Source: Spizellomyces punctatus DAOM BR117 (Eukaryota). From it: DNA of 64,000 bases. Below are positions 1 to 64,000 of this stretch, piece by piece (position 1 is the first letter of the stretch; each line of letters starts with the position of its first letter). The stretch lies in NCBI GenBank assembly GCA_000182565.2, contig KQ257451.1. The stretch is one strand, 5' to 3'. The notes under the pieces are model-generated. The model made no database searches and was not told the DNA's origin. It saw nothing but the letters and a program-made list of their open reading frames with translations. The translations under genes and the position numbers were made by a program.

Positions 1-995
<995 letters not shown>

Positions 996-1752
996 TTTAC
1001 AAAGTGGTCTGCCGAGGCTTGTTTGTCAAAAGCATAGCCATCGTCTCGGTAATCGTAAAGCAGACCCTCCGCCCACTCGCTCGATGCCAAGTGTTCCAAC
1101 GGTATGTTACTAATCAGCAAACAATCACTGAGTTACGTAGGCTATTTTTAGGTATGGTACCTTATTTGCGGGTTTCCCTAAGGATACATTCTGGTTTACA
1201 AAGAGTACCCTGATTTATCGGAGATACAAACCATATTCTCACGGAAAATGCCCGAACATTCCGTTCCAGCCCGCCCTACAACAAAGAACGCTTATCTCCG
1301 ATTACCCCAAGCACGATCTTATTCAGGACGAACAACAGACAACGCCAAGTGGCAGCAGGCATCTATAATGTTCATGCAGTCAATCAAATCGTTAATCATG
1401 CTTTTCACACTCGGCCATCGTGCATAGCGCATTTTGGGTCAATAAAAAGAGGTCCCTCCTTCCCTCCTGCATTCTTATCTTCATCCATTTTTCCAAGCAC
1501 GCAAAATGCTGCTGCTTTGGTGCCAAGGAACACATCCTCCGATATCGACAAGAACCGCGGTCTGTCCGACTTCTGTAACCTTCCCAGCCTTCTCCCACTT
1601 CGGACGTCCAGGTCACTGCCAAGATGTGGGACCCAGGAATGACTTTAACGAGACAATCGGGATCATGGAAATACTACCTGGTAGAAGACCGCATTTATTG
1701 TCATAGCCCTTAACTGCTTTACTGGAAGATCCCTCGTCGCCAGTTGGCTGTG

Positions 1753-2826
1753 TTATGATGCCCACGGCAGACAGTTTTCAGATCTCGCACATTCCCGTCG
1801 AAACCATCTTGTATCACAGCTAATTCGCCATCTTGCTGGTTGGACGACATTATTTGATGACATATGCAATGTATCTAAGCCGATAATGCACACGTCCCCC
1901 ATTTGCACATCAGCCGAGACCCATTGTATATCATCCCGGACCATTCCAAATTTGACGTGAATTTCCTCTGGGTTGTCTGCAATCCACCCACTCTGAGTAC
2001 CGTCCTTGCCAACCCTGCTATTGCCGTACGTAGCGCGGAGTCGAGAGAATTTAGGTGAACGGTGTGATCCGGGTGCCACCACAAGAGAACCAAGAGCGGT
2101 TGTGATGTCCCCAAGAGGAATCCAGGCGGTCGTCACTAAGGGGTAAGATGGAAAGTAGACACGGTCTACATGAGGTCCAGTATATAAATTTCGACCTACA
2201 GCTCGCAGCCACTTATACGGATGGCTTTGGATCTGTTCAGTAGGATGCCGGATAGAGGCAGAGTCCCTGTCATGTCTATCCTGTCGTAAGACCTTCTGTA
2301 CTTCATCACACAGAAGAATCTCAAAAATGCGATACAATGCTGAATGCTCCAGAACTTCTTTTACTGAATCACTGTTCGCCAAATCCTGACGGTTTAGCAA
2401 ACTGGGACTTGCATTGGTATTTTCACTCTTCTTCGTAACCGCGTCCATAACATCGCATCCAGGTTCAAGGAATCCTGTCTTGGCCAGGTCTTGGACAATC
2501 GTTCTCCGTGCTAGAAATACTTGCTCTCGTGGAATCAGTTGGGGAATGTACAGGTATCCGTCCCGTCTGAAGCGTTCACGTAGAAGGCTCGGTGAAGCGT
2601 TGGCAGGCGTCATAAGCATTTCGTTGACCGAGATGCTACCAGTTCCAGCAGATATCATTCGAGGGAAAGTGGAGTAACCTGTCTGACCTTCATTCCCGGT
2701 GTGATTTCCTTTGTCGGACGCCGGAGGTGCATCCTTGTGCCGAGTTCTAGAAGTAAATTCGTAGGGAGCAACTCTCGGTTTAGTTTTCGAGTTCGGTCGG
2801 GAAGGCGGTTTTGACCCGACTGTCAT
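1753..2826 (-). CDS. Phytanoyl-CoA dioxygenase (PhyH)-like Fe(II)/2-oxoglutarate oxygenase
   Basis: 357-aa ORF with FRRDGYLYIPQL, HxD (PHVD), AWIPLGD, GSLVVAPGSH, distal His (LHMS) and RISCDTRW. Confidence 0.85.
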   Translation of the reverse strand: MTVGSKPPSRPNSKTKPRVAPYEFTSRTRHKDAPPASDKGNHTGNEGQTGYSTFPRMISAGTGSISVNEMLMTPANASPSLLRERFRRDGYLYIPQLIPREQVFLARRTIVQDLAKTGFLEPGCDVMDAVTKKSENTNASPSLLNRQDLANSDSVKEVLEHSALYRIFEILLCDEVQKVLRQDRHDRDSASIRHPTEQIQSHPYKWLRAVGRNLYTGPHVDRVYFPSYPLVTTAWIPLGDITTALGSLVVAPGSHRSPKFSRLRATYGNSRVGKDGTQSGWIADNPEEIHVKFGMVRDDIQWVSADVQMGDVCIIGLDTLHMSSNNVVQPARWRISCDTRWFRRECARSENCLPWAS

Positions 2827-3015
2827 CCTGTCATTATCTTCGTTCCAGCTGACTTTTTACAGTGTTGCGTGCGTAGGCAGCACCCATTCCTGAGAGTTTT
2901 TTCGCAAGGTCTGGCTGGAAGGTTTCTCGTAGAAACTGGACAGGCTGTTGGGAGATCACGTGAACCATCCTGGCTCCAACGCTGCCGATTCTTGTGGGAT
3001 GCTTGAGAGTTCAAG

Positions 3016-3366
3016 ATGAATGTTCCCCACTCTCTCCTCGCACGACCAGGACCGAAAGAATGCGACAAAGCATGTCAGACGTTTGCTGATATTCTATCAT
3101 CCTCTCTGACTTTCGAAACCACAGGGCGAGACATCGACGCTACAGAGAAAAAGGAATGGGAGCACGAGGTACAGGGTTGGCGCGAACTCTGCACGCTAAT
3201 GTGCCGCGGCAAGGCTGTCGATAGCGCAACGGAAAACGGGATCAAGTCAGGTGGAAATGGAGGATTTACGCGGCTGACGGCAAAATGTTTGATGACGCTC
3301 GAACGCGTAGAGGATGTATTGGAATGCGAAGCGTTGAGGAAGGAGATGGAGCAAGCCGGATTCTGA
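3016..3366 (+). CDS. Small hypothetical protein (116 aa)
   Basis: ATG-initiated ORF with helical, charged composition, divergent from the PhyH gene; no recognisable motif. Confidence 0.35.
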   Translation: MNVPHSLLARPGPKECDKACQTFADILSSSLTFETTGRDIDATEKKEWEHEVQGWRELCTLMCRGKAVDSATENGIKSGGNGGFTRLTAKCLMTLERVEDVLECEALRKEMEQAGF

Positions 3367-3697
3367 CGTGAAGATCTTCCGACCGCTCCGATCCCGTATG
3401 TGAACCTGAATGCTGTGTGTTTCGGTCCACACCTACAGAAGCTGGATTCTGAAGTGAAAGTAATCCGCCTGCTCCAAATATGGCACACCCATAACAAAGC
3501 GTGCACAATGGTTTAGGATTTCCGATACATGCCAGCAACTAGCACAAACACACGGACGAAATCTGCCGAATTTAACAATAGGTGACTAGAGGCCGCTCAA
3601 CTCTGTTGACAAGCAGTCAAACCATGCTGAAAAGACCTTGAGTTCCTATATGATTTATGTGAATGTACAAAAAGGTCTCCCTGTGTGCAACTGTAAA

Positions 3698-6600
3698 TCA
3701 TTCGATATCCTCTTCCCATATCTCATTTGTTTGGGAAACCCCCTCTATGTTCCGCAACCAGCGCCTTCGTGGACTAGCTGGTGTATTGGAGTTAGAGTGC
3801 CAGCCTGCGGAAGGGGTGGGAAAAGCGCTATCCGATTCCTTCGGTGAACTCCCCTGAACAACTTCATTCTCTCGCGATAGGCCTTGCTGGTCATTGAATG
3901 CCGATGTCTCGGAATCTGCGCTATTTAGAGGAACAGGAATATTGCCTGCATTACGCTGCAGACGTCTAATGCTATCAACGATCGCCGATTCAGTTCTCGG
4001 TGACATCAACGATTCAGATGAATATGCGCGACCAAGCAACGGCTTTATTGGAACCAAGTCGAGTGAAGAGGGGAATTCCCGCGGGCCCGGAACCGACCGC
4101 CGATTCCCATGATCCGTATCTGACTGCTCTTCCTGGCTCACTTCCCCCGTATCGGTCGCATGTTGCAGTCTCCTTACGGCCACTATAGCAGCATATTCAC
4201 TTTGTGGGGTCAAGGCAGACACTGAATCTGATAAAGTGCGACGGTGCCCTCTTTTAAGAGTTCTTATTTGTAGGCGCGGCATCCCTTGCACTGGATCGCT
4301 TGGCGACCGTCCATGCAAGTATGGTTCACTTTTGTATCTGAATCGTCCGGTATTTAATCCCCGCACTTCGCTACGCTCCTGTGATCCCAAGTCCCCTTCC
4401 CCTATATCCTCGAAAATGGTGTTTCTTAGCATGCCTTTTGATGAATATTGGGCCCCAACGAGGCCTCCTCTGCTACCACTCAATCGGTTTCCAAGTCGCG
4501 GCATAGGTGGACGGATGGGTAAACCAAGGTTCAATTCACTTGAAAACGCAGCACGGGATGCTAAGAGGTTGACTGAAGAAAATATTCGAGATCCGAAAAG
4601 CTGTGCATGATTCAAAGCAGTCTGGCTGGGACGAGACAAGAATAGAGAGGTGGTAGAAGATGATTCGGATGAAGATCTTGACGTCGCAGATGGCGACTCT
4701 GAGGTCGAGGAAAGAGTGTCGGCGGAAGGATGCTGAACTTGATTTTCTGTTGGCGGCCGGCTCCCTTCCCATGTCTGGACTATCTCGATGAGACAGATGT
4801 AAGCGGCACATGCGACCAATAATATTATGGATCCAATGAGTTGGAGGGTGAAAGTAGTGTTCACAGCGGCCAAAGGCCTAGAGATGAATACAGGTATTCC
4901 CGACAATATGGTACCGACTGCTGCCAAAAATACATTCAGTCTTCGAGATGCCGGATAGGGAACAGCAAGTTGTACATTGGTAGCGGCGTTTTCTTGTGGA
5001 GCCGACGCTATGTTTTCGCTGGGCTGTTCATTCCCACCGGGGTCTTGCGCGGCGTCAGGTTTCTCTACCAAGCTATCTTCAGGCTGCCAGCGTGCAAGGC
5101 TTCTATTCTGAATATCTGCAGGCTCGGCATCTCGGCTCCATGACTTGAAATATCGCAGGTTACTGAACATTTTACGTGACCTTTCGATCAGATGGACCAC
5201 CCACAGCCGCATCCTTTCAGTGATGGCTGGCGTTGCTTGCAATCGTGCATTCAAAACCTCCAAGCCAATGGCCGCAGTTGTCACCACGCCCACTAATGTT
5301 AGTAGGTATCCGGCAAGATTCCCCTCAGTCGTCTCTGTTATTTTTCCGCGAGCTTTCGCGAAGCCTGCACCAAATACCACACACCCGATGCCTAAAGCAA
5401 GCACAATTCCCCTGGCAGTGTAAACGAAGAGCCTCTTTGGTGGTATCTCTACTTCCCCGCGATGGAGGAGTATTACAATGAGCGTGAGTGTCGCGATCAA
5501 GGTTATGATGCATCCTGATAGGGTGATGATGTTACCACCGCTGCGAGACGACAATGTTGTAGCGAAGCATGTCGCTCCTCCGGTACACAGAGCCAGAACG
5601 GCAGACACCGTACCTAACCACCCGGCAGTAGTCCATTGAGCGTAAATTCTTAAGATTACTAAAATGGGGACAGCCACGGAGACTACCGCGAAAATATCAA
5701 ACATCTCGCCAGTTGCTGCAGGTTCTGGTATCTTCCATATTCCAAGCCCAATAACGTAAAGCAGCCAGCTAACCCCTAGCACCATCACACAAATCCGAAG
5801 CAAATACTTGGAGTCTGCTGCGGATGGGAAATGAATCCAGTGTTCTGATTCTTCGTGATGACTCGGGTCCAATGCTAGCTTATCCTTTTCACCCTGCGTC
5901 AGATCCAAGTCGCCGCTTGGACGTACTCGTAGGATAATAAGGAGCACTTTTGAGAGAATAATAATCATGGAGCCTCCCGCAACAGCCGCCTCTCCCGTGC
6001 GACTCGGAGAAGATTGAGATGCCACGTTTACACATGCGAAGTGGAAAGTCGCAGTCGCTGACCACAAAACAATTGCTGATAACGCATACAGCATTGTTCG
6101 GATTCGCCGTCGGTCCAGTCGCAGATGAGTGAGATAGAGGCTTGCATAAAGTACACCGCAGGAAAGTAGCACAATATTTGCTGCTGCCTCCCCTGTCGAT
6201 TCTGGTAACGACCCTAGCGCATTGCACAAGACCCAAAACCCAATTGCGAAGACAATCCATCCTACTACACTCAGCGCGAAGAGCAGATGTGGGTACCGAA
6301 TCCTCAACTCGCGATTTGGCCAGTGTACCTCATGCTTCCGCGCCATCATAACTCCTGCCAAAAGCGCAGTTGCGGGAACTGAGTACAGAAGGCTTGCGAT
6401 CAGCATCCCAGTCGAAGGACTTGGTGTAGGCTCGGGGATACACCAGAAGAAAACGTAGCCTGCGGCAGCGATGGACGGCACCAGGGTGCCTAACCCAATC
6501 ACATAGTATCGATCTCTTGATATGATGAGCCAGCAGACGGCCATCACTATAGTGATGACCCCACTAATTGCGAAGACGAAGTGTCCGGCGAACAATCCCA

Positions 6601-9600
6601 AATTGGACGATGGTCGCAAACGCCAAAATGACACCACAAACGCTGCCCACGCGAAGGATGAGGTAGCAATCCCAAGTTTGAATATGACCTGAAGGTGGGG
6701 CCAGGCCAAAAGCACGCGATGAAGATCTGCAAATCGCTCCGTGGGTTTTTCATTAGGTTTTGATAGTTTATTTTCTCTAACAGGTTCTGCCAAGGTCGAG
6801 GCAGATACCATGACCTCAGAATGGCCCTGCTGCCGTGGGTATCTCCCAGACCATCGTCTCTCCGACTCCTCCTCAGTCTCAGCTTTGCACATCTCCCCTG
6901 TCAGGAAGGCATAAGAGATCCATACTTTCAAACCGATCATCAGGATCACAGTGCCAGCTAGAATAGATCGATCTCCTATGAGGGATTGCGAACCGCACGC
7001 AAAATTTGTGCAGTGCGCAAGGTGGCCACTTGATGCAAACCCCGCAGCGCCAATTTGTGTTACTGCCCCGGCGGTGATCACGGTCGGAAGAATGGTGGAC
7101 AGAATGATTTGCTGAAGCGCATCTGGGCGCACGGTTGTTGTGTTCGGATTGAGTACATTGCTTATCAATAAACGGGCTCCAAGGTAAGCGGCGAGACTAA
7201 GGGCTGAGAGCACAGCTCCTAAGATGGGGGCAACCGCGCGCAGCCCGATCGTCAACTGAACGGAGATGCCCACTCCAGCGATGTATGCAGACCATCCTGA
7301 GCTCCATAATATCAGTAGGGCAGAGAACACGCTTTTGCGGCCCCGTTGCTTTGACAGCCCAAGGGATGCCGTTGGAGGCAGAACAAGACGATGCGTCATC
7401 AGACACAGCAGCGTTGTCGCTGACACAAGAAACATGAAACCTCCTGCAATAACGCAGCATGAGGCAGCTAATTCGTCCGTTCCATCATTGACAGCTTGTG
7501 CCGCTGCATCAACAAATCGTCCCAGCGACGCCAAGCCAATGACCATGACGACGCCAGACACGATAGCTAGACGTCGACTGTCACGGAGCAGTGCAATTGT
7601 TGCTAACGCAATTGCAGTAGGAGCAGTACAGGAGAAAACGATTCCTGCTACCAGAACATCGGATTTCGCAAGATCTCCTGTCGCAGCCCCAAATCCCCCG
7701 ACGGCGATAATCCATCCCACAATTGCGATGATGGCTACAATTTTCCATGTCGACCACATTGTGGAATTTTGGGTAATCGACGTGAAGAAAACTGGTGTCC
7801 TGGGTGGCAGTGGCAAAGAGACATCCGACGTCCCACGACTCCACACTTCACAAATCTGTTGTCTCAAGCGTTGGCGCAAGGCCTTACTCTGGAGGGTGTC
7901 AAACTCCCATCCTTTGATCAATAGCGCCGAGGTTAGACAAGTCGCACAGATGATGGACCCTGAAAGCATCAAATTCTGATGAACCGTGCGGCTTGCTCCC
8001 GTTGAGTCCCCAATAACAGCGCCAAGAAAAACCAGCGCAAGTACCCCACTAGCTCCAGCTGCTCCATTCAAATGTCGCCCGTTCTGCTTGGACGACAGTA
8101 TAGAGGTCACCGCAGCTAGCGGCGTTGCGACCGCTGCTCCATAGAGGCCCAGAGGAAGTGACTTGCCAAGATCTGCCTGGTGTCTGCCTATTCCCACCGC
8201 CAGAATTATCCACCCGAAAACAGTTCCGATTGTCACTATAAGCACACTTCGCTCCGCCTCCATTCTTGTATGAGAGTAGCGGAATCTTGAAATGAAGGTT
8301 CTTAGTACTTGACAGGCCACATAGATCACTGCCCCGGCTAACATGAGGTGTTCTCCGGACGATGTTCCGTAGGACGCTGCTTGCGCAGCATGACCTGCAG
8401 ATAAGGCTGTGGTTGATGAGACGCACGTCGAAACAGGCAAGATCCAGCGGGTAGAATTGAATGTCATGACTACGGAAAGGCTCAATGACAGCGCGCCCAG
8501 GATACCGAAGATATAAGTCAGAGCAGATATCTGCGACAGTTCAGCGGCTTCCGCCCCGCCTATGACAAACATGCACCATCCTGCCAGAGACACCATATCG
8601 GCAATAGTGGCACCGATACGGGCTGTTTGTTTATTCATCAGCGTTACATGCGTGAGGATAGACTTGTGAAACACCGGATATCGCTCCAAATGAGGTTTAC
8701 GCATTTGAAGTCTAACTATCAGATATAGCGATCCCACCGAGATTATGACCACTGGAACGGTGGCCACCGCAACTGCCCATCGCGTTTTCGGAGAGGCATC
8801 ACGTAATGGAGAAGTCGGCGTAGATGTAGTAGGGGCTCGTGCTCCCGCATCTCCTCCTTGACGTTCTCCGAGTGCTGCTATCGCAGTACCGACGTTGTGG
8901 ACCACAACTGCATCAACTCCTGCCTGGCGGGCGAATTTGAACCCCGCTGATATTTCTGTCTGCTTCGTGAACAGGGCCGCAACTCTGTGCCCTCTCCTCT
9001 GCTCTGCTATTACAAGCAGGGGATTTGCAACTACATTTTCGAATGGGTAAACCATGATGTCCAGACCTAAAGATGGAGAAAAGTCAAGGGCCGACATGGC
9101 ACTGATGTCACGCTTATATCCTATGCTGAGGCTGACAGCCGGAAGATCTAGGTGCAGTAGATTGCGCAGCGCGGCAAGATTGGTAGGAATGAGAACTATA
9201 GGTGGCAGGCTTGAAGTGGTGGTGCAAATGTACTAGTGCCGAATAAGATTGATGGAGTCAGCAGATTAATATCACGTTCCATGGAAGGATACGACGCAGA
9301 CCAGAAATATGTACCTCTGCCAACCCCTTTACATTTGCAAGTGCGGCACCAGAATTAAAAAAGACTGTTCCACTCACTGTCTGCAACATACTTCCCGCTG
9401 CTGACGAGGTATCATATTGCTAACCAGAGGCAAGATTATTGGCTTTATATAGAAGTCGAAAAGGACTTGGACTCACCTTATAATTTACTAGGACACCCCT
9501 CGCTCTAGCGTCTGGTATCGGCGAAGTTCCGGGAATGACACTTTCCGCGTTCCATATCACATCAACTGTCCTTCCACCGCTGCTGTTGATCCCGTATACT

Positions 9601-11740
9601 GGAACAATTACTGCCAGCACGACAACAACAATCAACACCCCTACCCCAATACCCCAAAGGGCAAGTTGGCACTTTATGCCATTCCCAACCCGCTTTGCCG
9701 CTTCCGAAATCTCCCCTACTCCCAGTATAATACAACTTGCTGCCACCGCTAGATACATTCCGTTCAGAACCGTGGTGAAGAATGCGGCAAGCACCAGTAG
9801 CGACATAGACCAGCGAAGAGCACACTGGGTTGCGAGTCTCCATTCATTTGGAGGCGCTGTGGGAGATGTTCTTTCATCTGCGTTCTCAGCATGAACCCGT
9901 TTGATTTTCTTCCTACTTCCTCCTAATCGTCTCAATAGCCGACCGACACGGTCCATTTCCTGAGTTCGACCGGTGGTCGTTATCACAATCAAGGTTCCCA
10001 TCGGCCAAAGTCCGTACGCAAAGAAATATGCAAAATCCTTCCATACAAGGAAGGGGACAACTGTGGCAATAATTAGTGCGACAGCTAGAGAGATACGACG
10101 CATGCTGGAACGCAACAGAAAAGGGATCTCCACATTTCCAAAAGCATTCATTACAATTTGGCAGAAAATGACCACCGAATAGATCGTCAACAAGAGCGTC
10201 GGTAGACTGGTTCGGGTATCAGTTAACCAGGTGACATTCAGGACAAGAATAAGTACCAGCAAGCATGCTAGGAGGACGGCACTAGGAATTAGAACGATAT
10301 CCGCCAACGTGAATCTGGATGTGATCGCTCGTAACCAGTGATCGTCCTGCTCCTGGACAACATGGATCGCGTCCAGCCGATTGTGTCGCGGAGTGGTGAC
10401 AGGAGTAGGCAAGCTGCTGATGCGTCGCGAAGATTGGTCTAACCATTGCGAAGGTCGTCGGGGAGCGCCATATACAGAAGCACGACCAGGAACCACGCTC
10501 ATAGATCGTTGCCGATTATAGGAAGTATTCTCGACCGAGCTTAGAGCGGCGCCCCGCTCGGGTCCGATATCATGGACAGCTCTATCTTCGGCGGCGGAAT
10601 GGCTCCGAAAGCAGCACAGCAGAACAAGGATGCACCAAGTCACCAAATAGAACCACTCGTACAGATGTATCCAGACGTCTCCCTCCTCTGCTCCACGATT
10701 GGGACAAAAAATATCGAGCGTGAATAACACTGACAGTGTGGATGTAACAATCGTCAATCCTGACAAGGATAATGTGGCCAACAGCATCTATAGAAAATGG
10801 TCATTCATGTCCCGCTCGGGAGCTTACAGTTATCTAACATTGTAGCTCACCTCAACTTCAATGTATGTCGACCTCGAATCAACAACCAGCCCTCGTAGCC
10901 CACCAGTCACGGTAATTCCAGCAATGATGCCTCGTAGAATTTGGAGACAGACAAAGACTGCCCGCGTCGCATTTCTTAATCCACCTACTGGAACGACTGC
11001 TTCCGTTTTGAGTTGTGCCGCATATGCGCAGAACAATGCGAGGTATAGAACAGATAGTACTACGTAGAAGACGAAAGCAAGTCCCGCCCATGATGTACAT
11101 TGGAATTTGAAGGCGTGCATCCATGACCTACGAGCGCTGTGAGAATAAAATTTGAACCAATGACTTGTATACCAAGCTATTACCGATAGTTCAGGACGAC
11201 CAGAACAAATTGGATGCCGTAGACTAAGATCTCGCACAATGCAGAAACGATGTACCATCCAGGAGTCGATGCCATCACGTGGAGGGCAAATCCAGTGAGA
11301 TACGCTAACTCAACGCTACCGTCAGGCTCATGGGAACTAGGACAGTTACAAGCTACTAAAAGTCACCTTACCTATCCCCAGCAAAATTACGCCTACATGG
11401 AGACAAATATTCAAAATTTGGAATTCCGATAGATTCGTCAGCGCTGCAAAGCCGGTGAAGCGGTTATACTGTCTCAGAGTCTTGATCAGAGAGAGGAAGG
11501 AGGAGAGTATTCCAGAGAGAGCAAGAAGCGCATGCGCTGATGTATAGCCAATCTGCATGGATATAAAATGTACAGTCTAGAAGCTTGTCACTACAGCGCT
11601 TGCGATGTACGTACCTCGGAAATGTAATTAATCCATGGATCATCTGTCGCAAGGTCCCGCCATGCACACGATCCAGCAAAGTCTGAATCCTGTAAGATTC
11701 CGGACGCATAATTACACAAGGTGGTCGACATTGCGGTCAT
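3698..11740 (-). CDS. Giant polytopic membrane protein (~2,545 aa, ~47 TM): 7TM + 7TM + GDPD-like domain + 8 x 4-TM modules + disordered tail
   Basis: Predicted exons 11740-11615, 11576-11372, 11304-11184, 11136-10851, 10787-9477, 9419-9378, 9326-9315 and 9232-3698 join in frame through GT-AG introns (7,638 nt). They include the 1799-aa and 455-aa ORFs. Confidence 0.75.
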
Positions 11741-12053
11741 TGAGCTGGCTGAAAGAGCATCTGTAGGTAGAGGGTTGCAAGTGCCTTTGAAGCGGAGGCT
11801 TTCTTTAAGCCAAGGGCCCTGTTGTACGTTACCGTGAGCACACGGAGACCTTTACCATGAGCAGGGTATCGATCGGATTATGCCGTTCTATCATGACCTG
11901 ACATCCGCATACGAAGGCGTCTGTTCGATCTGCAGCTTGGCCCTTAATCCCCATGTCTAGAGAGCAGGTCACTCCATGCTTACGTCAAGCCGAACAACAC
12001 GTAGGTGGCACAGCTTGCAGTGTCCGAGAGTTCACTATTGTGTGTACTGTTGG

Positions 12054-12504
12054 TAGTGTAGAGGTGACAGAAAATGGCACTAGCTACTACACCAGGGAAT
12101 AAACCAGCGATAACTGGTTCGGAAAAGCCAAGTAATTCCCTCCTTACAACCAACCAACTACCACTAGGCCCAATTACACATGCAATACATTACGGTTTTT
12201 CTAACCGGGTAACTAAGCCCACCACCACGAGAGAAATCCTACTGTCGGAGGATGTTCAGATGCTTGCGAGTCGAGGATGGGTAAAGAGGAAAGGGGAAAG
12301 AGACAGAAGGTCCCCCTTTTATAGACCTTTGGCATGCGCCTCACCGCAGTTTAAAAAAAAAGTTACATTAGCCTGCCACACTGCAGTTTGGAGAATATTA
12401 GCAGGCTGCTTTCAGCGATGGGGGGTTCTGATTATGCGATATGATTAACCGGACTATCCGGATAATAATGGGTCTTAGTGCCATTTTTTATCACCTCTAC
12501 ACTA
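12054..12504. mobile_element. Non-autonomous TIR element (MITE-like), ~450 bp
   Basis: 12054-12082 (tagtgtagaggtgacagaaaatggcacta) matches the reverse complement of 12476-12504 at 27/29 positions; no credible internal CDS. Confidence 0.75.
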
Positions 12505-12566
12505 GAAAGCATCTACATGATGAGGTACATAGCAGGACATTGAAAATTGTTTTCTACTTAGATACA

Positions 12567-13542
12567 TCAGCAAACTGCACACAAGGCTTTCACCACTAAT
12601 TCTATAGCACGATTCAGTTCCTCTTGCGGTCTATGTCCTTTCTCTACATCTACCGATGGGACATGGAGAAAAAATACAGGAGGGGCTACTTCCCAACGGC
12701 GTTTGGCCCAATGCATCCCATGGTAGAAAATGTACTCACAGAGATAGAGGCCGGCATTCGTACTGGTCCCAACCTTCCACAGTCCTTTTGAAACTTCAAA
12801 GGTCTGTTCAACGTCAGGAACATCTCCAGTATCATTCTTTTTCGCTATCTCTTCACTTTCCGTCGGTACTTCAGATGATGACTTGGAAGGCGTGTTTGGA
12901 GTGTCGCCTAGACTATCCAGCTCCTGTTGTACTCGTTCAACGACTTGGGCCAGTAACTTTGGACAAACCCGTAGCTCTTCTTCAACCGTATGCTCTCCCA
13001 CATTCCCCAATCCTTCAGGCGGAAAGCATTGATTTCCTTCGGGAAGGTCTCCGACGACGTCTTTTGACATGTATGGCCCGTTCCTGGCACGAGTCTCGAA
13101 TACCATGTGGGCGGGCTTCAATTGCCCACTAGCTCCAACATGGAGAACAAAACGTGGGGAACTTGCAGCATTGAAGAATGTTGGCGCTATGGCTTGTATC
13201 TCCAGTTTTAGTCTCTAATTGCACAACAACGTAGTGCAGTGGTAATCTTACCATGCACACGATGGTACTCGACGGGGATTTCCATGACATGAACGAGAAC
13301 CTCATTTTGTTGATGTCCTTCGTTGTTATCAAGGCCTAGGCCTGGGAACACCCTAGCTTGCAAATTACGGACAGATTCATACGAGGGATTCACCTTAAAA
13401 GATTTAAAGGGCTATTTGGCCAACAGGATGTTGGTTTTCTATAACACTCCTCCAGAAACAGAGAGACAGGCCGCCATACCCCATATCCTGTAATAAGGGC
13501 GAACTTTTGGTCAATTGAAGGCTCGTCAACTTTCTTCGTCAT
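12567..13542 (-). CDS. Pyroglutamyl-peptidase I (peptidase C15), multi-exon
   Basis: Spliced N-terminus LITGYGPF...NPS, then EIPVEY, FETRARN, catalytic AGLYLCEYIFY and FLHVP. Confidence 0.9.
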
Positions 13543-13788
13543 GGTGTCGGCTTGCCGTTGTCCCGAAACAGGCTGCTGATGTGTACGGGATTTCGCTTAC
13601 GAGATGCACGTGATCGACCGTCAGTGCTCGTCGTTGCTTTTGTAGCGATCTCCCATTGCAACTGGATGCTATCCATCCCGTTAACGGAAACCCTAAAACG
13701 TACTTTGCGCCCAAATTATAGACAGCATTTTTGCATCATTCACGGGCCCCTCGGAGGTGTTGCACTGACGTTGCCAGCCATCCCCACC

Positions 13789-16700
13789 ATGGGGACTGAC
13801 CGCGCGCATGTCCTCTTAGAGGAGACCTCGTACCAAACAGCGTTACGAACTGCGGTTGCAAACTTTGTTGTCGCCGCTGGCAAAAATGACGATGATGAGA
13901 TTCCACGCAAAGTGAAACCTGGCATTATCGTGCCTCTTTCCACTTTCTTCTCGGTCGGTTTGCTATGCTTCTTCGTATTTTGCTGCGTACGGACTTTTTT
14001 TCGAGACATTTACTCCCCCAGGCGAGCTCTGGCAAGGTGAGATGTGAACGCAGCCGGAGGGCAAACTACGGGAGATGTACTTGTGATGACGGCGCTATGG
14101 GAACTGAATCAGTTAATCGCATTTTTTTTATTTTTTTTTTTGAAACTCTTCTCAGCGGGCGACCTCCGCGTCTTCCTAAAGGCTTTCTATCATGGGTGCC
14201 CACATTATTTCGAATGCCAGAATCCCTTTTAGTCAGTACTGTGGGCTTGGACGGCGTCCTGCTCCTTCGCTTTTTCAAAATGGGAGCCCATCTCTTTGCG
14301 GTTTTGAGTTTTTTTGGCCTGAGTATCATTGCACCCGTCAACTACTACGCAAACCCGCCACAATTTGACAACTCTACTGGCATTCTCTACGAAGACGTTC
14401 TAATTCCCGCTCTCACGGTCGAGAACGTTCCCCATCAGTCGCCCTCGCTGTGGATCCATCTGTTCTGTACATGGTTCTTTTCTCTCGTTGCCTACGCCTA
14501 TCTTATAACGTATTATCGGGGATTAGTTGATCTGAAATTGCAATATGTGGATCACGTTTTACGGCGCACCAAAATGAGTAAGATCGAGCTAAGGTCCCTT
14601 ATTGTCTTTGGAATACCACGGGAGCTTCGACATGAGGTCGATCTGGCGTCTTACTTTGAAGGCCTCGGCATTGGCAGAGTGGAGAACGTAGTAATATGTC
14701 GCAAGTGGTCCCGTCTAAGAGAGGCGGTGCAGAACCGTGCGTATTACTTGACAAAACTCGAGAAAGTCTATGCTGCGGTTATGAGAAATCTTCATAAGCG
14801 CCCCCCCGCTAGCGGGCTTCCTATGTTCCGGAACGGTAGCTCCGGAAGTACCGCCACGGCTGGACCAACCTTGCATTCTGGGTCAGCGGATTCTGGGCTT
14901 GGAATTGATCTAGGCGGACGCGGCAGTGAGGAACGATTTGATGTGGCGTATAGCCCCGATGAAAGCGAGGATCCAGGTTCAGAAGCGTACCGTCCGCTCG
15001 CACCTGTCGGACGACGTTTTACAACCTCGGATCCTGTTGACGCCAGTATATTCGAGTTGATGAGTCGGTTAGACGCTGTCGATCCCCGAAAGCGACCGAC
15101 CCATAGAACGGGTTTCTTGGGCCTGCGCGGACCAATTGTCGATTCAGCCGAATATTATGCGGACAAGTTCAAAGAATGGGATCGTAAGGTTCGGAGGCTG
15201 AGAAGAGTACCAGAGTCCAGTCCGGCCACTTCGGCCGGATTCGTAACCTTTGAGTCGCCTGAGAGCGCGGTATGTGGTCATATCTGGAGATGAGCGTTGA
15301 TATTGGGCTCATCGCAGCTTTTACTTTTGAGTAGATCCTTGCCTCACAGGTTCTTATACACCGGCGACCATTTGCATGCATGGCACGGCAGGCGCCAGAA
15401 CCCCGTGACATATTTTGGGTCAATCTTTCATCCAAAGTTGCTGTTAGCTACATCAAGATGTTTCGTTCTGTCGCTGTGGCAGCCACGCTATTTGTATTGG
15501 TGTTTTTCTCAACTATTATCGTTACTGCTATCTCAGCATTGATCAGTTTGGAGAAACTGCAAAAGACATTCCCAGGATTGACCTCATTCCTTGACAACCT
15601 TGGACCGGGTTGGACGCAATTCATCCAAGGGGTTATTCCAGCTGTCGTTACTGCAGCGTGGACCTCTAGTCTTCCTGCCGTCTTAATCCGTAAGTAAATC
15701 TGATGCTCAGACATCCCTTGCTGCCGTAGTCTGAAATCACTAATCAAACCTCATATGGAACAGTTCTGGCGCAAGCTCAAGGTTTAGAGGCGCAGAGCTG
15801 GATCGACGCATCGGTGTTGTCCAAGTAAGCTGCCCACGGATGCTTTCTGAAGGAGGGTGCGCAATCTGATCCACTTTTTGCAGGTACTTTTTCTATCAAC
15901 TGTGGAATATCTTGCTGGTGCAAACCGTGGCCAGCAAAGTCTGGCAGTCCGTGTATGATATCATTAGACATGGACCTGGAGAGATCATTGATGCGCTTGG
16001 AAGTTTGGTTCCTTCGGTATGCGGAGGCCGTGCTTTTATCTCCAGCAAGGTTCTAATCACCTCATTTCACGCGTAGGCGGCGCCGCTGCAAATCAATTAT
16101 GTGATGCTTCAAGCAACAGCGGTTTATCCAGCTCAACTTCTCCTTGTCGGTCCCCTGATATTGACATGGCTAACGCGCATGGCACCTTGGAGTAGAAGCA
16201 CTCCGCGTCAAGTTTCTGACGCATACTATCCAAGTGTCTTAACAAGTATCAACTACGGGATCGCCTACCCTGTGCCTATTTTGGTTTTTTGTGTGGGCTT
16301 AACTTATGCACCTGTCGCACCACTTATTCTTCCATTTTGTACCATGTTTTTTGCAATTGCATGGTTTGTTTATAAGGTGAACCGAAATACCTTTTCGTCA
16401 TGGTACGATGGCCTCTGTAGCTGACCAGAATTTTTGGCCTTCATAGTATTTGCTTCTTTATGTGAATATTCCGCGTTATGAAACTGGAGGCAAACACGCA
16501 CCAATGGTAGTCAGAAGATGCCTCGCTGGCATACTCATCATGCAGATGACAATGATGGGTGTTCTTGCACTCAAGGCTGGGTCTGGAATCAAAACTCAGC
16601 ACCACGGTGATGACGAGAACGGTTTTTTCATAATGGATGATAAGGGAGGTGCAAAGTTGCGTTGGACGGGATACGTCCAGATGGTTGTTGGAGTTATGCC

Positions 16701-17835
16701 ACTATTGGTCATTACGAGCCTTCTTTACTGGTGGTTTAAGCACGGTTTTGAACAGTTGGTGGAAAACACCCCATTAGATGTTGTTGGAGCTGTTGCGAAG
16801 GACCTAGCTCGAAGTCGGAACGATGTTGGTGCGAGCACAGACGCATTGGTTGTTGGGGACCTGGAGAAAGGGAAAGAACTGGCGACCGTTACTTCGGGGC
16901 GTCGAACAGGAAACACCAATGGGACGATGAGCAAACGAGCATCAATCAGGGCCATTAGGGGACGGGTGCGAAAAGGTAGTACAGGGGCTGGTGACCGAGG
17001 CATAGGGCAAAAGGAAGACAGTGATGAAGACTGGATGCGAGAGACGTCTGACCATAGGCCGCTATCTACCGCGACCGATCGAGAGGTGCAGTCGTCGTCG
17101 AGAGGGCCGGTGGGTGCTGCGAGTTCGCCCACAACCTCAGATGTGAATGACCAGGCATCTTCCCCGACACGCTTCGACATGATCAACGAAGAGTCGTTTG
17201 ACGGACAAGCCTATCGCTACAGCCATGATTTATACGGTGGCGATGATGAGGCAACTAGCTTACTGATAACTGAAAACGACGAAAGTCAGTCACTGTTACA
17301 TGATGATCATGAACACCCGCCATCTGACATCGAGGATGGCACACCGACGCCTCATTTGGAGCCTCCAATGACGCGGGTGCCAGGCATTCTGGATGCTCCA
17401 TTCATATCGGCTACAGCTATCGTACCCGCTGGCGATGAGGCGGACAATACAGCCTCACTATATTTTGACAATGAAGAGGATGATCTTCAGATTCATACAT
17501 ACGTCCATCCTGCTCTGATTGGTCGCCTTCCGGTGGCATGGGTACCGGGGACGAGCCAACCGCGACGGATCCAAGAAGCGAGGGAGGAGCAGCGGCGGGA
17601 ACAGAAAGAGTTATATCGGCGTATCGTTGGAAGACAACGAGTCGGCGTATGGGAGTTGGCTGATGGTGATGACACTGCAGGTAGAAGTACCAATAGCGCG
17701 GGGCAACATACAAGTCGGGATGGAGTGCCGGGTGATGTGAGGGTAGGACGAAGAAGAAGAGATAGCGGTGTAGTCAGGAAAGTGTTGAGCTTTGTGGATG
17801 GAGTGACGAGTTGGGCACACTTGAGCATGAGTTAA
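13789..17835 (+). CDS. OSCA/TMEM63/CSC1 (RSN1-like) stress-gated cation channel, multi-exon
   Basis: GLDGVLLLRFFKM, LTVENV, AGFVTFES, APEPRDIFWVNL, GLTYAPVAPLILPF and YETGG motifs. Confidence 0.93.
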
Positions 17836-17893
17836 AAAGTTGTATGTAGGTTTATTGATATACATGTTTTAATGTCGTTTCATAATGTCGGTT

Positions 17894-20056
17894 TCAGCAG
17901 ATGGGAACATTTACTGCCAATCCCCCCTGACTGGTTTCCTTGTATTTCGATTGCATATCCACGCCCTGAATGTGGAGTCCGTTTAACACTGGTGCATGAC
18001 AGTGATGCGGCAAATCATAAGACTCCATACGTACCGTTTGCCTCATCGTCTCAATCACATTGTCCAAACTCACTCGATGGGTTCCATCGCCATTTAGCGC
18101 CAGTTGGGCTGCAGTGACAGCTTTAACTGCTCCAAGAGCATTCCTCTCGATACACGGAATCTGTACCAACCCCTTGACTGGATCACACGTCAAGCCCAGA
18201 TTGTGTTCCATGGCGATTTCCGCCGCATTCTCGACCATTTCCACACTAGCGCCCATAACAGCTGCGAAGCCAGCAGCAGCCATGGAACACGCCACACCGA
18301 CCTCCCCCTGACATCCCATCTCAGCTGCGGAAATGGAGGCTCCACGTTTGTAGAGCATACCTATTGCCGCAGCAGTGAAAAGGAACTCGGTGATGTCTGA
18401 TTCGTGAGCACTAGAATCGCTGGCGTCAGAGAAGAATTCGAGGTAGTATTTGAGTACAGCCGGAATGACACTAAAGTCCAAAGAAAGAGTCAATTTTCCA
18501 AACATCCATTTTTGCATACTGTATGTGCTCGCAAATCACATCCATACCCAGCTGCACCATTTGTTGGAGCTGTGACTACTCGTCCTCCTGCAGCATTCTC
18601 CTCATTCACAGCAATAGCATAAGCACTCAAAAAGTCCAAGGCAGGAAGAACCATTCGTTTACGATTTCTTCGCCTGAGGACATCCACTCCATCTTTGTGA
18701 TACTGCGACACACCCTTTGACCGTTGCGCGGGCACTGGAGTAGATGTTGATTCTGCCCGTCCTACACCACCGCCACGCTGGCCATAAATGCCTCTTTGCA
18801 ATTTTTGATACAACCCAGGCGCTCGCCGCTGGACTTTGAGCCCCCCTGGAAGCACGTCATTTTTATCCGCCAGACATCCATTTTCAATACTCTTGTCCAT
18901 CACCTCCCAAATTTGCTTGGTCTTTCGTCGGATCTCTTCAGCTGATCTCCATCTGCGCTCGTTTTCCCAGACGACTTGGGCAATACTCATTCCTTCTCGA
19001 TGACAAACCTCCAGCAGTTGTTGGCCGTTACGAAATGGTAGGGCAGCGGTTGTTACAGCCAAGTCTTGATTCTTCCTACCCTCTTCTACAGCGCTCGGAT
19101 CGTACGACATGTAGTACACGTTTTCACCGTGGGCGACACGCGTACGTTCATTCACAACGAAGCCACCACCGATTGAAAAATATTCGTTGCACGCTACGAG
19201 CTCTGCAGATTCATCCATGGCAAGGAAGCGCATGCCATTGGGATGTTGAGGGAGGGAAGCTGCGGGGTGGAAGATGAGGTCACGAGTCGGGTGAAAATCA
19301 ATTGGGTGAGTCCCGTTGAGTGTGAGGGTGGAGGTTTCGGCGATCGTACGGCATCTGGTTGGAATGGAATGAGCGTCTACCTTTTCAGGAGCTGTGTCCA
19401 GAGGTAAGCAGATAGAAAATGTGACATGCAAGACAAGCAATCGATGCGCAACGAACCTTCCCCTTCCAGTCCCATAAGAATAGCATTGCTAGCGTCAAAA
19501 GAACTCAGCTTTGCAGCAAGAATTAGACGATTAAGACTGTCATACGTACGGTGTGCCGTGTCCTTCTCCCGTTAACGCCAGACTTCCATACAAATGCACC
19601 TTCATAATTTTGACCCGCTCCAATACTCCGGCTTTCCTCAAATCCTCCAAAAAGATTTTGGCTGCTCTCATTGGTCCGACAGTGTGACTATCGACAGCCA
19701 CTGGGTCAGTTGGACGCGAATGAATACAGAAAGATTTGAATTTCGTAGCCTTACCTGGAGCTTGGCCCAACCCCGATGCTGAACAGATCAAATGTACTGA
19801 CAACAGCATGATGGTCGTCGTTGAGTGGGGCAGATGTTACAGCTGGCGTTTCCGCCACTATCGGCCGCTGGACTGGTGACAGGATAGGTTCGACGTCAAA
19901 GGCTGAGGCGCTTGACAAGCGTCGTGCGCTGCTGCCATTGCCAATAGGTTTCAGGAAGCATGCAGACGGGCGTGGGTATCGGTATGAAAGAAGACGGCGA
20001 GTGCAACGAATAAGCGGTGCGTGGTTGGAGGTAACAGCCGGTCGTAGGGACGCCAT
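17894..20056 (-). CDS. Fe-S-dependent L-serine dehydratase (SdaA-type, single chain) with a probable mitochondrial presequence
   Basis: [90 protein letters not shown] and [12 protein letters not shown]; Arg/Ser-rich N-terminus. Confidence 0.93.
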
Positions 20057-20857
20057 GGCGATAAACAAAAATCGTGTCGCTCACAAACAAATTTCGAAAA
20101 TGCAAGGATGAGCACAAGTACAAGCGTCCGACAAGACGTCCGCTATTTCCTCGTTATGCGTTCGTGACCTCGCCTATGCACTCGCTTATCGACAGCCGGT
20201 GGTGACCAAAAAAAAAACAAAAACAAAAAGGTCAAGGCCAACACCAAACACCGCAATGCAACTTCTTTTGGTAACGTCCGCGCTCACGTTACTTTTTGCA
20301 CTTGAATTTCATGGTTCAAACTCCGATATGGAAGGGCTTTGGGAGACATTTCAAAAAGATAACTGCAGATATGGCATTTTACATTTCTGCATAGCAGGAT
20401 ATCGCACAATGATCCTTGTCGCATTGCATCGCATCATGGCATATTACCCATTTTCAATCGTTATTCGACTGCCAATTAGTCATTCCAACGGCATTCCATA
20501 CTCGCTGAAAGTTCTTCCTTATTGCCGCGCGCATAGATTGAACCAAAAATCAAATCCTGATTTGAAATGTTTCGAACTGAATAAATAAACCATTGTGACA
20601 TTTAACCGACAAATGGTGAGCCCCTTTCTGAACGCATGCCCAATAATAGTGTGGTTATGCATGACTTGGAATGCATTCCATTTGTGGCACAGTCATGTAA
20701 GTCCAAAGCCTTGGCTGCAGAATCTGTGACGTGATCGGCTGACTCATCAGAGATGTCTGACGTCTAACCTGCGTTGAGCCCTTCTTCAAGAGCAGACGGC
20801 TGTTCCTCTACCTTGTTTCTCCACATTGGCATCCAGCACACAACAAAGCAGAGAAAA

Positions 20858-22108
20858 ATGCCTTCTGCAATTGTATTTGGCGCTAATGGCATCTCGGGTA
20901 CGGCAATGCTTCAAGCCTTGGTGGCCCAGGAACCAGCACAGTTTTCGAAAATCGTCGCCATTTCACGTCGTCCTCCTCAAATCAATCTTGACGATCCTCG
21001 CATTCATTTTGTCTCTATTGATATCCTCAACTCTAGTCTAAACGAAATTATCAAAAAGATGCGCGACGCTGGAACTCAAGACGCATCCCATGCCTTTCAT
21101 TACACCTACATTGCCAAGAACGACGAAGAGGAGCTTACAGAAGTCAACAAGGAACTGTTCCACAAGGCACTTGAGGCCACTGCCGCGGTTGCAAAGGATT
21201 TGAAATGTTTTTTGCTGCAAACTGGCTACAAGTATTACGGAGTTCACAAGGGTGGAAAGTACCTCGCGCCTATTCCGTTCAAAGAAGATGCGCCTCGACA
21301 CGAAGGCCTCAATTTTTATTATGTCCAAGAAGACATGCTCAAAGAAGCTGCGGAAAAGCACAACTGGAAATGGATCGTCACTCGGCCCAATTTCATCATT
21401 GGGGTTACTAAAGGCAATTTCATGAACCTCGCTGTAACCTTGGCTCTGTACGCTGTTCTTCGTAAGGAACTCGGGCAGCCATTCACGTTCCCGGGTAATC
21501 AGATCATGTACGACAACATTGTGGATCACTCGGCTGCTATCAACAATGCTAGGTTCCAGCTCTGGTGCGGAGAGAATCTAGAGAAAACAGGGAACAGAGC
21601 ATTCAACATTCACGATGGGGATAAGATTCGGTTCAGAGATGTTTGGCCCAAAATAGCAAAGTAAGAGCTTGTCCGAATCAAAGAAATTTCTCGTCGTCTA
21701 AATGTCACCTGTAGCTACTTTGGCCTTTCTCTGCCTTCTGAAGCCGAATTTTTCACAATCCCGAAGCCAAAGCCCGGCGAAATTGCGTTGCAACTTTCTG
21801 TTGAGGAATACGCAAAGGACAAGCACGACCTATGGCGAAAGATCTCTCAAAAGTATGGCTTGGATGAATCTGCGTTTAACTATGCCACCTGGGATTTTGC
21901 TGGTAAGCCACATTTACTCCTTCTCAGGCAGATTTGGATAGTAACTGTATGAATATCTCTAGACTTTGCGACCGGTCGGACATGGCCCGATGACGGGGAC
22001 ATGAGTCGTGCTCGGGAAGCTGGATGGACGACGACGGTGGATTCATTTGAAATGTACAAAGAAGTGTTTGAGAAGATGAAGAGGCTGCAGATGATCCCGA
22101 AATATTGA
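20858..22108 (+). CDS. PRISE / progesterone 5-beta-reductase-like atypical SDR (SirQ-like)
   Basis: VFGANGISG, LQTGYKYYG, NFYYVQED and VTRPNFIIG; two 3' introns, ending MSRAREAGW...MIPKY. Confidence 0.88.
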
Positions 22109-22127
22109 TCTTATATACCACATGAAA

Positions 22128-23601
22128 TTACATTGTGAAAGGATTCCATCTCATCATTTGTCCAAGATTTAAGCGCAAGCTTGATTCGCTTTCATTTGGC
22201 TCAACTGCTTCTTCATCCATGTCAAGTGCGCCGTCGGGATTTTCCCCTTCAGGCACCACTTTTCCCAGTTGGTAGGCAACCATTCCTTCCGTAGATCCTA
22301 CCACGATAATGCCTCGCGTAAGCCCGAGTCTCGCGGATGAGAACCCAGCTCCATTAACTTTAACATGACGCATCGTTATTGGTATGGGGATGTCTATACT
22401 GGAACTTGACTGTTCAAAGTAATGAAGGGCGATCACACCATCCCAGTCACAACTGACCAGGCAATCGCCAGCAGATGATGTGATTGCGGACGGAAATGCA
22501 GGATGGACAGTATGTTGACGGTGTGAATGCGCTTCGCGGCCCGGTCTGCAATCCCAAGTGTCAAGAATCCCACGGCGACGATGACCACCGACGTGAATCG
22601 TATACGGACTAGATGGATGCGAACCGGTCAGTGATGATGCATACATGCCCGTATGAAGGGCTTTGAGAAGCTTCGAGGGCATTCGGAGATCCGTAATTGA
22701 CAAACGTGGAAATCGTCCGCCAGTTACCAGTGCATGGGACGGAAGGTACTCCAGGCCAAGAACTGTCCCTTCTTCCCGCCAGCTTGCTAAACATGCCGCA
22801 GGTTTCGAGCGGCGATCAAATATTTTGACCATCGCACGCTCACATCCCGCAAATATTAGGTTTTCTTTAACGTTCACCGAGGGTACTGCATTCGTCTCCG
22901 TTGAGAATGTCGAGATAGTTCTTCCACTTTCCATATCCTACAAATGACTCACTGTCGGCGTTCCAGCGCAAATTGTCAGTAACTTTAAGACATACCTTGA
23001 TATAAATGTGTCCACCCCAGGAACACAGTAGTTCTTTCTCATCCCAACCACATCGGGTCATCGATGTGGTCCCTCTATGTCCGCTTCTAGGTGCTTCTGT
23101 ATATGATTCATTGCTTTCGACACTGTTGACACGATTGACACAGTGCAATCGCAAACCGTTTGTCTGGTCATCGGCCTCCAATTTCCAGAACGATAGCCCC
23201 TCCTCAGATATGGCAAATACAAGTCCGCGTTCTTCATCCAATGCTACGTCCCACACTAAATCATTGCACCCTGTTTTGCTTCGTGGTATGTTGTGGAGAC
23301 GAGAATATCGCCATCTGTAAAGCTGTCGGTAATTGGTTTGGAGTGAAGAGGTGCGAAACCTATTTGACAGATCCCTCCGAAACCAGACTTTTTGCCATAA
23401 TGAATTGTCTGTAGCTATCCGACATAAACGACGGGATGCTGCAGCACAATGGAGAATGTCATGTGCGGATAACTGGGAAAGAATGGCTGCGTGGAGTTCG
23501 TCTGGAAGACACTCCATGGCCCAATTTTGCCCAGCACCCTCAACGGCACAAGATAAAGGCGCGTCATCCCAATCGGATTTGTAAACTTGGCTTGGGGGCA
23601 T
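22128..23601 (-). CDS. F-box protein with WD40-like repeats
   Basis: LPDELHAAILSQLS...ASRRL...DNSLW F-box; downstream IFDRR, ITDLR, TWDCR and SCDWDG WD-like blades. Start may be 23517 or 23601. Confidence 0.75.
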
Positions 23602-23609
23602 TTGAGAAA

Positions 23610-25105
23610 ATGTACCGCCGTCAGCTCATTACATTCCTGCGACGAGTCGCTCCGTTGACCGTGCTCACCATTCCACCTATGAACCCAATCCCAACCCCCG
23701 AAAAGCCTTTGCAAAAACCTTCTCACCATGATCCCACCGGGGGCTTTAGGAACCCATGGCCGTCATGTCACATGCAGACACTTTGGTCTGCATTTGGCCT
23801 TATGAAGGATTGGCGCATGAGCAACACTTGGAAACTACCTCCGAAAGAAGAGCGAGTACAAGTGGTCGAAATGGATTGGGAGAAAATCAAAAATCCAAGT
23901 GCGGACGGTTCAATACAGGCGACATGGTATGCAGTACTGGCGACGGTTTGCGTGCCAAGGGGCTTGCTTTAATGTGACCCAGGCTAGGCCATGCTGCATT
24001 CTTGATTCAAATTGAAGGAGTGAATATTCTGTGCGATCCGATATTTTCGCACAGGTATGGCCAGATGTTTGTTTCTTCCCATCTGTTCCTGGCCGTACTA
24101 AAGCGCTCTTAGATGTTCCCCGTTCCAGTTCATGGGTCCCGCGCGCTATACAGATCCTCCATGTAAAATAGAGGACTTGCCCAAGATTGATGTGGTCATT
24201 ATCTCTCACAATCAGTACGTTTTTTGTAACATCTGTGAATCTGGTTTCCGAGTAATGGAAGTAACATTGCATAGCTACGATCACTTGGATCTTACCACGG
24301 TGAAAGCCCTTGAGCGCGATCACCCTCACTATTACGTGCCGTTGGGAAACAAGTCTTGGTTTGCGCCAATCACATCTTCAGTTACGGAATGCGACTGGTG
24401 GGATGAGCACGTACTTGAGTTGCCTGGAAAGGCCAAGGTCCGCATTGCATGTACTCCGTGTCAGCATTTTACGGGTCGCGGATTACATGATCGCAACCAG
24501 ACATTGTGGAGTAGTTGGGCAGTAATTGGGGAGAAGGGAAGACGCTTCTATTTTGCTGGGTGAGAACGAAGTGGCATTATGGGCAACACGCCGCAAGAGC
24601 GACGAGCTGACGACATTGGTGCAGCGACACAGGATACAGGACTGTCAATAAGGGTGCAGATGAAACTCAAGTCCCAATCTGCCCAGCATTCAAAGAGATT
24701 GGCGCAAAATACGGTCCATTTGACCTTGCATGGTGCGTCCAAAACACTAATAATGACCTGATGCCTTGATAACTGACGTGGCCCCGGTTAAGCATTCCCA
24801 TCGGTGCCTATTCCCCGCGCTGGTTCATGTCACCCGTTCACTGCTCGCCAGAAGATGCAGTTTGTGTGCACAAAGATGTAAAATCCAAGCGCTCGATCGG
24901 CATGCACTGGGGTACCTTTACCTTGACTGATGTACGTCTCTGCTCTGCAATGTTGCGTTCTTGGAGGTTCTGACGTTTGGTCTGTCTGTAGGAGGACATC
25001 AGAGAGCCGCCTCTTAGACTACGGGCGGAGGCTGAACGACAGGGACTCAAAGATGGCGAGTTTGGTGTTTTGCAAATAGGTGAAACAATTTCTGTAGGAG
25101 TTTAA
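23610..25105 (+). CDS. NAPE-hydrolysing phospholipase D (metallo-beta-lactamase fold, Fmp30-like)
   Basis: [21 protein letters not shown], spliced [34 protein letters not shown] and MHWGTF. Confidence 0.92.
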
Positions 25106-25507
25106 GTTGACGATGCAGATAGGTCAAACAATTTTCGTAAGAGTTCAAGTTGAAGATATAAAGTACATGTAGCTTTCTAACTAGATAGGATGGTATATTC
25201 GTCACTGTTGCCTTTTTCGAATCCCTCTGTGATCCTTGCTTGTGCGAATTTGCATATCTCTCCATATTCAAAAGGAAAAGCCTCAAAAACGTAAAATGAT
25301 GATGTGCAGTGCAATATCATATATTTGCTATATCTACATGTTTACAAAGGAAAACGGTATGCAAGAACCCTTCCTCTGCCAAACAAATCCAACAGTATCC
25401 CATAATCATATTTGCACAAGAAAGTCCTCAAACTACGAATGATCGACAGCCAAAAAGAAAAAAGAAGACACTATTCACCATCAGCAGCAGAAATACTGAG
25501 CAGCGCT

Positions 25508-26077
25508 TTAGTAGTAGTCGGTCTTCTTGTCCTTCTTGTAGTCGTTCTTGTAGTATTCGTTGCTGTAGTAGTCGTTCTTGTAGTCGTCATTGTACCCAGC
25601 TTGAGGAGCAGCCGAGTAGTAATTGCCGCGGTGCCTTTCACGGCGTCCGTAGTCGTCCTTTCGGTGGTAATCATCCTTGTGGTAGGAGTCCCTGTGGTAG
25701 TCGTCGTTCCATCCAGCTTGAGGAGCAGCCGAGTAGTAATTGCCGCGGTGCCTTTCACGGCGTCCGTAGTCGTCCTTTCGGTGGTAATCATCCTTGTGGT
25801 AGGAGTCCCTGTGGTAGTCGTCGTTCCATCCAGCTTGAGGAGCAGCCGAGTAGTAATTGCCGCGGTGCCTTTCACGGCGTCCGTAGTCGTCCTTCTTGTA
25901 GTAGTCGTTGTCGTAGTAATCGCTGCCACCACGTGCTGCTAGGGCGACCGGCGCTGCTGGAACGACACTGGCAGTTTCCGAGCGAGCTTCAAGCTGGGTG
26001 ACTTCCTTGTTCTCGACTGGAGCTGCTGAAGCGAGACCGCAGGCCAGGAGAGCGAAAAGACCGTGAGTGAGACGCAT
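25508..26077 (-). CDS. Secreted Tyr/Asp-rich repeat protein (candidate Kex2-processed repeat precursor)
   Basis: Intronless 189-aa ORF with a signal peptide (MRLTHGLFALLACGLASA), a pro-region ending LEAR/LAAR, 39-aa repeats and strong C/G third-position codon bias. Confidence 0.85.
   Translation of the reverse strand: MRLTHGLFALLACGLASAAPVENKEVTQLEARSETASVVPAAPVALAARGGSDYYDNDYYKKDDYGRRERHRGNYYSAAPQAGWNDDYHRDSYHKDDYHRKDDYGRRERHRGNYYSAAPQAGWNDDYHRDSYHKDDYHRKDDYGRRERHRGNYYSAAPQAGYNDDYKNDYYSNEYYKNDYKKDKKTDYY
25596..25894. repeat. Perfect 117-bp tandem repeat (~2.6 copies), coding
   Basis: Copies start at 25596, 25713 and 25830 and are identical by inspection. Confidence 0.95.
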
Positions 26078-27082
26078 GTTGCTTTGTGTGGTATACGAAG
26101 ACTAGAGGGTTGAAAAGATGGATTGAAGAGGACTGCTGAGGAGATACTATTGAAGGTGTGTTGAGTGATGAGAAGAGGAGGTAACGGTTGGTCCTCCTTT
26201 TATGCAAGTTCTCAGTCGTCGGCTGATGCACCCAGGCGTACACATCCCTCCGGTCAGTAACAGGGGCGTAAAACCTCAGCTTTGCGGCAGTACAGACTGG
26301 AGCATGTCGGTTTTGGGCATCTAGGGGCTGCATGGGAATGGCTATGCATTGGGCTTTGTCATGGAAAGCCACCAAGGGCTTGAAAACCGGAAAACTGACA
26401 GGGAGGAACGCGTGGAGCAGTTGCCTTTTGGGCGCAACTTTCTACTCCGCCTTGTATATTGGAGCAGAGCCATAATTAAACCTATGCGGATGGCCAATCG
26501 TTTCTGCAAAGTGTTTCCGCAGCAAGCAAAGTTGGGTGTAGGCTGTTGATGCTCAGCCGAGGGATCAAAAGGAAGGAACACTTGCAACACGCGCGCGTTT
26601 GGTTGCGTAATACACGCAATCCCGCCTGAAAGTTCCTCAGCCATTATTAGTGCGAATGACTGGCTGAAAACGAGGGATTGAAAGATGGACTTTGCAGTTT
26701 GTCCTTGTGCTTTCAAGTGCAGTAAAAGCTATCGCAAAATACTTTGCTTACTGCTCTCTCCAAATGTGTAGTGAGATGAATATGACAAGACATATATTGC
26801 GTACTTATATCATGTCAAAGTGGATTCTAAAATGATCACGTGACATACATCAGCATCACCCGACAAACGCAAATCCAAAGCGAAGGGGTTTCAACCCTTC
26901 AACATGACACCAATGATATGACAAGTGGTTTTCTCACCTCTGGCCCCAAAAGCTTCCAGACAACTCTTCTGCTGATATCGGATATTTTCTTTAGGAGGGA
27001 CGTTCATAACCCTCCTTGAACAAAACCAGGAATGCCAGTGTTCTCAATTCTGAACTGCCTCTTACCCTTCCGTCGATCATCC

Positions 27083-27930
27083 ATGACATCTCCAGTGTAC
27101 ACTGACGGCGACTGGCAGTGTGATATTTGTAGCCTCTACAACAGGGTGCGCTTATTTTTCATTCCCGTGCTTAATTGCATCGGAGGGAGAGTGGTGAACA
27201 AGAATACTAACTGGCCTTTAGCCCACGACCAAGGTATGCGCTGCATGCAACATGTCTCCCGCTGGTCCCGGGATGTGGTCGTGTACAGAATGTAGCTATC
27301 ATAACATGGTAAATAGGCGATCACAGATACTCTTATTGTTTTCAAACTTACCTAGTTATTTCAGAATGAAGTAATTGCTTGTGCCATGTGCTATCAAACA
27401 CGTGTGTCGGCAAAAGACTTGGCCTACACATGGGAATGGGCCCCTAACCCAGAGCAGGTATTTGACAACTAATCTTATGTCCAGTTTACTCATCTCACTT
27501 TGAGTTGTATACTACCAACTAGTGGATTCCTTATGATACTCCTACCGCTGCGGTCATTGAGCAAGCCTTTTTGTCGAGGCTTAAGTCCACGACGCTCAAC
27601 GTTGGGCCGTATTTCATGATGTATCCCAGAACATACACGTTCCACTTTGACTATGAAAGCGGCAACTTTTATCAGCGCAACAGGGCGAGTGGTATGTGTC
27701 GCACAGCAAGGAGGAGAACCGGCGAAGAACAAATGAAAACGATTGATAGTAAACTGGTGGAGAAGGGTGACCGATGCGTCATTTGCCAGGAAAGGTTTGA
27801 CGAGGATGGGGCGAGGGAGATTGTGCAGCTGGTGATGTGCACTGGTCACTACTTTCACAAGGGTTGCATCAGCGGGTACCTCAAAGTGAGAGACACCTGT
27901 CCCGTCTGTTTCAAGAACGTCGAAGCATAA
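27083..27930 (+). CDS. 2x RanBP2/NZF zinc finger + WWE + RING-H2 protein (~216 aa), putative E3 ligase
   Basis: Exons 27083-27145, 27222-27308, 27365-27457 and 27523-27930 give WQCDICSLYN..CAAC, WSCTECSYHN..CAMC, WEWAPNPEQWIPYD..IEQAF and CVICQERF..CTGHYFHKGC..CPVC. Confidence 0.85.
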
Positions 27931-28195
27931 CTACATCCTTTGGTGATATCGTTGCAGAATTGGCACTTGCAATATCTGAGCCTCATAGTACATCCAATTT
28001 GTACGCAATGTATGTATCATAGTAATTAAATATAGCAGAAGTTTCACTAGCATCCAACATCTACATGAAAATAAACGGAGCTGAATTAATGCTGACTAAT
28101 CCGATCACTCAAAGGATGATTCATGCATTTGAACCATTGCCAAACTGTTGAAGAGTAGGCCTTTCTCAAGATCTCACTGGCAGCCACGTTTCAAC

Positions 28196-29887
28196 ATGAC
28201 CACAGGCCTTCCAGCAACGGCCGAGATGCCCTACAAGGACTACGTTCTGGCCTTGTCCTGGGCGGTGTATCTTTGGAGCACATACCTCAAGTAAGGCGCC
28301 GTGTCATTGAACCCTCTACCTGTCTGGTGATGTCTGTATTTACGCTTTTGCTAGTTACCGACAGCACCGGAAGCTACGCGAACCAAAGCTTCCACCGACC
28401 ATGGCAGAAGTCGTGAAAGACGAAGATTTTCAGAAAGCACGATCATATGGCTTGGATAAATCTCGCTTTCAGTTCTTTTCCGATGCGTTTGACCAATTGC
28501 AGTCCACGGCGTTCATTGTTTACGACTTTTTGCCCTACTTTTGGAACTTGGCTGGCGCTGGCTTGGCAAAGTTTGGTTGTGGGGAAGATTATGAGGTAGC
28601 ACCAAAGATGAGGTACATGGCCTGGCGCTTATCTTGAAAGGTTTCTTACATGCTTCCGCTACTCTCAGATCTCCCAATCGATCGGCTTCGTTGTAATAAT
28701 GAGCCTTTTTAGCCTTGTTCTCGGTCTTCCATTTTCCCTATATCGGACCTTTGTTATTGAAGAAAGACATGGATTCAACAAGCAGACGATTGGATTGTTC
28801 TTTTCTGACATGCTCAAGGAGCTAGCTCTTTCTGGCGTGATTGGCATCCCTGCAATTGTCGCCTTTCTGAAAATCATCAACTGGGCGGGTCCATCCTTTT
28901 ACTTTTACGTTTGGGTCTTTGTGTAAGCTGAAGTTTTCATTGATATCTCTCATTAAGTTAAGAATAACATCTCTTGTGTTTCACACAGATTCGTCTTTCA
29001 GATTGTCATGCTCATCATCTTCCCCACTTGGATCCAACCTCTCTTTAACAAATTCACCCCACTAGCTGATGGATCTCTCAAGGAAAAGATTGACGCTTTG
29101 GCAGAGCGAATCAGCTTTCCCCTAAAAAAGATTTTTGTTATTGACGGATCCAAACGGTCGGCGCATTCTAATGCATATTTTTACGGATTCTTTGGGAACA
29201 AGCGTATTGTGCTTTACGATACGCTCCTGGAGCATTCCACTGAGGATGAAGTGTGTGGTGTTCTTGGTACGTGGTTAATAACAAAAAAAGGCCTCAACAA
29301 CACTGCGATCTGATGTCATTTTGTTCTGGAACTCCTCTTCAGCCCATGAACTTGGTCATTGGCAATACAACCATGTCTTGCAAATGTTGGTCATTATTCA
29401 ACTGCATCTGTTCTCCCTGTTCTATATCTTCAGTTCTTTCATCAACCACGTTCCACTGTATCGCTCGTTTGGATTTTCAACCCAACCACCGTTGATAGGG
29501 TTTACGCTTTTCCAGGTAGTTTATCAGCTGTTATGCATCCTTGGCCGGCACGGTGCTCAGTTACATTATCTTTGTAGTATATTATCCTTCCCGCCGAGAT
29601 GGTACTCTCGTTCCTCCAAAATGTCGTATCAAGAAAGAACGAATTCCAAGCGGATGCATTCGCAAAGAAACTTGGATATGCGAAACTCCTCAAAAGTGCA
29701 CTCATCAAGCTGCAAGTGGAAAACAAAGGCAATATGAACCCGGACAAATGGTACAGCGCTTGGCATTACTCGCATCCGCCTCTAGTTGAACGGTAGGTGG
29801 CAAAACATATGGATTTTACCAAGCCTTATCCTTAATCATTAATGTACTCTCATTGCCAGGCTGAATGCGATAGGAAAGACTGAGTAG
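28196..29887 (+). CDS. STE24: CaaX prenyl protease 1 (peptidase M48)
   Basis: [51 protein letters not shown] and [10 protein letters not shown]. Confidence 0.96.
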
Positions 29888-29956
29888 ATTAGAGAATCTT
29901 TTGTCTTTACTTGCTATATAGGGCAATCTTTATACAGTGAGAAAATCACAGTGGGT

Positions 29957-32900
29957 TCACAGTTTGGCCCGTAGTGGGTGTCCGACAGGTAAAGGGCGGT
30001 GGTTACTGTCTGCGCCATCGGTTCCTGTATGCCTGTCTTTCTCCCACAGCTCTTTTCCAGCTCTAATCGTGGTGAGATACCATTGGACGCATCTTTCTCG
30101 ACGAGTGTAGTCAAAGCCACGACTATGACCCACTGCATCAAACAACGCCTTCCAAAGTGGGGATCTGTCGGGGTTTGTCTGTACTCCAATACCGCGTCGT
30201 CTTGATTCAGGCATGGAATGTCCTGTTGTAGTTTCAACTGCATTTGCATCATCTGGCACTTCTTCCGCGGCTAGGAAGGACGGAACATGTCCATCAAGCA
30301 TTAGATTCTCAATCGTGGCAAGTAACGCTTCCAATCCGCTTAGCGCAATTGTGCGCACTTGGTCGAATAATACAATCGCAAGCTGGTCTCGCTGCATGAT
30401 GATGTCGGCCGGTCCGGCGACACTCAGAATTTGCTTCAGACGACTTGACCCGTCGTTCGCAAATGGCTGAGATTCAGACTGGTGTTGTTCGAAGGTGTCA
30501 ATTTGATGTGACAATCGATCGATATGCGTTACCAACCGGGCCAGGCAGTTCCACGCCAAGGCATCACCCTCCTCTTCTTGAAGCGCCGTTTGTGCGTCTG
30601 GTTCCCCCACATTTGACAGTTCAGAGTCCTTGTTTTTTGCGTCCTGTTGCTGCTGCTGCTGCAGGTTCCCGCCATCCTCCCCTGATTCCCCGTGACTTTC
30701 CGAGAGCTCCATCTCCCTCCCGCTTTCCGAAATGTCTCGACCTGTCCTCCTACCCGACGCTTGAGCGCCTTCATCATCGTCTTCTTCGTTCTCGACGTCA
30801 GTAGACAGTATTAATCTTCCTTGATGAGCAGACGAGAAGGCAGACAGTGATTTGATGAGGAATGCAAAACAGCGACGGAGCAGATCAAAGTCGATCGGCT
30901 CAGGAGAGTACTAACGGATAGAGAGATTGGCCACCGCAATAGAAGAGTACATTCTGACGATGAGTGCCTACCTCCAGCAGTAGCTCAGCATACCACGGAG
31001 CAAAACTTCGTACTATATTCCTGAACCTCGACACATGCTCAAATGTGGAGACACAGATTGCATGCGCCATTTCAAACAGATCCTTATCTTCCGTCGTGGG
31101 ATTTTGGTGGATACTGGCTTGTGGTCGGTGAAACCTCAGATATGGGTATACGCGAGGTAGAACGTCATTGGCCACGTAACCCTCCGGAAGGTGCCGCATC
31201 AGTTGGCGGGCTAGAGTAAGATGGAAGAGGAGGCGACATTTGCTGACGGGGTTGGACTCAACTTGACAACATAAATTTCATGTTAGACAGGGGCGGTTAA
31301 CGTTAGGAATCATCACCATTCCCACCATATAGACCACAATAGGCGGGGGTTAATAGTCGCATTGTGTCTTCTATTTTGGTACTCGTCTGGTTTGCTTGCT
31401 TCGCGTCCTGCATCAGGTCTGGAGGCGTCTCTAACCAAGCCACCAGACCTTGGACAGTTTCTTGCCATGCTTTGAAACCGCCCAGACCGAACCGTGCGGT
31501 GACAAAGTGCATGTACGAGAAGGTCTCCAGCACGAGTTGGACTGCTTGTACTGCTGAATGGCTGTATTGGTCAACCGCACTATTTGGATGGTGTTGATGA
31601 TCAAAGAGAGTATCTACAAAACTCTTCGAGATGACTGTTACGACAAAGAGAGCGGTTTTGAAATATTGCCACAAAGAATCGTAAGTGTCCTTATGATCTG
31701 ACACAAAAAGTCAAAACACTGCCCAAAAAATCATTGCAAATAGATGCATGCATACCTTGGCTTGACTGTAGTACTGAGCCATCGACATTGCAAGTCTCCC
31801 ATTCTGTATACAGACGCTGACAGAACTGCCGCATTCTGCAGCAGATGTCAGCTCGAACAAGTCTGTTAACAGTGAAAGACAGGATTGATAACTCACGTCT
31901 CCAAGGTTCGCAATACTGTATCATACTCTCCATTGTTCCATTCAAAGTCAATAAGCACCCCAATGGCTTTGGACATCCTTCCCATTTCAGCGTATATCGG
32001 GTGTTGAGACGCCTTGTTCACCTTTGCTTTCAGCCGTTCCGAAAATAACTTTTGCGGCTCTTTTGCCTGTTGCAAATAAATATGAGACCCACGAAATTTG
32101 TCACGCTGAGCGCATGATACAGTCCCCACCTTGGAAACTTCCAAGGATAACTGTCGAAGAAAGCCTTCCTCAAGAGCGAGCGCTGTATGATGTGTGAAGA
32201 GCACATCCACCACCGTTTCAAGGGCCCCCTAGGAATCGGATCCGCATAAGTGTGAGAATTCGGCATCTTTCCAGTTTTGAGACGGGCACTTACTTGCCAA
32301 TTCCCTTCCAACCTGTCCACGTCCGGCGAGTTCAGATATCCCAACACCTGTGCACACCCATACGCCAACAGTTCCTGACACACTTTGAAGAAGTTTAGTC
32401 GACATGGCAACAACTTGAGTACGATATCCTCTACCTTGCTGTTGCTCGTTCGTAGACGGCTCGTTGACCTGATCCGATGCTGCTATTAAAGCGTCTAAAG
32501 TCCTCTTTTGTACAAATCTGCGAGCGGTTCTCTCCTTAGATACAGATTTCACCGCTCCGTTTCCTTTGTTCAACCTGTCTGAAAATGCACGCCTGGTCAA
32601 AAGCAAAGGGCTTAATGTTCCGCCGCTTCTGGTAACAGTCAGATATGGTCGGAAGTACATACCATATGCCGACTTGAGCCATCAAAGCCACGCCACATTG
32701 TACTGAACATTGAAGTATTGGTCTTATTAGTTGGATGCGGGATCGAACGACTGACATAAAGCATCATACCTTGTTTACCAGCTGCATTGCTAGAGGCAGA
32801 CGTAATGGCATCTGATAACGATGCCAACCATTCCGGAATCTCTACCGACGTTTCCTTCAGACTCCGAATGCGCCACCACGCCCGGCTGCTTTTTGCCTCT

Positions 32901-33243
32901 GTTGATGCATCACTCTCCCAGCGCGCTTGCGTGACGTATTGGTAGAGGTACATGATCTTAATTCCTCCCTCCACAGATAGAAGTTCAGGAGGTGTGTTCC
33001 TGGGAGCTATTTGATGTGCCCATGCGGCAATTAGTGCTTCATTCAGGGCTCCAAATGGAGCAGGTGGAAGGATCTTCATCGGATGCACCAACGCAGTGTA
33101 TAGAGCATCTTGGTTGACAGGACTGGCAGAATTACGAGTGGTGAGGCGAGAAAGAGACGTCTTAACAATCAGGGACTTGTATACCTGAAGGAAGGTAGGT
33201 GTTGAAGGCCCGTACACAATGTCTCAATGGCGGTGAGGTCCAT
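29957..33243 (-). CDS. Helical-repeat protein ending in PTS1 (-AKL); probable peroxin Pex8-like
   Basis: Multi-exon alpha-helical protein with FVTARFGLGGF, FEMAH and CVQWYL segments; C-terminal AKL*. Confidence 0.55.
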
Positions 33244-33328
33244 TTCGGGCGTCAACTTCCCTGACAATCACGTGCTGGACGTTAATAATTGATGCCGCGA
33301 GTTGTATGAACGGTTGATCGTACCGATA

Positions 33329-35088
33329 CTAGCTGCCAATGCAGCAAGACAATAGGGCAGGATGCTCGGGGAGGGATTGGGTTGACTAATGAGTTCCTGT
33401 GCCGTAGTAGCTACGAACTGCAAAATGTCGGTGGGCATGTCCAACGATGCAAATGAATCTACAGAAAATTATCAATACGCTGTCGTACGCGAATCGAAGC
33501 TGCAAGGACATACCCGTTTTCCGGATCCAGAAGGAAAACAAGCGAATGATTGGGGCGAGACTCGGTTGAAAGAGCCCCGCATCCGATGACAAAGCCCGAC
33601 GCCCAAGTACTAGAAGACTTCTCAGAAATTCCGCACTATACCATGAAGCAGGCAATTGTGCAGCATAATGTGCCAAGATTCTGAGATTCTCAAAAGCCTT
33701 GTAGCATCATGAGACACACCACGGTTATCTTGTCGATCTCAATGATAACAGAAAAAATAATCAAACATACGATGAAATCGCTCTGATCTGTGAATTCGAT
33801 GATGGTATAAAAGCTACACGCTAGTACGCCTCCTAGCTGCTGAACATTGGGCGTAGGGATGTTCACTGTCGCTTCTTCATTCGCGGAATCCAAGGGGATA
33901 AAGCCTTGTAGTCGAAGATTGCGGACACGGATTGACTCAAAGACCTCGTTCAAAAGAACGTTACTATATATCATAAGAGAGATTAGTCAAACAATGCTCT
34001 CCTCCAAGGTCCAATGACCGTCAGTTACTCACCTTGAATATCTTTTCCCTCCCACAATCTTTTGAAGGCGTAGGTTCTGCTGATCAAATGATTCCTTCCA
34101 AACATTCGGGCCGAGACGTGAATGCGTCATGATGCCGAGCCGCTACAGTACGGTTTGATGAGTGCAACAAAATCTAATCCGCACTATTTTCGAGGCTACC
34201 TGTTCCCTGATTTTTGCTAACACATCCTCAAATATCCGCTGAGCTCCCGCAGCGTCACAAGGCCCAGTAGCGTAAACAGCCAGGTATAGAAGAACAAGAA
34301 TAAGTCGCTCCAGATTGACTTTGTCTGCCTCTGTCATCACACTATATCCCAATTCTCAAGTAAGCACGTTATGAATCAGCCTCGCGCATTCTTAGACGTA
34401 CGTTGTTTCCAAGATGGGATATTCCCCGTCAAGATATTTGCCGACATTCTCCCAGTTAAACTGTTGAATATCGAGTTTGACGAACAGGTCATGCAACGAT
34501 CGTCCTTGAAAGGGATCAGGCAGATACACCACACCCGGGGATCTTCCATCTGAAATGCTCAATGAATGAGGACTCCTTATGGGGCGCTTGCCCTACAGAA
34601 ACGCACCAGATGAAGGAACTGCGGGGGTTTCTTCCAAATGTCGCAAAATCGTTGCGACCCGCTCTAAACGTTCAAGACGTCCGGCATGTACCAGCTGAAA
34701 GATTGCATTCACCCATGGCGCGGTTCTTGTTCCGACGGCACTAGATCGTTCAGAAATCACAACAGCAAAGTCAGTCGATATGCACCACAAGGAAAGCGAA
34801 ATGAGATGAGCCAACTCTTGGGCAACATACGAACCCGGTGGAAGGAGTTTGAGTGATCCCCAAAGCCTGGAAAATATCTTCTTTCAGGTTGAACTGTGTC
34901 ATCTCGCCCAGCTACATTTCGAACAAGGATCCTTCGATTCGTAGGGCTGGTTGCAAATTTCTGGTCCTTCTGCTTGTTGACTCATCGGGATGGCTGAGCA
35001 GCATGAGTAAGCAATCGAGAGCTAAGCCGCTCATGGCTGTTGGACAGCTCGATCGCTTGCTTTCCCCGTCCATTGGTACTGCTGACAT
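33329..35088 (-). CDS. Hypothetical multi-exon helical protein (~400 aa)
   Basis: Several short exons join in frame through GT-AG introns (LERLILVLLYLAVY, AFENLRILAHY, ending LSCCIGS*). The start is uncertain. Confidence 0.55.
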
Positions 35089-35247
35089 TTTCTGTATTGT
35101 TGCTGATTCCCAAAGCTCGGCGACACCGAAGGAAGGTGCTTTGAGCTGAACATATATCGTCTGGACAGTTCCGCTGTTTGCCGTCTCTGAAACGTCTGGC
35201 AGCGTCTGCCATCTCTGGTGGGCGTTCATACCCGCCAAAATTTCAAG

Positions 35248-38200
35248 ATGCCGGTGTCCCTTCGGGAGGCGGTTAGAAAACGTGAGAGCTTGCAGTACTC
35301 CAAAGTCCAAAACCCGGGTTTGTGCTAAGATTGTTTTTGGCTCTTTTATGTCCAGGCATCCTCGTCGACTCGCTAAAGTCAGTGCAGTCGCCTGGCAAAT
35401 GGAAGGTGTTAGTTGTGGAAGAGAATGCCCTTCGGATTTTGAATAGTGTTTGCGATTTGCATGACTTATCCGACGTGAACGTCCCTGGTGGGTACTGCTT
35501 GGTAATTCTTCCTCCGGGCTTGGTTGAGGTTTAGGAATGAATGTAGATATTTGGTTCCCTTTCGCCAGTGACGGAGCCGTTAACACGGTCACGGACGCCA
35601 TACCCGGATAAGGAGGCCATCTATTTTATCACCCCATCAGTCGACGCAATCAAAGCTCTGATAAATGACTTCCGCGGCCCAAAGCCCATGTATTCAGCTG
35701 CCCACATATTCTGCATATCCGGTAACCCTCAGTTGGCTAGAATTGTGTTCATCAATACCTGCATTTATACCTCAGTTTTCAGGTCTACCTGATCCGTTGT
35801 TTGACATGATCAAAGCCTCTCCAGCCCGAAATTACATCCAAGCCTTGAAAGAGCTAAATATTGACTTCACTCGTATGTACAGTCCTTGCGGCTCGCTTGC
35901 TTGGTATATATGTTTCTCAAACTCCATATAATCAGCTGTGGAGTCACAGGTCTATCACTTCAATGACCCAACCCCGTTCACAAAGCTGCGCAATGTGATG
36001 GATGTCGCCCAATTGGATCGTTGGTTGGAGCAGATTGCCGAGCAGGTCAGTGACACAATGGCGCAAGTACTTGGGTGATCCCCGTCTGTTCGAAGTTTAG
36101 CGTACACAATTACATCTGCAGATGAAGTCAGTGTTATGGACCCTTGAAGACTGTCCTACAATTCGATATTTCGATCCTTCCGGGAAAAGTGATTCGCTAT
36201 CTGCGCATATGGCATTCAAGTTGCAGAAGGCTATTGATCAATTAAAAGACCTTGATCCCGAATGGCCGCCTACAACACCCTATGCTCCAGCACAGATCCT
36301 CGTTTTGGATCGAAGTGTGGACCCGTTTGCCCCTTTAATACACACATTGACGTACCAAGCTGCTGCCCATGATATCCTCCAAATAGATGGAACTAAAGTG
36401 ACGTAAGTCTTTTAAGGAGACGTCTGTCTATCTTACTTGGTTCTCGACTAGACGCTTTGACCGTTCGTGATTTTAGTTATAGTAAAGACGATACCACGAC
36501 GCAGACAGCTGTGCTGGACGAGTCCGATGGCCTCTATGTACGCATAGAGTGCACTATCTTATGCAAGCTGGCAACTGATTGACTTATAATTTCTTGCTCT
36601 TAGAAAAACATTCGGCATCATTTCATTGCAGACGCTTGGAAAAAAATCCTTGAGACTAAGAACAAGCTAGATGCCGAGAGTTCCGCGATAGAGTCATCTG
36701 AAAATGCCTTGAAGCGCATTGAACAGTTGAAGATCAAGCTGTTTTCCCTTCCAGATGCCCAAAAAACATTGGAAAAGGTGGTTATGCAGCCGTCGTTTAC
36801 TGATTTTTCGATCTGTGCAATAACACATTATGTAGGTTGCTCTTCATATACATCTCTACGCAGAAATAATGCAGGCAGTGAATGACCGCCAACTGGACGA
36901 AGTGGCTAGCATTGAACAGGTCCAAACACCTCGCAATCTCACAATGATGGTGACTTAGTAACGCTAATTGGCATACAACTCACGTTTTCAGATCATAGTC
37001 ACTGGCGAAACCCCTAACGGCGATGGTATTACAGAAACGCTGATCAATGACGTCCTCGCAATTTTGGAGAGTCCGAATGTTTCGTATGTCCGCTTTTCCA
37101 ATGTTCTTCGTACTGTTTGATTGCTCATTGATGATCCGCAGCCTACAGGATAAATTACGTCTCATTCTTACCTACGCCCTTGGAGTCTCCAATGTTGACT
37201 GTGACCGCTTAATCGAAGCGGCGCAGTTGGGTCGAGAGGCTGCGGCCCTGAATGGATTAGATTTCCTGGGGAGAACACCAGCTTTGATTGAAGCAAATAG
37301 TCCTCAGGTAAATTGACTATCGATCTGCATTCGGAAAGGCCCTTTTATTCATGTTGCAACATTCTTGGCAGTGGCGATATACAGATCTTGGGCGTAAAGC
37401 GGAAGCAAGACGCCAGAAGAAAAAGAATCAGGATACTGATGAACAGCCCTTTGACATCCACCGATACGTACCTGCTTTAAAATATATCTTACAGGTTGGT
37501 ATTTTATGTCCATGACTCTCTGCGTAATACATCAGATTTATTGATAATGTCAAGTAGGATATGATTACAGGAAAGCTCGACTCCGCCATTTTTCCACCGA
37601 CTGTTGTGCAACCAAGCATAGAAATAAATGGCACTTCTGAGTCGAGTAAATCCGCACATCAGACTCCGGGCAGAGGCACCTTGGTTGCCTTCACTGGAGA
37701 CTTCAAGCCTACAGTAAGTATTGGCACTACACGACACTTTTTCTGGACGACGTTTCTGTTACCGTTTTTTCAATGATACCTTTCACATTTATAGTGGGGG
37801 AAAAGAAAGCCGGCTACCGGAGCACAGACAAATGTGGATCTTCGAACGAATGGCAGTCGCATTATCGTGCTATTTGTGGACGGCCTATCTTTTGCCGAAG
37901 TGCGGGTGGCATATGAAGTCACAAGCGAGTTGCAGCGAGAAGTGATCATTGGTACGTATTAGCTACACGTATACTCTATTGAGGACTGATAATCGAGTGC
38001 TGAACACTATCATACCCATAGGCTCAACAAATTTAGTCACTCCAACCGAATTCATAGGGGGCCTCTGTGATCTCGGAGCCACTGGGAGGAAACCATTTGT
38101 TCTGCCCCCAGTTAAACTCCCCAGCAGGGAACCCATATCTGTTCCCCGGGATCGGCCATTACCACAACCGCCGCAGGAATTGCAGATACCCGCAATGTCG

Positions 38201-39980
38201 TCTGTGTTGCCATCCCCACCACCCGAGATCGTCGAGCCCAAACGCGTATCTTCAGATCCAACGCGAACGGGTCTCGTTCACTCAAAGTCTAGCTCCTCAC
38301 TGGTCCTGGAGAAGTCTGGAAGAACAGCGGGACCTCCTGCGTTAGAGCACTCGCACTCGGCCTCGTCTCTTTTTCCCAATACCTCCAGACTTTCTCCATC
38401 GTCATCTGCGAATCCACAGAGACCTCGCCCTGTGTCATGGGTAGCGGGTCCTTCCCCGATTTTGGTGAGTAAAATGGTCATTTCTGAGAACCCAGATGTA
38501 GCAATCCTAATTTTGATGTTCACAGCAACCGGAACCTAAAAGATTCTCAGGATATCCGGAAGGCGAAGCACCGTCCCCTCCTCCAAAGACGGGCAGCTCG
38601 CCAACTAAAGGCAGTGCACTTCCACCGTCTTCTCTGCAAGCGATTCCAGTTGCACAAGGTCAAGGGCGTCCGCCGGCGCCGACACGCGTTCACTCAAGCT
38701 CGGCAAGCTCGTCCTCAGATCTTTTTAGCTCTGGCGAATCTTTTTCGCCGGCTGCGAGAACAGAGCAGTCTACAGACGGACCATCCCGCCCAATGTCCTC
38801 CGGCTCTGGATATCCGCGTAGTGAACTGGCACCAGGACGCCTTCCAGGGAGCAATGCATTGCCGGGAACTGAGTATGCCCAAGGGGGTGCGAAGGGGTAT
38901 CAGCAAGCTATATCAGTTCCGGACGCGACACCTTCTCGTCCTCAGGCAAACGTGGCTCCTGTTTACGGCGGTCCAAGCCCATATTCTTTGCAGAAAAGTA
39001 GACAGGACGTACCACCAACTTCTCGCCATTCGTCCGGGGACTATTCCGCGCAGATCAGTCCGCTGGGATACCCACCCGTGAAGCCCGTTGACAATCCAGC
39101 TCCACCTCTACAAACGACGCGGCCGTCCGCCCCCCTTAGAGGCACCGGGTATCCTCAGGAGACCGATCCCGCCAATATCCGCTCGTCATCTACTGATATC
39201 GCCTCGAAAGCATATCCCCCGCGTATAAAATCCCGTGGTGCTCCACTTGTGCGGCCACAAGGTGTCTCGCCGCCATTGCAGAGTCAACAGCGCGGAGACG
39301 AAGTGGAGCGGACGTCGCTGCCAGCTACAGCGTCAGGGGGTGACGACATGCGGAAGGGCAGTGCACGATCTTTTGAAGAGTCGAGACCGTCCAGTCGCGA
39401 CGCGGAAGAAGAACAGCTTAAAGCAGCCATTGCAGCATCATTGCTGGAAAGTAATACAGGGCGTCAACCGCCTTCATATGGTCACTCGAGTCGTCAGCCG
39501 GCAGACCGAACCACTCCTACTCAACCGCCCAATATGCGCACTGAGCAACAGCCTTCTTATCCATCCTCTGACCACGTTGTCGCTCCTTCCACACCGCCTC
39601 TACAAGTACCTAATTACCCTCCTTTTCGAGCACAATCACCTCGCCCGCCGCTATATCGACAGGCAGCATACCGCCAAGCACCTCTACCACAATCCCAACA
39701 ACCGCCGGCACAAAACACCCCGCCGTATGGATATTATCCGGGTCAAAGTCCTCCCGTGAGTTTCTATCAGCAAGCTCCAGGGCCATATCAGCAACCGCAA
39801 GGACCATATCGGCAAGCTCAGTATCAGCAGGCACCGCTGCCGTCAAGTGCATCCGCTAGACCGACCTCACCGGGTGGACAAATGTATCATAGGAGTGCGC
39901 AAGGCCCCCAACCCCCAAATTACCCTGGTGCACCTTCATACGGACCTTATGGGTATCAAGGGAGACCTGAGCAGCGGTAA
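35248..39980 (+). CDS. Sec1/Munc18 (SM) family protein with a long Pro/Gln-rich tail containing a UIM
   Basis: WKVLVVE, EAIYFITPS, LKELNIDF, ILVLDRSVDPFAPLIHTLTYQAAAHD, DKLRLIL, IHRYVP, GLSFAEVR and IGSTNLVTP; the tail splices in frame (38464/38526). Confidence 0.9.
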
Positions 39981-40882
39981 TTGGCAAGGGCAAATATGTT
40001 TACGTTGGGGTGGTGGTACTTTAATGTAGGAGATTAGATTTCTATGTTTTGTAGGTAGCATAATATGTAATAAGCCATCAAGATAGTCTTCAAAAGAATC
40101 CAATAGGGCAGTTGAATGTCCATGTAGGCTAAAATGTCACGTAAACAGCACCCAACAAGTTGACAATTGCAATCTTTTTTGAATCAACGCAAACTCGTAT
40201 ATAAAAAAACAATAAAGAAACGATCAAGAATGAGAAAAGAAAGATAATTCTGCATACAAAAAAGTGTAAAGAAATCAAAAGAGCCTACTTTCTGCCACAT
40301 AACGCTGTTCGACCCGTTTTCTTTTTTTGCCCTTTTATCCCACTTTACAGTAAAAACAAAATTGTTTCTCCCGGCCCAGCAATACGACAGAAAAAAAAGA
40401 AAACTGATGAAAATGTCTTCCTACCTATCGATAAGACCACGAAAAGAATGAGCTACACTAGAAAAGCTTTCAAAAGAAAACCGCAGCCAAAAAGACCATC
40501 GCTTCTGCAGCGTGCATGAGTATATACAAGAAAAACAAAAGCAGAAGACTCTCTCTCAAAAAAAAAAAAATCTGTCCTACAGCTCAAGATGAAAAGCCAA
40601 GAAAAGCAAGCCTACAAGGTTGCTCCAACAGAGAAAAAGGACAATGGTGAACATGGATGGGCATGTGCAAGCACAACCCGTTCGCTTAATGTACAAACGG
40701 GACAAAAGCAGTGAAAAAAGTTGTTTGATTGCGGTACTAGCGAACGGAAGTGTCGGTGAAGGAAATTGCTAACAAATTGAACGGTTGCTATCAGATATCT
40801 TGACGCACAGTGTTTTCGCGCACGCAAATAGGACAAGATACATACCATCGTAAATATTTATAAATGAAGCATCACCTCGAAC

Positions 40883-42308
40883 CTAATGTCCATGGATAAG
40901 GCGACTTTCCTTTTCCATCATCATAAGCGGTTGATGGACCATGGGTTGAGGGCCAGCTGGTGGAGGACGAACACCCAGAGGATTTTTAGAGTAGCTCAAG
41001 CGAATGCCGCCCTTTGTCGAGTTGCTGAGAGGATTGCCATAGAGCTGAACAAGGGCTTGCGTCGCGCATTGCACGTCTTCAAACTCGACAAAACACATTG
41101 GTCCGTTCGGTCTGCTACGGAAACACATTCGCTTGTATCCCGGACAACGAGAAAAGAGTTGCCGAAGTTCCTCCTCAGATGTGTCATGTGGGAGATTGCC
41201 GACATAGAGTGTGTTGCATGGTGGGTTTTGGTCGCCGTTGGAACGAGGACCGTAAGGTCCCAGGCCGGTTGGACTAGTTCCGGCAGAGCTTGACGCACTA
41301 GAGGCACTACCGCTACAGCTACCCGTGCTACCGCTGGGTGTGGTGTTCATACCGAGAATAGAGAGTCTGGGAAGTAGGCTTTCGCTACTGAAAAGTGCGC
41401 TGCTGAATCCTCGCTCCGAGAACGACTGACTGCGAGCCACCGTTGTGGGGGGTGATGGACCATTGTCCAAAAAGTCATTGTAAGTGTTGGCATCAACGAC
41501 ATTTGGGCGACCAGTCACCATTCCGCCTGGTTGTCCAGGACGCACGTCCATAAACTCTGAGAAGGAGCCTGCTCGTGCAGAGTATGGAGATTCGCTCAGT
41601 GACGTGCGTCCCATCATGGACTCTTGGGATCCATAGAGGTCACACATGTCAATTGGAGACGGGAAGTCAGGAGCACCGAAAAGATCCCGTGTAAGCGGTG
41701 GTGTTGACATTGGTGGTGCGCCAAGGAAGAACGGGTCGGGAAACATTGTGCTATCCTTGGATCCGCGCCGTTGAAGGTGGGCCATTGGGTTCATGCCAAA
41801 GCCGTTGGCGAGGGTAGCGTGATCGATTGACAGACCACGTTTCGTGTGAAGATTCTTCTTTGCCATTTCTGCCTTCAATACGCAGCCTCGCTCGGCGTCG
41901 ACCTTGCGGCCGCTAAGAACGTCTCTGGCCTCCAAAGCGTCAAGGCGAGTTCTAAACTTTGCAAAACCAATCTGTGGGAAAAAATATCGAATGGTTGATA
42001 AGTCAGTGTGAAAAACGTAGCTTGGATAATTTCCAGGACTCACGATTTGCTTCCTGCCATTGTTGGTTCCTGTTCCGTCATCGCTATCGGTTTGTGAAGG
42101 TATCTTGAGTGTGGCAGCTTCAAAGCCAGAAGAGAATGTAAACATGTTTTGAAATTCGCGCTCTTGCATATCATCAGGGAACCCGACGACAAAAATAGTT
42201 GTGATTTCCTCCTGTGTTAAGCAAAAGTAAGTTTGACTTGGAGGATATAGCGACCATCCATTGTTCAGAGAAGCTTACCTGCATGGTTGCAATATGTGCC
42301 ACAGGCAT
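40883..42308 (-). CDS. Two-RRM RNA-binding protein, Scw1/Whi3-like
   Basis: [24 protein letters not shown] and LKAEMAKKN in RRM1; [35 protein letters not shown] in RRM2. Short first exon 42308-42279. Confidence 0.9.
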
Positions 42309-42386
42309 TTACATAAATGTAGGTTGATGTCGCCAAAGTAAATCATATATACATGACAGCAAGCGATGGGGATGCTTGGGGAAAAA

Positions 42387-42486
42387 NNNNNNNNNNNNNN
42401 NNNNNNNNNNNNNNNNNNNNNNNNNNNNNNNNNNNNNNNNNNNNNNNNNNNNNNNNNNNNNNNNNNNNNNNNNNNNNNNNNNNNNN
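42387..42486. other. Assembly gap (100 N)
   Basis: Run of N, located upstream of the predicted RRM gene start. Confidence 1.
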
Positions 42487-44038
42487 GTCCGAAATTGCGA
42501 GAGAGACCAAATGAACGTGGAGGAGCTTCGACGAGACTTGAGGAGCGCGCGCGGTAACACCGACAGCGATGAACCCGGCAGCGATGAAAACCGTGCACAG
42601 TAGGGATGAGGCAAACAAAAAAAGATAGCCGGTGTGCGAGAGTAAGAGTGAAATAGAGTGGCCAATGCAAAAGGCAAACGTGATAAAGGTTGAATGAAAG
42701 AGTAGCTTTTTTGAAAGCACTCGTTTATATAAAAAGACTATTGAAAGGGATAATTGTTCAGGTAATGAAGGTAAGAGTGGAGAGCGAAAACCCTAGCGCG
42801 GAAGGAAGGGCAAGTCGATCGTAGCGGAAGCTATTTAAGCCCAAAAGACCCGAAATGCAAAAAGGCCGAATTGGTTTGCGAGGGGGGGGATACCCGTAAC
42901 TCTGCTTTTTGTCGTCTTTGATCAAAACAAGACACACTAGTAGAATTTCAATATGATGGGCCGGGAGGGGGAAATCGCAGCCATTTGGTGCTGTTGAGCG
43001 TTCGAGGGGGGATAAAGGCAATAAGCTATTTGGAACCGCGTGCGCGCGTGTGTCCCTGCACGCTCTCCGAATGGAAGAAGGGGGATGGTTAAAGGAAGGA
43101 GAGGAGGCCGTCCGCCAAAAGGGTTTGTTGTAGCGTTCAAAAAGGCCAAAAAGAAGGGCAAGTAGATGATGGAATGAAAGGGCAGGAAGGGGGTTCGCAC
43201 AATGGATTTGACAAGTCCCCAAAAAGCTTCCGTCCGTTTGTCCGACTAATGTGCCCCAAAAAGCGTTTTTCATTCATATCATTTTCATGAATTGGCAAAA
43301 TGGGGACATTTGCATCGAGTTTATCGACTTTATCATGATCAAAAGGCTAAACACCAAGCGAACCGTGCGATCACAGCCCAAAACGCGGGCTATAAAACAA
43401 TATGGACTAAAAAATCTGGAATTTGGGAAAACTGCTTTCTAAAGGTGGGATATAGTAATTGACTTTGCGTTCTGTTTTACAATACTCGGGGGAGGTACGA
43501 ACGTTAAAGGACAACCTATATGCGTCATGACGACGACTTTATGTGCTGCCAATAGACTCTGAAAAAGGTAGAGTAGGCGAGTTTGTGGTGCGTGGAGAGC
43601 GCACTTTATGACCCAATCAATCAATCACACACACACAAAACTCTTTTTGCGCCTTGGTCGCTCCCCCCCCGTCGGAACAAGAAAGAGCTCTGCTTATCTG
43701 TCCAACCTTTCAAAAGGGGGTGGTGGTTGGCGACGACAAAAGAACAAACGGGGGGGGGAGACAATTTACAGAAACTTGAGTCCCTGGAGGGACGGACGCA
43801 ACTTGTTCCTCCCTGCTTTTTGCTTGCCCCCCTCCATCCATCCATCAAAATGCCAAATGAAGGACAATACGCAAATTAAAATCAATCAGTTGGATAAGGA
43901 AAGTCAACGGCATTTGCGCTTTTAGAACACCTTTTTGTCCGAACGGCATTTGCACGTGTGGGGCGCAGTTATCTGATGAGGTAATAAACGGCTGTGTTGA
44001 ATGAGCGCTCGTATCCCAGTTGAACAATTCGCTACACG

Positions 44039-45689
44039 ATGCACGGCATCTTGAGCATCACAGCGTGGCTCTTGCTGTCATGTCTTTGGGAAAATGTCGT
44101 CTCTGCACATGCCCCAACGCAATGGCCTCTCCAAGAGACTTTCGCGATACCCCCAAAAGAGATTGCAGTCATTGGTACTTTTGACACATGATGATCTAGT
44201 ATGCTTATTTGGTATAGTGACAAGTGTGACTGTTTCTGCAGGAGGAGGAGCCGCAGGAACAAGCTTTGCCTATTTCTTGAGTCAGTCAGAGCTACGAGAC
44301 AATGTCTCTATTACGCTGTTTGAGGCCACAGGCCGGTTGGGCGGACGCGCCCTGTCCACCAGCGTGAACGGCACCAAGATTGAATTGGGTGCTTCCATAT
44401 TCCTGGTACTAGCTTAATCTTTTTGACATTGACGACGACGACATGTCACTTGGCTCATGCATACTCCCACGCCGCTACAGACAGAGAACCAAAATCTGTA
44501 TAATGCCACACAGACATTTAATCTTTCAGTGTCAATGCGGCCTGCCAAATCCGCTTCCCGTCCCCCTTGGGCACTTTGGAACGGCGATTCCTTTTCATTC
44601 ACAGCATCTACAAGCCCTAGCAAAACTATTGTTGATATGCTGTGGCGGTACGGGCTCGCTCCTTTGACAGTTCGGAGACTGGCGCGAGACGCAGCCAACA
44701 TTTTTGCTCAAGGAGCATACGATAGCAGCACAGCGCCTTTGTTTACGACAGTGGATGAATTGGTGGATATCCTTGGGCTGAAGGAATACGTTGACGTTGA
44801 TGCCCGACAATGGTTTGTCGACCGCAAGGGCATTGGAGAAAAGTACATACAAGAAATTGTGCAAGCGGCAACTAGAGTCAACTACGCGCAAAATCTTGAT
44901 TTGAACGCCATAGCTGCGCTAGTCTGCATGGCCGCAGCAAGCGGACAAGCAATATCGGTGGCAGAAGGCAATGAACGCATCTTCCAACACTATGCCAAGG
45001 CATCAGAGGCACAGATTCATCTGGACACTGCAATTACCTCCATTGAAAGGCTGTCTGCGCAAGAAAAGTATGCTGTAACAAGCAAGGATGGCTCAACAGC
45101 CCTCTTTGATGCTGTCGTCCTTGCTGTTCCGTGGAGTAGTGTAGGTGAAATCGCTTCTGTAAAAGCCTCTGATCAGCAAACTCATTTTTGACATTTACAG
45201 CCAAATCCACCGTTAAATCTCGTCAACCTCCGCACTCAGCCATTTGTCATCCCCTACATTCATCTTCACGTCACAATCGTAACTGGAACTCTGCGTCCAT
45301 CGTACTTTAACCTCGCATCCGGATCCCCCGTCCCGGACACGGTCTTCACCGCTCCTAACCCGTCCATTCCATTCTATTCCATCTCCATCCTCTCAGAATT
45401 GCGAAACTCCTCTGACAGTATCATCAAAATCTTTTCACCAAGCAAAATGGAGGATTCTTTGCTGACTGCATTGTTTGAGAGCATACAGGGCGATGTCATC
45501 CGAAAAGAGTGGGATTCCTATCCGGTGCTGACACCAAAGGAACGCACAGGCATGCCGGTAGAGTTGGATGATGGAGCGTGGTTTGTAAATGGATTTGAGT
45601 CAGTGTTTTCAACCATGGAGAGCGAGGTTGTGGTTGCAAGAAAGGTGGTGGGCCTGGTCGAAGACTGGATTAAGAAGCGACAACCTTGA
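44039..45689 (+). CDS. Prenylcysteine oxidase/lyase (FAD-dependent, signal peptide)
   Basis: Signal peptide, IAVIGGGAAGTS, RLGGR, IELGASIF, ATRVNYAQN, EGNERIF, YIHLHVT and FESVFSTMESE. Confidence 0.9.
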
Positions 45690-45886
45690 TATTGTACGCC
45701 GATGACAGGCCGATTTGACATTTTCTTCTAGTATCTCCGCGCGTATGTAGACATACTCATGTTTACATATTGATGGGTCCATCTGCCTTGGTGGATATCT
45801 ACATTATACAAAGTGAGCCTTGTTGTCACATTTATTGTTATGGATTGTCTGTATGCATCAGTTTGTGTCTTTTTTGGCTGTGCTTC

Positions 45887-48018
<2,132 letters not shown>

Positions 48019-48282
48019 GGGTAAGCGGCTACTAAGATGTGGTCAATGCTGGATCGCGAACCCACTTTGTGGATTTGCAATGTGGCGCAGGCGATCACTG
48101 TAAGCAACATTTGGCAATGATCTTCAATGTAATTTTAATATATTTTGAGCACGGGAACATCTCCGCCAGGTATGGAGACTGATCTCCGTAAAAAGAAAGA
48201 CCACCATGTACAATGCACCGACAACTCCCTTTCCAAGATCCCTCCGTAGTCCACCAACCAGAAGTTAAGCCAAGGTAAATGC

Positions 48283-49005
48283 TTATTCCTGGCCGTAAAT
48301 GGGGAACTCGAAGTCGACCTCCTTTCCGGTCAACCTTTTGTAGGCGGAAGAGAAGGTGTCGAGCTTGTACTCGAGAGCGGTGTGGTCCTTGCGGTCCAAG
48401 AACCTAATCAAGTAAACAGGTTATGATTACGTGGTGCTTGATAACTTTGATCAAGTTCATGACTACACTACTTACACCTTGATCAACTTGCTGCCATCAA
48501 CGCGCACCTTGGTCCGCTTGCCGACAATCTCAGTGGGGTAGACAAGGTCCTCCAAGAGCTTCTCGTGCACAGAAGTGAGGGTACGGGAACGGGGGCGGGG
48601 CTGGTGGACACGTGCCCTACGGGTGGGCTTGCGAAGGATACGACGCTGCGCAACAAGGAGAACGTGGCGGTCGGAGAACTTCTTCTCAAGCTCCCGTACA
48701 AGACGGGACTGGACCTTGTGGTATTGCTTCAACAAGGGAACGGGGACGAAGATGATGATGGCCTTCTTTCCGTGGCTAACATCGACCTAACGAAAGAGAT
48801 TAGGTTCCTTTCAAACACGAAAATACAATTTCTCTGCGACTGAACTGATACGCACCTCCTTGGCGCTGACAAATTGCAGACCCCTCAAGTCCTCCTTGAG
48901 CTCAGCAACGTTCTGCTCGAGCTCGTAGATGTTCTGGGCAACCTGGAGCTCAAGCTCATCAGGCTCTTGACCAGCCGGCTTTGCAATCTTGGACCTGGCG
49001 GACAT
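48283..49005 (-). CDS. RPS7: 40S ribosomal protein S7 (eS7)
   Basis: [22 protein letters not shown] and [14 protein letters not shown]; two coding introns plus a 5'-UTR intron (~49016-49504). Confidence 0.97.
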
Positions 49006-49453
49006 GGTGCTAGTTCTATAATGCAAATAATTGTCAGCAATGTTCTCGACAAGTTTGACATCCACCATCAATCCGTCGCGCCGTTTCTAATAGGTTCCTC
49101 TCGTGTGCCGTCCGTCAAGGTGCCATAGTGCCATGTCTAAAGGACACATCTCCAGCGTTCTACCATATCTATCGTAACTCTGTCGACAATGGTTTCATGC
49201 ACGGCTCCACAATCGTTGATCTACCATCGAAAACGTCCAGATAATCGTCGTCGGGTTAACTATCGCAGAATCCACCATATGCACACTCTCTCTCCACTTG
49301 TTCTTCCAATCCAAGCCTCAATTTATCCTCCTCGCATTCCCCATGGTGTCGCACCACCTAATCCCCGCTAACAGCCCTGTTCATCGTCCAGGATAATCGC
49401 ACGAAAGCCGGACAGCACACGAAAAGAACCTCGGACCACAATCTGCGCGCGCG

Positions 49454-49481
49454 GATGGACAGATGGATGGATGGATGGATG
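49454..49481. repeat. (GATG)n microsatellite in the RPS7 leader intron
   Basis: gatggacagatggatggatggatggatg. Confidence 0.8.
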
Positions 49482-49706
49482 CCTTTCCCAGTTGCAGTAC
49501 TTACCAAGACGCCGATTTCGAGGAAGAGGAAGCAAAACCCACTCGCCATCTTGCTGTCAGTAAATTTCGGAGCGTCTTGTCACGTGACAGCACAATTATC
49601 AGGTCACATGACTACTTGGAGGGGGGCACAGCCGTCGAGATGCCAAAGCAAGCGGAGTTGACTGGGGCATGTAGGAAATGAAGATTGAATTGCGTACGGC
49701 TCCGGC

Positions 49707-52700
49707 ATGCTACCTTGCTTTGCCAAAATGACTATCCAAGCAGAATGGTCTGCAACGAATTCAGCAGGTGGCACAGCGTTGGGAACTGCCCGCCGTTTTG
49801 GCAACATTGGTCTTTTCAAACAACGTACTTACGAAGAGCAAAGAGCTACCAGGCAGAAACTGCCACAACCTGCCAGAGAAGCTTCGCCGAAAGAGCCGTC
49901 AGACCGCAAGCGAGCATCAAGCTTTTTGCTCTCGCTCAGTCGCTCTAGCCTGACTTCCAACCGTGAACTGGCACCCCACAACCGGACCCGTGCGTCGAGC
50001 GCAAGCAGAGACTCTCGCTCCAGTTTATCTGGATCTCCTGTTTGGAGGTCCGGCTCCGTCAGCTCTTCACAAAATTCTTTAAGACGAAGACATTCAGAGA
50101 ACGATCGAACCAAGTCTTCGCCGTATAACTCAAGCATACGCTTCGTTGGTACGACCGGTTCACGCGACTCGGTCGCATCGCAGAGGTCGTCAGATATTGC
50201 CCTCGAACAAAGCAGACATAATCCTCCCAGAGTCGCGGATGATAAAGATTCGGCCTTGAAACGAAGGATAAAAGAGGTGGAAGAGGCGTATGGGAAATTG
50301 AAACGGTCTAACCCGCAACTTAATGAAGCGGGTATCCGAAAGTCCGCTGAAAAGGTTGCGGGTTCTGAAGCGTCGGTGGCGAAACAAAATTACGTTGTTT
50401 CTTCAACTATACCAGCAAAATCCCGCGGGAACCTAAAGCAGAGCATTATAGATCGGCTTACCCCCAGGTCTCGCACCCCGGAGCGGTCAACTTCCAACAC
50501 AGACACGTCCAGTGCGTCTTATCCGTTTAAGTCGGCCACACTACCACCGCCAATAAAAGGCCTTTACGACGATAGCCACAGTCATCCCGACACAAATCGC
50601 ACACACCCCGGCGACATTCTGCCAACACCGCCAACAAGCAGTCCTCCAGCTCGCAAAGAACAGGAGATTGCATATCACTACCATCATCCCCGACGCTTCC
50701 GCCACTCACAAGATATTATTGAAAAGAGTCTATCGAAAGCCCAATTGCGAAACGCCACCTTGAAGGATTTGAATAATAGACGGGAGGGCAGGTTTCGGCG
50801 TGCGAACTCTGAGGGCTACGATTTTGAAGCGCGAAGCCAGATGCCTGGATTGAGGGCAGACCAAAGGCCAAGAGCAAACTCCTTTCATGTGTCTCGGTCA
50901 CATGTCGATCAACCGCATGTCCTACCCAGCAATCCGGAAATCTTGAAGCTATTGTCGATGGACGCAAATTCCAGAAGACGGGCTTTACAGGTATAGCGAC
51001 ACGTCGAATTGTAGATAACAGAAAATTCTAATTATCTGGCATGTAAAGTACACTGTAAAGCGACAACGCCCTCCACGAGGACTTGTAGGGCTCCAGAATT
51101 TGGGCAATACTGTAAGTACAGCCGTCTCATGCTGGAGGGATCGCTCAAATTGCTAAGACATTCCGCCATCTGCAGTGTTTCATGAACTCAATATTGCAAT
51201 GTGCTTTTTCGACGGAATTGCTGATGGGCTACTTTTTATCCGGGGATTACAAGGGTGATATCAACCCTGGAAGTCCGATGAAAGGCCAATTAGCTACAGG
51301 CAAGTGATTGTTCCATACTCTACTGTGTTCATTCACCATGATCCAATTTGGTAACACGATGTTTTACCTACTCTCGGATGTAGCATTCGCCGCACTAGTC
51401 AAGGAGGTCATGAAGTCTAACGCATATAGATCAATCTCGCCGTCACAATTCAAGAGACAATTAGAACACTGGGCACCGCAATTTGTTGGCTACGAGTAAG
51501 TATGGATACCACTCCCGATCATGCAAAATTTTGTGAGTGGTCTATGGTTGAGCATATTTTATAAAAGCTGCTCCCAGAGTGACCCAACGTATCTCTTTTC
51601 TACCCTTTCTTTTTTTTGTGATACATCAGCCAGCAGGATGCCCAAGGTAAAGCCTACGTTCTTGTTGACTCGTTGTACCGGATTAGCTGAGTCTACTACC
51701 CGTGGACAGAGTTCTTGCGTTTCATGCTGGACGGATTACATGAAGACTTAAATCGGGTACAAGTGAGACCTCGTTTTACGTACAAAGATGAGGAGGCAGA
51801 TAAGTTAAGGTAGCTCTTACATCTGAGCGCCGCAGACAAACAATCAGACGTAATGCGCTGACGCCTCGACAGGGATGTTGAAAAGGCGCGACTGTCATGG
51901 AATCGATACCATGCAGTGAATAACAGCGTCATTTTCGGTATGCATACATGATTAATTCCGTGCTATTGTGACAATTATTAACGTCATTCGCATTTAGATT
52001 TGTTTGGTGGTCAACTGCAGAGTACGGTCATATGCCATGGCTGCAATCACCGTTCTGTGACGTTTGACACTTTCTGGGACCTTTCGCTACCCATTCCGAA
52101 GGTTGGTAATAACCATTTTCGCAGCATCAAGAGGTACTTGACTGAGAGTCAGTTACTGTTGGTAGGCATATGCACGTCGATCCGCGCGTTATTCCCTGAC
52201 ACCATCTGGTGAAAGCTGCTCTCTGTCCGAATGTCTCGCCGAATTTGCAATGAAGGAGGTATTAGAAGAGCCTTACAAGTGCGATAATTGCAAAAGTCAT
52301 CAAAAAGCGAGCAAGTCTCTGAGACTCTACCGATGTCCTGAAGTATTGGTTTTACGTTAGTTGAAACGATTTCCGTATTTTGTCCGCCATCATTTTCTGA
52401 TATTTGTCTCAGATTTGAAGCGCTTTACGTACTCTTACTACTCCCGGGATAAGATAGAGGCGAATGTCAAGTTTCCCGCGGAAGGGCTGGTATTGGATGA
52501 GATTATGAGCGATTTAGAAGGTGAGCCACCATGGCCGATATCTGCATGCCCCGACCATCGTCCAACGCGTTTTGCCATAGGGCGTGACCTTGAAGTCCGC
52601 TATGATCTTTTCGGCATATCCAATCACATGGGTGGTCTTGGGGGCGGACATTACATTGCCCACGTCCGTAATATCGATGATGAAGTCTGGTACGAAAAAA

Positions 52701-52789
52701 ACGACACACATGTTTCGCTTTGTACGGACGGGCCCGAAGCTGGGATGGGACCATCAGCATATGTATTGTTCTATCAGCGTCGACGGTGA
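49707..52789 (+). CDS. Ubiquitin-specific protease (C19; USP2/8/21-like) with a disordered N-terminus
   Basis: GLQNLGNTCFMNSILQC, QQDAQEF, FWDLSLPIP, LKRF and SNHMGGLGGGHYIAH..ND..AYVLFY. Confidence 0.93.
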
Positions 52790-52966
52790 CTTGTTTGTCA
52801 GCCACCTGCTGGTAGCGCTCTAATGCAATGAGGACAATTGCGATCAACGTCACTTTGTAAATATATCTCATGTAGCGTTTAATGATATTGTGACCGTTGA
52901 TGCGATGTTCTACTCTAAATGAGGTGTGAAGATTGCGTCATTTGAGCAATAGACCAAAACTTTCGT

Positions 52967-54189
52967 CTACTTCTGTTCCGCCGGTGTGGGCCCTCCCATT
53001 TCTACTGGCAAATGGTCTATACTATCCAAAACAATTGGCACAAATCTTACGTGCGCTGGGTGCTGCACAAGCGTTCGTGGGACTCTGTCCGGTACATTAC
53101 TGCCTGCTGCAGACCGGCACAGTGCGCCAGCAGCCTCAGCCTCCTCCCGACCAACCGCAATATTGTCATCCAAACTCGTGGGCCTCGTTGTTCCCATTGC
53201 TTTAGCCACTTGCTCATCCATGGATCCATTTACCAACTTGTCAAATGCAGTCAAATTTGTTGGATCCATTTCGATGATTGCATCAATGACATTGATGCAT
53301 GTGTTGTGATGAGTAAAGGCGCTCATGTGCTCCAATGAACGGTAAAGGATGGATGAGAGGATAATGCGGAGAAGACGACCGTGTACTACACAAATTCATC
53401 GTGATTCCTACAGCGACAGGGAAAGGGGAAGAGCTCAACGATCCACTTACTGACGATAGCAAGCCGTTCTTCCGGTCTTTTCAGTATATCATACAGTGCA
53501 GGTACCGATCGCTGTTCGACGTCCAATGGGCTTTCGCCGTTGGGAGCTTTGGCTTCAAAGTCTCCCTCCAGCCAGCTTTCCAAGAGATTACGGAGTTCAG
53601 GACTTTGTTGGCCTTCCCAATCCCCCCATGAAATTTCCGCCAACTCTTCGACTTCTACAAAGGGAAGATCTGCATGCTTCTGGTGGACAATTTGGGCCGT
53701 TTGCCTTGCTCGCTGCCATATAAAGCATAAGCAAACTGGCAGAGCTCATTCAACGGTCCCCCACTTTGGCCACCGTCATCGAAAGCGTCCACTGGACCAC
53801 CTTCAATTGCATAGTCACACAACGTGCTATTATGTTTACCTTTAGTTTGCTGCTCATGACGATATCGATATCTATGCTAGACATTCTGTCTCGCAGACAT
53901 TCTGCTTGCCGGACTCCCTGCAACATAGCGAAATCAAATGATTAGGAACAAAGTTTCCCAATACGCTGAGTGTATAAAAGGCTTCCAATGCGGCACCTTT
54001 GCCAAATATGTAACATACAGCTGGGTTCAAATACTCGTCAATACCAGATCCTTGCAACACACCGAGAGCATTTGGCGCTGTTTCTCCATGGCGACATAAG
54101 AAAAGTCGTTTGACAATGCTGGTTGAGGTTGGTGGCTTTGTTAGCGGAGGAAAAGGAGGGAAATTGGTCTGAGAGACTGAGGAAGCCAT
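52967..54189 (-). CDS. Histidine phosphatase / phosphoglycerate mutase-family protein
   Basis: LFLCRHGET, LQGSGID, LAEISWGDWEG, NGESP and HNTCINVI. Confidence 0.88.
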
Positions 54190-54972
54190 CGTAATGGTGA
54201 ATGGAATTTAAGAAGAAAACCAGCTGCCCAGCCCAGTAAGAAAATCCAAGTTTCGAACGCGTTTTTGAACGAGATCAAAAAATGGTTCAAGCATCGCCTA
54301 GCTTGTTGTCCATCCCCATTGGGCCAGTTGCAGAGCCTTTTTCACTTTCTCTGTATCCAATGCGACGTACTCGGAGCAAAGGTCGCATGCTGCCCAATCA
54401 TCTCGTAAAAACACAGGATCCTCCTGTTACTGCCCTCAAATCATCTTCAAAAGGTCCTTCAATGAAAAGGAAGGCTGACATTTGGAAAAGTCCTCGGCCA
54501 TCATTCCTCACTTGAGGAGAACACAGCATTTCAAAATGACCACCGGCAGACCTCTCCTCTGCAGCCACTGCCGTTTACCACAGATATCGTCGACATTTGC
54601 TGGCTCAAAGTAGCATCCAAGGATCTCTGCAGTTTTCGAATACGCTTAAATAATATATTCCATCCTTTGAGGGACGACCCTCATCATTACAGAACAGTTC
54701 AGCACGTTGATGAAAGGTTATATCGGGTGATGCAGCATCGATGTCATCTCAGTACAATTGTACTGGCCCTTATTCCCCCCCTGCGCGGTGTTTGTCTTAC
54801 GACCCGACAGGCAACAGGTGATGTCCTTTGCGCTTACTAACGACGCGTTCAAAAAGGTCTTGCTATAAAGCCGGTCTTCCGCCCTCTGCACTTGGCGAGT
54901 GACACTTTTCCAAACCAATACGCTTACTATTTTGAAAGTGCTTCTTGGTGTTTGCCAAATATTTTGGGTTTA

Positions 54973-56816
54973 ATGGCTCCTCCGCATAGCACGAACGATC
55001 CGCGTGAAAATGACCCGCTACTCGAAGATGACACACCCAGTACCGCGGTCGCGGTGGACATTGACGACTCGCCGACCTGCGGAGAAGGGAGCACCAATAA
55101 GCAGATTGATGTAAAAGTGGACAAGGAGGTTAAGCTCGAGTTTGGTGGAGCGACTGGCGTTACTTTCATGATGATCTTCTTCCCAACAATCATGTACTAC
55201 TTTTGGCTGTGCCTCGAATTCAACAATGGTGCACTGGCACACCCTGACTCAATTAGTGACACTGGAGCATGGTTGGGACGAATGTGGAAGCTCCTGCGCG
55301 ATCATGCTACGCCAAATCTTTTCGCTGTGTCAACCTACGTTTTGTTCTGCGCTCTACAAGCCTTCCTGGCGTATACCATGCCCGGTCCTGTTGTGAAAGG
55401 ACTGCCAGTTCCTAGCTTAGGATTCAAGCAGTTGGAGTACCTTTGTAATGGGGTTGCCAGTTGGTATGTCACCCTTATTACAAGGTAAGCCATGCAGCTG
55501 GAAAAGTGCGATCTACATGAATGCAAACGTTAAACACGTTTTGACCCTGAAGCGCGATTCTTCATTTGACTGGAATCTTTCCTTTGTCACGAATCATCGA
55601 TAACTTTGGTCCCATCATGACTGTGTCTATTATCGCTGGCTTCGCTGTGACGATTGGCACATATGCGTATGGCATCTGGTCAAAGAATACCCATCGCATG
55701 TCTGGCTATTTCATGTATGTTCCATTCCCAGATACACTGAATGTGACCTGCTATCCCCTCTACTCTGCCGTTGATGCACACCTCTAAATACAAAATAGGT
55801 ACGATCTCTTCATGGGTGCCGTCCTGAACCCCCGGATTGGAAAGCTTGACCTCAAGATTTGGGCGGAGATCCGGATTCCCTGGGTCATTCTCTTCTACTT
55901 GTCAGTTTCAGCTGCTCTCAAGGAATACGAGACTACAGGACATGTCAGGGCAGAACTTTGGTTTATGGTGCTTGCCCATGGCCTCTACGTCAACGCTTGC
56001 ATGAAGGGGGAAGAGTGTATCCCAACGACCTGGGATATCTTCTATGAGAAGTAAGCAGTTTGCTTTGTCCCAGAACGTAAGAATACTGAGGCTCATCAGT
56101 GAGTGATTCCGGCACCATAGGTGGGGGTTCATGTTGATTTTTTGGAACTTGGTAAGCAGCGTCTAAGTATAGTGTCCGTAATGGGAAGTCTTTCTGACAA
56201 TGCTGTCTTTCCTTTTCGCTGTTCTCATGTAATCATCTAGTCTGGTATGTACAAGTAGCTGGCTTCTCGGATGTTGATGTTGCTCATGATTATTTCTAAC
56301 GTAGGTGTCCCGTTCACATATTGCTACTCGACCCTGTATCTCGTCAAGACCGAGACGGGTCGAGCACTTTCTCATTCTGTTCCATTCCTGGTTTTCAACT
56401 TTGCTCTCCTCTTGATTGGGTATTACATATGGGACACTGCCAATTCTCAGAAGAACCGTTTCCGAATGTCCCAAAGTGGAACGTATATCCCCCGTAATAC
56501 CTTCCCCCAACTACCATGGGGCACCTTGCATAACCCTACCTATATTAAAACGGAGCATGGAAGTTTGCTTCTCACGTCCGGCTGGTGGGGAATTGCTCGC
56601 AAGATCCACTACACCGCTGACCTGATGATGGCGTTGAGCTGGGGACTCATCTGCGGAACAGGAAGTTTGATACCATATTTCTACCCCGTATTTTTCTTAA
56701 TTGTCTTGGTTCACCGCGTTACTAGAGATATGGAAAGGTGTAGTATAAAGTATGGAAAGGACTGGGAGACTTACTGTCAAAAGGTGCGGTGGATTTTCGT
56801 GCCGTATATATGGTAA
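54973..56816 (+). CDS. ERG4: Delta24(24(1))-sterol reductase (ERG4/ERG24 family)
   Basis: EFGG, [64 protein letters not shown] and KYGKDW. Confidence 0.92.
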
Positions 56817-56976
56817 AACGTCAAACCCTTTTGTAAAAATGTCAAAGAGCCGTATAAATACGCAAATCTTTATAATCTCCTGGTTGCTTATACATAATGA
56901 ATATTTTGAAAAAAAGAGTATGTGCATGAAAGGTTGCAGGAAAATATAGAACGGAACAGAATAAGGAAGGATGACA

Positions 56977-57754
56977 TCATGGCTGGTCATTTGAGATAAA
57001 TCGAAGACCAAAGCTAATAAAACAAGCAGGTTAGCGGGATAGTAGATTAGCAAGGACCAAGACGAACAACGTTACTCACTTGATTCCTACGGCGAGGAAG
57101 ACCACCGCCACCAACACCAAAGCCCCCACCATATCTTCAAAAGCGGTGCCTTTTTCTACGTGCCGTAACGTTAAGATAGAATCCCCGCAATAGCGCAAAT
57201 ACTTGACTTACCGATATGTTGTAGCCTCTCCGCCCGCGCCCAGAACTGAAGTAACGAATAGAACATAATAATCACAGAAATGACTCCAAAGATTACGCCT
57301 GCAGCTTGTCCAACTTTGTCCCCAAAGTTAAGCAGACCGACCGCGAGTCCCCCCAAAACCAGACACACTATCATAGTTATTAATACTTTCGTCAGTATAA
57401 GTTTCCATTATCAATGGCTGGCCAGGAGCAATGCTTACACTGCATCCATGACAAGAACGTTCTTTCATTTGCAAAAAACCCCTTTGGGTTTGGAGGAATG
57501 GGGCTCTGGTTAACGGCTGCCCGCTGTCGGCGTCGTCGGCGTCCTGGTAGTGTTCCCCAGGACTCCAAGAAGGAAAAGAAACCGGTGCGACTGAAGACGG
57601 GCATGTCTGAACCTGCGTCACTCTCAGTCACTTGGTCGACTTCACGGCTGGCGTCACGGCTGGCGTCACGGCTGGCGTCACGGCTGTCAGTCACTTGGTT
57701 GACTTCGCCAATATCTTCACGGCTGGCTTCAACGGGAGCAGATACTTCGGCCAT
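56977..57754 (-). CDS. DUF202 / VTC1-like three-TM protein
   Basis: PKGFFANERTFLSWM followed by three TM segments (LGGLAVGLLNFGD, GVIFGVISV, LVLVAVVFLAVGINF). Confidence 0.8.
57642..57686. repeat. 12-bp coding tandem repeat (tcacggctggcg x ~3.7) encoding (SRDA)n
   Basis: Seen directly; flanked by a near-duplicate 20-mer (tcagtcacttggtYgacttc at 57624 and 57687). Confidence 0.85.
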
Positions 57755-57925
57755 TGTGGTGGAGTGCAGGTGCCCGAACCTAGGTCTGCTCTTCCCCGTA
57801 AGACAAGTTCAGCAGCTGCTAAGCGCCACGTTTAAGCTCACATGACTGTCATGGTAACCGCAACTTGCAACCACTCACACACCAGCAGGTCTCTTCCCAG
57901 AAGGTTTACTGATCATTCCCCCACC

Positions 57926-58480
57926 ATGCTTCCAACAACATGCCTTCGGCGGGCTATACCGATAGTCAAAACAAGAAACCCGGCAGGGCTTACATCAGGA
58001 CAATACCTTGCCGGTACTCCATCCTCTACGCGCTACAACTCCTCGACCAGTAACAAGAAAGTCAAAGACGTTAGTGGTGCCGACAAACGTTACCAACTTA
58101 TTCGGGATATCCTTTACTCGCGTGAAGTACCTACGACACAACCTAAACCCATTCCGCCAGCGAGTGCTGCACTATTTACTGCCCCTGTAGCTACCGACCC
58201 TGCTAACCCTCAGGCACTGAAAAGAGATGCAATCGAACGTGCATGGGCGATACTGAAGGAAAGAGAAGCGGTAGCAAAAGTGCAAGAATTGAGGGGGATG
58301 TATGAAAGTATGAGGAGCGCAATGGAAGAGTTGGAAAGAACCGATCGTAGACTCTTTGAGGCAGCCAAGGTTGCGGCTGACAGAGAGGAAGTGGTGGTTT
58401 TCCCTAGACGTCTGCGTGTCCCCACCGACACGCCACCATTGGAAGGGTGGGATTATGATATGAAAACCGGGACTCGGTAA
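57926..58480 (+). CDS. Mitochondrial large-subunit ribosomal protein mL40-like
   Basis: Basic presequence; IERAW, MYESMRSAMEELE..DRRLFE and FPRRLRVPTDTPP..GW. Confidence 0.8.
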   Translation: MLPTTCLRRAIPIVKTRNPAGLTSGQYLAGTPSSTRYNSSTSNKKVKDVSGADKRYQLIRDILYSREVPTTQPKPIPPASAALFTAPVATDPANPQALKRDAIERAWAILKEREAVAKVQELRGMYESMRSAMEELERTDRRLFEAAKVAADREEVVVFPRRLRVPTDTPPLEGWDYDMKTGTR

Positions 58481-58598
58481 TTGATTATTTTAATAAGTTA
58501 TATTGCATCTCGGCCTTCTTTGAGGGAGCACTAGGACGTGTTCATAAATTTTCCCGTTTGCTCCTGGCGAAGCCTCAGTTGCATTATTCAGTGAACCT

Positions 58599-58637
58599 CC
58601 TGTAAGTCCACACGGTGAACCTGCGTGGACTTACAGG
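58599..58637. other. Perfect 13-bp inverted repeat (hairpin) between convergent genes
   Basis: cctgtaagtccac (58599-58611) / gtggacttacagg (58625-58637). Confidence 0.8.
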
Positions 58638-58731
58638 GAGAGTGGGCGAACAGTGTTAGGAATCAAGAAGGTTATATTTCGATGAACAATGTGCACACCC
58701 CACGTATATGTCCTACTTTTAGTACCCCAAC

Positions 58732-60680
58732 TCAATAGGCAGCTTCCCTGGCCATTGCGATCGCGGAAACAGGAACTACTGGCTTCCTACTACCCTTGGG
58801 AGCTGTCGCCTTTCTAGGCGGCGGAACTGGAGTACCTGCTCCAGCCATCCTTGCTTTTTCCCTGGCGATCTCATCCATCCAACCCACCATTCTCTGTTTT
58901 GAATCTGCGGTCATGTACGAAACCACATCCACAGAACCTGGTTTGTTCTCCAGGATGCTCATGAACCAGCCAGCCCCAGGTTGAGCGACATAGCTCGGAT
59001 TGAAAATCATCTCAATGCAGTATGGTGCGTAGATGAGTTCAGGATCTGCCGGATGGATATGACCAATTTGATGTAGTGGAAGGGCATAGACTGGCTTTGT
59101 CTACGGGTTTTCAAAGTTGGCAAAGTTATGCGTGAACAGATTGGCAAATGTCGTGGTAGTGTTGCCTTTGTCAATGTATGCCTACCTCGCGGTATTCAAA
59201 GTCAAATATTTGAAGTTCGTTATCGCGGAGAATGCACCAGTATTTGCGCCATATCTTGGAATAACAAAAATTGGGGTAAACTGGTCCGGTCAGGGTTCAA
59301 TGGGTCATAATAGTTCAAATATCCTACCGACGCGCCCGTGGTGTGAATTAAAAAGTTCAGATAATCTCCAAATTCGGGCTCTGCAGGAAGTGGCTCTGAC
59401 TTTGGGAAATCATGCAGAATGTTAGGTGCATACACCAACCGTGCCTCTTGCTGGTCATACCTCAGGTTCCGGACAATACTCTTCATCCAAGAACACGCCC
59501 ATCTGCATAGTGATCTTCGCAATTTCTTTCTTTCCGTTGGGAGACATGGCCATGTACTCAGCCGGAATTTTTGTGCCAACACTCGCTCGACCAGGCACAA
59601 TGAACGTCAGCTCGCCAAGCAACTGCCCGGCATCAGGCGCTGTTCCGCTTGGTGTGGACGTACCGCTTCCATTGAAGGCATTGAACCCCATTGACGACGA
59701 CGTTGGAGAACGACGAAGATTAGACAACAGTCCTAGCTTGGGGCGGAGAACGGTTGGGTCGGCGGCTGCTGGGACACAATCGAAGGAAGGAGAGGTGGAC
59801 AAATGAGGAGAAAAGTCGTTGGATAATCTGGCATTAGCCGGAACAGAATGAAGACGAATGGTGACACGAGTATCTTGGTCTTCGGTGTCGCTAGAAGAAC
59901 GAACTCTCAGAATATGATCAATGTCAAAACGATAATGGGGTAACTTACAAGATGAAACCTTCTCTAGGATACGCGATTAATCCAAAGCCTTTATTCGCTT
60001 CCTTTCGGAGAGATAAGGTTGCCGTATAGTGCGATTGGGAACCAATTTGGATGCGGCATACAATGTTGGTTGCTAAGATAAACAGTGAACATGTGGCTCT
60101 TGTTGGAGGGGAATTGCATACACGCACCATTGGTACTGCATTTCAAACGCAACTCCTCCAATTGCAGATACAACCTGCGAATTTTGAAGCTCCCTGCTTC
60201 CACATTATCGAACACCGCGGTTACCGGTCTTCTGTTGACTTTGCCCTTCTGCATGTGTGAACCGTTCATACCTCTTGCCCCTCCTTGTCGTGCCATTCCT
60301 GGTAATGCACGCGCTCCGGGCGCCGGCCGAATTTCTTCCGCACCCTCCTCAGACATGTCCATCAAATGCTCCGGAAACTCCATAACCGCTCCATGCGCAG
60401 ATATCAATCGCGTATGAGCAGCGGCCATATGTAAAGTATCGGGGTCAACTAGGCCAGTACTAGTACTATGGATCCATGTCCAAAGGGCTGGAGAGACCTT
60501 GTCCGCAATATGCAATGAGGGAGGAAAATGAATTGATTTTGGAGCAGCATCATTGAAGGGTATATTGATAGAGGATGGGTTTCCGTGGGTAGTTATTATG
60601 TCGGCATCATATTCCCCACTGTTGCGAAGTAGCGACTTGATGGAACGGACGGAACGTTGTTTCTTCAATGACGTTAACAT
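58732..60680 (-). CDS. C2-like + C-terminal PH domain protein (anillin/Bud4/rhotekin-like C-terminal module), multi-exon
   Basis: The spliced PH domain reads DYLNFLI..IWRKYWCILRDNELQIFDFE..PVYALPL..YMTADSKQRMVGWM; exon 59254-59186 is absent from the ORF track. Upstream beta-rich segments RLYLQL..VCRIQIG..EGFI..LGELTF. Confidence 0.65.
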
Positions 60681-60933
60681 TGTGCGGTAGTTAATCGACG
60701 TAAATGGCACTCGGCCCCAAATATCCGTTCAGAACTGGTGCTTCCTTACAAGAGTTTTCTCACGCAAAAGTGCGCCGGTGTTTTTGAACATGCTTTGGCC
60801 CGCGATGTGGCAGTGATTACGAGTTGTCCGAACGCGTCTTTGTCGCGTCGTATCACGTGAACTCGATTACTGCGCACCATCGTTGGGACGTTCATCTCGT
60901 CCGCGTGCGTGGTTCAGTCAGCAACTGTGAAAG

Positions 60934-63900
60934 ATGCTTTCAGGAACATCACAGTCATCTTTACGCGCAGATGCAGTAGAGTTCACGCCGTCAAGTGCGA
61001 GCTTCCATCCCCAACCACTTCCTTACTATGTCCATGGTTTGACCGGCGCGCAGCAGGAGGCGCACCCTGCTTGCTATGCACCAGCTGCCGAACATGCATA
61101 CCTACTTTCCAATAACGTTCATTATAGAAACATGTTGCCAAGTTGGGAATGGTCATCGTACGGTTTACCTCAGCCACCCACCATGCCACAGCCTCCTATG
61201 GACCTGCCGGTACCGATGGAAGTTGATCTAAGCGACGCCGGAGCTTTCCCAAGACCTCATAGACCAAATATTGGACAGAGAGGCAGACCAGTAAGGCTTC
61301 TTACAAACTTTTACAGAATGTCGTCTCCTGATATAAAAATCTATCATTATGGTAAGTCCCAGATGCTCGGTGAATACGTCATCTGAGTTGCATTGAGATG
61401 AACAGCCTCACCGATAGGAATCTTATTTATGCAGATGTCGAAATCCACCCAGAAAATATTGTTGCAGTCAATCGCAAAGTTTTAGAAGCATGGCGACGAA
61501 TGCCTCGAGATCCTACGCAAAGTCATGTTGCTGCAGCCGCTGTCTATGATGGGCGGAGAAACCTATTTATGCCGACAGAGTATCCACTGGCCAACGAAAC
61601 AACATTCCGGGGAAAGACTCGACGTGAGGAGGTATTTTATGTCGAGCTTTCTGAAAGTGTGGTTGCTGAGGCTGTTGGAGCCCACCCAGTGAAACGGTAT
61701 GTTCTTCTCATTTCCTGGAATCCCACGCGCTCTTATTTACATTGGAACATCCCCAGTGGACCTCAGCGCTACAAACTTCGACTACGAAAGGTAGCAGAGA
61801 TAGACATGGAGCGCCTTCACAAGTTTCTGGACGGCCGTTCTCTAGAGTTGCCGCGAGAGACCATAATGGTTCTGGAAGTCATGCTGCGACATCGTCCAGC
61901 ACTGCTTTTGCAATCAGGTGGAACAGGAGGTGGTTTCTACACCAGCGACGGTGCAATGCGCATTCGGGGAGGACTGGCCATACACCCTGGATGGTATCAG
62001 AGCCTCAGGCCGACCTTTGGTCAATTGTTGTTAAATTTGGATATCTCCTCGACGGCCTTTTACCAGAACGGTTGGTTTCACCAGAGCCCTTCCGCGGTCC
62101 ATAGCAGAGCGCTAAAGTGAGCAGTTCACCTATAGGAGCACTTCTGGATATCGTAGCCCGCTTCTTTCAAAGAGAAACCATTCAGGAAGTCAGTATAGAG
62201 ACGTCGCGCGATCTTCAACGACTTACCCGCTTTCTGCAAGATGTCTCTATAGAAATTACGTACCGCACGACCGGTCGTCGCCGCTACAAAGTGAAAGGCC
62301 TCACTCCCACATCAGCAGTCGAAACTCACCTCACAATTGGCAAAAGTTCATCAATGCAATATATCAGCGTCGCCGAATATTTCAAGCAAAAATATGACAT
62401 TGAATTGGCCCATCCAAATTTACCCTGCGTTACCTCGGGGACGAAGAATGACATTGTAATTCCAATGGAGTTGTGTGTCGTGCGGCCGAATCAGCGACAT
62501 ACTGGGAGACTCAACGATAGACAGGCTTCAGAGATGGTGAAGATTACGGCGTTATTGCCCAAAAACAGACTAGGGAGGATTGAGCAAGGCAAACAGTATG
62601 TCTTTCTTATGAGAACGCAAGTGACCAGGAGTAAGAAAACTAAGACAACTCTCGTAGAGTAATGCACAGCGATGCAGCGCTCTTCGCAGCCTGGGGGGTA
62701 CAGCTCGAGCCGCAAATGGTTGAGATAGAAGGTCGAATTCTACCGCCCCCACAACTCTCATTTCAACCACTTCCTCAGCCGCTTCTTCCCGGCCAGCCAA
62801 ATCTCGCTTCACAAACATCAAATCTGATTGGGATTCCGGAGTTTGGGGCATGGAAGATGGAGCGTACTCGGAAATTTGCAGCTGGTGCTTCACTCAGATT
62901 CTGGTCCGTTGCGGTGTTTGGGGATGAAAAAGACGTTCCTATTGAAACTGTTCAGGCATTTGTTCTGATGCTCATTCACGCTATGGAGGATAAAGGAATG
63001 GAAGTGTATAACCACAGACCAGAGATTGTGTATGGGCCCGCAAGGAGTGAGGTTGCGGCCACATTGACGCTGGCGGAAGAGAAAGCACGGGAGAACCCTG
63101 AAGCTGGCGCCAGAGTCTTGGGTGGGTTATCTGGCCACGCAGAGGTGCAGCTGGTATTGTGCATCATTTCTCAGAAGCATACTGTAAGTCGGCTAGTGTT
63201 CCCTGGATATACGAATCTCACTCAATGCGTTCGTTTGCAATACGTAGGTCTACAATGACATCAAGCGTGTTGCTGAAACCCAAATGGGTCTCATGACACA
63301 GTGTTGCATGTCTCGTCAAGTGCTAAAGCTTGAAGCAGCATATGTTGGCAATCTAATCCTAAAACTTAATACCAAGCTGGGCGGTATTAACGTCTTTGTG
63401 GATCCTGTTAAACAATTGAGATGTTTGGGTGAGCGGACGAGTACCATGATCTTTGGTGCGGACGTGACACATCCACCACCTGGGACCATCGAAGGACGGA
63501 GTATTGCAGCCGTGGTGGGCAGTGTAGACAGCAGGTCAGTTCAGACAATTCGTGATGCTGCCTCTGGTTAGCTCTATAGCTGAATCTCGTCTGATTATTA
63601 AGGTTTTGTGAGTACCGGGCATCGATTCGCATCCAAAATGCCCGGCAAGAAATTATTACCGATTTGGCGTCGATGGCATCCGAGCTCCTCGACCTGTTTT
63701 ACCAACGTGCTAAAATCTATCCCAAGCGGATCATATTTTATCGTGATGGTGTTTCGGATGGTCAATTTACTGAAGTTGCTTTGCAAGAGATTGCAAACTT
63801 GAGGAAGGCGCTTGTGGACAAGGGTGTTCAAGACGCGCGAATTACATTCCTGGTGGTGAACAAGCGACATCATGTTAGAGTTTTCCCAGTGGAAGACGGA

Positions 63901-64000
63901 CTGGAGAGAGGAAGAGTGATGGATCGCAAGGGAAACGCTATGCCTGGGACGGTGGTTGATACTGGTGGGTGTTCTTCTCATTTGCACATGAACAAGGTCA
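60934..64000 (+). CDS. Argonaute (N, L1, PAZ, MID, PIWI); runs off the window end
   Basis: GRPVRLLTNFY, VYDGRRNLF, GWYQSLRP..LLLNLDISSTAF, ISVAEYFKQKY, IPMELC, TQCC, KLNTKLGGIN, FGADVTHP, RQEII, YRDGVSDGQF, KRHH and GTVVDT. Confidence 0.96.

What the first reader, a model, noticed from the sequence alone, without database searches (positions are those of the whole stretch)
60955..60990. Argonaute with an N-terminal PAM2-like (poly(A)-binding protein-interacting) motif
Seen: residues 8-19 read SSLRADAVEFTP within a disordered Pro-rich extension before the N domain. The PIWI residues D (GADVTH), E (RQEII) and D (RDGVS) are intact; the fourth catalytic residue lies outside the window. Known: the PAM2 consensus is x-x-L-x-x-x-A-x-x-F-x-P and binds the MLLE domain of PABP; in animals AGO reaches PABP indirectly through GW182/TNRC6, which fungi are not known to have. 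Inference: this AGO may contact PABP directly, giving a GW182-independent route to deadenylation, translational repression or stress-granule targeting. I am not aware of this arrangement being described.
Basis: partly seen in the sequence, partly recalled or inferred. Interest (0 to 1): 0.8.

Follow-up and report, generated by a model that had tools for sequence, protein, structure and literature searches.

The report
Chytrid Argonaute with built-in PABP-docking motif
The Argonaute gene of the chytrid fungus Spizellomyces punctatus starts with a short peptide of the type that docks proteins onto poly(A)-binding protein, relatives in two chytrid orders keep the same peptide, and this hints at a direct link between small-RNA silencing and the mRNA tail that has not been measured.

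Summary
Window 60955-60990 (+) encodes SSLRADAVEFTP, residues 8-19 of Spizellomyces punctatus Argonaute SPPG_01063 (P0001, 1006 aa), which has the same annotated start. The motif lies in an extension predicted to be disordered (pLDDT below 50 for residues 1-102).

Alone the match is weak. Pfam PAM2 scores 14.2 bits against a cutoff of 20. A loose pattern turns up in 1.4% of shuffles of the extension.

Comparison makes the case. The motif is the only conserved island in the otherwise unalignable N-terminal extensions of 5 of 6 Spizellomycetales orthologues. A Trp variant, LNP[LN]AxEW[TS]P, is present in 10 of 11 Chytridiales-type relatives. A profile of eight of these motifs ranks the Paip2 PAM2 peptide (1jgn_B) first in the PDB. 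A complex prediction with a stand-in MLLE domain gave only weak support.

Seven literature searches found no Argonaute reported to carry PAM2.

The most likely reading (about 0.6) is a real MLLE/PABP-docking motif carried in cis by a chytrid AGO lineage. Binding, the translation start and the functional outcome are untested. S. punctatus has the most degenerate copy (Arg at position 4, Ala at position 5). I rate it a new variant of a known kind.

The parts
60934..63965 (+). Argonaute gene SPPG_01063, cut off by the window end. Exons: 60934-61351, 61435-61696, 61757-62070, 62136-62595, 62658-63183, 63248-63534, and 63603 to about 63965. These encode residues 1 to about 877 of 1006. The last intron runs past base 64000.
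   Evidence: Exons were mapped against P0001. The last donor was placed by eye at GTGGGT 63966, because the script's own pick of 63969 does not fit the protein. Pfam finds ArgoN, ArgoL1, PAZ, ArgoL2, ArgoMid and Piwi on the exon translations.
60934..60936 (+). Annotated start codon. It is the first ATG after the in-frame TGA at 60928-60930 and has A at -3.
   Evidence: The NCBI model has the same start. All 8 of the 187 stored AGOs that begin with MLS belong to the two motif-bearing clades. The codon-usage score is best in frame 0 over 60934-61131: 2.2 against -9.4 and -22.2.
60955..60990 (+). PAM2-type short linear motif SSLRADAVEFTP (residues 8-19), with L10, A14, E16, F17 and P19 at consensus positions 3, 7, 9, 10 and 12.
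60934..61251 (+). N-terminal extension (residues 1-106), rich in Pro, Ser and Ala and predicted to be disordered. It precedes the conserved RPxRPN[IV]GxRG entry into the N domain.
   Evidence: Composition. pLDDT is below 50 for residues 1-102. Apart from the motif it does not align with orthologues.

Best explanation
The motif is a real PAM2-type docking peptide. It is carried in cis on the disordered N-terminal extension of one lineage of chytrid Argonautes, in a Phe/Tyr form in Spizellomycetales (including this gene) and a Trp form in Chytridiales-type relatives.

It most likely inserts its Leu and its Phe/Trp into the two hydrophobic pockets of the MLLE domain of the cytoplasmic poly(A)-binding protein. 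This would tether the small-RNA-loaded AGO to polyadenylated mRNPs without a GW182-type adaptor.

Shown here: the sequence, its conservation, its position in a predicted disordered region and its PAM2 likeness. Inferred: MLLE binding. More speculative still is the outcome. My preferred guess is that the tether concentrates RISC on poly(A)+ RNAs and competes with, or cooperates with, other MLLE clients such as Pan3 and eRF3, rather than forming a full GW182-like silencing domain.

The S. punctatus copy is the most degenerate (Arg at position 4, Ala at position 5) and may bind more weakly than its relatives.
For: 1. Conservation. The pattern L...A..[FYW].P lies in the N-terminal extension of 5 of 6 Spizellomycetales orthologues (P0001, P0003-P0006) and 10 of 11 Chytridiales-type relatives. 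Over these 15 proteins the column counts are L3 15, N4 11, P5 14, A7 15, E9 13, W/F/Y10 10/4/1 and P12 15. This matches the published consensus LNxxAxEFxP and LNxxAxx[F/W] (passages of PMC4466420, and PMC7356810).

2. Island of conservation. In a MAFFT alignment of the five Spizellomycetales extensions, the motif is the only block with invariant residues before the N domain. Full-length MAFFT of 14 proteins from both clades gives L10, A14 and P19 as invariant columns.

3. Specificity. Among 187 stored AGO-family proteins of at least 600 aa (176,176 residues) the loose pattern has 21 hits. Sixteen are in these 15 extensions and 5 are elsewhere.

4. Unbiased look-up. A profile of 8 of the motif 20-mers, searched against 177,635 distinct PDB sequences, ranks the Paip2 PAM2 peptide 1jgn_B first (E 0.0091, 19 bits) and 'superPAM2' 8smo_B second (E 0.045).

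5. Pfam. PAM2 (PF07145) is the only family hit for 8 of 13 motif 20-mers, at 11.9-18.9 bits.

6. Disorder. pLDDT is below 50 for residues 1-102, as expected for a short linear motif.

7. Fungal precedent. PAM2 binding to the MLLE domain of Pab1 operates in a fungus, Ustilago Upa1 (passage of PMC4466420).

8. Complex prediction. AGO residues 1-45 were folded with the 80-residue MLLE domain of a metagenome PABP (L013; Pfam MLLE 108 bits). Verdict: weak support. Score 0.36, best of 3 controls 0.01. The mark was reached by 51 of 78 solved complexes and 2 of 108 mismatched pairs, but at 0.60 or under by only 5 of those 78 solved complexes and by all 4 mismatches that passed (of 180). The runs agree in at least 82% of contacts, and the partner's pLDDT is at least 52. 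MLLE-PAM2 complexes have been solved, so the pass may come from memory. It shows likeness, not binding.
Against: No copy reaches Pfam's gathering score of 20 bits, and 5 of 13 motif 20-mers give no Pfam hit at all. The 30-aa and 139-aa pieces of this protein also give none.

The S. punctatus copy lacks Asn4. PMC7356810 describes this residue as stabilising the beta-turn. It also lacks Pro5, and it fails the ELM-style pattern that I recalled from memory, which 13 of the 15 pass.

Taken alone, the loose pattern arises in 1.4% of shuffles of this extension.

The Powellomyces (P0002) and Irineochytrium (P0187) models lack the motif. I could not tell whether those gene models are truncated.

The host's own PABP could not be fetched because no genome is held, so the complex test used a stand-in and passed only weakly. 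There is no transcript evidence for the start.

Conservation shows constraint. It does not identify the partner.
Confidence: 0.6

Rival explanations
1. The motif is a conserved, functional short linear motif, but its partner is not PABP. It could be another MLLE-domain protein (a UBR5/HYD-type ligase or an Rrm4-type RNA transporter) or an unrelated pocket.
For: Conservation proves constraint only. In Ustilago, PAM2-like variants bind the MLLE domains of Rrm4 rather than Pab1 (passages of PMC4466420). Position 4 is relaxed in Spizellomycetales: R, H, S, S and N.
Against: The chytrid consensus LNPxAxE[WF]xP matches canonical PAM2/PAM2w, not the PAM2L core [DE][DE][DE]FVYP quoted in PMC4466420. 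The top PDB matches are PABP ligands. I could not check which MLLE proteins chytrids encode.
Confidence: 0.18
2. In S. punctatus the motif is a decayed relic. The lineage's ancestral PAM2 is real, but this copy (Arg4, Ala5) no longer binds anything useful.
For: It has the lowest Pfam score of the Phe-type copies that scored at all: 14.2 bits against 17.7-18.9. It is the only one of the 15 without Pro5 and one of 4 without Asn4. It fails the recalled ELM-style pattern.
Against: The residues that the structural paper calls the main anchors (Leu, Ala, Phe) and Pro12 are all kept. The complex prediction, run with this very copy, passed the mark weakly: 0.36 against a best control of 0.01, with the counts and caveats given under the best explanation. 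The motif sits at residues 8-19, exactly as in Thoreauomyces.
Confidence: 0.12
3. The motif is not made at all, because translation starts downstream at Met67 or Met84 and the annotated N-terminus is a gene-model artefact.
For: There is no RNA evidence. No RNA holder is listed. Only 3 reads of run X5 were laid, with no joints or starts. Five upstream ATGs lie within 300 nt of the start.
Against: The frame is open from an in-frame stop immediately upstream. The codon-usage frame signal is as good as in the rest of exon 1. The motif and the MLS start recur in independently annotated relatives, which an untranslated region would not conserve at the protein level.
Confidence: 0.05
4. The resemblance is chance in a Pro/Ala/Ser-rich region and has no function anywhere.
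For: The loose pattern arises in 0.3-1.8% of shuffles of each extension. All Pfam scores are below threshold.
Against: Fifteen of 17 relatives in two clades keep it while the flanks diverge beyond alignment. Sixteen of the 21 pattern hits in 176,176 residues of AGO sequence fall in these extensions.
Confidence: 0.05

Closest known systems
PAM2 motif of GW182/TNRC6 (silencing domain)
   Same: Both are PAM2-type peptides in a disordered region that connect the small-RNA effector complex to the MLLE domain of PABP. The GW182 role is taken from passages of PMC4615383.
   Different: In animals the motif sits on an adaptor that binds AGO through GW repeats. It is flanked by W-rich regions that recruit CCR4-NOT and PAN2-PAN3. 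Here the motif is on AGO itself. The extension has only 2 Trp and no GW or WG dipeptide, so there is no sign of a full silencing domain. GW182 homologues were not detected in fungi (PMC4615383 passage).
Paip2 PAM2 peptide (PDB 1jgn chain B) and the engineered 'superPAM2' (8smo chain B)
   Same: These are the best and second-best PDB matches to the chytrid AGO motif profile. The alignment is ksnLNPnAkEFvP against ssLnPlApEftP.
   Different: Paip2 is a small PABP regulator unrelated to Argonaute. The E-values are modest (0.0091 and 0.045) because the motif is short.
PAM2w of LARP4 and LARP4B
   Same: The motif lies near the N-terminus of an RNA-binding protein, with Trp in place of Phe at position 10, as in 10 of the 15 chytrid AGOs. 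Passages of PMC7356810 report that Trp fits the same MLLE pocket.
   Different: LARP4 proteins are La-module proteins that stabilise mRNAs. The S. punctatus copy has Phe, not Trp.
Upa1 PAM2 and Pab1 MLLE in Ustilago maydis
   Same: [quoted passage not shown]
   Different: Upa1 is an endosomal FYVE protein, and its PAM2 was dispensable for its function. It is not an RNA-silencing factor.
Argonautes with RGG/GR-rich N-terminal extensions
   Same: They share the architecture of a disordered N-terminal extension ahead of the AGO N domain. Chytrid paralogues of this type include P0007, P0020, P0022, P0026 and P0027.
   Different: Those extensions carry Arg-Gly repeats and no PAM2 pattern.

Membership tests
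PAM2 (PABP-interacting motif 2; Pfam PF07145) | Core consensus xxLNxxAxEFxP: Leu3, Ala7, Phe or Trp at 10, and Pro12 | tested here: met
   S. punctatus has L10, A14, E16, F17 and P19. The same columns are invariant or [FYW] in all 15 relatives. The consensus comes from passages of PMC4466420 and PMC7356810.
PAM2 (PABP-interacting motif 2; Pfam PF07145) | Asn at position 4, which stabilises the beta-turn, usually with Pro at position 5 | tested here: not met
   S. punctatus has Arg4 and Ala5. Asn4 is present in 11 of 15 relatives and Pro5 in 14 of 15. Role of Asn4 and of the turn proline, whose consensus position I assign myself: PMC7356810 passages.
PAM2 (PABP-interacting motif 2; Pfam PF07145) | Score at or above Pfam's gathering cutoff of 20 bits | tested here: not met
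   The 20-aa piece scores 14.2 bits (E 0.037), and the 30-aa and 139-aa pieces give no hit. Relatives score 11.9-18.9 bits (7 of 12) or give no hit (5 of 12).
PAM2 (PABP-interacting motif 2; Pfam PF07145) | Lies in an intrinsically disordered, accessible region | tested here: met
   AlphaFold2 pLDDT is below 50 for residues 1-102, with a confident core.
PAM2 (PABP-interacting motif 2; Pfam PF07145) | Binds the MLLE domain of PABP | tested here: inconclusive
   Only a prediction with a stand-in MLLE domain (metagenome locus L013) was possible. Verdict: weak support. Score 0.36 against a best control of 0.01. The mark was reached by 51 of 78 solved complexes and 2 of 108 mismatches, but at 0.60 or under by only 5 of the 78 and by all 4 mismatches that passed (of 180). 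At least 82% of contacts agree between runs, and the partner's pLDDT is at least 52. The host PABP was not obtainable.
Eukaryotic Argonaute (AGO clade) | N, L1, PAZ, L2, MID and PIWI domain order | tested here: met
   Pfam finds ArgoN, ArgoL1, PAZ, ArgoL2, ArgoMid and Piwi on successive exons. The predicted fold has pTM 0.80.
Eukaryotic Argonaute (AGO clade) | DEDH catalytic tetrad | tested here: met
   P0001 contains GADVTH (730), RQEII (770), RDGVS (803) and YYAHLV (942). Assigning these strings to the tetrad rests on recalled knowledge of human AGO2. The fourth lies outside the window.
GW182/TNRC6 | GW/WG repeats, a W-rich silencing domain, and UBA and RRM domains | tested here: not met
   The extension has 2 Trp and no GW or WG. 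Pfam finds no domain other than the AGO domains. The likeness to GW182 is limited to the PAM2 piece.

The most novel reading that the evidence does not exclude
A lineage of chytrid Argonautes has taken on, in cis, the PABP-docking function that animals place on the GW182 adaptor. RISC in these early-diverging fungi would then be wired directly to the poly(A) tail and could repress or destabilise polyadenylated targets without slicing. That would be an independent origin of miRNA-like, tail-coupled silencing outside animals and plants. The shared MLS start and shared motif position would then mark one ancient invention that predates the split of Spizellomycetales and Chytridiales.
Probability: 0.25. 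Interest if true: 0.8.

Novelty: new variant of a known kind. Interest (0 to 1): 0.62.

Why it matters
How Argonaute complexes reach the mRNA decay and translation machinery is well worked out only in animals, where GW182 contacts PABP, CCR4-NOT and PAN2-PAN3. Fungi lack GW182 (PMC4615383 passage), and their RNAi is usually thought of as slicing or heterochromatin-based.

An AGO that carries its own PABP-docking peptide, conserved across two chytrid orders next to paralogues with other N-termini, would be a compact and easily testable alternative wiring. A single peptide and a single point mutant (F17A) would address it. As I recall, S. punctatus can be transformed genetically.

The finding also bears on gene annotation. 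The very N-terminal residues of these AGO models carry the conserved element, so truncated gene models would hide it.

Tried and rejected
- **Single-sequence PDB search.** The first 30 residues gave only chance matches to SmpB (E 2.1).
- **Pfam on longer pieces.** The 139-aa exon and the 30-aa piece gave no PAM2 hit.
- **Whole genome.** None is held. I could not fetch the host PABP, look for GW182-like or other MLLE proteins, or list AGO paralogues in S. punctatus. No second S. punctatus AGO was among the 19 hits, but only the 8000 candidates sharing the most words were scored, so this is weak.
- **RNA evidence.** No RNA holder is listed. Laying X5 (RNA raw reads, about 6 in 100 of the run read) gave 3 reads, no joints and no starts. 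X1-X3 are unspliced, DNA-like contigs. This gives no verdict on the start or on expression.
- **Idea of a GW182-like mini silencing domain (PAM2 plus W motifs).** Rejected for now, because the extension has 2 Trp in 106 residues, has no GW or WG, and its Trp positions do not align consistently.
- **One origin or two.** FastTree (49 rows, all of at least 700 aa) and IQ-TREE quick with LG+G4 (27 rows) each recover the two motif-bearing clades with support of 100. P0004 and P0120 were left out of the 27-row tree as near-duplicates. Neither tree resolves how the two clades relate. An AU test does not reject holding them together (p 0.399), but I named the group after seeing the tree, so this does not show a clade.
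- **Window scan for an MLLE domain.** Ten long ORFs contain none.
- **Earlier findings of this scan.** None concern Argonaute. The PAM2 notes concern giant-virus proteins.
- **PMC12781887.** Its 'PAM2' is 'PAM207', a CRISPR PAM site, and is irrelevant.
- **Supplements.** Supplementary files of papers are closed. Lists of PAM2 proteins or AGO inventories in supplements could hold a prior mention that I could not see.
Full report
**What is there.** The window's last 3 kb encode, on the + strand, the Argonaute SPPG_01063 of Spizellomyces punctatus DAOM BR117. The translation of exon 1 (60934-61351) is 100% identical to the N-terminus of that 1006-residue NCBI protein (P0001). Mapping P0001 back onto the window gives seven exons, which end at about 63965, near residue 877. 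Pfam finds ArgoN, ArgoL1, PAZ, ArgoL2, ArgoMid and Piwi in order. The strings GADVTH, RQEII and RDGVS are encoded in the window. The fourth catalytic string, YYAHLV, is in P0001 beyond the window end.

Residues 8-19 (60955-60990) read SSLRADAVEFTP, exactly as reported. The ATG at 60934 follows an in-frame TGA two codons upstream and has A at -3. The 106-residue extension before the conserved RPxRPN[IV]G entry to the N domain has 16 Pro, 12 Ser and 12 Ala. AlphaFold2, run with a 37-sequence alignment, gives pLDDT below 50 for residues 1-102 and a confident core with pTM 0.80.

**Is the single match more than chance?** Not by itself.
- The pattern L...A..[FY].P appears in 2846 of 200000 shuffles (1.4%) of this extension.
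- Pfam PAM2 (PF07145) scores 14.2 bits (E 0.037) on a 20-residue piece, against a cutoff of 20. It is not reported at all on the 30-residue or 139-residue pieces.
- A single-sequence search of the PDB found only chance hits.
- The copy has Arg at consensus position 4 and Ala at position 5. Canonical PAM2 has Asn at position 4, and passages of PMC7356810 credit it and a proline (Pro58 of LARP4B, position 5 by my numbering) with stabilising the beta-turn between the two anchor residues.

**Comparison with relatives.** A search with residues 1-500 of P0001 returned five Spizellomycetales orthologues at 63-68% identity. Four of them carry the same kind of motif in an otherwise unalignable extension:

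| Species | Motif |
|---|---|
| Thoreauomyces humboldtii | SGLHPDAPEFIP (also residues 8-19) |
| Geranomyces michiganensis | SSLSPAADEFIP |
| Geranomyces variabilis | SNLSPVADEFIP |
| Fimicolochytrium jonesii | RLLNPAAPPYEP |

The fifth, the Powellomyces hirtus model, starts only 16 residues before the N domain, so it cannot be judged.

A full HMMER scan of 1.84 billion representatives with P0001, followed by a pattern scan, turned up a second group of AGOs with LNPLAxEWTP in their extensions. A search seeded with one of them extended the group. Ten of 11 members carry LNP[LN]AxEW[TS]P (names): two from Physocladia, plus Obelidium, two Entophlyctis, Rhizoclosmatium, Podochytrium, Chytriomyces sp. 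MP71, C. hyalinus and a second Blyttiomyces protein. Irineochytrium has no motif. A split E. luteolus model carries the motif in its N-terminal half.

Over the 15 motif-bearing proteins the column counts are L3 15, N4 11, P5 14, A7 15, E9 13, W/F/Y10 10/4/1 and P12 15. This is the published PAM2/PAM2w consensus.

Among 187 stored AGO-family proteins of at least 600 residues (176,176 residues), the loose pattern has 21 hits. Sixteen lie in these 15 extensions. The ELM-style pattern that I recalled from memory matches 13 of the 15. It misses S. punctatus and Thoreauomyces because of position 4.

**Independent look-ups.**
- A profile of eight of the motif 20-mers (alignment A1) was searched against all 177,635 distinct PDB chain sequences. 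It ranks the Paip2 PAM2 peptide 1jgn_B first (E 0.0091) and the engineered 'superPAM2' 8smo_B second (E 0.045).
- Pfam PAM2 is the only family reported for 8 of 13 motif pieces, always below threshold at 11.9-18.9 bits. Five pieces give nothing.

**Start codon.** There is no transcript evidence. No RNA holder is listed, and only 3 reads of an RNA run could be laid. Three indirect points favour 60934:
- The stop codon lies immediately upstream.
- The codon-usage frame signal over 60934-61131 (2.2 against -9.4 and -22.2) is like that of the rest of exon 1.
- All 8 stored AGOs that begin with MLS belong to the two motif-bearing clades. Thoreauomyces has the motif at the same residues 8-19.

**Evolution.** Trees place both motif-bearing groups, each with support of 100, inside a well-supported chytrid AGO clade. 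Paralogues without the motif sit beside them: RGG-rich types such as Chytriomyces P0022 and Blyttiomyces P0007, and a long-N-terminus type such as P0030, P0032 and P0054. So Chytridiales species hold at least three AGO types. The relation between the two motif-bearing groups is unresolved. An AU test does not reject a single clade (p 0.399), but I defined the group after seeing the tree. One ancient origin, with a later Phe/Trp switch, and two independent gains both remain open.

**Binding.** The host genome is not held, so I could not use its PABP. As a stand-in I scanned metagenome contigs with a degenerate pattern for the MLLE signature. I chose a full-length PABP that looked fungal to me (from memory, not a call): L013, with RRMs plus an MLLE domain (102.5 bits on the full ORF, 108.2 on the 80-residue piece). 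I then folded its 80-residue MLLE domain with AGO residues 1-45.
- Verdict: weak support. The score was 0.36 and the best of 3 controls was 0.01.
- The mark was reached by 51 of 78 solved complexes and 2 of 108 mismatched pairs. At 0.60 or under it was reached by only 5 of those 78 solved complexes, and by all 4 mismatches that passed (of 180).
- The runs agree in at least 82% of contacts, and the partner's pLDDT is at least 52.
- The alignments were not used. Peptides and disordered chains are outside the calibration of this test.
- MLLE-PAM2 complexes have been solved, so the pass may reflect memory of them. It adds a little to the likeness and nothing on affinity.

**Literature.** Seven full-text searches listed no paper describing an Argonaute that itself carries PAM2. 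For 'PAM2' plus 'Argonaute', 60 papers hold both terms, and I saw only the listing of the best 25. All of those concern GW182/TNRC6, PABP or unrelated topics.

I read passages, not whole texts, of five papers:
- PMC4615383: GW182 homologues were not detected in fungi.
- PMC4466420: the PAM2 consensus, the Upa1 PAM2 binding the Pab1 MLLE domain in Ustilago, and the PAM2L variants that bind Rrm4.
- PMC7356810: the structural roles of Leu, Asn4, Ala7 and Phe/Trp10.
- PMC6206976: only lists the S. punctatus genome among its data.
- PMC12781887: irrelevant.

Supplements were closed.

**Verdict.** This is very probably a constrained PAM2-type motif that marks a chytrid AGO lineage, and the most economical partner is the MLLE domain of PABP (about 0.6). 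Binding, the start codon and any effect on deadenylation or translation remain untested. The S. punctatus copy is the weakest of the family. It is a new variant of known kinds (PAM2 ligands and Argonaute N-terminal extensions), not a new category. It can be tested cheaply with a peptide and a point mutant.

Noticed in passing
window 60934-60942, and the N-termini of P0006, P0023, P0024, P0120, P0182, P0184 and P0186: Eight stored Argonautes begin with Met-Leu-Ser, and all eight belong to the two PAM2-bearing clades. Two other models have an internal MLS or MLT that could be the true start (P0168 and P0185). This suggests that the very N-terminus is conserved too. Its meaning is unknown; N-terminal processing is one possibility.
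   Followed up: partly
P0006 (Fimicolochytrium jonesii) residues 54-63; P0004 (Geranomyces michiganensis) about residues 39-48: Fimicolochytrium has a second pattern match, LSHTAHPYLP, starting 5 residues after its first motif ends (motif starts 14 residues apart). G. michiganensis has an upstream near-motif, LNPAADFAP, that is one residue short. These may be tandem or decayed copies.
   Followed up: no
P0031, P0174 and P0176 (unnamed metagenome proteins, 2050-2084 aa): This is an Argonaute with an N-terminal region of about 1100 residues rich in Asn and Gln. It holds SQLNPNAAVFTLS, a match to the recalled ELM-style PAM2 pattern, in all three cluster members. The organism is unknown, and the members are at least 90% identical, so they count as one observation.
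   Followed up: partly
P0030, P0032, P0053 and P0054 (Entophlyctis, Chytriomyces, Siphonaria and Rhizoclosmatium): A third chytrid AGO type has an N-terminal region of about 200-350 residues that reads like an RRM at its start. Pfam RRM_1 reaches only 17.4 bits (cutoff 20.7) in P0032 and gives nothing in the other two scanned, P0030 and P0054; P0053 was not scanned.
   Followed up: partly
P0019 (Ceratobasidium sp. AG-I) residues 76-85: The loose pattern LPVLAPVYVP occurs in the N-terminal region of a basidiomycete AGO. It lacks Asn4 and Glu9 and is probably chance.
   Followed up: no
window 3701-9232 (-): An open frame of 1844 residues has no Pfam family at E 1e-5 or better. Open frames at 9423-10787 (-), 38517-39977 (+) and 49689-50993 (+) also have no Pfam match.
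   Followed up: no
window 40886-42274 (-), 46018-48042 (-), 13899-17832 (+), 18493-19488 (-), 1756-2856 (-): Neighbouring genes by Pfam are a single-RRM protein, a glycosyl hydrolase family 47 mannosidase, an RSN1/PHM7-type 10-TM channel, a serine dehydratase and a PhyH dioxygenase. There is no MLLE domain in the ten long frames scanned.
   Followed up: partly
window 61402-61442: One of the three RNA reads laid from run X5 covers the last bases of intron 1. It could come from unspliced RNA or from DNA carry-over. There are too few reads to say.
   Followed up: no
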